From Podarcis liolepis (lineage: Eukaryota): a DNA stretch of 64,000 nt. The notes under the pieces are model-generated. The model was not told the DNA's origin and did no database searches. It saw nothing but the letters and a program-made list of their open reading frames with translations. Position numbers and translations under genes: made by a program. Each line of letters starts with the position of its first letter. Within the stretch, counting starts at the first letter, position 1. Of the stretch, positions 1 through 64,000 are shown piece by piece. The stretch lies in the NCBI GenBank assembly GCA_965112155.1, contig OZ218106.1; one strand, 5' to 3'.

Positions 1-349
1 CCCTCCTCAAATCTCCTTCTCTATTTTCAGTGTTCCAATCACACTATGACACCCTGCTCTGGCTACCAAAGGGCTAATTGACTCTGCTTGCTACTTGATC
101 TCTGCCCAGTGGTAAGATTGTACTGGAGAACCTGGGCTTGCTCTGTACATGTCTCTTGCTGATTATGTGTGTTTCCCCCACCAATGCACTCCCTCCCTTT
201 TCTTTTGAGCTGCCTGAAATCACTCTGAGGTAGAGTGCCTGTTATGTGCCAGTTTTGCAGGGGAAACATCACAGGAGGAGGTAAATGAGCTTCTAATGTC
301 AGCTGCATAAATGAGTTCAACTGAATCAGTTTCAACTTCACAGGAATCA

Positions 350-1170
350 GATTAAGCATGTAAGAAGAGCCCTGCTGGAACAAACATGTAGTCTGTCTAG
401 TCCAGCATCCTGCCTCCGGTAGAGGCCAGCTAAAAACTCTTGGGATTTTACAAGTATTTACATTAAGGCTGCAATCCTATGCACACATAGCTGAGAATAA
501 GAAGGGCTTCCTTCTGAATACACAAGCAAAGGACTGCACCTACAGTCTTATTGTCTGATGTTGTTAGATTGCCTTTAACATGTTGGGAGCCATCTTGAGA
601 GGGACAATCCAAATTAAATGATTTTGCACTCTTTTGCTGCCTGCTCACTTGGTTTATACAGATCTCTGGAGTTCTTTACAGCCTGTTTGGGTTTACACAA
701 TCCTGAATAATTAGGAGTCAACCTTGGCTACCTCACTGCTCACCCCTGACTCAAAATCAATGGAATAATTAAATAGCAATATTCTCAATGCAGAACCTTG
801 TGGGATCATCCTTCAGCTTACTTCCCTCCATTGTGAGAACTGTCCCTCTGCTTTCTGTTCTTTAATGAGTTACCAGTTCGTAAGGGGAAAGGCCATTTAT
901 CACCTTGGTTTAATCAGGAAACTCTACTGTTTTTGTCACAAGCTTTTGGGAAGTTCAGGTATGTTGTGTCTACTGGATATTTACGTGCTTATTGGCACTC
1001 TTAAATAAACCTAGAAGGTTGCTGAGGCAGGACTTGCATTTGCAGAAACTATGCTGTTCCTTCTTCAGCAAGTCTTTGATAAGCTGAATAATTTTAGTTT
1101 TTATAATGCTTTCCACCAAATTGCCAAGGACGGACATTAGACTAATGAGGTTGCAATTGCCAGGAATGTA
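350..1170 (-). mobile_element. CR1 LINE fragment (degenerate RT region plus 3' end)
   Basis: The minus-strand translation at 970-1182 (PGNCNLISLMSVLGNLVESIIK...EQHSFCKCKSCLSNLL) matches the CR1 RT motif PGNYRPVSLTSVPGK...QHGF.KG.SCLTNL. A CR1-like 3' end lies near 350-420. Boundaries are approximate. Confidence 0.65.
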
Positions 1171-1315
1171 ACTATCAATCATACTTTGAAATATTTCCTA
1201 GAATGGCCTAACAGATCCATTATCGTATCTGTGACATCTATTTAGTATTTAATGTAAACTGAAATTCTGGGAGAGAAAGCAACAACAAAGCGGGTCAGTC
1301 TACATGAAGTTAACT

Positions 1316-1681
1316 CAGTGGTTCTCAAAGGGTGTGGCAGAAGGGGATGGTAAGTGTAGTAGGAAGATTCAAAGACATCAGAGAAACATTTAAAAATTTC
1401 AGTATAGTATAGTATCAATTTTTTTATTTATTTGCAGAATATGGATAGGTATCTTTTCAAAATGAGAGCAAGAGTGATACCGCAAGCTCACACTGAGTTT
1501 GTATACATCCTTAAGGTACATATTGTGAAGCTCATTTATAATTATCAGTATATTTTGGGAATGATTCCTGTTCTTATGTAGCTGCATTGTTTTGTACTTC
1601 ATGTCCTATGATTGTGGTGAGGCATGAGGAAATTTTTATTCTGAAAGTGTGGCCCAGAGAAAAAAAGCTTGAGAACTACCG
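1316..1681. mobile_element. Non-autonomous hAT (Charlie-like) DNA transposon
   Basis: TIRs CAGTGGTTCTCAA / TTGAGAACTACCG; imperfect 8-bp TSD AGTTAACT (1308-1315) / AGTTAATG (1682-1689). Confidence 0.65.
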
Positions 1682-3313
1682 AGTTAATGGCATAGTTCTG
1701 TCTTCTTACCCATAGATTGCCAGAACAGGGAATCTAATTCAGATTGGTACTCTAGTGTAAAGGTAGTGGGGGGCTTTAACCCTTTCTTTCCCACTCTGTA
1801 TGCCCCCCATGAGCTGTTTGCATTGCAAAAAAAAGAAGAAAAGTTTGATGGAAATGAATGGGACTTTTCCCCAATGCAAATTGACTGTGTGTTTATGCAT
1901 GTGTGGGGATTCAGATTAGGACTACCCTGAGGACAATGGTTAACGCTTCCCTACCCGCACACCATCCTAAAGACTGAATCCAGGACTGACTATTTGGAAA
2001 CAACCACTCAGCGCGTTTAACTACACGGTTAAGGTTGCATGTAGTTCGGATATTACGGCTGTTCTTTCGGCTCTTGGATTCCTTCTGCTTCCCCTCATGA
2101 TGTTCTTGTATTCCTGCCTGCAGCTATATTTCCTGTCCTGGGGTCCTGTCTACATTGCTCATATGCAAGTGTTAATTCATTCCAATGCAAACACCTTTTA
2201 CAATGCCAAATTCTGAAGCCAAAATATAAATGGGCCTATTGATTGGTTTAAAATAACCAGAGGCAGCTCTAGCAGTATTGCATAAAGAGATTATAGCTCT
2301 TATATTCCAAATAAATGAGACAGCCTGACCAATTCATATATGCACCCATACAAATATGTGAGTAATTATGAATGCATGCTGTTTATAGCCAAACTGGAGC
2401 GGCAACTGGATTATATAGGCATTGTAGGGTACTCCCTGTTTAGCTGCTGTGAGATTTCAAGTTCTTGAGAACAATTTAGTTAAAAGGCATATGCCAAGAG
2501 AAGCTTGAAGTGATGGATTTACACTTTTCTTGACTCAGTGCCTTTCCCATGCCAACAGTGACATCCTGGGATAAAGCACAAAAAAGGAGAAGCAGTATGT
2601 TCCCATTATCCCAGGATTTGCCATTATCCCCTCTTCAAAGGAGAGCGATGTCAAAAGGGATTAAAACTCTCCCCCCCCCCCCCGCCCCCAGAATCCTACT
2701 TTTGGCACACATACACAAAAACCTCCACTCCATCTCTTTTCAGTAAAGGAAAACCAACCATCCGCTACTTGTGAGAAAATGATGCAGTTGTAATTGTTGG
2801 ATAAATATTATCAGTAAATAGAAATGCATTCTTTGTGGTTGAGGATTGGTTAGGTTATTGATTACTGTATTCACAATTATTCCTTCATGAAATGTCTCCA
2901 GAGTTGTTGACAATGGTCAGACTAAATGAAGTATATGCATTCTTAACTGAGGCAGACAACTTCTTAGTCCTAAAGTATTCATGTGGCTATAAATACCACT
3001 GACTTTATTAATCAGAAAAAAGTATTTTTGTAATTTTCCATTGTAACAATTTCCAGAGGGATAGCTGTGGTAGCCAGTGGTAGCAAGAAAAAGCAAAATT
3101 TGTTAAATTTCCTCATCTTTAAGGTGACAAGGCTTTTTGTTGTTTTTTGGGCTGTTCACCCATCACTTGAAATCCCATTTCATTACTGTAATTCATTTTT
3201 CTTCTCTTTTGGGGGCGTATTTTTTATTCAGCTACAAAATTGTTATCTGTCTTATTTGACAAAATCTTCCAGAATTTTATTAGGAGCATACTTTCTTCTG
3301 TTTATGCCCTCAG

Positions 3314-3507
3314 GTCACCATTGGACTTACTTGAATCTAAGCTTGAAAACTGAATCTGAAACTGTTCTGTTTTTCAAAGGAATGGATGACATAGCGCAAA
3401 ATCTGTATAATAAGATCAAAGACTTGAATGACCAGAATGAAAATACGAAGGCTCTTAAAGGAATCCTTATTAAAGATAGCATCTCTTTGTATAGCAGAAC
3501 TGAACTA
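3314..3507 (+). CDS. Candidate coding exon of an unidentified gene
   Basis: Pyrimidine-rich acceptor (ctttcttctgtttatgccctcAG at 3313). The 194-nt exon is open in one frame (GHHWTYLNLSLKTESETVLFFKGMDDIAQNLYNKIKDLNDQNENTKALKGILIKDSISLYSRTEL). Donor CTA|GTAAAT at 3508. No homology recognised. Confidence 0.35.
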
Positions 3508-4579
3508 GTAAATTGTTCAGTGAAACATTATATAGAACAGTAAATTATTCTAGACATCTTTCATGTAACATTTATTTTTAAGTTTTAAAAACAACGGTAG
3601 AACATTTTTGGGCCTTTGTCCCTCAAAGACTTAACACTGGGAACCATTCTAAAAATCAGTGCAGTGCTCAGTTTAGTAGAAAATAATCTATCGTTTTTCA
3701 GTGGTCTTGGACTAAGGGCCAAAGTACACATGGATGCTAAAAGTGTCCGTTCAAGTTATGCGAATCAACATTTCTCTCTAAATAGCAGCTATGGAGGCCC
3801 TGATCATAACTGGAAGCATGGTAGATGGAGGATGGAGGTAATAGAGTAAAATTTGTTGGGGCCATTACAGGGAAGGAAAGGGTTAACTACTCCCTCATGC
3901 TTTATGGTCCTGATTAGGGATAGAAGTTTTGGTCCCCACAATTCCTCATTTTTTCCAGTCTTCAGTTCATTCTTCACATGTCTGCAGCAATTTTTTAAAA
4001 AATAAAAATCCTCATTTTAGTGGGAATTTCTCTTAATAAATATATTTAGTATGCGGCTTTAGCTAATGCACACATTTTTGCAATCCGCTTCTCTTAACAT
4101 AATGTATCTTTGTGTGTTATTTTCACAAATAATATTCCTTTTTATACACCTTTCCCTCTAATGTATGCATTGTTCGTAAACATTGGTTTATTGGTGAATA
4201 ACATTGCAAAGTTCAGATTAAGTGTGACTTTTGAAAGATGGTGGCGTTTCAGTCCTCATATTTCCTGGAGATTGTACATTTGATCAATTCAGATTTAGAT
4301 GTAAAGTGAATCAAATTTCCCCTTGTCATGATCCTTATAACACGCGTGTGCGCACACACACACACACACCTTACTCAGAGATACACATCAGTTTATGTTT
4401 TATTTCCATGGACAGCTCTCATTTCCATCCCTGGTGACATTTAAAAATAGCTTCTCAGTATGAACCAGAAATGACCTGCCCAAACAATGAGAAGACTCTC
4501 TTCATTGTATTTTTTTAAAAAATAAAATACACCTACTTTTTTGTATCAATGTGTCTGTTCCTCTGTCCTCCTTTTCCAG

Positions 4580-4683
4580 AATAATCCATTCCGCCCTGCT
4601 CCCAATTTTTTGCCGCTGTCCATTCCATGCCGCTAGCCAAGCTTATACCCTCTTATGCATGGAAAATGCTATTTTGGCTCTAC
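4580..4683 (+). CDS. Candidate exon (possibly stop-codon-containing) of the same unidentified gene
   Basis: Strong acceptor (gtctgttcctctgtcctccttttccAG at 4579) and donor TAC|GTAAGG at 4684. In phase 0 it continues the previous exon as NNPFRPAPNFLPLSIPCR* (TAG 4634-4636). Confidence 0.35.
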
Positions 4684-5489
4684 GTAAGGACTGGAACTTA
4701 ACGAACTGAGATCACAATGTGGTGTTCTGTATGTGTGTTACAATTATAACCCCCCCAAATTGTACAATTTTATTTAACCGTTGTAATTACAAATGTTTCT
4801 ATTGCAAGTGGTATTTTCCCTTAGACACCACTTTGTGCCTCTGGGTAAGGACTAACTTCAAACTATGAATGATACCAAATCATTCTATAACTGCCGATTT
4901 TAAATTAAAGAAAAAAATGAATGAAAATGTTGCTACTTGTAAATTTCATTGTATATTTTTTGCAATTTTTATGTAGTCCCTGCACCCCCCTCAGTTTAAA
5001 TACAGTACTATCTAATGTTGGTGGCATTATTCATTGATTTAAATTGTCCATTACTTGTCTTTTTACTTTTTGTGTTTTGTATGTTTACCTCTCTGCTTAC
5101 ATGATCTATAGGTATTTTTTATAAACACATTCTGAGTTTGAAGGCAAATGGGGATTAAACAGATTTATAGTTTTTTAAAGTAAGTCTTTGTATATTGTTT
5201 GCCATGCAAGATTGCTTCCATATTAAGAAGGAAGTAGGACACATCTACTGGCAGGAATGCTGCCTGCCATCTGATATAGGCCTTGAGCGGTTGGGCAGCA
5301 TGGTCCAATACACAAACAGCAGCAGACCATGTCAACAGGCTTATATTGCCAGTGCTTTCTCTTAAGGTGACTTGTAAAAAAACAAAAACCCACAACTAAA
5401 AACACTGAAAGCACTGATATGAAGGCATTAGCTTGCAAACCTCACAATGTAGAGAACCACATGTGACAACTGCGCATATAATTTTGCAA

Positions 5490-5960
5490 TATGCAGCCAC
5501 ATTTAAATTAATTTATTTAAACATTTATACTTTGGGTGGTGTGTTTTTTTTTAGGAACTTCCTCCATAGTGTGGCTTACAATAAAACCAATTCCACCTAA
5601 CCAAACAATGACAAATACAATGCACTTAACAGATAAACCAGCATTAATTAAAAAAAACACCATTAATAAATCCAGCAAGCTTTCCAGCTATGACCCTCAC
5701 CCTTATTCTGCATTTAAAGCCAAAGTGAAAAGATAACTTTTTAAAGCTTTTTGAAAAGATTCAAATGACAAGAGTTATCCTGATCTCTGTTGGAAGTGAA
5801 TTCCAATGCTGAAAAAGGCCAAATTTTGTGTGCCCATCAGTCAGTTGTCGGCACTGCAACAGACTCTCTGACACTGATGTTAAGATATGTACAGGAGAAG
5901 ATGGGCAATTCTGTAGATATTCTAGTCCAAACCCATTCAGGGCTTTAAAGCAGCACGAGG
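5490..5960 (-). mobile_element. Degenerate L2 LINE 3' fragment
   Basis: The minus strand reads CFKALNGFGLEYLQNC...LFQHWNSLPTEIR, resembling L2 ORF2 C-terminal motifs (YKALNGLGP.YL...LWNSLP.EIR). An AT-rich tail lies at the left. Confidence 0.5.
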
Positions 5961-6095
5961 GTGAATCAGGCACTGCCACACCAACCTCAGTTGGCCTTCA
6001 GCCAGCCCCTGCTTGCCTGCCTTCTTTCAACCAGTCAGAGGGCAACATTGCCTATTGGCTTTTCCTTCCTTATTCTCAGTGTTGACATTATAGAA

Positions 6096-6344
6096 CAGGG
6101 GTCAGCAAACTTTTTCAGCAGGGGGCTGGTCTACTGTCCCTCAGACCTTGTGGGGGGACGGACTATATTTTGAAAAAAAAAATAATGAATTTCTATGCCC
6201 CACAAATAACCCAGAGATGCATTTTAAATAAAAGGACACATTCTACTCATGTAAAAACACGCTGATTCCCAGACCTTCCGTGGGTCGGATTTAGAAGGCG
6301 ATTGGGCCTGTTCTGGCCCCCGGGCCTTAGTTTGCCTACCCATG
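6096..6344. mobile_element. Non-autonomous hAT MITE
   Basis: TIRs CAGGGGTCAGCAAACT / AGTTTGCCTACCCATG; 8-bp TSD TTATAGAA (6088-6095) / TCATAGAA (6345-6352). Confidence 0.8.
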
Positions 6345-6499
6345 TCATAGAACTAAGGATGACGGAAGATGGGAACAAATCTGGAACTACCGTAGTTGGC
6401 TCTGCCTACGATTCCCTCTGGCTTCTCTTACTGTTGGTATCCCTGCCTTCCACCTTACCACTCCCAATGGGCACCAAGCACCACAATTTAAAAGTAATA

Positions 6500-6945
6500 A
6501 CCAGCACCAGGAGTGCACATGTTCTTGTGCATTTCTGGGTTCAATTCAAAGTGTTGGTTTTGACTGGGCTCTGTAAATGATTGTCTGCTTCCATAGGAAC
6601 TTGGCTGCCTATTAAGATAATCTTCAAAGGCCCTTCTTCAGGTGCCTTCACAGGCAATAACTAAAAACAGAACCTTTAATATGGTGGCACCACTGTTATG
6701 GAATACTCTCCTCACAGTTTTGCCTGCAAATGAAGCTATTGAGTTTCAGGTGCCAGGTTAAAACTGTTTTATTTCACCAACCTATCTGTAAGAAAGGATT
6801 TCTGTGCTTTATTGCTGACGTCTGTTTTGATTTACTGTATTAATATTTGTTGTGGTTTCTGGGTTTCTCACTGAAATATCCTTGCAAATTAACTCGGTTT
6901 AAAAGCAGGATAGATATGTATTCAGTGGGTAAGCAAATAAATAAA
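6500..6945 (+). mobile_element. Degenerate L2 LINE 3' fragment
   Basis: 'gttcaattcaaagtgttggttttgac' (QFKVLVLT) and 'ttatggaatactctcct' (LWN.L) match the L2 copy at 52556-53061; ends in a (TAAA)n-like tail. Confidence 0.55.
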
Positions 6946-7410
6946 ATATGCTGGGAAGTTATTGTTCCCTGGAATACACAGATTCTCCAAAATGCATTCA
7001 TGTGCGGCCATAAGGTGAGACAAAACCATGGGGGGCAGGGGCGGGTAGTCTCACATTATGTGAAAGTGCTTTTCTGTATTTTGGAACATTTGGAATGGCC
7101 CCCATTTATGAAACAGTTTGGGTTTCCCTGGTGCGTGACACCTCTAGGCTGTGTATTTTTACCCTTGTTACAATGTCTGGATTGCTCAGTAGTAGTGGTA
7201 AGACAATAGTTTGCTTAAGGGCAATATGTCATCTTCCATTTATTCATTAAATGGAACGATGAAGTGAAATGTTGAATCGTCTTATGCTTGGTTTCTAAAT
7301 AATTTCTCCACGTTTAAGATAAAGGAAGGATATTTTATAATTGAATAATTTATCCAAGTTTAAGATAAAGGAAATTATTTTACCTTCATCATTGCCAGTT
7401 AAACCCAGAG

Positions 7411-8068
7411 TATCATTCAGACTGCAAATCTGAAGCTTTGTTTGTATGGCTCTGGCCGTCTTGCCCTAGGTCTGTGCTGCCAGCCATGGCAGAGCTCAGT
7501 GGAGGGAGAAGCCAGTCAGCCTGCCAAGTTTCAGGGGGGTACTTGCCTGGAGGCAGAGTCCATATACAAGGTCCAGTCCAGTCTTAAGGTCAGAAGTATC
7601 TCAGTTCAGTAGTCAGATGATTCAGGGGTCAAGAAAGCTGAGGGTCCAGGAAGCAGCAAGTTCTGGTCAAGAATGACAATTACCATATTGTTTCCAGCAA
7701 CTGACTGAGGCTGGAAGCCCTGCTTAAGAAAGCTGGAGCCAGCTGGTTCTCATCAGGAGCAAGAAGGCTGATCAACACCAGGTGGAGTCACTTTGATTTC
7801 TGCTCCTTCAGGCTGCTGCTCAGCAGGTGAAGCTGACTCCTGGTCCATGACAAGTCTTACATTACTATGTCTGGAGATTTTCCTGCATCTGTGTCTGGCA
7901 TTTTCCTTTGGGCCAAAGAAGGGTAATAGCACTTCAGGCATCTGAGCTGAGTGCCCAAATATGTCTTAAGTCACAGAGTCCAGTACATGTGCAGGCAATC
8001 TTCCCTGTCACAGTTCAGTCAATACCAGCTTGGCTTCTCTAGCACAGCATCAGAATGGTGATATGACA
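7411..8068. mobile_element. Possible solo LTR (Gypsy-like)
   Basis: A block of higher GC content bounded by TATCAT...ATGACA (near TGTCAT/ATGACA inverted termini), similar in style to the LTR at 24431-24879. No TSD could be confirmed. Confidence 0.3.
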
Positions 8069-10441
8069 ACTCCAGCTAAGCAACCATTTCCTTAGGATGA
8101 AAATGAAGAGGGACAGGATGCTGGAACCCGTCAAGTATTGCTTTAAGATACAAAATACCTGAAAAAACTTCCTATGGGCTGAATGAAATGACACAAAAGA
8201 TGCATGAATGCACCTTCCAACATTTTAAATTTTGCTAAAAGAAGCTGCTGGGGGGATTTAAATTGGAGTTGTGACATGATGGGGTGCACTTAACCCTCTC
8301 CTTCCATGATGATCAGAATTGCCTGCACTGGAACTGTGCAGGGAAAAAACATACAGGCACTCATATTGCAGCTGGTTTTAGGAAGAGGACAAGGTTTTGG
8401 GAGATCCACTGGCATATCTCCTGTGTCATGTTTAGTTAGGTCCTTTGAGTGTAGGTGATAAAGATACTGTGTGCTGCTTAATATTATTCACATCATTGGC
8501 ATTATCCATTAAGCACTTATGACACTCAAGCAGCTAAGTTCCACCCAGCAATTTCAATATAAATGGTTGTGATACCTGGGGAAATAATCACATTTTTCCA
8601 CAAGTGATGACCCAGGAGATTTTGCTGCCTGAGATATAACATCCAAATGTTCTTCCATAATGGTAAAAATATTATAATAGCTAAATAATTGGAAATTTAA
8701 TGGTACCCCTGAAGTGAGTGATCTCACCCTGTCTAATGGCAGAACTGTCCATGTTTCCTAGCTACAAAATAGAGTGCATCTATTGCTAGAAAAAAAATCA
8801 TATGAATTGCAATACAGAGGGAAGATATCTAGACTTTGAACTACAAATGGGAAATAAATGTGCATGTGTTGTGCTAAAAACTGATTTCGGAAAGGCTGTG
8901 GGTTTGATCATGCAGTTATGGGCTTCTTCATGTAAGGAGCCACAGCTTCACTCCCCAATCCACAACCACATAAAGAAAAGTTAAAGCTACAGCATTTCCC
9001 ACAAGTGGGATCCAAAGGTTCCCTTCTACACAACAGAAAAGGCTTTTTTCTCCAGTGGAGAAAGTTCGTGTTAGAGGAAGCTTCCCTACTGGCAGAAATA
9101 ACCAACCCCATGTTTGTGGTAGCTGGGGGGGGGGGGAGTGGTTTCAGACTTGTAGACGTTGTTGCAGGCTGTATCTGTGCACAGCCCAGTTCACACCGCG
9201 AGCTTCAGACGCTTCCATGGAGACAGCAAAATAACAGTTTCTGAACCAATCCTATGTTTCTGTCAAGGTTAAAGCCAGCCCAAAATACAATTCACATTGT
9301 GTTCCCAGTTGGCATCTTTAACCAAGATACAGAAAACGCATAAAGACAGATATCTTCTGAGAGCACATTTTTTTTCTTGCTTAAATTGCTGGAGGTGGGG
9401 ACTCCTGTCTTTTTCACTCTTTGCTGAAGGTGTAGAAAAGAATTGTGTTTGGAAGTTGTTTCCTTATTTTCTCCTGGGTAGGGCGAATGCGGTGTATGGA
9501 AGAGAGCAGAATTTCTAACCCAGTTTGGAATTTCTTGAGTGCACAGCTATTTATACCGCAGTGTTCTCTCTCACTCTCTCTCTGCTTCTCCTGAGCTCTC
9601 AATAGTTTACAGGTTTCTACACTGATGAGATCCATTACTTAGAAAAATTACCATAATCCAATGACAGCCCTAAAGAAAGCCGTCGTAAGACTGATAACAA
9701 CGTGTCAGTTCAGAGAACTATGATATTTTAGTACTTCACTGCTTTCTACTGCAAATCTTTTCAGAGTTCTGTTGATATAACTAAATCTTCATAAAGGAAA
9801 ATCTGCTGCCTGCGCTATATTTAATAACACTTACTATGCCCCTGGGAAGGAGAGCTAAAATATGCACCTGTTTACATAGGAATTTAGATGTTTCAGTCTT
9901 ACTAAAGCTATATAGTTTAACTACAAATAGGAGGACTTGAGCTTCTTCTTTCATCAGCTGACATGAGGATGCCTGGGAGGGAGGGACAGTAGAGGTGGTT
10001 CTTTGTAGGCTCACCTTATTTACTGTTTACCTCAATGCTACACATCCTGTAGGAATTCAAGTCTGTCAGAGTTGGAAATAAAGTGTTGCTTTCTGGATCC
10101 CCCCGCCCCTGTAGTCCGGACCTACAGATTTCAGCCAGAAATAAGTACAACAGACCTGGATATTTCAATCTGGATTCTGTTAAATTTGTGGGATGCATAC
10201 AGAAACTGTTCTAGATTCCAATGCTGGTGATGAATCGATTGGAATCTGATGGTTTTCAGTGATTCCAGAAGTTTTCCTTTTGCTGTGCATGTTCAAAGGC
10301 CTACAGGCTACTCCCCATTTCCATGGGTGTTGCGTTTTAGGTCAAAGCGCACATTGCATAAGCCCATACCACCCATTCTGTCCCCGTTCTATTTCGTCCC
10401 CGTTCCGCCCTGTTCTTCCCTCTGTTCTTCCCCTTTCCTTC

Positions 10442-11300
10442 CTCAGTACCTCGGTCTTATCTGGATTGAGCTTCAGTTTGTTGGTTCTCACCCAGTCCTT
10501 TACCAAGGCAAGGCAACAGTCCAGCACAGCCACTGCCTCACCTGCATATGTAAAGGAGAAGTAGAGCTGTGTGACATCAGCATATTGCTGACATCACACT
10601 CCAAACCTCTGGGTAATCCCACTCAGCTATTTCATGTAGAGGTTAAACAGCTTGGGGAGTAAAATTGAATCCTGAAGAACCCAACATTGAAGGCTCCATG
10701 GGGCCCTAGCATCACCCTCTGGAAATGACCATCCAAGTAGGACCAGAACTACCACAAAGCAAAAGCCGCTGAGAGTTTGAGAATTAATAAGGACATATTT
10801 CTTCTGTCTCTCATCCTCATACAAGGAAACCAAAGCAATTTCTATGCCAAAACCAGACCTAAACCCCATTTCAAATGGATCTAGAAAATCAGTTTCCTTC
10901 AAGAGTGCCTGGATCTTGTTTCTGACCACCCACTCAGGAACCTTGCCCAAGAAGGGGAGATTGACAACTGGCCAGTAATTACTTAGATTTTCTAAATCCA
11001 GGGAGAGTTTCTTGAGGAATAGTTTTACCAGTGCCTCCTTTAAGCAGACAGGGACCACCCGCACTAGTAAGTAGGCGTTAATCGCCACTCTGGCCCAGCC
11101 AGCTGTCCCCTCCCTGCTTGATTTTATCAGCCAAGAGGGGCAAGGGTCCGAGTGCAAGTGGTCACCCTAACCAATCCAAGCACCTTGTTCACATCCTTGA
11201 GCCTTGAGTAACTGAAACACAACCATCTATGCCCTAGGATGAGCTGAGGTGGCCCTGTTGGTGCTGCTGCCATGGGGGCTCTCTGGGTGGTGCTGACCAA
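10442..11300 (-). mobile_element. L2 LINE reverse-transcriptase fragment (pseudogenised)
   Basis: Minus ORFs give DPCPSWLIK...LKEALVK...LDLENLSNYWPVVNLPFLGKV...LDPFEMGFRSGFGIEIAL...LFNLYMK and LDCCLALVKDWVRTNKLKLNPDKTEVL. These are hallmark L2 RT segments, with frameshifts and deletions. Confidence 0.85.
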
Positions 11301-11315
11301 TGACAGATCCACCTC

Positions 11316-11625
11316 AGTGGTGGTTCTCTTTTTGTGGAATGCTCACCTACTGAGGTGTATCTGTCACTAAATATTAACATTCAGGAGGAATGTACGGTAT
11401 AAACATTCCTGTTTACCGAGGCATTTGATAACTGGAAAATACTGCTCTTGAAGTTATTTGTTATGAGGGTATGTGGCTGTTATTAATTATTTTTAGATTG
11501 TCTTTAATTGTTTTGAAAAAGGTTTTAAATGGATTTCTTATTTTTAATTGCATTGTTTTACTACTTTGCTGTTTGACACTTTGAGCCCCATTTGGAAGGG
11601 CAAGATAGAAATTTGATGATGAATA
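11316..11625 (+). mobile_element. L2 LINE 3' end
   Basis: 'tcagtggtgg...tgtggaatgc' (SVV...LWN) followed by a T-rich 3' UTR and the L2-like terminal motif 'tttgagccccatttggaagggc'. Confidence 0.5.
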
Positions 11626-13504
11626 ATTTAGAATTCTTTTTATTATCTCTAGTCATTTGTAGTTAACTGATGTTTCTCTGCAGCTATAATTTTGGTTTGG
11701 TGTATTTTATTGCTATTTTAAAAACATGCTTGTTCTAGCTGGTGAAAACAAGGGAAGGTTCTAGGGTGTTTGTGTGGCTAATATATAATTGTTTGATGGC
11801 TGCTCAAAATGCCAGTGCTAGATTTGGATTCCCTGCCCAGACAGTGCCTGAATTCCAGTTTTTCATTGCTGGGGTGATGATGAATAAAATTAGCCATCAT
11901 ACAACACAGGGGGCAAGCAGGTTACAACTCCAGGGAACAAGACTGAAGTAAGCCTTAGTTATTATGATTAGGGAGTATAAAAGTGAAGTCAGGTGGCTTG
12001 GAAGTTTTTCAGAAGTCCTACTTGTTATAATTTGAAACCATTTTTATTATATTCAAAAGTGTGTGAAGTATAGAAGAGATATAATTCAAAACAAGACCAC
12101 CATCTAGGTTCTGTACTTAAGTGTTTGGATACAAAAGCTAGAACAAATGTCAAAGCGCAACACTTCAAATTTCACAGATGGTGGATGAATTTGCACTCTC
12201 ACCATATCCAGTGAATAGGTTGTATGCAAAGCTGTCAGTGCATGAGTAGAATGCACTCCTACTCACACAAGGGGACTTCGCCTCCCTCTCTTCCCTTATG
12301 CAATTCCCTGCTCCCCCAACCTGCTCCTGAATGTTGGGACCCCCCCGAAGCTGATTATAGGGTGTGCAGAGGGCTTCAGGGGAGAAGTGAAGAAAGTGAA
12401 GTCTCTTTATGTGAGTGAAAGCTTGTTCAATGGTGGATTATTACCCAATGTGATTTTAAAATAATGATGTGCTTTTATTCAAGTGTGGGATCTTTCACAT
12501 AATGGTGGCTAATGTACAATGTTGTTAGCTACAATAATATTTTCAGATCTCCCCTTTCCTTGTTCCTTTCACTGACATTCTCATCTCTCCAAGATGTTTT
12601 CCTTTGGCTCTCTCTGTGTGGGTATATTACTCCCTGTAGCTTTCACTGATTACTTTGTATTCTGGTATTAGTAACAGATAACATTTTGTAAAAAAAGAAA
12701 AAAAGACTTCAGATATCTATCCAGGCCTTTTGTAGTATGAAAAGAGGAATATAGCTGTGGCTGAACACATTTGTGCATTGGACTGAAAACACAGATCAAA
12801 GATGGGACTATTTTTCAAATCTCTCCTACCACTACAGTCTTCAGACTTGAACAGCTAGGCAATTTTAGCCAAGCTTTCAGTGGAATACTTTGCAAAATAC
12901 CATGTATTCTGCTTGCTTTCAAATACAGTTCTCCCTATTTGTTGAGCACTCTGTGATTCCAAGTTAGCAATAGTCTTCATTCAGTGAAGGGGAGAGCTCA
13001 ATTCAAAAGAATATTTGTGCAGAGCAGCCCCTTCTGCTGAAATGAGCAGGAAAGTCCATGCATAGGTAGAAGGAGGAGTGGAGAAATCTGTCAATTTGTC
13101 CCATGCTGTGATTTTTTCACATGTGTTTTTGTACACAATTTAAAGGGCAGTTTCTGCTAATATAATGTTACGTTATTTTCACTAATATATACGTCTTGGG
13201 TACCATGTCCCATAATATATTTACAGTGTCCCATGTGTGCAATTTTTCTGCTCTGTTTTTGGTTGGAGAACGGCATCATGAAATGCAAAGTGCAAATTTT
13301 GAATGATAACTTTTTTGGGGGGGTCTCTATTGGTTTTGGTAGTGTAAATTAGGTAGATCTGCATTAATATGTGAGTAAAAAAAACCACCCCCATTGTCCA
13401 ATCCCTAGGTAGGAATTCTGCTTCTGCACAAGTTTTGTTTTTGCAGATGCACATGCAAAGTGTGAAAGATTGAGACAATTCTCCATTATTCAGTTGCAGT
13501 CTGT

Positions 13505-13720
13505 GCAGTCAGCCAACGGTAGGCCCTTGTTTGCAGCAAAACGACAAAGAACCTTTTGGCACCTTAAAAGAGTAACAAATTTTGTTGTGGCACAAGCTTT
13601 TGTGCATTAGAGTCCACTTCATCAGATGCCTGAAGTGTTACTCTCAGTTGCAGCTGACACATGGTGAGGAGTTGTAAGCAGTGAGGTCAGAGGGAAATGA
13701 AATGCAAAAAGTACAGACTG
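13505..13720 (-). mobile_element. Penelope-like (Neptune-type) retroelement end with a degenerate minimal hammerhead ribozyme
   Basis: Minus strand 13625-13598 reads CTGATGA-AGTGGACTCTAATGCAC-AAAA, followed by 'gcttgtgccacaacaaaatttgttactcttttaaggtgcc'. This is the layout of PLE pseudo-LTR hammerheads (CUGANGA...GAAA); the GAAA core is mutated. Confidence 0.6.
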
Positions 13721-13995
13721 ACAGTTCAAACAGAGTCTCTTGCTCTCTCTGGCAAGTTAGAAGGGACAGATTAAACAAAGAGTTGTTATGGGCGGTTGCC
13801 ATGCAGTACTGGAACTCCCTCTTTCACAGGACATATGTAGGCTTAAGCCTGAGTAGAATAAAGCATTGTGACAATAGAAAGACTGGAAAAGCCACTGGAA
13901 GGTTTCATGAAAGGCCTATAGCAACACCTTATAGAACAGTGCAGGTAGCTGCAGAGTAATGCTTGTTTGAAAGCCAGAAGTGCTATTTCGGAAGA

Positions 13996-14130
13996 ATCAC
14001 AGAATAGAATTGTTGGAAGGGACCCTGAGGGTCTTCTGTTCCAACCCCCTGCAATGCAGGAATCTCAGCTAAAGCATCCATAATAGATGGCCATCCAACC
14101 TCTGCTTAAAAATCTCCAATGAAGAAGAGC
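13996..14130 (-). mobile_element. CR1 LINE 3' terminal fragment
   Basis: 'cagaatagaattgttggaagggaccctgagggtcttctgttccaaccccctg...tggccatccaacctctgcttaaaaatctcca' is the reverse complement of the CR1 3' hairpin and (ATTCTRTG)n-type tail. Confidence 0.7.
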
Positions 14131-15418
14131 AAGAAGATTAGGTCTGGAAGATTCACAAAGGCACCAAGTTCTGCAGTATGGCCAATGAGCACATGCCTAC
14201 TGAGAGTGCATTAAGTCATAAACAGGAAGTGATATGAACGTAAGAACAGCCCTGCTAGATCAGGCCTATGTCCATATCATCCAGTGCCCTATTCCCACAG
14301 TGGCCAATGGGAAGTGTGAAAGCAGTATCCAAGTGCAACAGTGCTCTCCCTACTTGTGATTGTCAACAACAGTTCTATGCACTGTGTGCCTGCTCCCGTC
14401 TTTATTGCAGCTTACACGAGGAAGAATTGTGTCCATAGTCTTTGCATTGGCAGTACAGACTTTCTAACCTTGGCCACTGCGTATAAAAAGCAGACTTCTG
14501 GAGTACATATTTCTGCTGCACTCACTTTGCTCCCCTTCACGATCGTCCATCTGTCAATGCCCCTATCAATTTGCAGTCACCGTTAGCTTCCTTGGCTGTA
14601 TCAGACAGCCAAATTGGGGCTGCGGCACATTTTAGTCTCTAATCTATTTCTGCACTGTTCTCTGTATCTGCTAATTTCCCACATTGTTTAGCTACCTAGT
14701 GTATGTTACTAGAAATTTGAATGGTATTCCATACACGTACAGCAGCAGCTGAAGCATGCCAGACATCGGCATAGGTTAGGCATTCTGGCACACACCCTGA
14801 AAAAAAATTCAAATATAAGATCACTTTGAGGTCATCAAAGTGTCACCAGTAGCAGCACAGCTAGAAGATACCATTCAATTAACATCAATTGCTCACAACT
14901 CATTCAATGGCTCGTAAAAGAATTTGACAGATAAAACATAACTTCTGTCTTTTTTTGTTAAAAAAAAGAAGATTTTAGGATGACATGTCTCATGAGCTAA
15001 AATGTTGTGGAGATCTGTTTTCTTCCTCTTCTTCAGTATAGTCACAGAGCTATATTCCTGAAGGTCATTTTACCCAGCCTTCTGGATTAAAACATATTCA
15101 ATACATTAAGCTCAGTGGCACCATCAAAGTAGGACTTTGGGGCGTATATCCAGGGTCCCATCAAGGAGAAAGAGTAACAGGAGCCCCCAAAACACAGCAG
15201 GACTGATTTACCACATTTTGAAGTAAGTGAAGTAATGCACATTACCATCTCAAAAGTGCCCCCCACCAAAGACCAGTAAGTGTAGGGTCTAAAATTACCT
15301 AACTGCACCACTGATTAACCCATTTCCTCATCTCATATCACACATCATTTAAGCATCTGCAGAGAAACACCGAGGAGTGGTGGAGGTCAAGAGTGGTGCT
15401 CTCAAGATTGGAAAGCAG

Positions 15419-15606
15419 CAGAGGCAGATTTAGGGCAGTGCAGCCATTTCCACTACTCTGGGTACTGAACCTAGGGGGCATCGCAGAGTATCACAACTAT
15501 GATGTAGTGAATTGAGCAGAACGGAAGGTGAGAGGCGGGTGTGTGCACTGAAGTTTGGCCTCGTGCAAGGTGCCGCTGAAATTTCAAAGACCAAAGCCCA
15601 CCCCTA
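15419..15606. mobile_element. Short hAT-like MITE (copy A)
   Basis: Termini CAGAGGCAGATTTAGGG...CACCCCT. Homologous in reverse orientation to 17277-17455. Confidence 0.5.
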
Positions 15607-15758
15607 AGGGCAAGGGGATTCAAGATGGAATGAGACAGCCAAACTGGACAGGTTTGCATAACCTGCAACCCATCAAGTTAATCACAGTGAACCAACCTTG
15701 TTTCTCTCTTACCTGCCACCAGCATACAGGTTTTGTAACATAAGGCAGGCCACTAATA

Positions 15759-16172
15759 AGGATGGGGGAGAAATTTGATTCAGTTCACATTTAAAGATGA
15801 ACTTACTAATTTGCACTTATTGAAACAATACAAAAACCAAAATACAGTCATCCTTTGATTTCCCCCCCTTCTTCTCTGAATTTTTCAAAGCAGTTTTCTA
15901 GCCATGTAATATGTACAAAAATGCATATGAATGCGCATAATATTGAAAATAGCATACAGAATTATATTAGAAGAAAATCCTTTTCAATGTGTAGATCAGG
16001 CAAAACTGCATACAAAATGTGGCTATTAGGAGAAAATCGAACTAAAATGTTGATGAATTTTCATGAGAAGTTTTTTATAACAAAAATTGCAAACTGGTGT
16101 GGAAATGTAGGGAACGGAACTTTAAGATTGGAAAAATGAGAAACTGAAACTGATACATATGTTCATCCCCAG
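15759..16172. mobile_element. AT-rich non-autonomous DNA-transposon-like repeat
   Basis: Termini AGGATGGGG.../...CATCCCC. Similar degenerate copies occur near 3917-4330, 13070-13480 and 38330-38540 ('gagaaatttgattcagttcacattt' and its reverse complement). Confidence 0.45.
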
Positions 16173-17276
16173 CTATTAGTTTGCTGTCTAACCCATCCTT
16201 GGCTTGAAAGCTCACCAGTTGTGCAAGACTGATATAGAAAAATACATTCATTTGCCTCAAGCTACTGGACAATGTGATCTGAGGAAACTGCCTTCTGATT
16301 CCAAATATAACACTTATGGCCAATTCAAATGGCCACTGTCAATAGGGCTGAGAGAACACAAGTTGTCTTTTTCAATGGATACGGATGTGTTTAACAGGTC
16401 TTATAAATGTGCCAATGTGTGACTAGTTAGTTGTATCCTGGTTTAAAAATAGCACCTTTTTAGTATGTGAAGTGCTGTGCAGTACAATCCTGACTGTGTT
16501 TATTCAGTAAATAAAATTTCACTTATAAAGATAAGCTGAAAGAAATGTGAAAAAGGAAGAGGAAGGGAGAAGTTGTGAATCTCAATCAATCATGTTTGTT
16601 CAAACACTATTCTATTCTGCTGCTATTCAATTAAAAAAAAGTAAACTCCTAAACTGCACAGAAAGTGTGGAAACGGTGTGGTTTTTTTACATTCAGTATC
16701 CCATATAGTAAATGGAACTGTCGCCCAGGTAACTGTGATTAAGCCATTCATCTGCACTTCTCTTATAGACACTCTCCATTTTAACTGTAACTGAGGCTGA
16801 AAACAATGACTTGCCCAAGGCCATCTAGCGATTTGAAGTCAGGATTCCTCAATACAAACTCTATAGTCTATAATGTATCCCCTCCACATCACGCTGAGTC
16901 TTAGGTTTTGGGAATAATTTCCAGGATGCGATGGATCATGTGACAGATGTGGCTTCAGCCCTTCACGAGATCAGTTCAGCACTTAAAAACCAGTAAAATG
17001 GGGACCAATCTCGCCTTTGAATAGTGAACTGAGGCACTGAGTGCTAAGGGCTGTGCTGATGCTTCAGATGATTTTTAATTAAGCCCTTCAAAGGTGGTGG
17101 GAGCAAAAGTTTTAAAGGAGGGAATAGAAATTTGTTTTTAAAGGATACATTTTGATGGAAGGAGCAGGGAAGAGTGGGCTGACAAGGATGGGGAATCATC
17201 CCTGACCATTTTTCATGCTGGCTGTGGCTAATGTGAGTTGGAGTCCAATAATATTTGGAGGACCATTGGCTCTCTG

Positions 17277-17455
17277 CAGGGGTGGAGTTTGGTCTTTCAA
17301 ATTTCAATGGCCCCAGTGCAAGGCCCAAATTCAGTGCCCCCCACCCTCTGTTCTACTCAATTCACTATATGTCATACTTGTGGTGCCTTGCAGCACCCTC
17401 TAGGCTCAGCACCCAATGTGGTGAAACCAGTCTCTCTACCCTAAATCTGCCTCTG
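17277..17455. mobile_element. Short hAT-like MITE (copy B, inverted relative to 15419-15606)
   Basis: CAGGGGTGGAG...CCCTAAATCTGCCTCTG. Internal 'ttggtctttcaaatttca' and 'ctcaattcacta' are reverse complements of segments in copy A. Confidence 0.5.
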
Positions 17456-20400
17456 CTCCCTATCCATGAGCTTAGGAACTATACAAAGGTGTTTGAGAGC
17501 TGTTTTTATTTAGTTCAATGAAAAACAACACCTCCAGTGCTTTCCTTCAGTAGTGCAGGGCCCTTTAAAATCAACATTCCAGAAAGCAAGGTTTTCTGGA
17601 ATGATTATATGGCCACACATGATGTCAAGCTCCAGCACCGATTTGTAGAGTTTATAGAACATTTCAATCAAGACTCGGAAATGAAGCTCTCTACTCAACA
17701 TTTGGTAACATCTCATTATTTCAAATATAATGTGTCGACAACAACCCAGCTAGCCAGAAGGCCCAAGAGGAATAGCTTACATGCTTCTCTATATTCCAGG
17801 AATTGTTTTCTAGAATAAAAAGTGACACCCAAAGTGGGGATTCAAGGAAGGGGAGAAAGCTCCGGTGCCATTGTGCTAAAGCTTGTCCCATAAGCATGCA
17901 AATTGTGTGCAGATTTTGCCACTTAAATGCAGAGAAATATGTGAACATTTGCTGTGGCCCTCCATGCTCGAATAAGCAGCTCACCTCCGCCCCGTGATGT
18001 AAAAGAATGAGGCTGATTAACGACATGGTGAAAAAGGGGAGACGAGATTATGAGAATAATGCATAACAAAAGACATAATGTTACTCATGGTAATGCTGCC
18101 GATTCTTATACTACAACAGGAAGGATCTGCCCCATAACCATTAATACCCCTTTTTCATTCTACCCTGCTAATTATATTTTCAACTAGATATATTATTCGT
18201 AAGTACTCTAAGTGCTTTTCTCTGATTGCATTGGTGCAGTTAGGTGAGCCATTACCTATCATTACCTTTATTTCAAATTGTCAATTCTTTTTCTCCGTAG
18301 CCAGCATCCTTGGAAAGGCACGTGAGAGAAGAGTCGGAGTCTTGATCAGAAAATAAAATCTCTCTGTAAAAAATGAGGTGATAGAAATGTGAGCAAGGAA
18401 AAGGAAGAGAGGAGATGTGAATCTTTATAAATCATCTTTGTCCAAAGGTCATTCTATTCTGCGGCTATAAAAAACCCCAACACCCTTCATAGCAAGCGTG
18501 GAGATGGTTTTGTCAGCGACTCCTTTCCCTCCTTTGTGCTTACAGCCTCAAACGTTGTTTACATAGTATTTATCAATGCCGTATGGTTACATTATATATC
18601 CTTAGAAGAGACAAGGAACAAAAGAGGCAAGGAACGGATTCATCTATGAAAATTCCTTAGCTGAAGTCCATTAACATCAGGAAAGGTAATTGCATCCCCC
18701 TTCCCAAATATCTTTTAAAATTCTGGACAAAGCAATCCCTGGCTGGCAGGGACTGGGCTTAATGGAGCAGCCACTACCTCACTAGACAGGCTTGGAAATG
18801 CTCTTGTACTAGACCAGCTTCTGGGCCGGTGCAGAGAAGAGGCCCAGATTGGGCCCACTGCTAACACATGACAGCAGCAGGATCCTGTACAGACTCTGCT
18901 CTTGTCCCCTAAATGCCCCATATTGGTAGTTTCTGATTGGCACTTCCAGCAGGGACACAACCAGCAGTAGCTTTTGCCCGTCCACTTTGGGCAACAGAAA
19001 ATCACTTGGACCCATGCCTAGAAAGCATGCGACAAGCAGAAAACCGCGCTGACTCGTGTTTTCTAGGCACATGATAACTGGATGAGCCCTTGGCTGGGGT
19101 TTCATTTCAACTGTGAATTTCATCTGGATGGTATTTGTCCTTGGGGGCTGCAGCTGATACACCTTTATTGGACAGAAAGTAATGCAGCAATTCAGCCGCA
19201 GTTCCTCCATTTTAGATATTGTTCTCCTGAAAATAAATCACTTTGTCTGTACGTGGTTTCTGGTTTTGTTTCTTGGTAATCTAGAATCTTTCCCCTTCTA
19301 ATCATTGTACTATATGATTGTTCCATTTGGTACAGTTTCCCCAACCAATTATTTAACATTCTTTTCCACTAAATTGCATTAGCCATCTGCCAGCTTAATT
19401 ACCTAAATTATCCAAATCCTCCTGAATCCATTTACATTACTTGTCATCATTTGCTCTAAGTATCAGCAATGAATTTGATGGTGTTATTCCCCACCCTGCT
19501 ATTATTGCAATCACAGGCATAGGTCATCAGTAATAGCATTTGGTATCGAGCCTTTATGTCACCCACTCTTCTTTCATCCAAAACCAACCTGGCCTGGGAC
19601 ACTGAAGGTCCACATCCACCATTTCAGTTCTGAAGAACTTTACAATTCCTGCTGAACATGGCCTAGCAAAACTGATCTTAAAATTTTATATCAAAGCATC
19701 CTACATTTCCCCAAACATGCTATAGTGGTCCTGATCTTTTTAATGAGGAAGTTTGAAGTGGCTTCTTCAGTAAGGTCTTCCTAGTACCCTTCTTTTCTTA
19801 TTACTATAATAGCAATAAAAATACTTTTACTTTTTTTAAAAAGAGCATCTGTTGTACTTGCAATGTGATGGATACTATACAGAAAGCACACACACTTACA
19901 TCCCTTTCCTAGAAAGCTGGTGGTCCATGCCAGCTGAACAGTAAAGGAAAAAGGTCCCCTAAGCACCACAACATTGAATGCAGGGTGGGAGAGATTGCTG
20001 GGGCAGGAAAGAGGCAGCATAGGATGCCGTGTGGCAGGGAAGACGCAGGACTGCATTGTTTCAGGGTATTTCAGAGCTGTGCAAGAGAGGCGGCAATGAG
20101 GCTCAGAATAACAGAATCACAAATTGTAGAGTTGAAAGAGGCTCAAAGCATCATCTACTTCACCCTGTACAATGCAGTAGTCCCAGCTAAAGGGTGTTGC
20201 CTGGGCAGGCCAAAGAACATCACAACCCATTTTCCTGCTACTTTTTGGACTGAGGAGCACGTTGGACTTTGGGTGGTCATTTTTCTAACTGGGAAGGGAC
20301 TTTTGTCCTGGTCCTGATTGGCTGATGGTCCCCCCCCCTTCCTGGGGTGCTGGTGTTGTTATTTATATTTACTGCTTGCTTTCCTCTCCACAAAGGTGAA

Positions 20401-20835
20401 CTCACAGTGACTTAGGGTTCTTCGATACTTGTGCCATGCCTAGAAAGCATGGGGCCAAGTGGTTTTCTGCTTGACCCACACTTTCTAAGCATGGGTCTGA
20501 GTGATATCTCCTTTGGCCTGCTCCTTTCCAAGGGAAAATCTGCTCTTTAGTGATAGATTGGAACAAATGGCAATCCCCGGGGGGAAGCAGTGGGGCAAGC
20601 CCTTACAGAAATAAACATAAAAAACAAGTACAAGACAAAACACCCAGTAATAATTAGTATAAAAGAGCAGCATAGTTAGTGAGAGTTCACATGCTTTGGT
20701 TTATTTGGTTCTATTTTGCTTTGTCTAAAGTGCTTCCCTTTCGCTCTTGGGTTAGCTGGCTCTGTTGAAAGAGGAGAAGGAAGAAATAGAGGGGTGGGGG
20801 ACTGGATGGTGAGAATGGCCGCTCACCGCTTCCAC

Positions 20836-21309
20836 GGGGGGGGGGGGGGGACAGTTGCTGCGCCTCGTGCTCTGCCTTCATCCCTGGTAGTCAGAACAGG
20901 CTCACCCGCAGGCTGTTGTTGGGAAATTCCCTTCCGCCGGCGGTATTAAGGGGCAGTCTTCTCGCACAAAGGTGCAACTTTGATTGGGCCAATTGGATGG
21001 CTGGCCAGGCATTTGCTGCTGCCTTTCCGAACGCTTGAAAAGCCAGCTGTGTGAGGCTTCCACAGCAGTGAACCTTCTGTTCCCTGGTCCCAACTTCATT
21101 CGGTTTGGAAGAGAGAGCCAAGTTTGCTGGCTCTCCCAATACAATCTTCCTGCAGACTGTAGAGTCTCAGTGGAAGCTGGGGAGGACTTTGAGCAGGCTG
21201 AACAGAAAGAGGTGTCTGAACTGGAGCCAGAACAGGAAGGTGCAGTCTTGTCACCTGGAACCATCTGCCCTGACACAGCACACACTTGCAATCTTGGCAT
21301 TTCCACAAG
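20836..21309 (+). promoter_or_regulatory. Candidate Pol II promoter and non-coding first exon
   Basis: TE-free segment with local CpG enrichment. It contains a G15 run (20836-20850), a canonical NF-kB site GGGAAATTCCC (20921-20931), TATTAA (20944), clustered ATTGG/CCAAT boxes (20983-20996) and a strong splice donor AAG|GTGAGA after 21309. Confidence 0.35.
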
Positions 21310-22217
21310 GTGAGACAGCCTCACGACTAAGCAGGCCACACCTTTAAAAGCATGATAGAAGTGGTGGGAAACCTTGTTGGGGCATCTCTTTCACTTCCAT
21401 CCAGATCTGAACTTCTTCCCTTCCTCCTGAGTTCCCAACTTCTAAGCATTGTTTCAGCTGCCGAGCATCTACTGTTACTTGCCTGAATGGAGCTATCTTT
21501 CTTACTCATAAGTAAAAGCTTCTGCCTGCATATGCTGGGCAGAAGCTAGGACAGGTGGTTGGTAATATTATGATGGAAAAACCTATAAATTAGATTGGCT
21601 TTGATTCTTCTTTTGTTTAGTTTTCTGCTACCTAAGTGGCTTAATTAAAATTTCAATTTTATTCAGAGCTCAGTTTGTGATAGCAGATTGGGGTGATGCA
21701 TTTGGCAAAATTTCTTTCTGTCGTGTTTCCGCACTCAGTAATCTGATGTACATCCCCAAATGAGAAACAAGAAAGGTTCACGACAAAGAGAATTTATATT
21801 ATATTCCTTTCATTCCAGGATATGAGTCATGGGGAAGACAAATGACCTTTATCAGATTGGAATTTAATTTGAGATTCCTTTTGAATGAACATTTGTCATG
21901 CTTTATTTACTGATGCATGGTGGATTGCAGGTTGTTTGAACTTAATATAAAACTACAGTTTAGTATTGAGTTATTCATTTTCTAAGGATCAACTTTTCTT
22001 CTGCCTGCATGTCTCTAAAGCTACAAAAGGGGACAAAGAAATTAAAAATTGTTCTGTAATTTTTTTTGTTTCTTTCTAACAAATTCTCTGTTTAAATATA
22101 TTTTCAAAGTTTTGGGATGTGAGTTCTGACAATTTTTTTGCTATGAGTCCTTGCTTCAGATTTAAGACCCAGGAGACAAAGTCGTATTCTAGGATGGCTC
22201 CAAACCAGGTTGTTATT

Positions 22218-22218
22218 C

Positions 22219-22259
<41 letters not shown>

Positions 22260-22260
22260 T
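22218..22260. repeat. (GT)n(GC)n(GT)n compound microsatellite
   Basis: Uninterrupted alternating purine-pyrimidine tract of about 43 bp. Confidence 0.95.
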
Positions 22261-22884
22261 TAGCTTGGTTTGATTCAGCACATGGCAACTGGTTGTGCGA
22301 ATGTGTTCATTCTTAACACAACTTACTGTACTGTTCATTAGTGAGCTCTGTAAACTCTTCAGTCGCAGCCATTGTTAGATGTTAAGTCTATGCTGTTGCA
22401 TCTCTGCCCATACTTGAAGCTATTCACATGAGCAATCACTCTGTAGTGATTCATAGTGAGTTGCCTACAAAACCAGATTAACTGAAATATAGCTGAAAAA
22501 AGGCCTTGAAGTTGGCATTCCTGTTCTCTCCTGAACCTGTTTGGTAGACAAAATATCTAAGTCAGGGCCAGCCAAAACAAACAAACAAAACCTATTATAG
22601 CCCTTGACCAGCTTGTCCAAACTAAAACTCAAAAAGGAACATCAAGTGAGAGACGTCAAAGAAAGACATTCCAGGTAGTCTATGGGTAGATCTACACACA
22701 GGGGGAAAAAACTATAAATAAGTCAGAAATTAAATCGTTATAACAAAAGAAAAAAAATGCTATGGAAAAACTGCAAAGAATTTTTTTTTGCTCTCCAGCG
22801 CCATTTAGTTTTGCATTCAAAACACTTTTTTGACTAATGTAGCTGAGTCCTAGGTTGCTTCTACATCAGATTAGCATTCCAGTT

Positions 22885-23755
22885 ATCAATTAAATGGTGC
22901 TACAGTATTTTGTATTTGGTTTATTGTCACTGGATGCCCAGCATCTAGGAATGCTTATTTCCAGCTCTAGTTGGCTCACCAGATGTGGCTCTGTTTGGGC
23001 AGAGAGTACTAGGCCATTGTTCTCCATGCTCAGGCGACATCCAGATTGGATTATTGCAGCATGCTCTGTGTGAGGCTGCCTTTGAAGACAACTCAGAAAT
23101 TTCAACTGTTCTGAAATTCAGCAGCCAGATTATTGTATGGGGTTCAATTTAGAACCCACATCACACAACCCTTCTTTGACAACAGCTGCACTCCTTGCCA
23201 GTTAATTTTCAGGCCCAATTTGTATTAGTGTTCAAAGTGCTAAAGAACTTAGACTCCAAATATCTGAAATACAGTCATACCTCGGGTTACAGGCGCTTCA
23301 GGTTGTGCGTTTTTGGATTGCGCACCGTGCCAAACCTGAAAGTACTGGAACGGGTTACTTCCAGGTTTCGACACTTGCACATGCACAAAAGCGCTAAATT
23401 GCACTTTGTGCATGCGCAGGAGTGCCAAATTGTGACCCGCACATGCGCAGATGCTGCACTGCGGGTTGCGAATGTGCCTCCCGCATGGATCACATTCGCA
23501 ACCCGAGCATCCACTGTACTGCCTACAGACCCTACTAAATTTAAATATAAATTCAATGCAGCTCACCCATAGTGGGGAGGACCATGGTCAGAGAACCTAT
23601 GTGCTTGCTCAGTCTGTTGTTCTACTGTTGGTGGGGTCCCTGGTCTCCCTTCTTTTGATTTCTTATCTTTAAGACAGATTTCATTTTAAGCTGTTGCCAG
23701 AGACACTTTGAGAGCCTGGAGAGGTGGGAGCATAAAATAGTTCAAATAAATAATT
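22885..23755 (+). mobile_element. Degenerate L2 LINE 3' fragment, interrupted by a MITE
   Basis: 'tccagattggattattgcagc' (SRLDYC), 'ctgcctttgaagacaactcagaaatttcaact' (LPLKTT..LQL) and LH.LPVNFQAQF motifs; (AATA)-type tail near 23745. Confidence 0.65.
23272..23516. mobile_element. Tc1/mariner-pogo (Tigger-like) MITE
   Basis: TA|CAGTCATACCTCGGGTT...AACCCGAGCATCCACTG|TA; TA target duplication; inserted in the L2 fragment. Confidence 0.75.
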
Positions 23756-24204
23756 GAATTCTATTTTCTTACAATGTTTCTAATTTCAAAAATTTAGGGC
23801 CTTAATTCCTTTGAGTTGCTTTTGTTTTCCTTTTTCCATTTCCCTTTAAAGCTCCCCACCCCCTCTAAAGCAAAGATTATGTGAAACGTGTATGTGAAAC
23901 ACGGCTGCAGGCAAACCTAAGCTGGCATTTCCAAAAGAAGAATGGTTCATAAACTCCCCTTACCCCCTTTCCATTTATTTATTTATCTACACTTATTGCC
24001 CACAGCATCTGTGGCAGTGAAGCAGCAAATGCGCATTACAAGAGAGGCTAAGAATCATCAGAACAAAACACGAGCGAAGCCCAAACATCTGTTAGGAGCA
24101 GTAGAAAGAACAACAAAGTTTTAAAATGATTCCCGTTACAGAAACACTTTTGTCTTGGGTTTCCTAATGTTTTCTTTATTGGTTGGTTATTCAGTTGACT
24201 ATTC

Positions 24205-24980
24205 AGGCACCATCTGCACTTTAACGCAGCATCATACCACTTTTAAAAAGCCCTGACTTCTCCAAAGAATCCTGCAAATCGTAATTTGTTAAGGATACTG
24301 AGAGTTGTTCGGAGACCCATATTCCCATCAGCGAGCTACACATTCTGGGGAAGAGGAATTGATTGCCAAACCACCGTGCAGACTGTAGCTCTGTGAGGGG
24401 ACTAGGGACCTCCTAGCATCTCCCAGCACCTGTCAGGGACTGGGCAGAGGAGGAATGGTGGGGACAGGAAGACAATATAGATTTACAACAGTGGTTTGCA
24501 GGAGGTCACAGCTCAGAGGCAGATGAGGGGGAAAGTTGGGGAATCGTGGGAGAGCCAGAACAGCTGGCTGACATGTTGTCATTAGAAAACATTCCTGACC
24601 CTCCATCTCCCAGAACCTGTTGAGCCTTAAAAGTAGGAGAGCAAAGAGCTCAAAGACAGAGAGCACATAGCAGCACCCGTAGAGATGATGAGAATGATGA
24701 ATGAGGAAGTGGGAGAGACGGGATGGGTGGGTGGAGAGTCATTCGGGACAATGCCATTACACAAGAGGCTCGGTTCTATAGCCTCTCTCTGTAAAGATTG
24801 GAATAAAAAAGGACTGTAAGAAACTTGTATTTATAATTTCCTGGGCAACTAGCTGGGAGCTGCTGACAGCATCATGACAGCACCCTTAACAAACTGTAGT
24901 TCCTAGGATTCTTCAAGAGGAGCCACGACTGCTTAAAGTGGTACAATATGGCTTTAAATGTATAGAACAGATAAGGCCCC
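24205..24980. mobile_element. Palindromic non-autonomous DNA element (PIF/Harbinger-like), split by a solo LTR
   Basis: The left arm (ccatctgcactttaa...aaagaatcctg...cagcacc) and right arm (cttaacaaactgtagttcctaggattctt...gctttaaatg...cagataaggcc) match the uninterrupted copy at 26703-26982. Confidence 0.55.
24431..24879 (+). mobile_element. Solo LTR (Gypsy/ERV-type)
   Basis: TGTCA...TGACA inverted termini; perfect 5-bp TSD GCACC (24426-24430 / 24880-24884); AATAAA near 24802. Confidence 0.8.
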
Positions 24981-26702
24981 AGGTTCTAAACTAGGGGTGG
25001 ACAACCTCTGCACCCTTCCTCTCCTGTTTGGGCTGCATTCTCTCAGTGGTAATCTCTGGAGCTCAAAGTGGATGGAGCTGGAGCCCGTGGTGGGTTGGTG
25101 GGGCCATTCCTTCTCATTAACCCTGCAATGTAACAGCAGTAGTCAAAATAATAATGAATGCTAATATAGTGAAATAATTAAGTGAAATATTGTGCAAAAA
25201 ACCCCAATGTTTTAAATCAAAGCAAGCCTCTGAAATACATAAACCACGGTCTGCAGTGATTTATGGAAAACACCCTCTCCTGTATTTGAAAACATGGGCT
25301 ATAAAAACTATTGTGAATGAATTACTTTATGGTTGGTAGAAAGAATTAAGATAATCTCAAAGATTTACCCAGACTGAAAATACTCCTGGTCATATGAAGG
25401 AAAGCCAGCATGAGAATGCACAATCTAAAGTTAATGGAAGCAGATGTTCTAATGCGCGCAGAAGAAAATAATGGCTACTCAAAACAAGTGTTTTTGCTGA
25501 TTTGGGGCAGCAAATCGTCATTTATTTTGTTTTTACTGCTAGGGAGCGGTGAAAATGTTTTATTCTGCCTCTGCTGTTAAAACAACCTGGCTGGATCTGG
25601 ATACTGTGGGGTCAGGGGGGCAGGGGGCAGAGTTCCACTTTAAGCAGTAAAAATAAAATAAAATGTATTGGATCAGTCCTTCTGTTAGAATATAGGATAA
25701 ATACAGATGAACATTTACCAAGTGTTGAGTTACCATGACGGACATACAGTCATCATATTCGTAGTGTCCTCTCATGTTGTGAGGAGAATTTTCCTCCACA
25801 CTTACACCCAGTCGCAATACCAGCTAACAAGAGGATAAGTGAAACTCTCTTATCCATGAAAGAAGATAATCAACTCTCTGTGTGGCCCTAGCAACTTTAA
25901 GTGTGAGTCCTCCCTCTGTAATGAAAGCAAACAGAGATATTTCCTTCATATTTCTTTAGGTACATTTGCAAATGCACTTTCAGTGCAATCACGTATAGGT
26001 CCTGCTGAATTCACTGAGGCTTATTTGCAGGTGTGCCCATTAAATTTCTCCTAAATAATTAGAGAAGGTATTGAATACTCAATGAAGTTTATTGTTGTGC
26101 TCAGTATGAAACTCATGTCCAGTAGCACAAGCTGTTGTACTAGCACGTATGAATGTAAAATGGGCTGGGGGTGGGGACAATGACAACTGCTGTGCTAGCA
26201 CACTGTCATAATGTGCAACATTGCTCTGGCTGTCTTGCTAGGCATTCAAGGGTGTTTTCAAAACCCAGTATTGTTACCTTAGAGACTGCCTCTCTCCTTG
26301 CGCAACACCACAGAACTGCCTGAGATTGCTTGAGTATGTGTTGCCCTTGTGTAGCTGCAAGGGCTTTAAGGAGTTTCTGTAGAATTTATGCCTCTTATGA
26401 CATTGGTTCAGTAAATCCCAATGGCCTTCTAGTAACACTGGGACTGATTAGACATTATATTAAGCGTCATATTGAGTAGTGGTGAAGCCAAAATGTGAAG
26501 AATTCATTTAGTGTTGCCACATTAGTCTCAAATCAATGTCTCTAAACTTTCTCCAGAGACTGGTATTTTTCTCACAGTTGTAAGCCATACTACTTGCTTC
26601 TTATAACAGCGTTCACAACACTGTCAGTTTGATTGTTGTGAGGTACATCTTGATAAATCAAACATTTCTAGTCAGAAACATAACAAATGAAATAGTTACT
26701 GT

Positions 26703-26982
26703 GGCCCATTTTGCCCTGTACATTTAAAGCTGTATCGTACTCCTTTAAACAATCATGACTTCCCCCAAAGAATCCTGGGAACTATCGCTCACAGACCTTC
26801 AATTCACAAAGTTCCCTAAACCACTTTGTTAAACCACTCTGAGAATTGTAGTTCTGTGAAGGAAATAGGGATCTCCAAACAACTCTCAGCACTCTTAAGA
26901 AACTACAGTTCCCAGAATTCTTTGGAGGAAGCCATGACTAATCTAGCATGATACTGCTTTAAATGCAAAGTGCAGATGGGGC
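26703..26982. mobile_element. Palindromic non-autonomous DNA element (PIF/Harbinger-like)
   Basis: GGCCCAT...ATGGGGC ends with long internal inverted arms (caaagaatcctgggaact / agttcccagaattctttg). Further degenerate copies near 45036-45195 and 61830-61950. Confidence 0.55.
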
Positions 26983-28110
26983 TTAGATGCCTGGTGGGGT
27001 GCCCTCTCTATTCCTGGAGGCCTTCAAGCAGAGACTGAACCTGCAGCCTTCTGCTTGGGATGACCTGAACGGGATCACAAGTCTGAGTGGGTAAGACCCC
27101 GCTACCATGTCCAGCAGCTATGCCTTACCAAATTTGCTTGGAGCATGTGAGAAAGGGCCCTACTCCCATACACCAATGGATATAGATTCATAGAGCCCTT
27201 TCTTCAATGCCTTAATGTCCTTCACTTGTCTTCTCATTGCATGAGAGGGTTGTCTGAAGCCATGCATTATACCAGTTTAAAGAAGAGCAAGTATATTTGT
27301 TCCCATGAAAATATAGGTAAAACAAAGTCTTTCTGGACCCCCAAACAAGGAGCTCTGTCTACGAATTGCCTGTTCAAAGTACATTTGATATATTTACATC
27401 TACAACAGCTGGATGCAGGGACAGATTGATGTGTAGTGGATTTCTTACAGGCAATATCTAGCTTCTTATTAGGGAATTGGGAAAATTGTGTGTTAGCCAT
27501 TCTCTGATGACAAAATGGGACAGAAGCCTTGTGTTCAGTTCAAGGATTTAGTTGTCATGGTTTTTGAGAAAACATCAAGATTTGGCTTAAAGATGGCACA
27601 AATTCTCTGTTGAAAAGAGTTGGATTCTGTATAGCTAATTAAAAGTGTTTGCTTGTTTTGCATAATTTTATGAACTTACGCTAACCATGGGGAAAGGAAA
27701 TGAACTATGCAAGACATTGAGGGCCATATCCAATCTGCTGATCCACCAGCGCAGTAGAGTTCAGTTGACACAACAGAACTTTTCCCTCCTTGCCACTGCA
27801 GGCCCCTGCACACTCAAAATCTGATCTAGAGGTTAGGAAGACCTTCTGGAAGAGATTTTTAGGACACACAGAGAGAGGAGAGTAAATGAAGTCCTCTTCC
27901 TTGAGTGGAACTTTGTGCATACAGCAGTGGATGTAAACCTGAGACCCTGGAAATGTCATTCAACCATCTTCTACAATTTAGTGGATGTTACCTATACATA
28001 TTCAAGCATAGTACTAAGGTGCGGAAATTAGTCCTTCCCCTCATAATAATCCTTCACAAGCTAAATTTAACAGCCATGCCACTTTCTAAACTTTTTTTTT
28101 TTTTTGTATA

Positions 28111-28344
28111 CAGTGGTACCTCGGGTTACATACACTTCAGGTTACATACGCTTCACGTTACAGACTCCGCTAACCCAGAAATAGTGCTTCAGGTTAAGAA
28201 CTTTGCTTCAGGATGAGAACAGAAATCGTGCTCCGGCAGCAGCGGGAGGCCCCATTAGCTAAAGTGGTGCTTCAGGTTAAGAACAGTTTCAGGTTAAGAA
28301 CGGACCTGCGGAATGAATTAAGTACTTAACCTGAGGTACCACCT
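28111..28344 (+). mobile_element. Tigger/pogo-like MITE, family copy 1
   Basis: TA|CAGTGGTACCTCGGGTTA...TTAACCTGAGGTACCAC; near-identical to the copies at 40222, 43803 and 58415; last two terminal bases mutated. Confidence 0.85.
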
Positions 28345-31091
28345 TATATACAAAAATCACATAATAAACATAGTCTTGCCAATGGTGTTTTATCACTTTA
28401 TATACTGCGGAAGATTCATGTCAAGATTAAGTGGGATATGGGTGGGCTTCTTCCTTTTGTGGAAATGATAGGTAAGGGGTGCATGTATTGTGTATGATAT
28501 CTGAGTTAGAATTCATATGAAATATGGATCAGAGAGATGGTGTGGGTGCCACGCAGCATTCTGTCTTTCATCCAGAGAGACTGGGCAGACCAAGCCATTT
28601 TCCTGAGATTTTTTCTCATATAAATTTCACTTCAGCCTTTAAGTTCTAACCCCATAAACCTGACCGAGGGGGACATCATCCCAAGCTTTCAAGTCCTCAT
28701 GATATGTGCACATAAGAACCCCAGAATATTCAGAATATGTTAAGTTTCATGGTTTGCTTGTTTATTTGAGTTATACTCTGTGCTTTAACAGGTCGGGGGG
28801 GGGAGTTAAATTTGCTTGCAGATGGCTTGCAAAACGTTCAATTGCAACACAACAAAATTAAAACAAAAACATTAAAACAAGAATATCAGAACATTGCTTT
28901 TATACCACTCTTTTACATTGCAATCAGTGGAACCAAAAGAAAACAAAGACAAACAAACATTAAGAGTAGCCAAATAACCTTTCTGGAAGTCTAGGCATGA
29001 AGTCTGACTGATTGTTTCTCTTCTACTTACAGTTTCTTCTCTCTGTCTTGCCTCTCTAACTTGTCTCTCATGCCTTGGATATATTAAAGTTAACATGCTT
29101 TAGTTCTGGTTATTCCCTTCGAACAGCATGGAATGATGCTTATGCGCTCTGAAGAAGCAACTGAGCAGCACATTTAAAAGGTCCACAACTTTGTGGGTAT
29201 TTGGAGAGGAAATGTAATTTTGTTTTCTTACTAACTCTGCAGGCATGCACCCACTGGCAGAAACCACATCTAAAGAATGCTGCACCAGCAAGCACCGGAG
29301 ACAGCATGCTGCAACATCAGAGCCATTGCTTTTGTATTACCAATTACAGTTTTAAATTTGGTTTGGAAGTTTCAGCAGGTGGCTAAAGTATGCAGATATC
29401 TAATTAATTATATAGATGAGGCTTACTCTGAAAGGGGGAAATTTTGATAATAAGCAGTCTACCCTTTCACTCATTTATAGCAAATTAGATGGTACCAAAA
29501 TACATCAAATCACAGAGCATTCTGTACGATTCTAAGAACTGCCACACAGCAGACCTGGAAAAGGAGCGATGTTAAGGGAATCCCGTGGTGCCCAAACACA
29601 CTGACATTGCAGATAAATCTTGAAGGAAAGACAAGAGAGTTAATTCAGTTGCAACAGTACATAATCTCATGAATGGCTCTCTGGTGAAGTCATAATTAAG
29701 CGCCTACATGCATGGGGGTGCCCAGTAATATTTTCCAGAAGCTCTTGCTGTCAACAAGGACCTGGAAATTTGGCTGTTAGAATGGTCCTACACAGACCTG
29801 TTAGAAACTGTAATATTCATCAGTTGCTACACCACTTTTGTCAGTTCCGATTAGGAACAACACTTGTTTTCAAGCTTAAGATGTAGTGACAAGTGTCAAA
29901 TTAAATTTTTCATCTTTCAGCATATTCAAGTGTTGCTCCTCTTGGATCTGTGTAGAAAAAGAGTGGGGGTGGGGGGGGGAGCTCACAATCCTACTGTAAC
30001 AGAATAAGGACAGACATAATTGTCATTTATAATATCCTTGGCTGCCGGCTGGCAGACCTGAAAGCCTGGTAATTTGATTTGCTTGATCTGTGATTTCTCC
30101 CCTTGTTACAGGGATTGAACAAGTATTTGTTTTCTCACAGCTTGCAAAGGATCTTAATTTTGCATATTGCTTTTCAGGTATATTACAGCTGATATACCTA
30201 TAACAACAAAGGAGACCAGGGTTTGTGGGGAACTCACAAGATGGAAGCTTTTCAGTTTCTTCACAATCTACAAACAGAATAAAAAAAGGGGGAAACAATG
30301 TGGTAACTAGTTCAAAGATAATCCCTTTAGTTATCGTGTGAAATTTAGGCTTTCATATGAATGTGCACATGAAATGCCTTCAGATCTCAGCCTGCACATT
30401 ACAATCTACTATTTTGTTTTGAATGAATAGTGCCGTGACTAGCTGCTTAAGTAGTAGCAATAGATAAGCTTCAACTTAACAGTCTAATGATATCCTCTTT
30501 CAGGCTGGTAAGTAGAAATGATATTTTCTTTGGCTTTCCCTGGGTCCAGTGAGAATATGATTAAAATTCCCTTTACATAAAAGCAAGGAACACATGGTGA
30601 ACAGAAAAGCATATCTTTAATCAAAAGGGATGCATCCTCAAGCCTCCAGCATGTTATTCACCGTTGTGTGTGGTGGAACCTATCTTTCTTGATCTTCAGA
30701 AATTCAAAATTAATGCTTTGAACATATTCCAGCTATGCAAACCTTTTGCATTTCTTTGTAGCTGTGTAAGAAAATTATTTTTTTATAGTTATTTGTTTTT
30801 GGCGTCCCAGCAAGCTATATTTTAAAGACGGTGACCTTTATTCCATATTTGTTTACACTTTCACCTAATATGAATACACTGAAATACACAAATGGCAGAG
30901 ATAATGGAAGAGGTTAATTGTTGAGTCAATGCTGATGGTTTGGACCTGAGGTACAAATCTTCTGTCTTACTTTTTTCTGCGCCTGTCTTTCATTTCACCA
31001 AGAGACGACTTCATAGACTTCAGTGGGACTTTTGCCTGGATATAGGAACATGGCAGCCTTATACCAAGTAAAACTAATGGTCCAGATAGTT

Positions 31092-31226
31092 CAGTCTTCC
31101 CAACCTGGTGACCGCAAGATAGTTTGGACTACAATTCCCATCAGCCCCAACGAGCATGGTTGCATTCGCTGAGGCTGATGGGAGCTATAGACCAAAAGGT
31201 GGAGGGCACCAGGTTTGGGAACACTG
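31092..31226. mobile_element. Short hAT (URR1/Charlie-like) MITE
   Basis: CAGTCTTCCCAACCT...AGGTTTGGGAACACTG with an internal 'ggactacaattcccatca...tgatgggagct' palindrome; imperfect TSD AGATAGTT / AACTAGTT. Confidence 0.65.
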
Positions 31227-32597
31227 AACTAGTTCACTAAGAACTATAGGCAGCTGCCTTATACTGAGTCTGACTATAGGTCCATCTAGCTCCATATTGT
31301 CTACAATAATGGGCAGTGGCTCTCAAGAGTTTCAGACTGGGGTCTCACTGATAAATATTCCATTATAATTGGGATTTTGAAAGCAGCTTCCCAGAGCTTG
31401 CCAAATGACACAGCCAACCAGGCAAAGCATGACACAGGATGAAATAGTCTCCCAAAACACTGTGGCTGAGTGAGAGTGGCCAAATATTGCTGTTGGCAGC
31501 ATGCAACAAAGAGATCTGCAGTTTAAAGGTGCAAAAAGACCCAAATCCAAGATAATGCAGTTGTATATTTGAGGATAAAAAAACCACCCTTGGTCTGCAA
31601 ATGCTGGGCAGGTCCATCTCCTTATTGGCTGGGCAGGTCCATCTCCTTGCATGGATTGGCTGGCTCAGACACATATCAGAAAACTGCTGGGTGATTCCTG
31701 CTGTTATTCATCCCTCAGCCTGCTTCCTGCAAAGTCCTGTAGTTGGGTGATAACTTGCCACCTGTCTCCACCACCCACAATTGCACACACACACTGATAT
31801 TCCCTCTGCTTATGGCCTGAATGTCCTTGTTTGGTTTAAGCATCCATCTACAAAAGGTACAGGGCAAGCTTATTTTTGATTAGAAGAAAAATCTTTTTTA
31901 AATTATTTTAAAAAGTTCTTACACTGCAATAGGTATATATGACAGAGGTAGGGAAGGTTGTACAATATATTCTTATCCTAGATGTATTGCCCCGAAAATC
32001 CTCAAAGGGGATTTTAAAAAACGATAAAGCAATCCTAAGAAATTATCCTTATCTTCTCAGATATTAAACTTCAGCTGTAGCTGCTGGGAAGATCAGCTTT
32101 TCTCCTGATTGCCTTATTCTTCCTACTGGCTCATAGTCATCAAAGCTATAAATCGATATGGAGTGTCAGTGGGAGGTTTCTGTTGTGTTGTTACAGGAAA
32201 GGAGCCACCGACATTTAAGGAATCGCCTTTCACGAATCAAGCTGTTAGCCAATAGAAAATCGGACTGCTTCATGGAGCAGAATAGCAGAATCAGCTATTT
32301 TGTAGGGTGGCAGTATATCTACACTTGTTAACACATAAACATTTATCCAATATCCAGGAATAAAATGTGAGCAGAAAGCAATTGCATCTGAATAGCTCTG
32401 TTATATTTTTTAATAATTGCAATACACTAAACAGCCTTTGATTAAGCTCCTATTTCTACTTGCTAATCTTTCAGTTTTCTGTATTTTCCAATAGAATTCC
32501 CCTTCAAGATGAAGAAGTGGTGCTTTACATCTACTGGTTAATACATGCAGTTAAGATTTTTGACACGAATCTTTCATTAAGGGCTGCCCTACCCAGA

Positions 32598-32817
32598 GAG
32601 AGACAACATGGTCTAGTGCTTAGTGGTGGACCAGGACTTGGGGTACCAGGGTTCAAATATCCACTCATCTGCTGATGCTCATTGGGACCAGACCCTGTCC
32701 CTCAATTTAGTTTACTTCACAGGGTTGTTGTGATGATAATTTGGTGAGGGGCAGAATTATGCATGCCACCTTGAGCTCCTTCGATGGAATTACTGGGGTA
32801 TAAATGCAATAAATAAA
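32598..32817 (+). mobile_element. Old CORE/MIR-like (Squam3-type) SINE
   Basis: tRNA-like head (tggtctagtg...gggttcaaatatcc), CORE-like 'cttcacagggttgttgtga', L2-type 3' end and (AATA) tail. Confidence 0.6.
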
Positions 32818-32866
32818 AAGACTAACAGCACAATCTCGTGGCATGAGATAGGATTGCTCTATAAAT

Positions 32867-32984
32867 TAAGGTTACCAGATGTCCCCATTTCCCAGGGACA
32901 GTTCCCGGATTTACAAATAAGTTGTAAATCAATTGAAGTTGAAAAGTGTCCCCGGATTCATTGAAAAAAAATCTGGTAACCTTA
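32867..32984. mobile_element. 118-bp MITE
   Basis: Perfect 14-bp TIRs TAAGGTTACCAGAT / ATCTGGTAACCTTA. Confidence 0.7.
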
Positions 32985-35058
32985 CTATAAATGTATGTAA
33001 ATACCCTGCATCATGCATAAACAAGTCACTGTTAAGAAAAAGAGTTGTGATTTCATAGTTGCATGTCCCAATGACTATATTCTTTTCATGGTAACACCAT
33101 ATTGAACTGTTGTTCAGGACCATTAATGGAGAGGTACACTGAAGAGTTTGGCCCTGTGGGTCCAGAAGGTAGAGGTCAGCCCAGAGACATTGTGGATAAA
33201 CTCTTTCCCCCTGTAGCTCCAAGGGACCTATCACTTCTTACTCTTTAAGATCACCCATTGTGGAAAATGCTAGTGAATGACCTTTTTTTGTGGGGCAGAC
33301 GTTGAAGATCTTGCCACCCAAAGGCTGCAGTGCTAGATGTAATACTCAGTTGCCCTGGGAGTAGCCTGAGAAACTCAACACCCAGAATCACAAAAAATAT
33401 AGGAGTGCTTTCTCCTTTAAACATTGTTATATATTTATTCTGAAAATTTAGAAAACTTGCTTGAGAAAAAAAATTAAAGGAAAAGAGGTTTCTCTTGCGT
33501 GTTGGGTATATGGACCTGCTAAGCTTCAGTTCTTTAAGTATGTACAATCCTATAGATAGCCTGGATAACATTTAGCCCTCTTGTATAGTTTGTTCATTGC
33601 TGTGACTCTGTGTAAAGTGTTCTACATACAATAAAATTGTATAACCAGTTTTGAGCTGCCCCAGGTGTGGGTGGATGGATATAGCACTTAGCTTGCAAAA
33701 TTCTATCAAGATGGATTGATTTCTAATTTATAGCAGAACAGGGTATTCACACCACAAAGCCAGCTGAGGCTTCTAGTTGCACATGAAATATCTGATGAGT
33801 ATTTTGTTGTCTAATGAGAGCACAAAAGTCACGGAGAGTTTATGAATCTTTCATGCATGCCAAGTACAAAACAAAAAGGATGTTTATGTGATGCGAATGA
33901 TTTATGTGTTTTCTGTAAATAATGCACTCTCCCTGTGTTTAGCAATTTATCTGTTTTTAATTTTTCCCTCACAGTAATAAAATGAAAACACACACACACA
34001 CACGTTGCTTTACCCACCCCAGTAGTGACATATTCTAGGTGTCTGCAGCTTTAAAAGGAGATAAACTAATCATACAGCATTCATAGTCTAGAGCTGAGAA
34101 CTGCTCATCATTCCAGTTCTCTGATTAGATGTAGCCCTAAGAATAGAGAATCATTTCAGTAATATGCCAAAAAAAATTTTTTTAAAAAATAACTGAGTCA
34201 TAGGTCTAAGAAGAATGATATCTGGGACACAGTGATTAATTTGGCATATTACTATTGTAATTTTATAGCAATTGTTAAGTTGTTAAGTTCTTATCTAATA
34301 TAACAGGGTTAATCACTTTGTAGGTCCAGAACAAGAGGCTGTTTATTGAAGAACAAGTCATCACACAACTGCATAGGAAACAAAGTAATTACCAGGACAA
34401 ACTAAAAGGTGCAGTCTTAGAGTGTGTTCACATTACTGCCTTAAGAGTGAAGTGAAGCGAAGTGAAGTTCCTCACCCACTGGTGCATTTCAGAACCCTTT
34501 GTCCCCTGGCTGTTCACAGCAACACAGCGTCAATTTATTTCTGTTTGTGTACACAACATGGATGTGGCAGGGCAGGGATGTCTTTACGCTATGCAAAGGT
34601 GTTCGCACCTTGGCTAAAATGAAAAGCTTAATAACTCCAATTAATGCGAAACTGGTTTGAGAAACAATGCATCTGACAGTTGTATCATATAACAAAGAAC
34701 AGAATGCATATACATTTTGGATAGCATCACATGAAGATTAAAAATCCAGCATTGGAAACTGCAGTGAGTGCACAGTATATGATAGCATGAACAAAGCCTT
34801 AGTTCCAACCCATAATAACTGGAGACAATATTTAACTTTGTCAGTACCCATTACCACACAGGGGTTTGAAGTTGTAGGGAATTATGCAATTGTAGTATCC
34901 AAATAAGTCATTTTAGAAATCTAATCTTAACGAAAAGAAAAAGATTAACAGCACAATGCTAACCATGTCTACTTGGAAGTAAGTTCTGTTGACTCCAGTG
35001 TGGTTTACTTCCAGGCAAGTGGGGTTAGGATTGCAGCCTTAAACAGTTTTCTTTGAGG

Positions 35059-35612
35059 CTTCTTCTTCTTTCTTCTTTGGCGATCACTCATAGCTGAGTA
35101 AGATTGTCTTCCATAAAAATGGTTTTAACAATGAGTCCGTAAGTGACTGTGGAGGCCAATTCTGGATGCACACGTCCTTCCACAGTGAAACATTGGTTTC
35201 CGGGCAGGAGTTGATCACGGTGTGGATTTGCCAAGTGTGCCTTCCTCCTAGCACGTTTCTCCCTTGCATCCTGAGTTCGAGTGTCTTCCAAGCCCATGAC
35301 ACCTTTGGTAAAGGCTGTTCTCCAACTGGAGCACTCGCAGGCCAGTGTTTCCCAGTTGTCAGTGTTTATACTACATTTTGAAAGATTTGCCTTGAGACAG
35401 TCTTTAAACCTCTTTTGTTGACCACCAGCATTATGCTTTCCATTTTAAAGTTCAGAATAGAGTAGTTGCTTTGGAAGACGATCATCAGGCATCTGCACAA
35501 CATGACCAGTCCAACAAAGTTGATGTTGAAGAATCATTGCTTCAACACTGGTGATCTTTGCTTCTTCCAGTACAGTGGTATTAGTTTGCCTGTCTTCCCA
35601 AGTGATGTGTAA
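35059..35612 (-). mobile_element. RTE-clade LINE, 5'-truncated 3' end
   Basis: Minus translation HITWEDRQTNTTVLEEAKITSVEAMILQHQLCWTGHVVQMPDDRLPKQLLYSEL*NGKHNAGGQQKRFKDCLK...WETLACECSSWR matches the RTE C-terminus; (GAA)n tail at 35059-35077. Confidence 0.85.
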
Positions 35613-35716
35613 CACTGGAGGAAGTGAGGAAGCTAGTGTCTAACATGGCTGTGGGAATGCAAATACCTTCCACCTGAAGACTGCCCACCTTGCAAGAGCT
35701 AAAAATGTGCACCTCC

Positions 35717-36070
35717 GTAAAGGTAAAGGGACCCCTGACCATTAGGTCCAGTTGTGACCAACTCTGGGGTTGCGGCGCTCATCTCGCTTTATTGGCCGAG
35801 GGAGCCGGCGTACAGCTTCTGGGTCATGTGGCCAGCATGACTAAGCCGCTTCTGGCGAACCAGAGCAGCGCACGGAAACGCAATTGACCTTCCTGCCGGA
35901 GTGGTATCTATTTATCTACTTGCACTTTGATGTGCTTTCGAACTGCTAGGTTGGCAGGAGCTGGGACCAAGCAATGGGAGCTCACCCCGTCGTGGGGATT
36001 CGAACCGCCGACCTTCTGATTGGCAAGTCCTAGGCTCTGTGGTTTAACCCACAGTGCCACCTGCGTCCCT
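35717..36070 (-). mobile_element. Sauria SINE (full length)
   Basis: tRNA-derived head with B-box (ggttcgaatcc on minus, about 35997-36007), Sauria SINE body, (ACCTTT)n tail, 11-bp TSD TGTGCACCTCC (35706-35716) / TGTACACCTCC (36071-36081). Confidence 0.9.
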
Positions 36071-36711
36071 TGTACACCTCCATACAGGCCCCTAAATCCA
36101 GTTGCTTCTTTTTGACAACACTTTTTCAGAAGGAGACCCATAAAGTTTTCCCCACTTGACGATTCAAAGTTGGATCCAGGTAGATTCTGCTCAAACCAAC
36201 TACCCAGCTGTGTAATTTAGTTACCTATGTTTGTTAGGTTTTGTTGATTTTACCTGTGTTTTACTGATAATTATATTTGGAGAGTCTTCTGGTTAGGTGC
36301 TCTTTAAATTGCTCTAAATACAAAAAAATATAAATGAAATAAAATCTTATGGATCACAACAGGAAGGGTTAGTCTAAAGAATGCAAACTATTTTGTTTTG
36401 TTTGTTTTGTTCACATACTTTGTTCACATACATAGTAATAACCCACTTCTTCTCTCCTAAACCTCTCTTAGGTTCCCTGTGCTAGCCATTACCTATGTTA
36501 GTTTAGTTTTGCAGCATTTAATAATGTCAGTAATCTGTTTCATATCTTTGTGATGCATGACCACAACAAGAGCTGATAAAAGAAGCAATGCCATGCATAT
36601 CATGGCATGTCAACCCCGTAAGTTACAGGTTAAAGGACATAATATTCTAGAGTCCAATATGCAGAACATTATGAGGTATTAGAGATGAGCAATGCACATG
36701 TGGCAGTAATA

Positions 36712-36833
36712 TAATTTATTATCTATTATCTATTATTTATTATTAATAATACCTCACCCATCTGGCTGGGTTTCCCTAGCCCTTCTGGGCGGCTCCCAAC
36801 AGAAGATTTAACAGAATAAAACATCAAACATTA
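36712..36833 (-). mobile_element. L2 LINE extreme 3' end (left part of the split element)
   Basis: The reverse complement matches 52930-53020 (…gccgcccaga…gaaacccagccagatggg…) and ends in a (TAA/AATA)n tail. Confidence 0.8.
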
Positions 36834-37714
<881 letters not shown>

Positions 37715-39402
37715 TATGTTGACTGACTGCCACTGTCTGCAACAGCTGTGGCCTCACTTGTCAGTAACAGCACTACACAAAATTCTTTTGAGGACATAAT
37801 AAATATAAATAATAGTTGGCTAAAGTTCTTAATGCTTCAAAGCATCAAACATTTTGTGTGCTTGAGTTAAATGTTTATCTTACAGTCTCAGCCCAAAAGC
37901 TCAAATTTTGCTGTTTTTCTATCATATTATTCTATTCCTGCCCAATTCCACACTATAGCTGAGATCCCATTCATTTTCCACTTGCTGTTTGAAGCCCTAG
38001 ACTAATGAGCAGACACAGGTCAATGAGCTGCAAACCTTTGTGACCAGAGGAAACACTACCCAGTGCACTGTAGTTTCCTGATTTATCATTAATGAGTACT
38101 AATAATTGCATATTATATTCCAAGTATAATTTTCATAATTTATGTTTTGTTTAAATTAGATAAGCTTAATTAGAGTACATTTTATTTTGAACTTCAGGGG
38201 TCCTTTAACTGTTGAGAGGAAAGTCCTCTTTATTAAACATACAGCAGTGATTAGTAGCACTACTATCTCGATTGTTGTCAGATTATGTTAAGGCGCCTTG
38301 CAAATCATTCTGTCTGTCATGTTTTCTCTACTGGTTTCAGGGAAATTCTGATATTGCTATCTTTAGGAAGAAAGATAAAAAACAAGTTAACTTGCACTCA
38401 CATTTGGGGTTAGCATATTTGATGTAAGGATGAGAGAGGGACATTACATTTGTGGCAGATTGATTCTGCCAACAGGTAGATGAAAATAACAACACAGGAA
38501 GAAAAATTGCTGCTATTATAAGGGATGCAAGTATGTGGGCCTTGTGCATTCCAGCTCATTTCTCTGATGACTTAGGAGATATGAATGATACGTCTCAAGC
38601 ATCACTTGTCTTGTGCTTGCACATGTTGATTCTATTTATGCAAGCAAATTAGGGAATGTAGAAGAAGAAAAAGGGAGATCACAATTTAAGTTGCGTTATA
38701 ATAAAAAGTGTAGGTAAATGTATGGAAGGTATTTGTGTCAGTGGCTATTGCCCATAATAATCAAAACTGAAATGTCTGTTTTAAGAGAGGGTATGTCCCT
38801 GACTACTAATAAATGCTGAGGGCTAATAGCAGGACACTGATGTTGTCGTCATACCCTGATTCTGAACTTCCCTGTGGGCTCCTGCTTTATGGATGTTATT
38901 GGACTCCACTCTTATCAGCCCCCAGATAGTATGATTATTGGTCAGGGATAATGGGAACTGGAGTTCAACAATAGCTGAAGGACTGCAGGTTCCCTATCCC
39001 TGAAGAAGATAGAGATAGACATTTGACGTGGTTGAACATGGACCACTGTTCATTTGTTCTTCGTATCTAACAATGTAATTCCTGACATTATTATTCAGAG
39101 CTGAATTGTGGACTGTACTGTAATGCCTGAAGGAATGATCTACATAAGGAATTTACATATGCCCAACCACCCGTGATGGAGCAAATGAAAAGTTATTGGA
39201 GGCAGGGGTGCTGAAAAATCTTGAGCAGAGCAAAGATGACAGATTACAGAACACATAAAATAAAAATGTATCAAACTTGTAAGCATAGCTTTTGTTATTT
39301 TAATAAGACCACTTTTCCTTGGGAGCTTCAGCAAAGAATCACTGTAGTAACTTAGGTAGGCTAATAATATTTACAAATGAAGCATCTGAATTCACAACCG
39401 TT

Positions 39403-39404
<2 letters not shown>

Positions 39405-39488
<84 letters not shown>
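39405..39488. repeat. (TG)19(AG)23 compound microsatellite
   Basis: Directly visible perfect repeats. Confidence 0.97.
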
Positions 39489-39490
<2 letters not shown>

Positions 39491-40221
39491 AGTATATACA
39501 TTATAAGTGGCATAGTACTTGGATTAGGTTGACTTCATTTTGTCTCCTATAATATATGAAATGGTAAAAGTAATAGCTTTATTTAGTGCCTTCTGTGAAA
39601 AATGGGTTCTAGTTCAAAAGGCAGCATGAAGCAGATGTGCACTATAAAAGTTGACTGCTGATGGTTGATTTGCTTTATAAACCAGCAATTTCCATACTCC
39701 TGGGTTGGAAGAACATGTAAATGGGTGGGTATCAACTTGTTGGAAGTAGATGCTCCTGATAAAGTGGTAAGCGGCTCTAATGAAGATGCATGGCTGGAAC
39801 TCAAGCAAAGGAAACATCCCATTGGTAGTTTCTCTTAGTCAAATAATATTAGAAATGTGTTTAGCCACAATCATTCCCACGTTTCAGGAGAGGGAACTGA
39901 GTCTGTGAAGCTGTACTGGGGCTGAGTGAGTTAATAGCTGAGCTGGGAAATGGCTTGCTTTTCCAAGTCCAGGCTGTGTCCATTGCAGAGCAGGCCCATT
40001 TTATGGAGCCTGCATAAAGCATCTGGAGCTTAGTTTGAAATAATTGAACTTGCTATGCATCAACTAGTGATGAACTCAATGGGAAGCTGCTTTGGGGGAA
40101 AACAACAACATTCAGTAGCAATGAAAAGTATCCTTCCATTTGGAAACTTTTCATTATTGACCTTATTCTTAGGTGGCTTTAAGACATTGCCACACAGCCA
40201 AATCTGACTTGCTACCTAGTA

Positions 40222-40442
40222 CAGTGGTAACTCGGGTTACATACGCTTCAGGTTACAGACTCCGCTAACCCAGAAATAGGTTAAGAACTTTGCTTCAGGA
40301 TGAGAACAGAAATTGTTTTCCTGCAGCGCGGCAGCAGCAGCAGGAGGCCCCATTAGCTAAAGTGGTGCTTCAGGTTAAGAACAGTTTCAGGTTAAGAACG
40401 GACCTCCAGAATGAATTAAGTACTTAACCTGAGGTACCACTG
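40222..40442 (+). mobile_element. Tigger/pogo-like MITE, family copy 2
   Basis: TA|CAGTGGTAACTCGGGTTA...TTAACCTGAGGTACCACTG|TA. Confidence 0.88.
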
Positions 40443-41738
40443 TATGTTGATGCCATTGCACTCAATTTAGCCTCTTTCAGACCTCCCCCTGCTAACAGTG
40501 AATGGGTGGAGGTGGCGGTAGAAGCCAGGATTGCATCTCCTGGCCCCGTCCAGACCCTTGTGTATTGAGCTGAAGGTCTGAAAGGGGGTGTCAGTGCACA
40601 TACACCTGTGAACCCATGCACTTCATGGGATTAGGAGCCCATCATGTGCACAGGTATATGTGCATGGGATCTCTTTTCAGCCTTCAGTTCTACATGCAGA
40701 GGACACCACCAAGTGCAGAACAAATGGTGCAACCCCACTTCTGCCTGCTCTATGCATTTTCACTGAATGTGTGGAATAAGATTTGGATGGCACATATGTG
40801 TTCATTGATTTGGGTAAAACAATTGTTCGCTGGAATAAAACTTTCAAGTTTTCATGCAAAAATAGGGCCAAAGTAGCAGCTGATCAGGGGATGAACGATA
40901 AACAAGGTAGGGTGATTGTGGATTTTTTGTCTTGCTCCAAAAGCACTACTTTCCTTCGCAGAATCAATACAGGGAAACATTTATTGCAGCTCTAGTATCA
41001 ACATAAATAATGTTCTAAAACTGAGAAGGTGCTCACTATACATCTCTTAGCAATCTCAAGTTATTTTTCTCCCTTTTGCCATCAGCTTCTTGCTATTTTT
41101 TTCACTTCTCTCACTCCTGAAATACCAACATGTTTTGCTGTTTGATGTTCAATTCTGCTATATTCCCAAGACAATTTTTTTTTTTTGCCTTAGGCAAGAG
41201 GTTCTTCTGGGCAAATTCAAAGAAAAAGCATAAAGCTATTTGTTACAAAATATGATGACTGGTTCCATTACTGCTTCCTATACTTCCCCAAATGTAAGTA
41301 GCAGCAATTGCCAAGCAATTAGAATGCCAATATATTAAATTCCAGCAACAGAGTTCAAATGCAGTATACCGTTACAATGTGAACTTGTTCTCTGAATTTC
41401 TTGGTTATTCAAATAAATATTACACACTCCATCTCAAAATGAGTCTCATTTCTCTAAATGTTTTGTAGCCCCCACTTTACCATTTGAAGTGCTGTACTTT
41501 AATATCATTTGTATTTTCTACACAGTTTGCATAGGGGCAGGGCTTCAGAGCTCTTCTCTGTCAGGCTTTGCTCCTGGATATAAGATGGCAGCCAAGGCCT
41601 ACTTCAGGTTTTCTGGAGAAAACAAATCTTGCCACAGATACACATACATAATTTATTTTTAAAACTTGCTTCTTTTTTCCTCAAAAATTACTCAAAATGG
41701 CTTACAATAACAAAATATACATACAATGAAACCCAACC

Positions 41739-42011
41739 TGTTATGTATTGAAGTTCTCACCCTGGCCACCAGGAGTATTGTGTATGTAGTTTTCACTCAG
41801 GTCCACGTCAGTTATTTTAGGCCGGAAACCCTGGGTTGTTGTTGCTACAATGTTGACAGCCGGCTGCCTATAAAAGCAGGCCGGCTGAGCTGTTTGCTGT
41901 TCAGTTCTGTGACAGCTTACAAATAAAGAGCTGCTTTGGAGAAATCGCTGTGTCGTCTGCTATGTCTACCCACTATTCAACACTGGCGACAAGGATGGGA
42001 TCGATGGACAA
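41739..42011 (+). mobile_element. Gypsy-type LTR with tRNA-Ser primer-binding site; internal region deleted
   Basis: TGTT...AACA LTR (41739-41982) with TATAAAA (41869) and AATAAA (41922). PBS TGGCGACAAGGATGGGAT (41984-42001) is complementary, with one mismatch, to the tRNA-Ser(GCU) 3' end. CAACC occurs at 41734-41738 and 42012-42016. Confidence 0.8.
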
Positions 42012-42684
42012 CAACCCAAAATGCTTATTAAAACCATTCCAAAATCAACAAAACCATCTTGTTTATGGCCATATCAAAATATATCTACTTCAGTGGGTTG
42101 TGTTTACTTTCTGAGTTCAATCCAATGTGCAGGTTTGATCTTGTTTGGGGCCCTGGGTATGCAAAGGACTACCCCGTACCCTTAAATCCAGGAGCAGTCC
42201 AAGCTATTTTGCTGCCTGAAGTGAAGGACAAGATGCATTGGTTTTAGAATGAATTGATTTTAGAATGTATTTCAATTAATTGATTGTGTTTTTATGTAAA
42301 CTGTGTTACTTTTATTGTTGTTAGCCTCTCTGAGCCCAGCTTCGGCTGGGGAGGGCAGGATATAAAGAAAATTTTAATTCCCCTTTCAGTGAACAAAATC
42401 TGACTAGACCGGTAGTTGATTTTTACACCAGCACTAGTGTCAGAACAGAGCCCTCCACCACACCCTTAGGGCAGCAAGCTATCTTATAGAGGCTGCAGGG
42501 CAGACCACATAGCACACATTTCTAGCCACTTTCTGCCCCTCAGAATGTGCCTCCTGAGGCAGCTGCCTCACTCTCCCTCATGGAAGGGCCAGCCCTACTT
42601 ATCTCTTTTTTAAAAAAGAGGTCCTCTGCATTCCACCATCATCTGAGTAACTGATGGGTAAAGGGACATGGCCTTGTCTGTAAC

Positions 42685-43275
42685 TGTGGGCAAATTCAGG
42701 GAGGCAGGAGAGGATATATTGTTTAATGATATCCTTCCTAACTTGCGTTAGCAAGTTCTATGTCTTAGCAGAGTTTAAACATTCCCCTTTAAACACAAAG
42801 TGGTTTGCTTCTTGCAGGTTCGTCCGAACCTCTCTCTATAAGATTCCTGGTAAGATCCCTTCTTGTCCCTCTTAAAAAGAATATACACGACAATCTTATT
42901 AAAGTCAATATAAAAGTAGTTTACTCACATTCATTCAGTTCACAGTTAGATCCCTGAAGGCAGACTTAGGTTACAAATATATATATACATGTGGAACTAT
43001 CCCATAAGGGAGTTAGTCCCAAGTGACTGCAGACAGGCAGTCACTTTTGCTCTCACATGGAGAAAAACAGAATGGAGAAGAGAAAGGAGCAAAAGAAGAT
43101 GGTGTGCTCCTCTTCCCCAGATTAGGCCACACCCAACATCTAGTTACATGGAGAGAGGAAGTCTGTCCCAGCTCAGGAAGAAACAGGAAGCTTTCTCCTG
43201 GCTGGTACAAAGCATCTCCTAGCATGTCCATTCTACAAACGCTGTACTTGACTGCTATGTGTTTCACATCCCACA
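42685..43275. mobile_element. Solo LTR
   Basis: TGTGGG...CCCACA inverted termini; near-perfect 5-bp TSD GTAAC (42680-42684) / GTATC (43276-43280). Confidence 0.65.
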
Positions 43276-43802
43276 GTATCTTGGACTGGAAACATTTTCC
43301 AGACTGGGGGCCCACAAGACCTCATGAACAACATTCCAGGGGCTTCATGCCAGTCGGTGGGTGGGCCTGAAGATGACAAATGGGTGAAACTTCTTTTCAG
43401 CAGACTATATTCTAGTCACACAGATGTAGAGGCTTTTTTCTTTCTTTCTTTCTTTTTACACATACATACCTCACATCACTCCATCATCCTTCCAGCTAAG
43501 CAAAAGGTATTATCAGGTTCCAAGGGGAAGGTGAAGAGCAGGGCCAGTGGGGAATGTGGCATGGGGAGAGTCGTGGAGGCTACACTGAGGGATGTGGAGA
43601 CTTTTGGCCCCTGCACCTGAAGTTCCCCTGCACTGCTGCTGTAACAGTTCCCAAGTTATGGGACATTTTAGTTACAGGATATCTAATGTTTTGTGCTCAT
43701 GTATGTTTCCCAGTGTGTATATATCATCTGGCTCAACTACATGCTGTAGTTTGGTTCGCCTCATTTTGTTGTGGAAGGGTTGCTTTCCTAAAGCATGAAA
43801 TA

Positions 43803-44045
43803 CAGTGGTACCTCGGGTTACATACTCTTCAGGTTACATACGCTTCAGGTTACAGACTCCACTAACCCAGAAATAGTGCTTCAGGTTAAGAACTTTGCTT
43901 CAGGATGAGAACAGAAATCGTGCTCCGGCAGCGCGGCGGCAGCAGGAGGCCCCATTAGCTAAAGTGGTGCTTCAGGTTAAGAACAGTTTCAAGGTTAAGA
44001 ATGGACCTCCAGAACGAATTAAGTACTTAACCTGAGGTACCACTG
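43803..44045 (+). mobile_element. Tigger/pogo-like MITE, family copy 3
   Basis: TA|CAGTGGTACCTCGGGTTA...TTAACCTGAGGTACCACTG|TA. Confidence 0.9.
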
Positions 44046-47000
44046 TAATTACTTTCTACCATAGCTGTAACTTATCCCAGTACACATATGCTTGGATGCC
44101 ATCTTCCCCTAGCTAAGTTGTGTATGCAGATCATAATTCTAGAATTACTTTACTTTTTTAAAAAAATAATGAATTTGGTCACCTTTAAACATCTAACTTA
44201 CTCTAATTAATTTCCTCCTCCAAGGCATTCACCGGCTGCTATTCCCTCTCCTCATGATGTTGGCTGCTGCTTTTTATTTTCCTTTCGAGAAGCATGCAAA
44301 TTCAGCACTCGTCAATGTATGCGAGTTGCTTAGTTTATTATTATTATTATTTTACTTTTCACCAGTGTGAAGTTCTTTAATTCATCCAAGTTAAATTTCC
44401 ATTACTGGTGTGTTGTTTGATTCCCACAGCGTTTAAATCCATTTGTAGTTTCTCAAAAACCCATTTTCTTTCATAAAGAAAATAAGAATGAATCAATCAA
44501 AATGCTTTGGTGTCATCAGGAATTTGTAAGAAGGGATTGAGTGACAATTATATGCCAATTATTCATATAATCTATTATATAATTAGGGAAGGAGGTACAA
44601 TGCATGCTAAACTCAGGATCATTTTGGAGCTTGCTTTCCCAAAAGCAGAGCAAAAGCTTCAAGGGAGCTTCAGGGATGCATAAAAACTTCCAGTGTATCT
44701 TTACTGCAACACAGCCTCTGTGCAAATGGGACGTCTTCCATGTTGCTGGGGATGAAAGTGGGTGGCATGCAATATTATGACAGTGATGTGCTGGAGGCAG
44801 CAGGGAAGTCGAAGGTATTTCTTCCATGGTAAGTAATGGGATTAAATGAAAAATGCTGCATTCAGGGGTGGGGTGGGACGGGCATACTTTCAAATTAGCT
44901 TTCTTAAGAGCATTGCAGTCTAACACTATTTGTCCTGATCTAGTGAGGGAGGTCTAGAAAAGGGAAAGCAGGCCCTGCCTTTCCCATCCATGCAAAAACA
45001 TGCTGCAGATGCGATAGGAGAGAAGCCTTAGACTTAGGCTGCATATACACACCATGCAATTGAAACACACACCCTAAAGAATCCTGGGAACTGTAGCTTG
45101 TTAAGGTGCTGTGAACTGTTGCTCTGTGAGGTCAACTACAGTTCCCAGGATTCTTTGGAGGAATTGTTTCAATTGTATGGTGTGTATACATGTGGTGTGT
45201 GTGTGTAGTAGTAGTAGTAGTAGTAGCCTCAGTATCCAGGGTTCTCCCTTCCCCTGGAAGTTTGTTGTTAGAGGAGAAAGTAGAAAGGAGCAGAGGAGAT
45301 CCTCTTGGACTGCTTGGTCAATAAGGACCAAGTGTGAAATGTTGGGAGAATTCAACTAGGCGAAGCAACCTGGTCAGCTCAGCAAACACGCAAATGTCAC
45401 CATTGCTGGAAGGTTGGCTTAGGAGGACAGGAAGTGGCGTGGTGGGGAGGCTGGAGTCAAATGGCTGGAGATGGAGGGGGCTGCTGCCACATCTTCCCAG
45501 TATCCAATGCCTGAAACAATCTCCCCACTCTGCCTAATGCTAGGACTGGCCCTGCTTCTGGTGAATATGGTTGCTCCCTGCTTGATGCTTAGATTTTAAA
45601 TATATATTTGTACTTGCGCACACCATCAACCCCATTCAAAAATGAGCAAACATATGTACAAGAGTCCTCATACTATTTTCTCCTTGTGTGAGCCACATAT
45701 ATTGTCAAGGGGGCCCACAGATTCCCTCTGAAGGCATGATTCCCTTTTGCCCTCTATCACTGGATGCCCATGGTGACAAGGCCTTCCAGAAAGTGGTGTC
45801 CTGATTGCGTATGACAGGATCAGGCAAAGACTGCTGCTGTTTGTAGCCTGTTGTGTAGCCTTTGCCGACAGGATATGGAAGCCAATAATTAAGCCTACAT
45901 ATGGTCGTTAATTAAACCTTGTTAACTAATTTGCCTTCTTAAAAATAAAACATGTCACTATTTGGACGGCATCACAAGTCGTATCTTTAAATCCTAAATT
46001 ATTTCTTTCACTTCAGCATTATGAGGTCAGGAACACGTGCTATTCAGTGTTTCCACGTGAGGTGAGAACAGGAAACACTTCGCAGGGCTACACCCTCAGT
46101 CTGCTCACTGTCACTCTGTATAAATGTGAACGATGCATATTGTTTGCTTTTGACAGATGATCTCCCAGGGAAAACCTGTCTGACTTCCAGGAATGCATCT
46201 CCTCTGATTCCAAATAATCATACTATGCATTTCAAATGTTGTGTCTGTTAATTATATCTGCATATTAATGAGACCTGGAGCTGTTCCCCTGATATACTTT
46301 GAAGAAGGCATAAAGACACAATGACTCAGGAAAAATTTTTGCTCTGATTTAGGATATGTTTGCACTAGATAGATGACTTGGTGAGTTCCTTGTGGAGGGT
46401 TTTGGGTTGGGTTGTTGTTGTTGTTGTTTTGCATGCTTTGTCGAGTAAATGCTGCTGTGATTGCTTGCCAGTGAAGTGAAAAAGTTCCACCATCACAGGA
46501 AATGCACAGTAGGAGAACTGATGCAGGTTTATTTGACAAAAGACCAATGGCCATTGAGGAACCCAACCCATCACAGTCCTAGAGATGACACAGATTTATA
46601 CAGAAGCATCACTTCGCCTTGGCTTTACACAGATGTAGAAATTAAGTCACGTTCACAGGAAGGTGCCTGATTCAGAGAGGCAAACAGGATATTGACTCTT
46701 ATCAGGCTGAGCATTTCCTGCACAAACATTCTTGACACATCCTTAATACTGTCTGGTAAGGGGAATTAGCAGACTCCCCTTACACCAGCCATATCCTTTG
46801 TTAGGGAAATAGCGTGTTGATTGACTATGATATTCCACATGCGGGCTTAATAATGAGAACAAATTGTTGGGAACAGGATTTCTTCATGCCTCCTTTTTAA
46901 AAGTATTGTATAGGTTTTTCTATGAAAAATACAGATTTTGATTAAATGGAAGAGAGAATATTGACTTTCAATTTGATGGTGGTGGTGCTTGATGGAAGCG

Positions 47001-48995
47001 GGGGGAAATGTACATGTCTGAGCAGCCATAGCGGAAAGGGTGCACAGCCTCAGTCCACCTATCTTCTTCCCACCTCACATTGCAGCCTGTACAGGCTAAT
47101 TTTGGCTTTAAAAAACAAAAACAAATAAACACACACAAATGGGGAAATCGCACCCATTAAGCATGGTTTCCTTATATGCTTATTTTTAGTTTAGTTTAGT
47201 TTCCTTTAGTTTTGAAATACCATCATTGGTTATCTTGAGACTTTCAGTACTTTATGGGAAGTATTTCGTTGCATACAAAAAAATTAGGGTTTTGCAAGTA
47301 CAGTGCATTAAAGCATTTTGCAGCAACAAATCTACTCTCTCTCTCTCTTTTTTTAAACTGGACCTACAGGGAAATACACTAAAATGAGTGGGATAAACAA
47401 TAGATTGATGGAAAGACGTATGACCTATGTGCAAGCAAATCAAGATGAATGCTCATTGTTGTATAATATCTCTGCAAACAAATATGAACAAATGCTCAGT
47501 AAACCGTGGACATCGTATAACCTCCTTGTAATCTTTGTGCAAGCAAACCAGGATGAAAGCTAAATGAACCAGTCTGGAGGAGTCCCTTTGTTTATTCACT
47601 TATTTCAAAGCATCTGGCAATGTTATTGTTATCAACCCTATGCATTCTAGTGTTACTGGAGTTCCTGCAAACAGAATCTTTGGGACAAATATCAGGTGCG
47701 TATGATATTTGAGAAGAAGCATGTGGGGGGCGGAGCTAGTCTGGACCAGGATTGTGATTCATATTGCTCAACTGCTTCTTCTTCTTTTTTTTGGGGGGGG
47801 GGAGTGGCATGTTAACATAAAGTGTACTTTGGTCCCAATAAAGACACAGGAGCCCTTCCAGAAAGAAAGTTGGCAACCCAACTCTTCAGGACATCAGTAG
47901 CATTTGGTTTAGTTTTAATTCTCTACAGGGGTGGGGAGCCTGTGGAACTCCAGATGTTGTTGGATTCCAGGTCTTACCATCCCTCACCATTGGCCATGCT
48001 GGCCAGGGCTGACGGGACAAAGTCCAGCAACATTTTGGGGGTCACAAGTTCTTTATCTCTCATGTAATGGTTGGTCTTGAAGATGAGTTCGACATTGTTG
48101 CCCTATACATGTGCACTCTGAAGGAAGTACAGTTGAGTTCAGTGGGGCTTCCTCTCACATAAGTATCTATCGGCTTGCAATCTTAACAAATAATGTTGGT
48201 TTTATTCTTGTATTTGGAAATCCATCCTGTAGAACAAAGTTAAATATGGTGGTTTCTCTCAAGCCATCATTAATGAGAGCACTGGAGTTTTCACATTAGA
48301 TAATGAAAAAGATAATGACTCTGCTTTTTGAGGGTAAAACAGTAGCATCACTAATTACGTTCTACTCTCCTCTTTTTAAGATTTCCAGGCTAAGTGCCAT
48401 ACAATGAAAGTGATTTAAAAGATAAGTCATCTGTCTATCCCAATATCCTCTGCCAAATCGCCCCCCCCGCCCTGCATGCAATGATTTGTGGTCCAAAAGA
48501 GAGGTATTTATAATCTTGAATGGTATAAAAGTAGCATTACGACGAATTGGGCTGTGAGAAACATATTTATTACTTGACCACGGAAATGCAGGGAACACAT
48601 TTACACTCTGAACTTTCTTGCCTGGGAGGGGAAAAATATCACCAGGAAAATTAGTTTTTCAGAGACCCTGAAAAATTAATGGCAGGTTAGCCTACACCAG
48701 TGAGTTATTCAGAAACAAGGCTAACATCTATCTCGAGAAATTGAACAAGCTGCACCATCTGGGAAGTGCAGGGGAAAGGGTAGTTTAAGAAAATCTACAG
48801 TTCACTGATTCACATGTAGAATATACAGGTTTATAAGGATGGATGACAAGCAGCTTTCTCTAAGCACATTGGCAGAATTGCAGCACTTTCAAAGGCAGTA
48901 TTTAGGGCCAAATCCTCATATTTTTATGTAGGCTGCATTTTGTTCATGGTCATGCCATGTTTCGGCTCAGGGGCAGCCTTCTACCTTTCAACTTA

Positions 48996-49290
48996 CCATA
49001 TTTTTCGTCCCATAGGACGCTCCGTTCCATAGGATGCACCTAGGGGTTTTTTTTGGGGGGGGGGGAATAAAGGGGAAAAAAATCCTTTATTTCCCCCTCC
49101 CCCCAAACCAGGTCGGGGAAACCAAACCAGGTCGGGGAACAGCGGTATGGCGGCGCTCCACCTCCCCGCTGTCCCCCGATCTTGTGGCTCCCTAGACTGC
49201 AGATAACAGCCTGCTGCCCGGCACGCGGGGCACCCTGAAGCAGAGCGCCCCAAGCGCGGGGCAGACATCTGCTTCGCATAAAAAATTACA
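48996..49290. mobile_element. Truncated Tc1/mariner (Tc2/pogo-like) non-autonomous element with GC-rich interior
   Basis: TA|CCATATTTTTCG terminus resembling that of 50726; CpG-rich body; no right TIR found. Confidence 0.5.
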
Positions 49291-50725
49291 GACACACACA
49301 CAGCTCCCATAGAAGTCAGGCACACAGCACACAGAGAGAGAGACTATAAAAGAGAAACTGGAAGTGAGAACTAATGGCTAGAACATAGGAAGCAAAGGGC
49401 AGGAGGAGAAACTTAACACTGCCCCTTGAATACCATTGGATGGTGATCAGTGTTTGAATGCAGAAAAAAAGGTAAAACACTACAAAATTATTAAAATGAA
49501 GTGATATAACAGACAAGGTAATAACACATTAATTATAGCAGAACACAGTTTGCCCTTATGCATGTTATAAACATTCCTTAACAATCCCTTAACGTTGTGA
49601 AACAACAGGTGTAGATGAGTCCACAGTATGGTACATACAGAAGTCCAATTCTCCACTGACCATCTCTACATTCATACTAGGAGTATGTCCCAAAGCCTAG
49701 CTGAAAGAAAATGGTCATGTTGTTGTTTAAACCAAAAAGTCAGTTTCACAAAATGTTTGTTCCCCCCCCCCCACCAATAAGTTTAATAACAAGGAAGCAA
49801 GCATCCTCTGGAAAACGCTGCACAAAACATTTTGAAGATGATCCTGGCACATCTGCAATGCACACACTTACGAAAGTTATGAATATTCATCTGGGAGACA
49901 TGTCACGTTTTCTATGTGCAAGATAATATAAGGTATTCTCTGCTCAGAAAATGTCATATGCTTCAAATGCAAAGGAAATATTTCAAGTTGTGCACCACAT
50001 AAGAAAAAAGCTTAACACTTTTTTCTCCCCCCCCTTCCCAGAATAAGTAGAGGGGGAGTTTTCTCTAAAATATTAATTATAGCTTAGTATGTGCCCTTGC
50101 AAAGCTCCATGTCAAAGATGCCCTGTATAAACATCACTCGTATTTACCTGATTTTTTTTAAAAAAAATTAATATGGGTTGAAATTCAGAGCTGGTCAAGG
50201 AAATAATTGACTTGTGGGCATTTGATGACCATGATGCTCAATGGTCTGTATGAAGTGAATTGCTGCTCTCACATCATTTCCCATAAACATTCCAGCTGGC
50301 ACAATACTACTGCCAAGAACTACTTAGGCAAAATGGAGCCTAGAGTGAGAACAACACTACCATGGCGAAATTGAGATAAAATTGGTATCAGGTTTGTTTT
50401 GGAACTGCCTAGTGTTTGTCAGTATTTCGTGTGGCCAGTATCTCCCCTTGCATGAGTACAAACATGATTTTATTAAGTTATATTTATGTTGCCAAGGTGA
50501 TGCTGCTGTATCACAAAGACAAATTATTCTGTACCAAATAGTGCTGGTGAGCCATTTTGTATTGTGGAGGTGGGGAGGAGGGATGTTCACAGATGCCCAA
50601 AGGCCTGCAGCTCTGGGCATTCAAAGACAAACTAGGTGTGCATGTGTGTGGAGGGGGAAAGAGAAATGGTCTGGATCTTAACACCTCTCCTGCCCCCTGT
50701 TTGTTCTGCTGAGTGGTGCCATATA

Positions 50726-51308
50726 CCGTATTTTTCCATGTATAACACAACCCCACGTTGTTGAGCTTCTTTTGTAAGTTCGCTGAGCTGTTGGGCAGCT
50801 TTTCCTCGACCTCCTACTCTGGCTGATGGAATTGGTGCCATAATACACCACATACTGGCACTCATCTAATATTCCTCCTAAGCTGGGAAGAGTGGGTAAG
50901 CAGCCTCCTCTCTGATATTTCCCTGCTACCGCCACCGCACCAGCCCTTGCTTACTTAGCATGTGAAGAAGAAGAAGAAGAAGAAGAAGGGGAGGAGTTTG
51001 GATTTGATATCCCACTTTATCACTACCCAAAGGAGTCTCAAAGCGGCTACCATTCTCCTTTCCCTTCCTCCCCCACAACAAACACTCTGTGAGGTGAGTG
51101 GGGCTGAGAGACTTCAGAGAAGTGTGACTAGCCCAAGGTCACCCAGCAGCTGCATGTGGAGAAGCGGAGACGCAAACCCGGTTCACCAGATTACAAGTCT
51201 ACCGCTCTTAACCACTACACCACACTGGCTCGTGTATAAGATGACCCTCAATTTATCTAAAAATAATAATAATCAGAAAAAGGTCGTCTTATACATGGGA
51301 AAATATGG
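50726..51308. mobile_element. Tc1/mariner (Tc2/pogo-like) MITE hosting a SINE
   Basis: TA|CCGTATTTTTCCATGTATAA...TTATACATGGGAAAATATGG|TA. Confidence 0.7.
50964..51231 (-). mobile_element. Squam3-type CORE SINE (young, full length)
   Basis: Minus strand starts GAGCCAGTGTGGTGTAGTGGTTAAGAGCGG (A-box), has the CORE 'gctgggtgaccttgggctagtcac', and ends in a (TTC)n tail at 50964-50988. Confidence 0.85.
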
Positions 51309-52531
51309 TACTTCTGCCCCCCAAGTCCTACCTTGATGTCACTCACTAATGCTATAAATACTTCATCCTATCCCTGTTTTTGTTCTATGTGTGGTCTCTA
51401 AACAAATGACAAGATAACACAAGCAATGTGCAGTTTTCCAGCAAGTTACTTCAGAAAATCAAAATAGTTAAGGCAACTATCTGCTTACTATATAAAAAAT
51501 GAAAAAACGTTGTACCTTGGGATGTCAACCAATTCACATTTCCTGATGGGAGAGACCCATTCTGCTGTATTATTAGCAAGGTGACCATTCTTCCCTGTCG
51601 ATCTCTGTAAGACATACTTAAGGGCTTAGTGTGATTTAAAGGGAAATTGGATTAGGCAAAGCATGAAAAATCAGAGGTTCTGAATAGCGCTAGAAGAGAA
51701 TGGTAGAGCAAAACAGGAACAAAAATGAGAAAAGGAAATAGGTTGAAGGCATTCCTAGTTTAGAACATCATTCACCCACAAAAAATACCACAGAAGGTCA
51801 GGGTCTGTACGATGATTTGATGTTTTTACAGTGCAATGTTTTCTTTACGTCTCATTTTTAACCTCTTCATATTTGATCAGGATAGTGGGATTTGCAGAAA
51901 GCATTCACATCTTATTGAACAAGAATTACTTGACAGACAGCTGGCTTCTTGCTGACTTGAATAGTCACACTTAATAGAAGACCTTGTTAATGACTAGTGG
52001 AGGGAATCACTTCTAGAAGCAGTTACCAGATCTACTGTGCTTGAAACACAAAGGACAGGGTGAGCAGCACAGGCTGGAGAACCAGGCATTTCTCAAGTTC
52101 AGCCTGAGTAATTATAGAGCAGCAAATATATAAGAAAGTGTGCCAGATCCTTTCTGAAAGAGAAGATTCCCTAATTTTTTGCATTTACATACAGCTTACA
52201 ACACAAGGTGGTTCACATAATGAAACAAATAAAAATAATGAAATGTGTATTTCACAATAACAGTTTATAACCCACTTGCACAGGGACCTCTTCAATTTAT
52301 TACTTGGAGTGCTTAGGAACTTTTATCAATAATAAATGATAACTGCTGCTTTTTTATGCATGAAATGCATATTCCATCAAGGTAGAACTTTTGTTTCTGA
52401 GACTTCTTATTTTCCCAGCACTCAAATTTATGCTGCTAGGATAATGAGATCTTGAGTGTTCCATCACTGTTCTACTGTTCCATCACTGCATGGAACTTGG
52501 GTGCAAGGGAGTCTCAGGCATCTATTATATA

Positions 52532-52555
52532 TTGTGTTGTGTTGTGTTGTGTTGT
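52532..52555. repeat. (TTGTG)n pentanucleotide microsatellite
   Basis: About 5 perfect units at the 5' junction of the L2. Confidence 0.85.
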
Positions 52556-53061
52556 ACTAGACTGGTGACTGGGAAAGGCTGTCGAGACCACATAACACCG
52601 GTCTTGAAAGACCTACATTGGCTCTGAGTACATTTCCAAGCACAATTCAAAGTGTTGGTGCGGACCTTTAAAGCCCTAAACGGCCTCGGCTCAGTATACC
52701 TGAAGGAGCATCTCTACTCCCATTGTTCTGCCCGGACACTGAGATCCAGCGCCGAGGGCCTTCTGGCGGTTCTCTCACTGTGAGAAGTGAAATGAAGTGA
52801 AGAACCAGGAAGAGGGCCTTCTCGGTAGTGGCGCTTGCCTTGTGGAACGCTCTCCCATCAGATGTCAAAGAAATAAACAACTATCTGATGTTCAGAAGAC
52901 ATCTGAAGGCAGCCCTGTTTAGGGAAGTTTTTAATGACTGATGTTTTAATGTATTTTTAATCTTTTGTTGAAAGCCGCCCAGAGTGGCTGAGGAAACCCA
53001 GCCAGATGGGCGGGGTATGTATGTTTGTATGAATGAATGAATGAATGAATAAATAAATAAA
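52556..53061 (+). mobile_element. L2 LINE 5'-truncated 3' end
   Basis: Translates as RLVTG...DHITPVLKDLHWL*VHFQAQFKVLV..FKALNGLG..YLKE...[42 protein letters not shown]; 3' UTR and (GAAT)n/(AAAT)n tail. Confidence 0.9.
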
Positions 53062-53086
53062 GTAAGTTGGATGGGGCTCTCTAGGT

Positions 53087-53606
53087 CAGTGTTTCCCAAA
53101 CGTTTTTGGGCAACGGCACACCTGTTTACCGGGAAAAAATCTCGCGGCACACCACCATTAAAGCCCCGCCCCGTGACGTCAGCGCGCAGCGTCACGCCGG
53201 GAAGGACGCACAAAAGTGAAAGTTTTTTCCCTTCCCCTTGCCGGGGTGGGAGGAGGCAGCAGAGCGAGGGATTGAGGGACGGCGGCAGCTGAGGCGGCGG
53301 CGGCTGTTGTGGTGGTGGCGGCGATAGCGGGCGGAGGAGGAGCCGTCGCCGGGAGTTGCTGCTGCTGCTGTTGCTGCTGCTGCCCGGACATGCCGGCCTC
53401 CTCCTCCTCCGCTGTCTCGCGCTCCTCCCTTTTGCGCGCGCTGCCCCGCCGCTCGGCACCAGCACCGCGGAGCCGCCCCCGGCTCGACGCGGATCCTCGC
53501 CGCCGCCGCCTCTCGCCGCCCGACTCGCCCGCCTCCCTCCCACGGCACACCAGCCGGTGTCTCACGGCACACTAGTGTGCCGCGGAACACCGGTTGGGAA
53601 ACACTG
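53087..53606. mobile_element. Young non-autonomous hAT element with CpG-island-like cargo
   Basis: Perfect 13-bp TIRs CAGTGTTTCCCAA / TTGGGAAACACTG; perfect 8-bp TSD CTCTAGGT (53079-53086 / 53607-53614); subterminal (A)CGGCACAC repeats. Confidence 0.92.
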
Positions 53607-53702
53607 CTCTAGGTCATCGAAACCAGCTTCATCTTTGAACTTAGATAGTTCCTGTATCATTGCCAGTGATTACCAGCACAGTTCTTCCCTTTATGTGTAA
53701 TA

Positions 53703-53933
53703 CGGTTGTACCTTGGTTTTCGAACAGCTTAGTTCTCGAATGTTTTGGTTCCCGAACGCCGCAAACCTGGAAGTGACTGTTCTGGTTTGCGAACTATTTT
53801 TGGAAGCCAAACTTCCGACAGGGCTTCTGTGGCTTTTGAATGGCTGCAGGAGCTTCTTGCAGCCATTCAGAAGCTGTCCTTTGGTTTCCGAAAGTTTTGG
53901 AAGTCATATGGATTCCATTCCAATGTATGACTG
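53703..53933. mobile_element. Tigger-like MITE (second family)
   Basis: TA|CGGTTGTACCTTGG...CCAATGTATGACTG|TA; internal 'gcaaacctggaagt' similar to 23272-23516. Confidence 0.6.
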
Positions 53934-54346
53934 TACTACATTTTTGGTAAGTCAGAGACTTTTTTGTAGTGAGAAACTAATAGGTAATGATGATGTGCAA
54001 GGCCAGTTCCAGACCAAATGGTGCTCTGGCTGCAGAGAATCTTTGCCACCCCCCTCCCCCATTTGTTTAACTATTGAATACCTTGTTTTTAAAATTTTAC
54101 CTATAGAATGGTTTTGATGTACAATTTCCATGTGTGATTTATCCCTGTCATGTACTGTGATAAATTTGCACACATGGATCCATCACTCAGACATATACCA
54201 CTTGCTGAATGCGCACTGATTATATGATTTTTTCCTGCAAATGATGAAAAAGAAGGTTAGCACAAAGCTGGCTAAGCAGGTCAGTGTTGCCAACATTACA
54301 AGTGAAAATGAACTATTGTGACCCCCCTCAGTGGTTGAATAGATAG

Positions 54347-56284
54347 CACTGGGCAACAATTTTTTACTTTTTGAATGTTGTCTAGATTTCTACAACTGAT
54401 TTAGGGTATTTTTGCACTGCTGAATCAGGAAATGGCATCCATTTCTCTCCATCAGGTCAGGTTTGCTGTAAACTGAATGGTGGGCATTGATAAAGGTAAG
54501 TACACGTAAATTGCATGTTGCTTCACCATTTTTCAAACTTCAGGGCTTGAACTTCTGTTTCTTGGAACTCCTGGAATGCTCAGCAGCAGGGAGGTCTCTC
54601 TTCAGAGTCTCTCTTCAGAGTACAACAGTAGTCAGCCATCATGACTGCATCCCAGCGACCCTGATACCTGGTCTCCATCTCTTTCATGTCCTGATGGAAT
54701 CTCTCCCCCTGCTCGTCACTCATTGAACCCAGGTTCTCAGGAAACCGGTCCAGATGTGAAAATAGGTAGTGCATCTTGATGCTCATGTTGCAGTCCAGGT
54801 TTCTGAAAGCAGTCAGCATGTTGTTGACAAGTTCTGCATAGTTTCTGGCCTTATTGTTGCCAAGAAAGTTCTTCACTACCAGAACAAATGCCTTCCACGG
54901 TTCCAGTTCCACTTCGTTCACTGACTTTCCGAACTCTGGATCTCTGATGAGCTGACGGACCTGAAGACTGTCAAAGATGCCAGCTTTCAACTTCTCCATG
55001 GTCAATCCTGGAAAAGCCTGGCACAAGTAAGTGAAGCAGTCACCATCCTTGTCCAGAGCCTTGGTGAACTGCTTGATTAAGCCGAGCTTGATGTGCAGCG
55101 GTGGGAAGAGTATTCTGTCTCTGTCCACCAGAGGGTAATTGATGACGTTCCTTTCTTTGCAAGGCACCAGTTCCTCCCGCACAGGCCAGTCCTTCTTCGT
55201 GTAATGCTGAGCACAGTCCCTACTATCCCACATGCACAGAAAACATGGGTACTTGGTGAAGCCAGACTGTTGTCCCAACAAAAAGTTCACCATCTTCAGG
55301 TCAATACAAATAAACCACTTATGCTGATCATAACCAATTTTCTCCAGCACATACTTCACCGCTTCATAGTTCTTCATCAGTGTACTCAAGTTAGCCAGGG
55401 GTATAGAGGCAAACTGGTTGTCGTTGTGTAGCAGAACACATTTCAGTGATCGCTTGCTGCTGTCAATGAACAGTCTCCAATCTTTGGGTTCGTACTGTGG
55501 CACTCTAAGCTTGAGCAGAAGCTGCGCAATATCTGCACAGTACACCAAGTCCTTCTCTTCCGAGAAAAAACGGAGGTGCTCTTGATGCCTGTTGCGGAAG
55601 AAGCTGATGCGAGCACTGTCAGAGAGGAGGTTTTTTTTCTTCAATCTGGATGCCAACAGTTCGGCAGAGTCCTTTGACAAGCTGAGGTCGCAAACTAGAT
55701 TATTCAACTCCTTTTGGGAAAATGGATGTGGAGCATCATCTTCAAGAACCACTTCTTCTTCTTCTTCTTCTTCATGTCCTTCAACACTGGAGGCCTCTTC
55801 CTCACTAATGTCAGAAAGTTCTCCTAAGATAGGCACTGGAATTTCATCACAATGAGCTACAGAGCGACGTGCTGATTGAAGATCAGGATACTTCGTGGGG
55901 CGGCTGCCCCATTAACTTAGTTTTGATCCCCCAACTTTATGCTTTCCCTCACCAATTTATGGAAGATTTCGAGGTTTTATGACTTCAAACTGATCCCTTT
56001 TCGACATAATCACCCAGAACTATCGGACCTGAATACTTCTTGTCATTAAAATAATCATTTCCAATCAAAACAATTATTCGACATGGCATTTTACCCCCAC
56101 CAACTTCTTCTAAAATGCTCCACACAAGCGTACATGTGAACAAAAACGTAAAAAAAGACATGTGGCCATAGCTCAAAAACTTGACCTGATTGAGCAAAAC
56201 CAATGTGATTTTTGGATTCAGCGCATCAGATTCGTCCTAAATCAACTGAAAAAATGCAGACAACAAATTTGTTGTTGACCAGTG
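54347..56284 (-). mobile_element. Chapaev3-type (CMC superfamily) DNA transposon, both termini intact, internally deleted
   Basis: Termini CACTGGGCAACAA / TTGTTGACCAGTG; imperfect longer subterminal inverted similarity; 3-bp TSD TAG (54344-54346 / 56285-56287); encodes a transposase on the minus strand. Confidence 0.85.
54540..55893 (-). pseudogene. Chapaev3-type DDE transposase (N-terminally deleted, C-terminal frameshift)
   Basis: Motifs YPDLQSARRSVAHCDEIPVP, FSQKELNNLVCDLSLSK, WRLFIDSSKRSLKCVLLHN, ICIDLKMV, GFTKYPCFLCMWDSR, PPLHIKLGL, KMHYLFSHLDRFPENLGSMSDEQGERFHQD and MADYC. No in-frame ATG before the first catalytic Asp; 13-bp duplication at 54594-54619. Confidence 0.85.
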
Positions 56285-56329
56285 TAGCCCATGATAGCAG
56301 CGACTCCACAAAAGTGGGGACAGAGGGAA

Positions 56330-56472
56330 CTAGAGCTGCCCCCTATAATGAGTAGGCAGAAGAACCCACCACCACACAGCTGTCCCTCCTAGACTTAGCT
56401 GGAGATACTGGGATTGAATCCGGGACCTTCTGAATGAGAAGATGTTCTACTACTGAACTACATCCTTTCCCC
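56330..56472 (-). mobile_element. tRNA-derived SINE (degenerate)
   Basis: The minus-strand head GGGGAAAGGATGTAGTTCAGTAGTAGAACATC...GGTCCCGGATTCAATCCCAGTATCTCCA has A/B boxes but no intact cloverleaf. Confidence 0.55.
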
Positions 56473-56719
56473 AAGGGGAAGCTATTCAAGGATGAGCCAC
56501 GGAAGACTATTTGACAGAAGAGAGGGAAAGGTACAACACTAGGACCCGGCAACTGGCAGCATCATCTCACCTGTTGTACCTGGGAGAAGAGCTTAGCTCT
56601 GAATGAAGAAACTGTGCCAAGAGTTAAGGTGCGGACAGTGAGGTGGTAAGCAGCCTACAGCTGAGAATGGAAAGGCTGAACCATGAACAACGTGTTTCTG
56701 GTTTTGCTCTATCCACTTC

Positions 56720-57065
56720 CTCCATGCCATGCAGAATTCCATAAAGTTCTATCATGTTGCCACAAAAAGTCTCAAATGCAGCAACCTTTCTTTATTGTGG
56801 GGCAGCGGGGTGAGGGCCACCCTTGATCATTTGGGTGGCCCTTTCAGAACCTTTGACAACTCAGCAATATCCTTTGTGAGGTGAGACAACCAGAACTGTA
56901 CGCAGTACCCCAAATACATTCGCACTATAGATTTGTATAATGACATGATATTGGCAGTTTTATTTTCAATGCCTTTCCTAATGATCCCAAGCATGGATTT
57001 TGCCTTTTCACAACCACTACATGGGTCGACATCTTCATCGAGTTATCTACAATGACCTCAATTTC
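56720..57065 (-). mobile_element. CR1 LINE ORF2 fragment
   Basis: The minus strand encodes VIVDNSMKMSTHVVV...GII...IMSLYKSIV...LGYCVQFWLSHLTKDIAEL (frameshifted), matching the CR1 'LGV.VD..L.MS.QC...LYK..VRPHLEYCVQFWSP' motif. Confidence 0.75.
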
Positions 57066-58414
57066 CCGCCCACTCCTGCCCCGTGATTCAGGAGACAAAA
57101 GATGATGAGCCCTGAAATTGAAATGGACCAAACTGCCACATCCTTTCAGCAACTTTTTCTAGGGTTTTCATCCCATGCTACTAAGGCGCCCCTCTTTCTT
57201 TCTCTCAATCTCTCCCCCCCTGGTGCCCCTCCTCTGACACAAAGCTTATTCCCCACCACAACTTTTAGGTTAAAGATGCATACTGTGCCATTGCTTACTG
57301 AACTGATGTGATGCAAGTACAGGGGAAGCTGAGGGCAGAAATATGTTTAGAAACATCTTCTGGAAGCCCCATCAATGAGATTTTATGCCTTGAAATGGAA
57401 AGAAAAGCATTAAAAAGCTGAGAGTTGGCAGGTATGCTTGTTAACCAGAAGAGGAGGGGGAGGCCTGTACCACCCCTGCTACCAGTGGAATGCAGTACTT
57501 GTGACTAGCCCACAATGCATATATATCTGTGAAAAAGGAAGTTTTTAAGGCCTGCTGTGTGAGCAAAGTACATTAGTTTGATAGACAACTCTTTGTTCTT
57601 CAACTAGGAGGAAACAATGGCAGCTGGAATAAAGGGAGTTACGGTGAAAGTCATCTTAAGTGCATCACAAATGCATCACAAATATAGAAAGAATGGATCA
57701 GAAGACTGTTTGAAAAGAACATACAGCCATGAGTTTTATAAGAACCTAGTACTTTAGGGCCTTCATTCATCTTGCATCAATGCAAATTGAAAGTATCACA
57801 TTTACTTCAGCAGGGCTTGGATAATACCGCAAAATCCCTGCAATAGCAACATCCAGTAACCCACTGACAAGGAAGGAGTCGGAAGAGGGGGTGGTGAGGG
57901 AAGGTGTGGATCTTATTCAAAAGTCACTCATTTCCCCCCTGGAGAAAATTCTCATTGAGTCTATTGAAATTGGGGCAGAAAGAAAGCTGAATAGGGTTCT
58001 ACTGTGGCAGACTAGAATGGTACCAGTTATGTAACCCCCATGAAAAGCTTCTTTAGAAACCTGGGCATTACTGTAAAAAAAGAGAGAGAGAAAAGGGAAA
58101 AGATTAATAAAAAAACTCTCTTTAACATGTACTGTGGAACCAGATGATGAGATTAATCTTTTCCTTTACCCTTCCAGTTTTGAAACTGGGATCGAGACAG
58201 ACTGTGAGAAGTAGAAGCTTGTTTGGCTGACAAACTTTAAAAATCCAATGCAGTTGGATACAAATCTGCACCCCTTCAACTAAGTTATTTAGATGTACCA
58301 TGCAGGTGAGAAGGGCAAAAGAGATATTTCAACAATTACCTGTGCAAAAGTGTGGGAAAGCTGTGGCTTTCAAAATATTGTTGGACTACAAGTTTTATCA
58401 TCTGGAGTCCAGTA

Positions 58415-58640
58415 CAGTGGTACCTCGGGTTACATACGCTTCAGGTTACAGACTCCGGTAACCCAGAAATAGTGCTTCAGGTTAAGAACTTTGCTTCAGG
58501 ATGAGAACAGAAATCGTGCTCCGGCGGCGTGGCGGCAGCAGGAGGCCCCATTAGCTAGAGTGGTGCTTCAGGTTAAGAACAGTTTCAGATTAAGAACGGA
58601 CCTCCGGAATGAATTAAGTACTTAACCTGAGGTACCACTG
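58415..58640 (+). mobile_element. Tigger/pogo-like MITE, family copy 4
   Basis: TA|CAGTGGTACCTCGGGTTA...TTAACCTGAGGTACCACTG|TA. Confidence 0.9.
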
Positions 58641-58714
58641 TAGTTATAATTACTGCAATTTAAATACATCTTACCACAGTGAGGAAAAACTCTGGCCTGT
58701 AGTGCCTGCTCAGC

Positions 58715-58759
58715 TCGGCTTACAGAATCTAACTGTCGGCTTACAGAATCTAACTGTCG
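58715..58759. repeat. Perfect 21-bp tandem duplication
   Basis: TCGGCTTACAGAATCTAACTG twice, plus TCG. Confidence 0.95.
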
Positions 58760-59829
58760 ATGGGCAACTTCAAAGCCCATTCCACCCTTCCTTCTTATAG
58801 TTCTTTATCTTTAAATCTCAACTTGGACCAGACAGTGCTTCAGACTGAGAACTCTTTCAAATAGACTGCCTTCCGTACAGTAGGGCATATCGACAACCTA
58901 ACTAACTTTTCCTACCACTAAGATGCTCTTACTGCTTCTGCCGTTCCAGTATATTTTTGATGTCTTACATTGCTTTTATTAACTGATAGCTACATTGAGA
59001 GCAGAATACTGAAGGATGGTGTCTAACTAATAATAAATGCATCACCAGGTGAGTGAGTGAGTGAGTAAGTGAACAAGGTGGGGGAAACATGGAAAAGGCA
59101 GGCTAGATGCTTGGATGCTGTCAGCAAAAGTTAACAGAAGTAAAATGAACTAAAGTGACTTACACCAGATGAGGATACATCCATTAGATTTCAATTTCAG
59201 ATGTCCCATTGCATATGCATTTCTCAGCACTGTGCTTCCATTTTATTAATGCTCCTCATTTTGTTATGTTATCCCAGCATTTGGCAACCCGTTCTAGAAT
59301 CCAAATATTTAACGTAATCTGTGGTTAAGTGTATGTGAAGCTTTAGCAGAAGTCAGCGCTTGATTCATAAAACTTGTTTTGAGGATGCAATTCTGTTGGT
59401 GATCTCTCATCTATAGCAGCTGGGCTACATGCAGAATGTCTGATTTGGAAGTGAGAGTTTGCTGCAAGGCAGGACTGGGAAATGCTGTTAAAGCGACGGC
59501 AGCTCCATACAAAACTGAATCGTGGTTATAGGGAAATATCCCATTTTGTCCTCTAAAAGATTTAATAACTCCATCTTTGGGGACTTTTGTGTGAATTAAA
59601 TGCTGCCTGAGGAAGACCAGCAGGAAAGGGGGGGGGATCACTCGTTTTCTGTTCGTTCATCATATGGATGAAAAATTCGTGGAATGAGCAGGAAATCTGA
59701 CCCAAGGGTTATTTTCACAAGTGGCTTAGAATACCTTTGAGTGTGCAATGAGGCACTAGTGAATAGTATTGTGGGATGGAAAGTGGAAGGGCACCATTAA
59801 AAATATTTTTGCATCAATGACTCCTTTCC

Positions 59830-60660
59830 AGGCTTGGAGAGAAAAATAAAAACTCACCACACTTTCAGTGTTGTTGGCATCCATCTGTCTTGAGAGATAA
59901 TGTCGTGTGCCTCTGGGGGTGAAATCAAATTGCTGCATTAGTAGCACTGAAGTGCAAGCCTGGGCAGTGTGTATGGGGGTCCCGGATGGTAAGCCATCGC
60001 TGATATGGTCTGAAGGAAAGCAGAGCAATACATTTGGCACCAGTTTGGCTGCAGTAATTGCTGGAAGGAGGCGTACAAGGTGCCATTCAACTGTCTTAAG
60101 GACTCCACTCTGAAATTGTGTAGGATTTACTCCTTAGCCTTTTCTCCTGCCAAAGATATCCAGCAAGGGAGCAGGGGTTTAGGATCAGAGTTTTCCTTCC
60201 CCTAGATTGGCTACCTTCTCAGGTTTATAAGCCCCATCTGCCCCTAGCTTCCCTCTACAGCAGGCTTCCTCAATCTCAGCCCTCCAGATGTTTTGAGACT
60301 ACAATTCCCATCATCCCTGAACACTGGTCCTGCTAGCTAGGGATCATGGGAGTTGTAGGCCAAAAACATCTGGAGGGCCGAGGTTGAAGAAGCCTGCTCT
60401 ACAGCATGTGCAGAAAGCTTCTTGACTGTTGGACCTACTTGTCTACTCAATCCACTGGAGCCTGTCTTCACATGTAGGGGAAGTCCCTAATGCACTAAGG
60501 GTTTGAGACTACCCTCACCTCATTTAGTGGCCAGTCGAAGCTGTTTCCCAGGGTGTGGCTGCTGTCTCATGCTGACAGCTTCTAGGAGCCACAGGTGATT
60601 GCTAAATACAGGGTGGAGACCAAAGGTGGACAAACTACCCCAGAAAGAGCATGACATGTC
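59830..60660 (-). mobile_element. RTE-clade LINE 5' UTR-like fragment
   Basis: 'gtttaggatcagagttttccttcccctagattggctaccttc...gccccatctgccc' resembles the reverse strand of RTE-type 5' regions as recalled; interrupted by a hAT MITE. Boundaries are approximate. Confidence 0.45.
60261..60396. mobile_element. Short hAT (URR1/Charlie-like) MITE
   Basis: CAGGCTTCCTCAA...TTGAAGAAGCCTG, nearly palindromic throughout; perfect 8-bp TSD CTCTACAG (60253-60260 / 60397-60404). Confidence 0.9.
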
Positions 60661-63600
60661 CCCCCCCCCGATATACTCCACCCCATACACCCCTCTTAAT
60701 GTAGGTAGGGACATTGAATGTGTATGTATGGGAACTGAATTGTGATTGAAAGTCCTGCCCACATGCGTTTCGTTGAAGGTAAGAAATGACCCTCCATGTG
60801 TACAAACTGTGTGTGTACCTGTGGGCTCAGTGCATAAAGTGGGAAACTGTGAAAACGGTACTCCTGTAAGGACACTTCCTATCTTCAGATGAAAGTACGT
60901 ATGTTTTGTCAATGGCCCTCCATTGTGATCCTGACTTTTCACATGTGTTCAGTGCACCAATTTTGAATGTGTGAAGACTCGTTAGTCTCCCTTTAAAATA
61001 TGAACTCGCTATCCCTGCAATGGTGGTGCGTGAAGAGACATTCAATCTTAAGCAGATCTGCTGTCCAGGAGGGCTCCAGTCTTCTGCTTCAGCTGGAGCT
61101 CTCCTCATCTGGCAGATCAACTGCTTCAGCAGATGGGTCAGCCTACTCTGTTTCAAGAGGGAGGCTGGAGGCCTCCCAAGCAGCAGATGCATTGCTGAGT
61201 TAGCTGCCCTGGCTGGAATCTTGCTCCTGAGTATTATTGACAGTCCTCTTTGTTGTGGAATAGAATGGTTTGCCCAACCACCCAGCTTAAAATCTCTTTC
61301 TTTTGAGATGGATCATAGTGTGAGGGGTTCTTGCCATCCTTTTTGGAACAGGGATGTGGTAGGCAATGAAGGCAAGACATAGAGCTGTAGTGCTGGACAG
61401 AGCACAAGCCCAAAGGACGCTGATTGAACACTATCGACCCAAAGGCTGCAGCATATATTCACTTATCCTATCATCTAACCAACTCAGTGACTCACAGGCA
61501 AAAAGATGCTGCACCAGGGACTGCTATAGGTTGTGAGTTCCAAAGTGACCCAGCAAGTGAACAAAGCAGCAACAACCAATACACAACAAAACCTTCCAGA
61601 ATCTCTTCTAGCCAATCTGAACTGGGGAGGAAATATCTTCTGGACCACCACCAGTCATGCTGTGTACACATAATAAATTTAAAGCACATGACTTCCCCAA
61701 AACAATCTTGAAAACTGTGTGGTAGACAGCTATTTTTTTTACTCAGCATAGACCCATTGAAATGAAGGAACATGACTAAGTTAGGTCCATTAATTCCAAT
61801 GATCTAATATGAATAAAACTTCACTGGATACCACTCTGTAGTTTGTTAAGGGTGCTAGGAGTTGTAGCTCGTTGAGAGCTTCCCAGGATTCTTTGCAGGG
61901 AGCCATGTGTTTCAAAAGTGTTTTAAATGTATGGTGTGCACACAGGCTCAATCAAACCTTGAAAAAGAACAAAACAAATCATGTTATGTGCAGGAAATAG
62001 TATGGGATGATTCAAGGTACAAACAAACTCCTGTTTTTGGTTGAAATAATTGGTGGTGCTCTGTAGGAAGGATGTAAAAAGCAGAAGGAAAACAAGACCA
62101 TTCCTGATCCCAAACAGAATGACCTATTCGCTCTATTGGAGCCATGTTTGAGTACCATAAAACATCAGGACTCTACAAAAGACTCAATCACATGTCTTCT
62201 TTCCTCCTGTAGTGTTTGATGTTATAGTTATTTAGAAACAGGGTTTTCAAAGTCACATTGGTTTATGACTGCTCATATGTCTAAAAACTAATTAACTATG
62301 ACAAGTTGACCATTAGAAAAAAAAATGTTCCTAACCATGACAAGATGACAGATGTTTTAATGCCAGAAAAATGGCATCCTTTAAAAGGATGTGATGACTT
62401 TAAGTTTCAATTAATTAGATGGGGTCTGGAATACAATAGTAATTTGCAAATCATTGAACCTGTTTGGCTAGGATAAGAGTATATCTTATTTTAAAGGTGC
62501 CATTCAACACAAATGTGGTCTGACTGTATGGGGGAATTTCACTTTTACTCTACAAATCTACACTTTTTACAATTCAGTATTTAGTAGTTGAGCTAACATC
62601 ATTTGCTTTCATATAGGTAAAGAGGTCTGCATCCTTTCCCTCCATTTGGTCATTTTCCAGAAAAGTGAATCACAAATTAAGATTTCCAGATGAAAGGAAG
62701 ACTGGGTGATTCAGAAGTGAAGATTTTTAAGACAATTGTTCTGTTAAACTAAAAAGAATATTTGTTAAAAACATTTGATATGCTAGTTATCATACAAAGC
62801 AGGCAACTTCTATATTTTCCATCTGAGGTAAACAACAGTTTTGAGAGGAGGGCAATTTAGATCAAGAAAATGGTGTGGGACAAAAGAGTTTACTCTGCCT
62901 CCCCCAACATATCAACACCAGTTTGATTCCTCTTTCCCTGGTTGTTTTAAGTTTTAAATAAACCAAGGGAGATCTGGTCATGGCTCTCTGAAGTTAATGT
63001 CTAGCTTGACCTCTGCAGCAAAAGAAGGAAGCTGGCTTGGCTAGGTTTCATCTTGTTGCAAATACATTCCTTCTTTTTTGTGCTCAGACATAATCTAAAC
63101 AGCCCTTGGTGTAAATGTTTAGGAGGTACAAAGTAGTGTATCTTTCCAAGTTATGCCTATTCCAATTTGTTTCTACAGTTTGGTATTAAACAGATTAAAT
63201 TTTGTTACTACACAGATCCTCTGATCCATTACCCAGGAGCCTCCTTGAGGACAGTAATTTACTTGTTGGATAATAGTGTGTAAATTATAACACACATTTA
63301 CAGCCTTTAATAGAAATGAGAGTAACACCACATAGGCAGCTATCATAGATGGATAAGTGTTTATTCACTAGATCAACACTTTGAAATTTCGATCATACTG
63401 TGGCTACAGCATCTTTTTCAGGGATGCACATGCACATACACTGAGGGAATGGAGTGATAGGTTCTGTCACTTTCTTGTTTCCCCCTTCCATCTTGCAAAC
63501 ACACTTTTCGCTGGCTTGAATTCGTCACAAAATTTATTTGCTCTTGGAATCTTGCTGAGTCACGGCAGTGAAATGCTTCCTTTGCGCAGAAGATAAGGCA

Positions 63601-64000
63601 ATTCCTGTAACACAAGGCAACAGACAGGAATGGAATTAAAGTACCCCTGCAATAAATACACGCTGTTTGACTTTAATGAACCTCAGGACTAAGCATATCA
63701 GAACTCTCTGTACGGCACTGGCTATTCAAATGTGCTTAACTCAAAAGCAGGGTATGATGGAGACAACACTCCAACGTATGTTTACCTCCATCCTGATAAG
63801 AGGTAAACCTCCTCAAAGATTCCATGCTGTGCTGTTGTCACCAATAGATGAACTGGGCCAAGTCTACAAATCAATTTCAGTAGATGAATTCTAGGTCCAG
63901 TGACCCAGAGTTTTAATTGGCTATTATTTTCCCAGAGGACCCTGGCATCGATCAATATGTATGGGGTGCTTTTCTCTTGCACTTCCTATTCAGACTGCAC

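Follow-up and report, generated by a model that had tools for sequence, protein, structure and literature searches.

The element and its neighbourhood

The window, i.e. the whole stretch of 64 kb of Podarcis liolepis DNA analyzed here, contains at 53087–53606 a 520-bp copy of a hAT element, delimited by perfect TIRs and by a perfect 8-bp TSD, both of which had been noticed in an earlier, sequence-only reading of this DNA. The 13-bp TIR, CAGTGTTTCCCAA, occurs exactly at 53087–53099 (plus strand) and at 53594–53606 (minus strand), with no third exact match in the 64 kb, and the two 8-bp copies of the TSD, CTCTAGGT, occupy 53079–53086 and 53607–53614 (plus strand). The TIR opens with CAGTG and so satisfies the rule given for short hAT TIRs, which start with YARNG (PMC3014272). 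A subterminal motif of the type CGGCACAC, overlooked in the earlier reading, was found five times with at most one mismatch, in every case within the element, compared to 0.25 matches expected and 0 of 100 shuffles. Two of these motifs form with the TIR the left cis end (53087–53156, plus strand), which is likely transposase-binding. The right cis end (53537–53606, plus strand) consists of subterminal CGGCACAC motifs, a short palindrome and the TIR. There is no transposase coding sequence in the 520 bp, and the long frames over the element gave no Pfam hit. The TSD, the TIRs, the subterminal motifs and the lack of a transposase are all those of a non-autonomous member of the hAT superfamily and, judging from its ends, the element is likely one copy of a MITE family of the Charlie/Buster type. 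Like other MITEs it is short, high-copy and homogeneous, its copy number being bounded rather than counted, while with 68% GC it departs from the A+T richness described as a common, not strict, feature of MITEs (PMC3845634). In other copies, position 7 of the TSD is often A (53085 G>A in 80 of 105 reads of run X23), which gives the target NTCTAGAN; the TSD of the present copy departs from it at that position. The end patterns did not occur in viral contigs or prokaryote genomes, and no autonomous partner was revealed by them in these or in metagenome contigs.

Between the two cis ends lies a GC- and CpG-rich interior of 380 bp (53157–53536, no strand assigned), which is common to very many copies. 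The whole element contains 61 CpG, with a CpG observed/expected ratio (o/e) of 1.01, and its stretch 53230–53540 reaches 75% GC with an o/e of 0.93, versus 42% GC and 0.25 for the window and 42% GC and 0.27–0.30 for the element flanks. The element is the only CpG-island-like stretch of the window, and the very GC- and CpG-rich interior of the earlier reading was confirmed. So was its pair of a GC box (53163–53172) and a CRE (53174–53181), which together (53163–53181, plus strand) are candidate promoter motifs; they were picked post hoc, and in 5000 dinucleotide shuffles of the element the CRE appeared in 26 and the 10-nt GC box in 80. An interrupted CTG tract (CAG on the minus strand) with about two copies of a 15-nt unit is located at 53355–53383 (plus strand). 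The GC skew flips at the centre of the interior, from about +0.5 to about −0.4, so that either strand resembles a G-rich leader with a C-rich "coding" part behind it.

Concerning reading frames, a palindromic CATG opens one ORF on each strand. On the minus strand, the ATG at 53391–53389 starts the polyQ peptide quoted in the earlier reading, a 70-aa ORF beginning MSGQQQ (53179–53391) with its stop codon within the CRE. On the plus strand, an ATG that had been overlooked (53390–53392) starts a 61-aa ORF beginning MPASSSS (53390–53575), downstream of the GC box and CRE, so that the order along this strand is GC box, CRE, G-rich leader, ATG and ORF. Since ATG ORFs of at least 70 aa were obtained in 655 of 1000 shuffles, the minus-strand ORF is not beyond chance and is likely a chance reading; the plus-strand ORF is likely due to chance too. 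Triplet-rich GC DNA could give an ATG-polyQ frame as a by-product. No GT(A/G)AG splice donor was found in the cargo, and the three Rfam matches were all far below the gathering score.

Several other repeats were observed in the window. Just left of the element, a repeat at 52802–53060 recurs at 36749–36833 and 37573–37712 and ends in an ATGA/TAAA microsatellite, which is likely the 3′ tail of a retroposon. On the right, 85 bp from the element, a second high-copy repeat runs from 53699 to beyond 53800 with a summed depth of about 1 million in runs X1 and X2, and a 20-bp inverted repeat is present at 53832–53874. An apparently full-length element of 1.94 kb (54347–56284) shows inverted ends starting with CACTGG (14 nt, at most two mismatches) and a 3-bp TAG duplication, and contains on the minus strand a 443-aa stop-free frame (54583–55911) with RAG1-like Atlas neighbours. 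Its size, ends and TSD resemble those of Chapaev3 of Anolis, which is described there as extinct (PMC3014272); the long open frame suggests that the element of the window is younger than Anolis Chapaev3. In addition, a repeat of about 240 bp is present in four copies with 87–95% identity (28108–28342, 40218–40444, 43800–44051 and 58411–58646), and a Pfam scan gave a weak RT fragment at 10345–10593.

Family size, sister forms, age and transcription

Among the 24 runs listed, 20 held 50–89% of 56 words sampled from the element (six organism labels, ten studies), and none of those listed with element words is on record as RNA. Reads or contigs were mapped for four of the 24: X1 and X2, large contig sets taken as genomic; X12, for which an RNA nature is a guess; and X23, raw RNA reads that make up about 12% of the run. 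The summed depth on the interior was 0.49–0.70 million in X1 versus 120.8 on the unique right flank, and 0.62–1.15 million versus 64.2 in X2. At five interior sites this corresponds to interior/flank ratios of 2,600–4,050 (X1) and 7,400–15,000 (X2). Summed contig depth is no copy number. A further division by 31, the largest factor by which overlapping contigs could raise the ratio, lowers these values to floors of 84–131 copies (X1) and 239–486 copies (X2); this presupposes that contigs overlap by 31 letters and that each unique locus is represented by one contig set. In the two bins that cover the CAG tract, where repeats are masked, the depth was about tenfold lower (raw ratios of 447 in X1 and 1150 in X2); one X12 contig runs through these bins. 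In X23, 99 reads run out of the element through the right TIR, and the flanks that they enter are mixed (agreement 0.63). The copies that have this interior in lizard genomes likely number in the hundreds to thousands. So, the dispersal of a CpG-island-like interior proposed earlier was borne out at a scale far above the one then considered, with an interior depth thousands-fold over that of the flank, and the proposal of a lizard hAT family gained support from a second copy in a Podarcis muralis record. A description of the family was not found in the literature searched; it may already be in Repbase/Dfam, and the supplements of PMC3014272 and PMC3845634 may contain consensus sequences.

The interior is layered. 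In X12 the depth was 2420–2896 over 53163–53220 versus 444 over 53308–53481, and in X23 it was 227–303 over 53134–53220 versus 65–90 in the unmasked interior bins, which indicates that the layer with the GC box and CRE is common to more expressed families than the core with the ATG. A 5-nt loss at 53163 was present in 80 of 260 X23 reads versus only about 2% of the DNA depth. In the DNA runs, the core was as deep as the adjoining layer, so that the ATG-bearing form is the main one. The core with the CTG/CAG tract and the CATG (53313–53493, no strand assigned) is occupied by other sequence in a sister form: in 15 X23 reads, 53312 is connected to 53494 through a different intervening stretch. 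Loose ends were seen before 53494 (71 X23 reads, 11 X2 contigs), before 53506 (20 X1 contigs) and at 53452, where eight short X1 contigs branch into GC-rich sequence with a CCAAT-box-like motif instead of the right part, all these being among 24 of 537 loose ends listed. This last branch may represent one more subfamily, or it may point to a donor promoter. The check proposed earlier, whether interiors differ among elements with these TIRs, came out positive, as sister forms have the same ends and other middles. The sister pieces seen are all GC-rich, and both repeated capture and internal remodelling fit them.

With respect to age, a single X12 contig over 53242–53606 shows, across 359 nt, one substituted base and 12 gap letters relative to the element, and at 53203 the window has a private change, its letter differing from essentially all copies (236 of 236 X23 reads). 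One X2 contig, the sole source of X2 depth on the right flank, fits 53607–53731, while its last 31 letters extend to the left of the TSD without fitting the element; left flank and element differ at exactly that base. From this contig and the strand convention of the table, X2 appears to carry an empty site, the joint itself being absent from the table as the left flank is masked. The copy is likely young, and the recent insertion proposed earlier agrees with its near identity to the family and with the apparent empty site. The intact CpGs are accounted for by this youth, such that protection from methylation is not needed as an explanation.

Concerning transcription, X23 has reads of either mate orientation across the interior, with no start or end peak; these are fragmented RNA-seq data, which cannot place a start site. 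This fits copies transcribed mainly as passengers in host transcripts. The depth of X23 on the unique flank 53627–53684 was zero, i.e. there was no sign of read-through at this copy in that run. A protein record is also worth noting. The third plus frame gave a single match (protein P0002), UniRef A0A670K5K3, a Myosin-7B-like model of P. muralis, to the N-terminus of which the segment 53344–53466 (plus strand) corresponds with 40 of 41 residues identical; the one mismatch is a Thr at the common family variant 53462 G>C. The model lacks a Met, its 41 matching residues stand in place of myosin residues 1–67, and it forms a one-member cluster, for which reasons it was rejected as a donor; the window has no myosin exon. 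The matching frame is signal-peptide-like and leucine-rich. The N-terminus of the model is likely another copy of the family used as filler by the annotation, as judged from the residues compared, and hence likely an artefact of annotation; real splicing may occur, but exonisation was not taken as proven, an automated model being no transcript evidence.

Origin of the interior

On balance, we lean to the interpretation that the interior is a mosaic filler copied from host CpG-island-type DNA and not an intact first exon. The case for a host origin is one of composition (75% GC, o/e 0.93, GGC/GAG/CAG runs, GC box and CRE) and of precedent. Non-autonomous hATs of the anole are described as taking up extraneous DNA and recombining (PMC3014272), gap-filling capture of nearby DNA has been described (PMC8277862), and TcBuster has a weak preference for CpG islands and TSSs (PMC3499496). 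There is good support for cut-and-paste movement by a transposase acting in trans and for an interior common to the whole family. The transposase is likely of the Charlie/Buster type, probably binding the TIR and the CGGCACAC repeats and choosing NTCTAGAN-like targets. Host sequence rich in GC would have come to lie between the ends stepwise, through repair of gaps left by excision or breakage; slippage at triplets and exchanges among sister elements would have reshaped it, and the whole package would then have amplified as a unit, with the interior fixed in the family.

A possible alternative, which we hold only tentatively, is that the interior was born in the transposon with no host donor, either as an internal-deletion derivative of a GC-rich autonomous parent or by fold-back template switching plus triplet slippage within the MITE. 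In agreement with it, the G-rich and C-rich runs are nested in mirror order around the CTG tract, with the skew flip described above, and the interior folds beyond half-wise k-let shuffles (k = 2–5) both as DNA (0 of 50 shuffles as good for each k, z −3.0 to −5.8) and as RNA (0–2 of 50, z −2.1 to −4.8). Weaker signs in the same direction are a sister loose end with a CAG centre on the opposite strand (14 nt, one mismatch) and a loose CRE-like motif, noticed post hoc, in 14 of the 33 MITEs from metagenome contigs whose ends are similar; the protein searches described below, which gave no host donor, also agree with this alternative. However, the left half of the interior does not match the reverse complement of the right half above shuffles (24–109 of 300 shuffles reach the score), and the MITEs with like ends have middles of 34% GC, so that a GC-rich interior is not a trait of the clade. 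In addition, a long-lived methylated lineage is expected to lose its CpGs, which counts against an interior born in the transposon. Inverted duplication may have given rise to the interior, but as a proven origin it was rejected, as the halves do not align above shuffles. Whatever the origin, it can be predicted from the folding model that transcribed copies would form long hairpins.

The earlier proposal, in which a single discrete capture brought in the 5′ UTR and the opening codons of a regulatory gene with polyQ/polyA runs, read on the minus strand and since amplified, is improbable. The start context of the minus-strand ATG is good, and synonymous codons are mixed within the Q, P, T and A runs: of the one-letter neighbour changes, 8 of 14 are synonymous in the ATG frame, versus 6 of 16 and 2 of 17 for the two remaining frames of that strand. 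A frog hAT that carried a 5′ UTR to three chromosomes offers a precedent (PMC8277862), and the CCAAT-like motif behind 53452 in X1 is on the side expected of a minus-strand promoter. But the synonymous counts are equal in plus-strand frames over the same span (8 of 14 and 8 of 17), the length of the ORF is at chance level, the ORF spans the boundary 53312/53313 where the sister form switches sequence, and the CCAAT-like branch, being made of eight short contigs, looks more like another multi-copy form than like a single donor. The GC box and CRE are 3′ of the minus-strand ORF, so that the promoter-to-ATG order of the plus strand would be the more natural of the two, the minus reading having both motifs 3′ and its stop codon in the CRE.

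The protein searches covered three of the six frames and proteins of up to 2000 aa and gave no donor; their word filter favours close relatives. The minus ATG frame had no match with E ≤ 10 among 8000 candidate proteins of 124–2000 aa, while simulated donors up to 20% diverged reached E ≤ 10 in 20 of 20 trials (scoring only, without the word filter). A protein of P. muralis is reachable in that collection, since the myosin model was found in it. Gene models of lizards may lack first exons that are GC-rich, the myosin model itself being without its true start. A further search, with one frame, the stop-to-stop minus frame, against 1.84 billion representatives, gave as its sole match an unrelated tandem-repeat protein (P0001), which was rejected. 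The search of the ESM Atlas with the minus frame was blank, and so was the protein search with the plus ATG frame, whose first 52 aa had no homologue. At the DNA level, the interior pattern was absent from viral contigs, metagenome contigs and prokaryote genomes, the latter two not being expected to contain it, and no second copy of the interior was found elsewhere in the 64-kb window. Pfam scans of 259 stop-free frames of the window gave no host exon, only the weak RT fragment mentioned above and one sub-threshold chance hit. Altogether, there is support in the sequence-only reading for the lizard hAT family, its spread CpG-island-like interior, its recency and its differing interiors, but not for the single polyQ gene start: the ORF is at chance level, the plus strand is equally gene-like, the motifs are 3′ and the proteins searched gave no donor.

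Implications and comparison with known systems

The element belongs to a MITE family of lizards that is young and abundant and whose GC-rich interior is unusual. In genome annotation this family gives rise to spurious CpG islands and spurious gene starts, as in the myosin model of P. muralis, and it provides presence/absence markers. Going further, it is conceivable, but unlikely, that a lacertid hAT lineage repeatedly captured CpG-island DNA of its host and spread it as portable islands with GC-box/CRE promoter motifs, hundreds to thousands in number and some of them still polymorphic, which would be unmethylated at their new sites and thereby open to transposase and able to start transcription. 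If true, the family would exceed the multicopy Pack-TIRs known from animals by two to three orders of magnitude in abundance, and nature would have run an experiment on the requirements for a CpG island. Given a host donor and escape from methylation, hundreds of near-identical island-like inserts in varied chromatin, with the empty alleles as controls, would test in a non-mammalian amniote whether the sequence of an island is enough to resist methylation and to seed promoters. A proven donor would by itself be a real extension of the animal Pack-TIR survey.

Similar ends were seen in an AT-rich hAT MITE, for which the right-end pattern gave 70 loci (33 of them distinct) in metagenome contigs (L001–L070). 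Both ends and an 8-bp TSD, centred on TA, could be read at 11 of the 33 distinct loci, with nine distinct TSDs. This MITE is presumably host DNA, and its parent may be shared with the lizard family or horizontally spread. Its last 43 nt are up to 93% identical to those of the lizard element, with the same order of subterminal CGGCACAC motifs, and its left end has the same motif order and spacing, the left TIR differing at 3–4 positions. On the other hand, it measures 173–229 bp, has 40–45% GC with an AT-rich middle (34% GC), and shows no similarity to the lizard interior. As the ends are common to both and the interior is not, the cis ends can be set at about 53087–53156 and 53537–53606, which leaves 380 bp for the interior.

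The hAT2_NA MITEs of Lepidoptera and Rhodnius, with an 8-bp TSD, 236–956 bp and no transposase (PMC3845634), have in Manduca sexta the TIR CAGTGTTTCCCAAC; the 13 letters of the lizard TIR match this insect TIR, the only part compared. Among lizards, the hAT-HT3_AC families of Anolis, which are Charlie-related, have the TIR CAGTGRTTCCCAAA and the target NTCTAGAN, and their non-autonomous forms of 326–833 bp occur as hundreds of young copies (PMC3014272). The TIR of the element has T at position 6 versus R in hAT-HT3, a one-letter difference in a comparison of TIR and target and not of Anolis consensuses. According to the same source, orphan families of Anolis share only the TIR with their parent, and for hobo_AC the uptake of extraneous DNA and recombination between elements are described. 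The filler DNA reported there consists of old TE fragments, and CpG, exon and gene fragment are absent from its main text (PMC3014272).

The relation to Pack-TIRs is of particular interest. Both TIRs with an interior of 100–5000 bp, as in the criterion of Tan et al. 2021, are present in the element. The definition also includes an identified, unique TIR-free parent with at least 90% DNA identity (PMC8277862), and since no TIR-free parent copy was identified here, the element is classed among the non-autonomous hAT MITEs rather than the Pack-TIRs. As for an annotated coding exon as parent, the protein searches described above were blank or gave only the filler copy in the myosin model. For Anolis, its one lizard, the survey gives 0 Pack-TIRs together with 0 annotated hATs, which leaves lizards in effect unscreened (PMC8277862). 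Only four of its Pack-TIRs (1.4%) were multicopy, compared to the likely hundreds to thousands of copies of the present family. The nearest of its cases is Pack-hAT-N8_XT of the frog, with hAT ends and an interior of about 300 bp like a 5′ UTR (that of CAPSL), which moved repeatedly, as distinct TSDs attest, and has three copies (PMC8277862). The lizard element would likewise spread 5′-UTR-like sequence and, by analogy, may be likened in that respect to a multicopy Pack-TIR.
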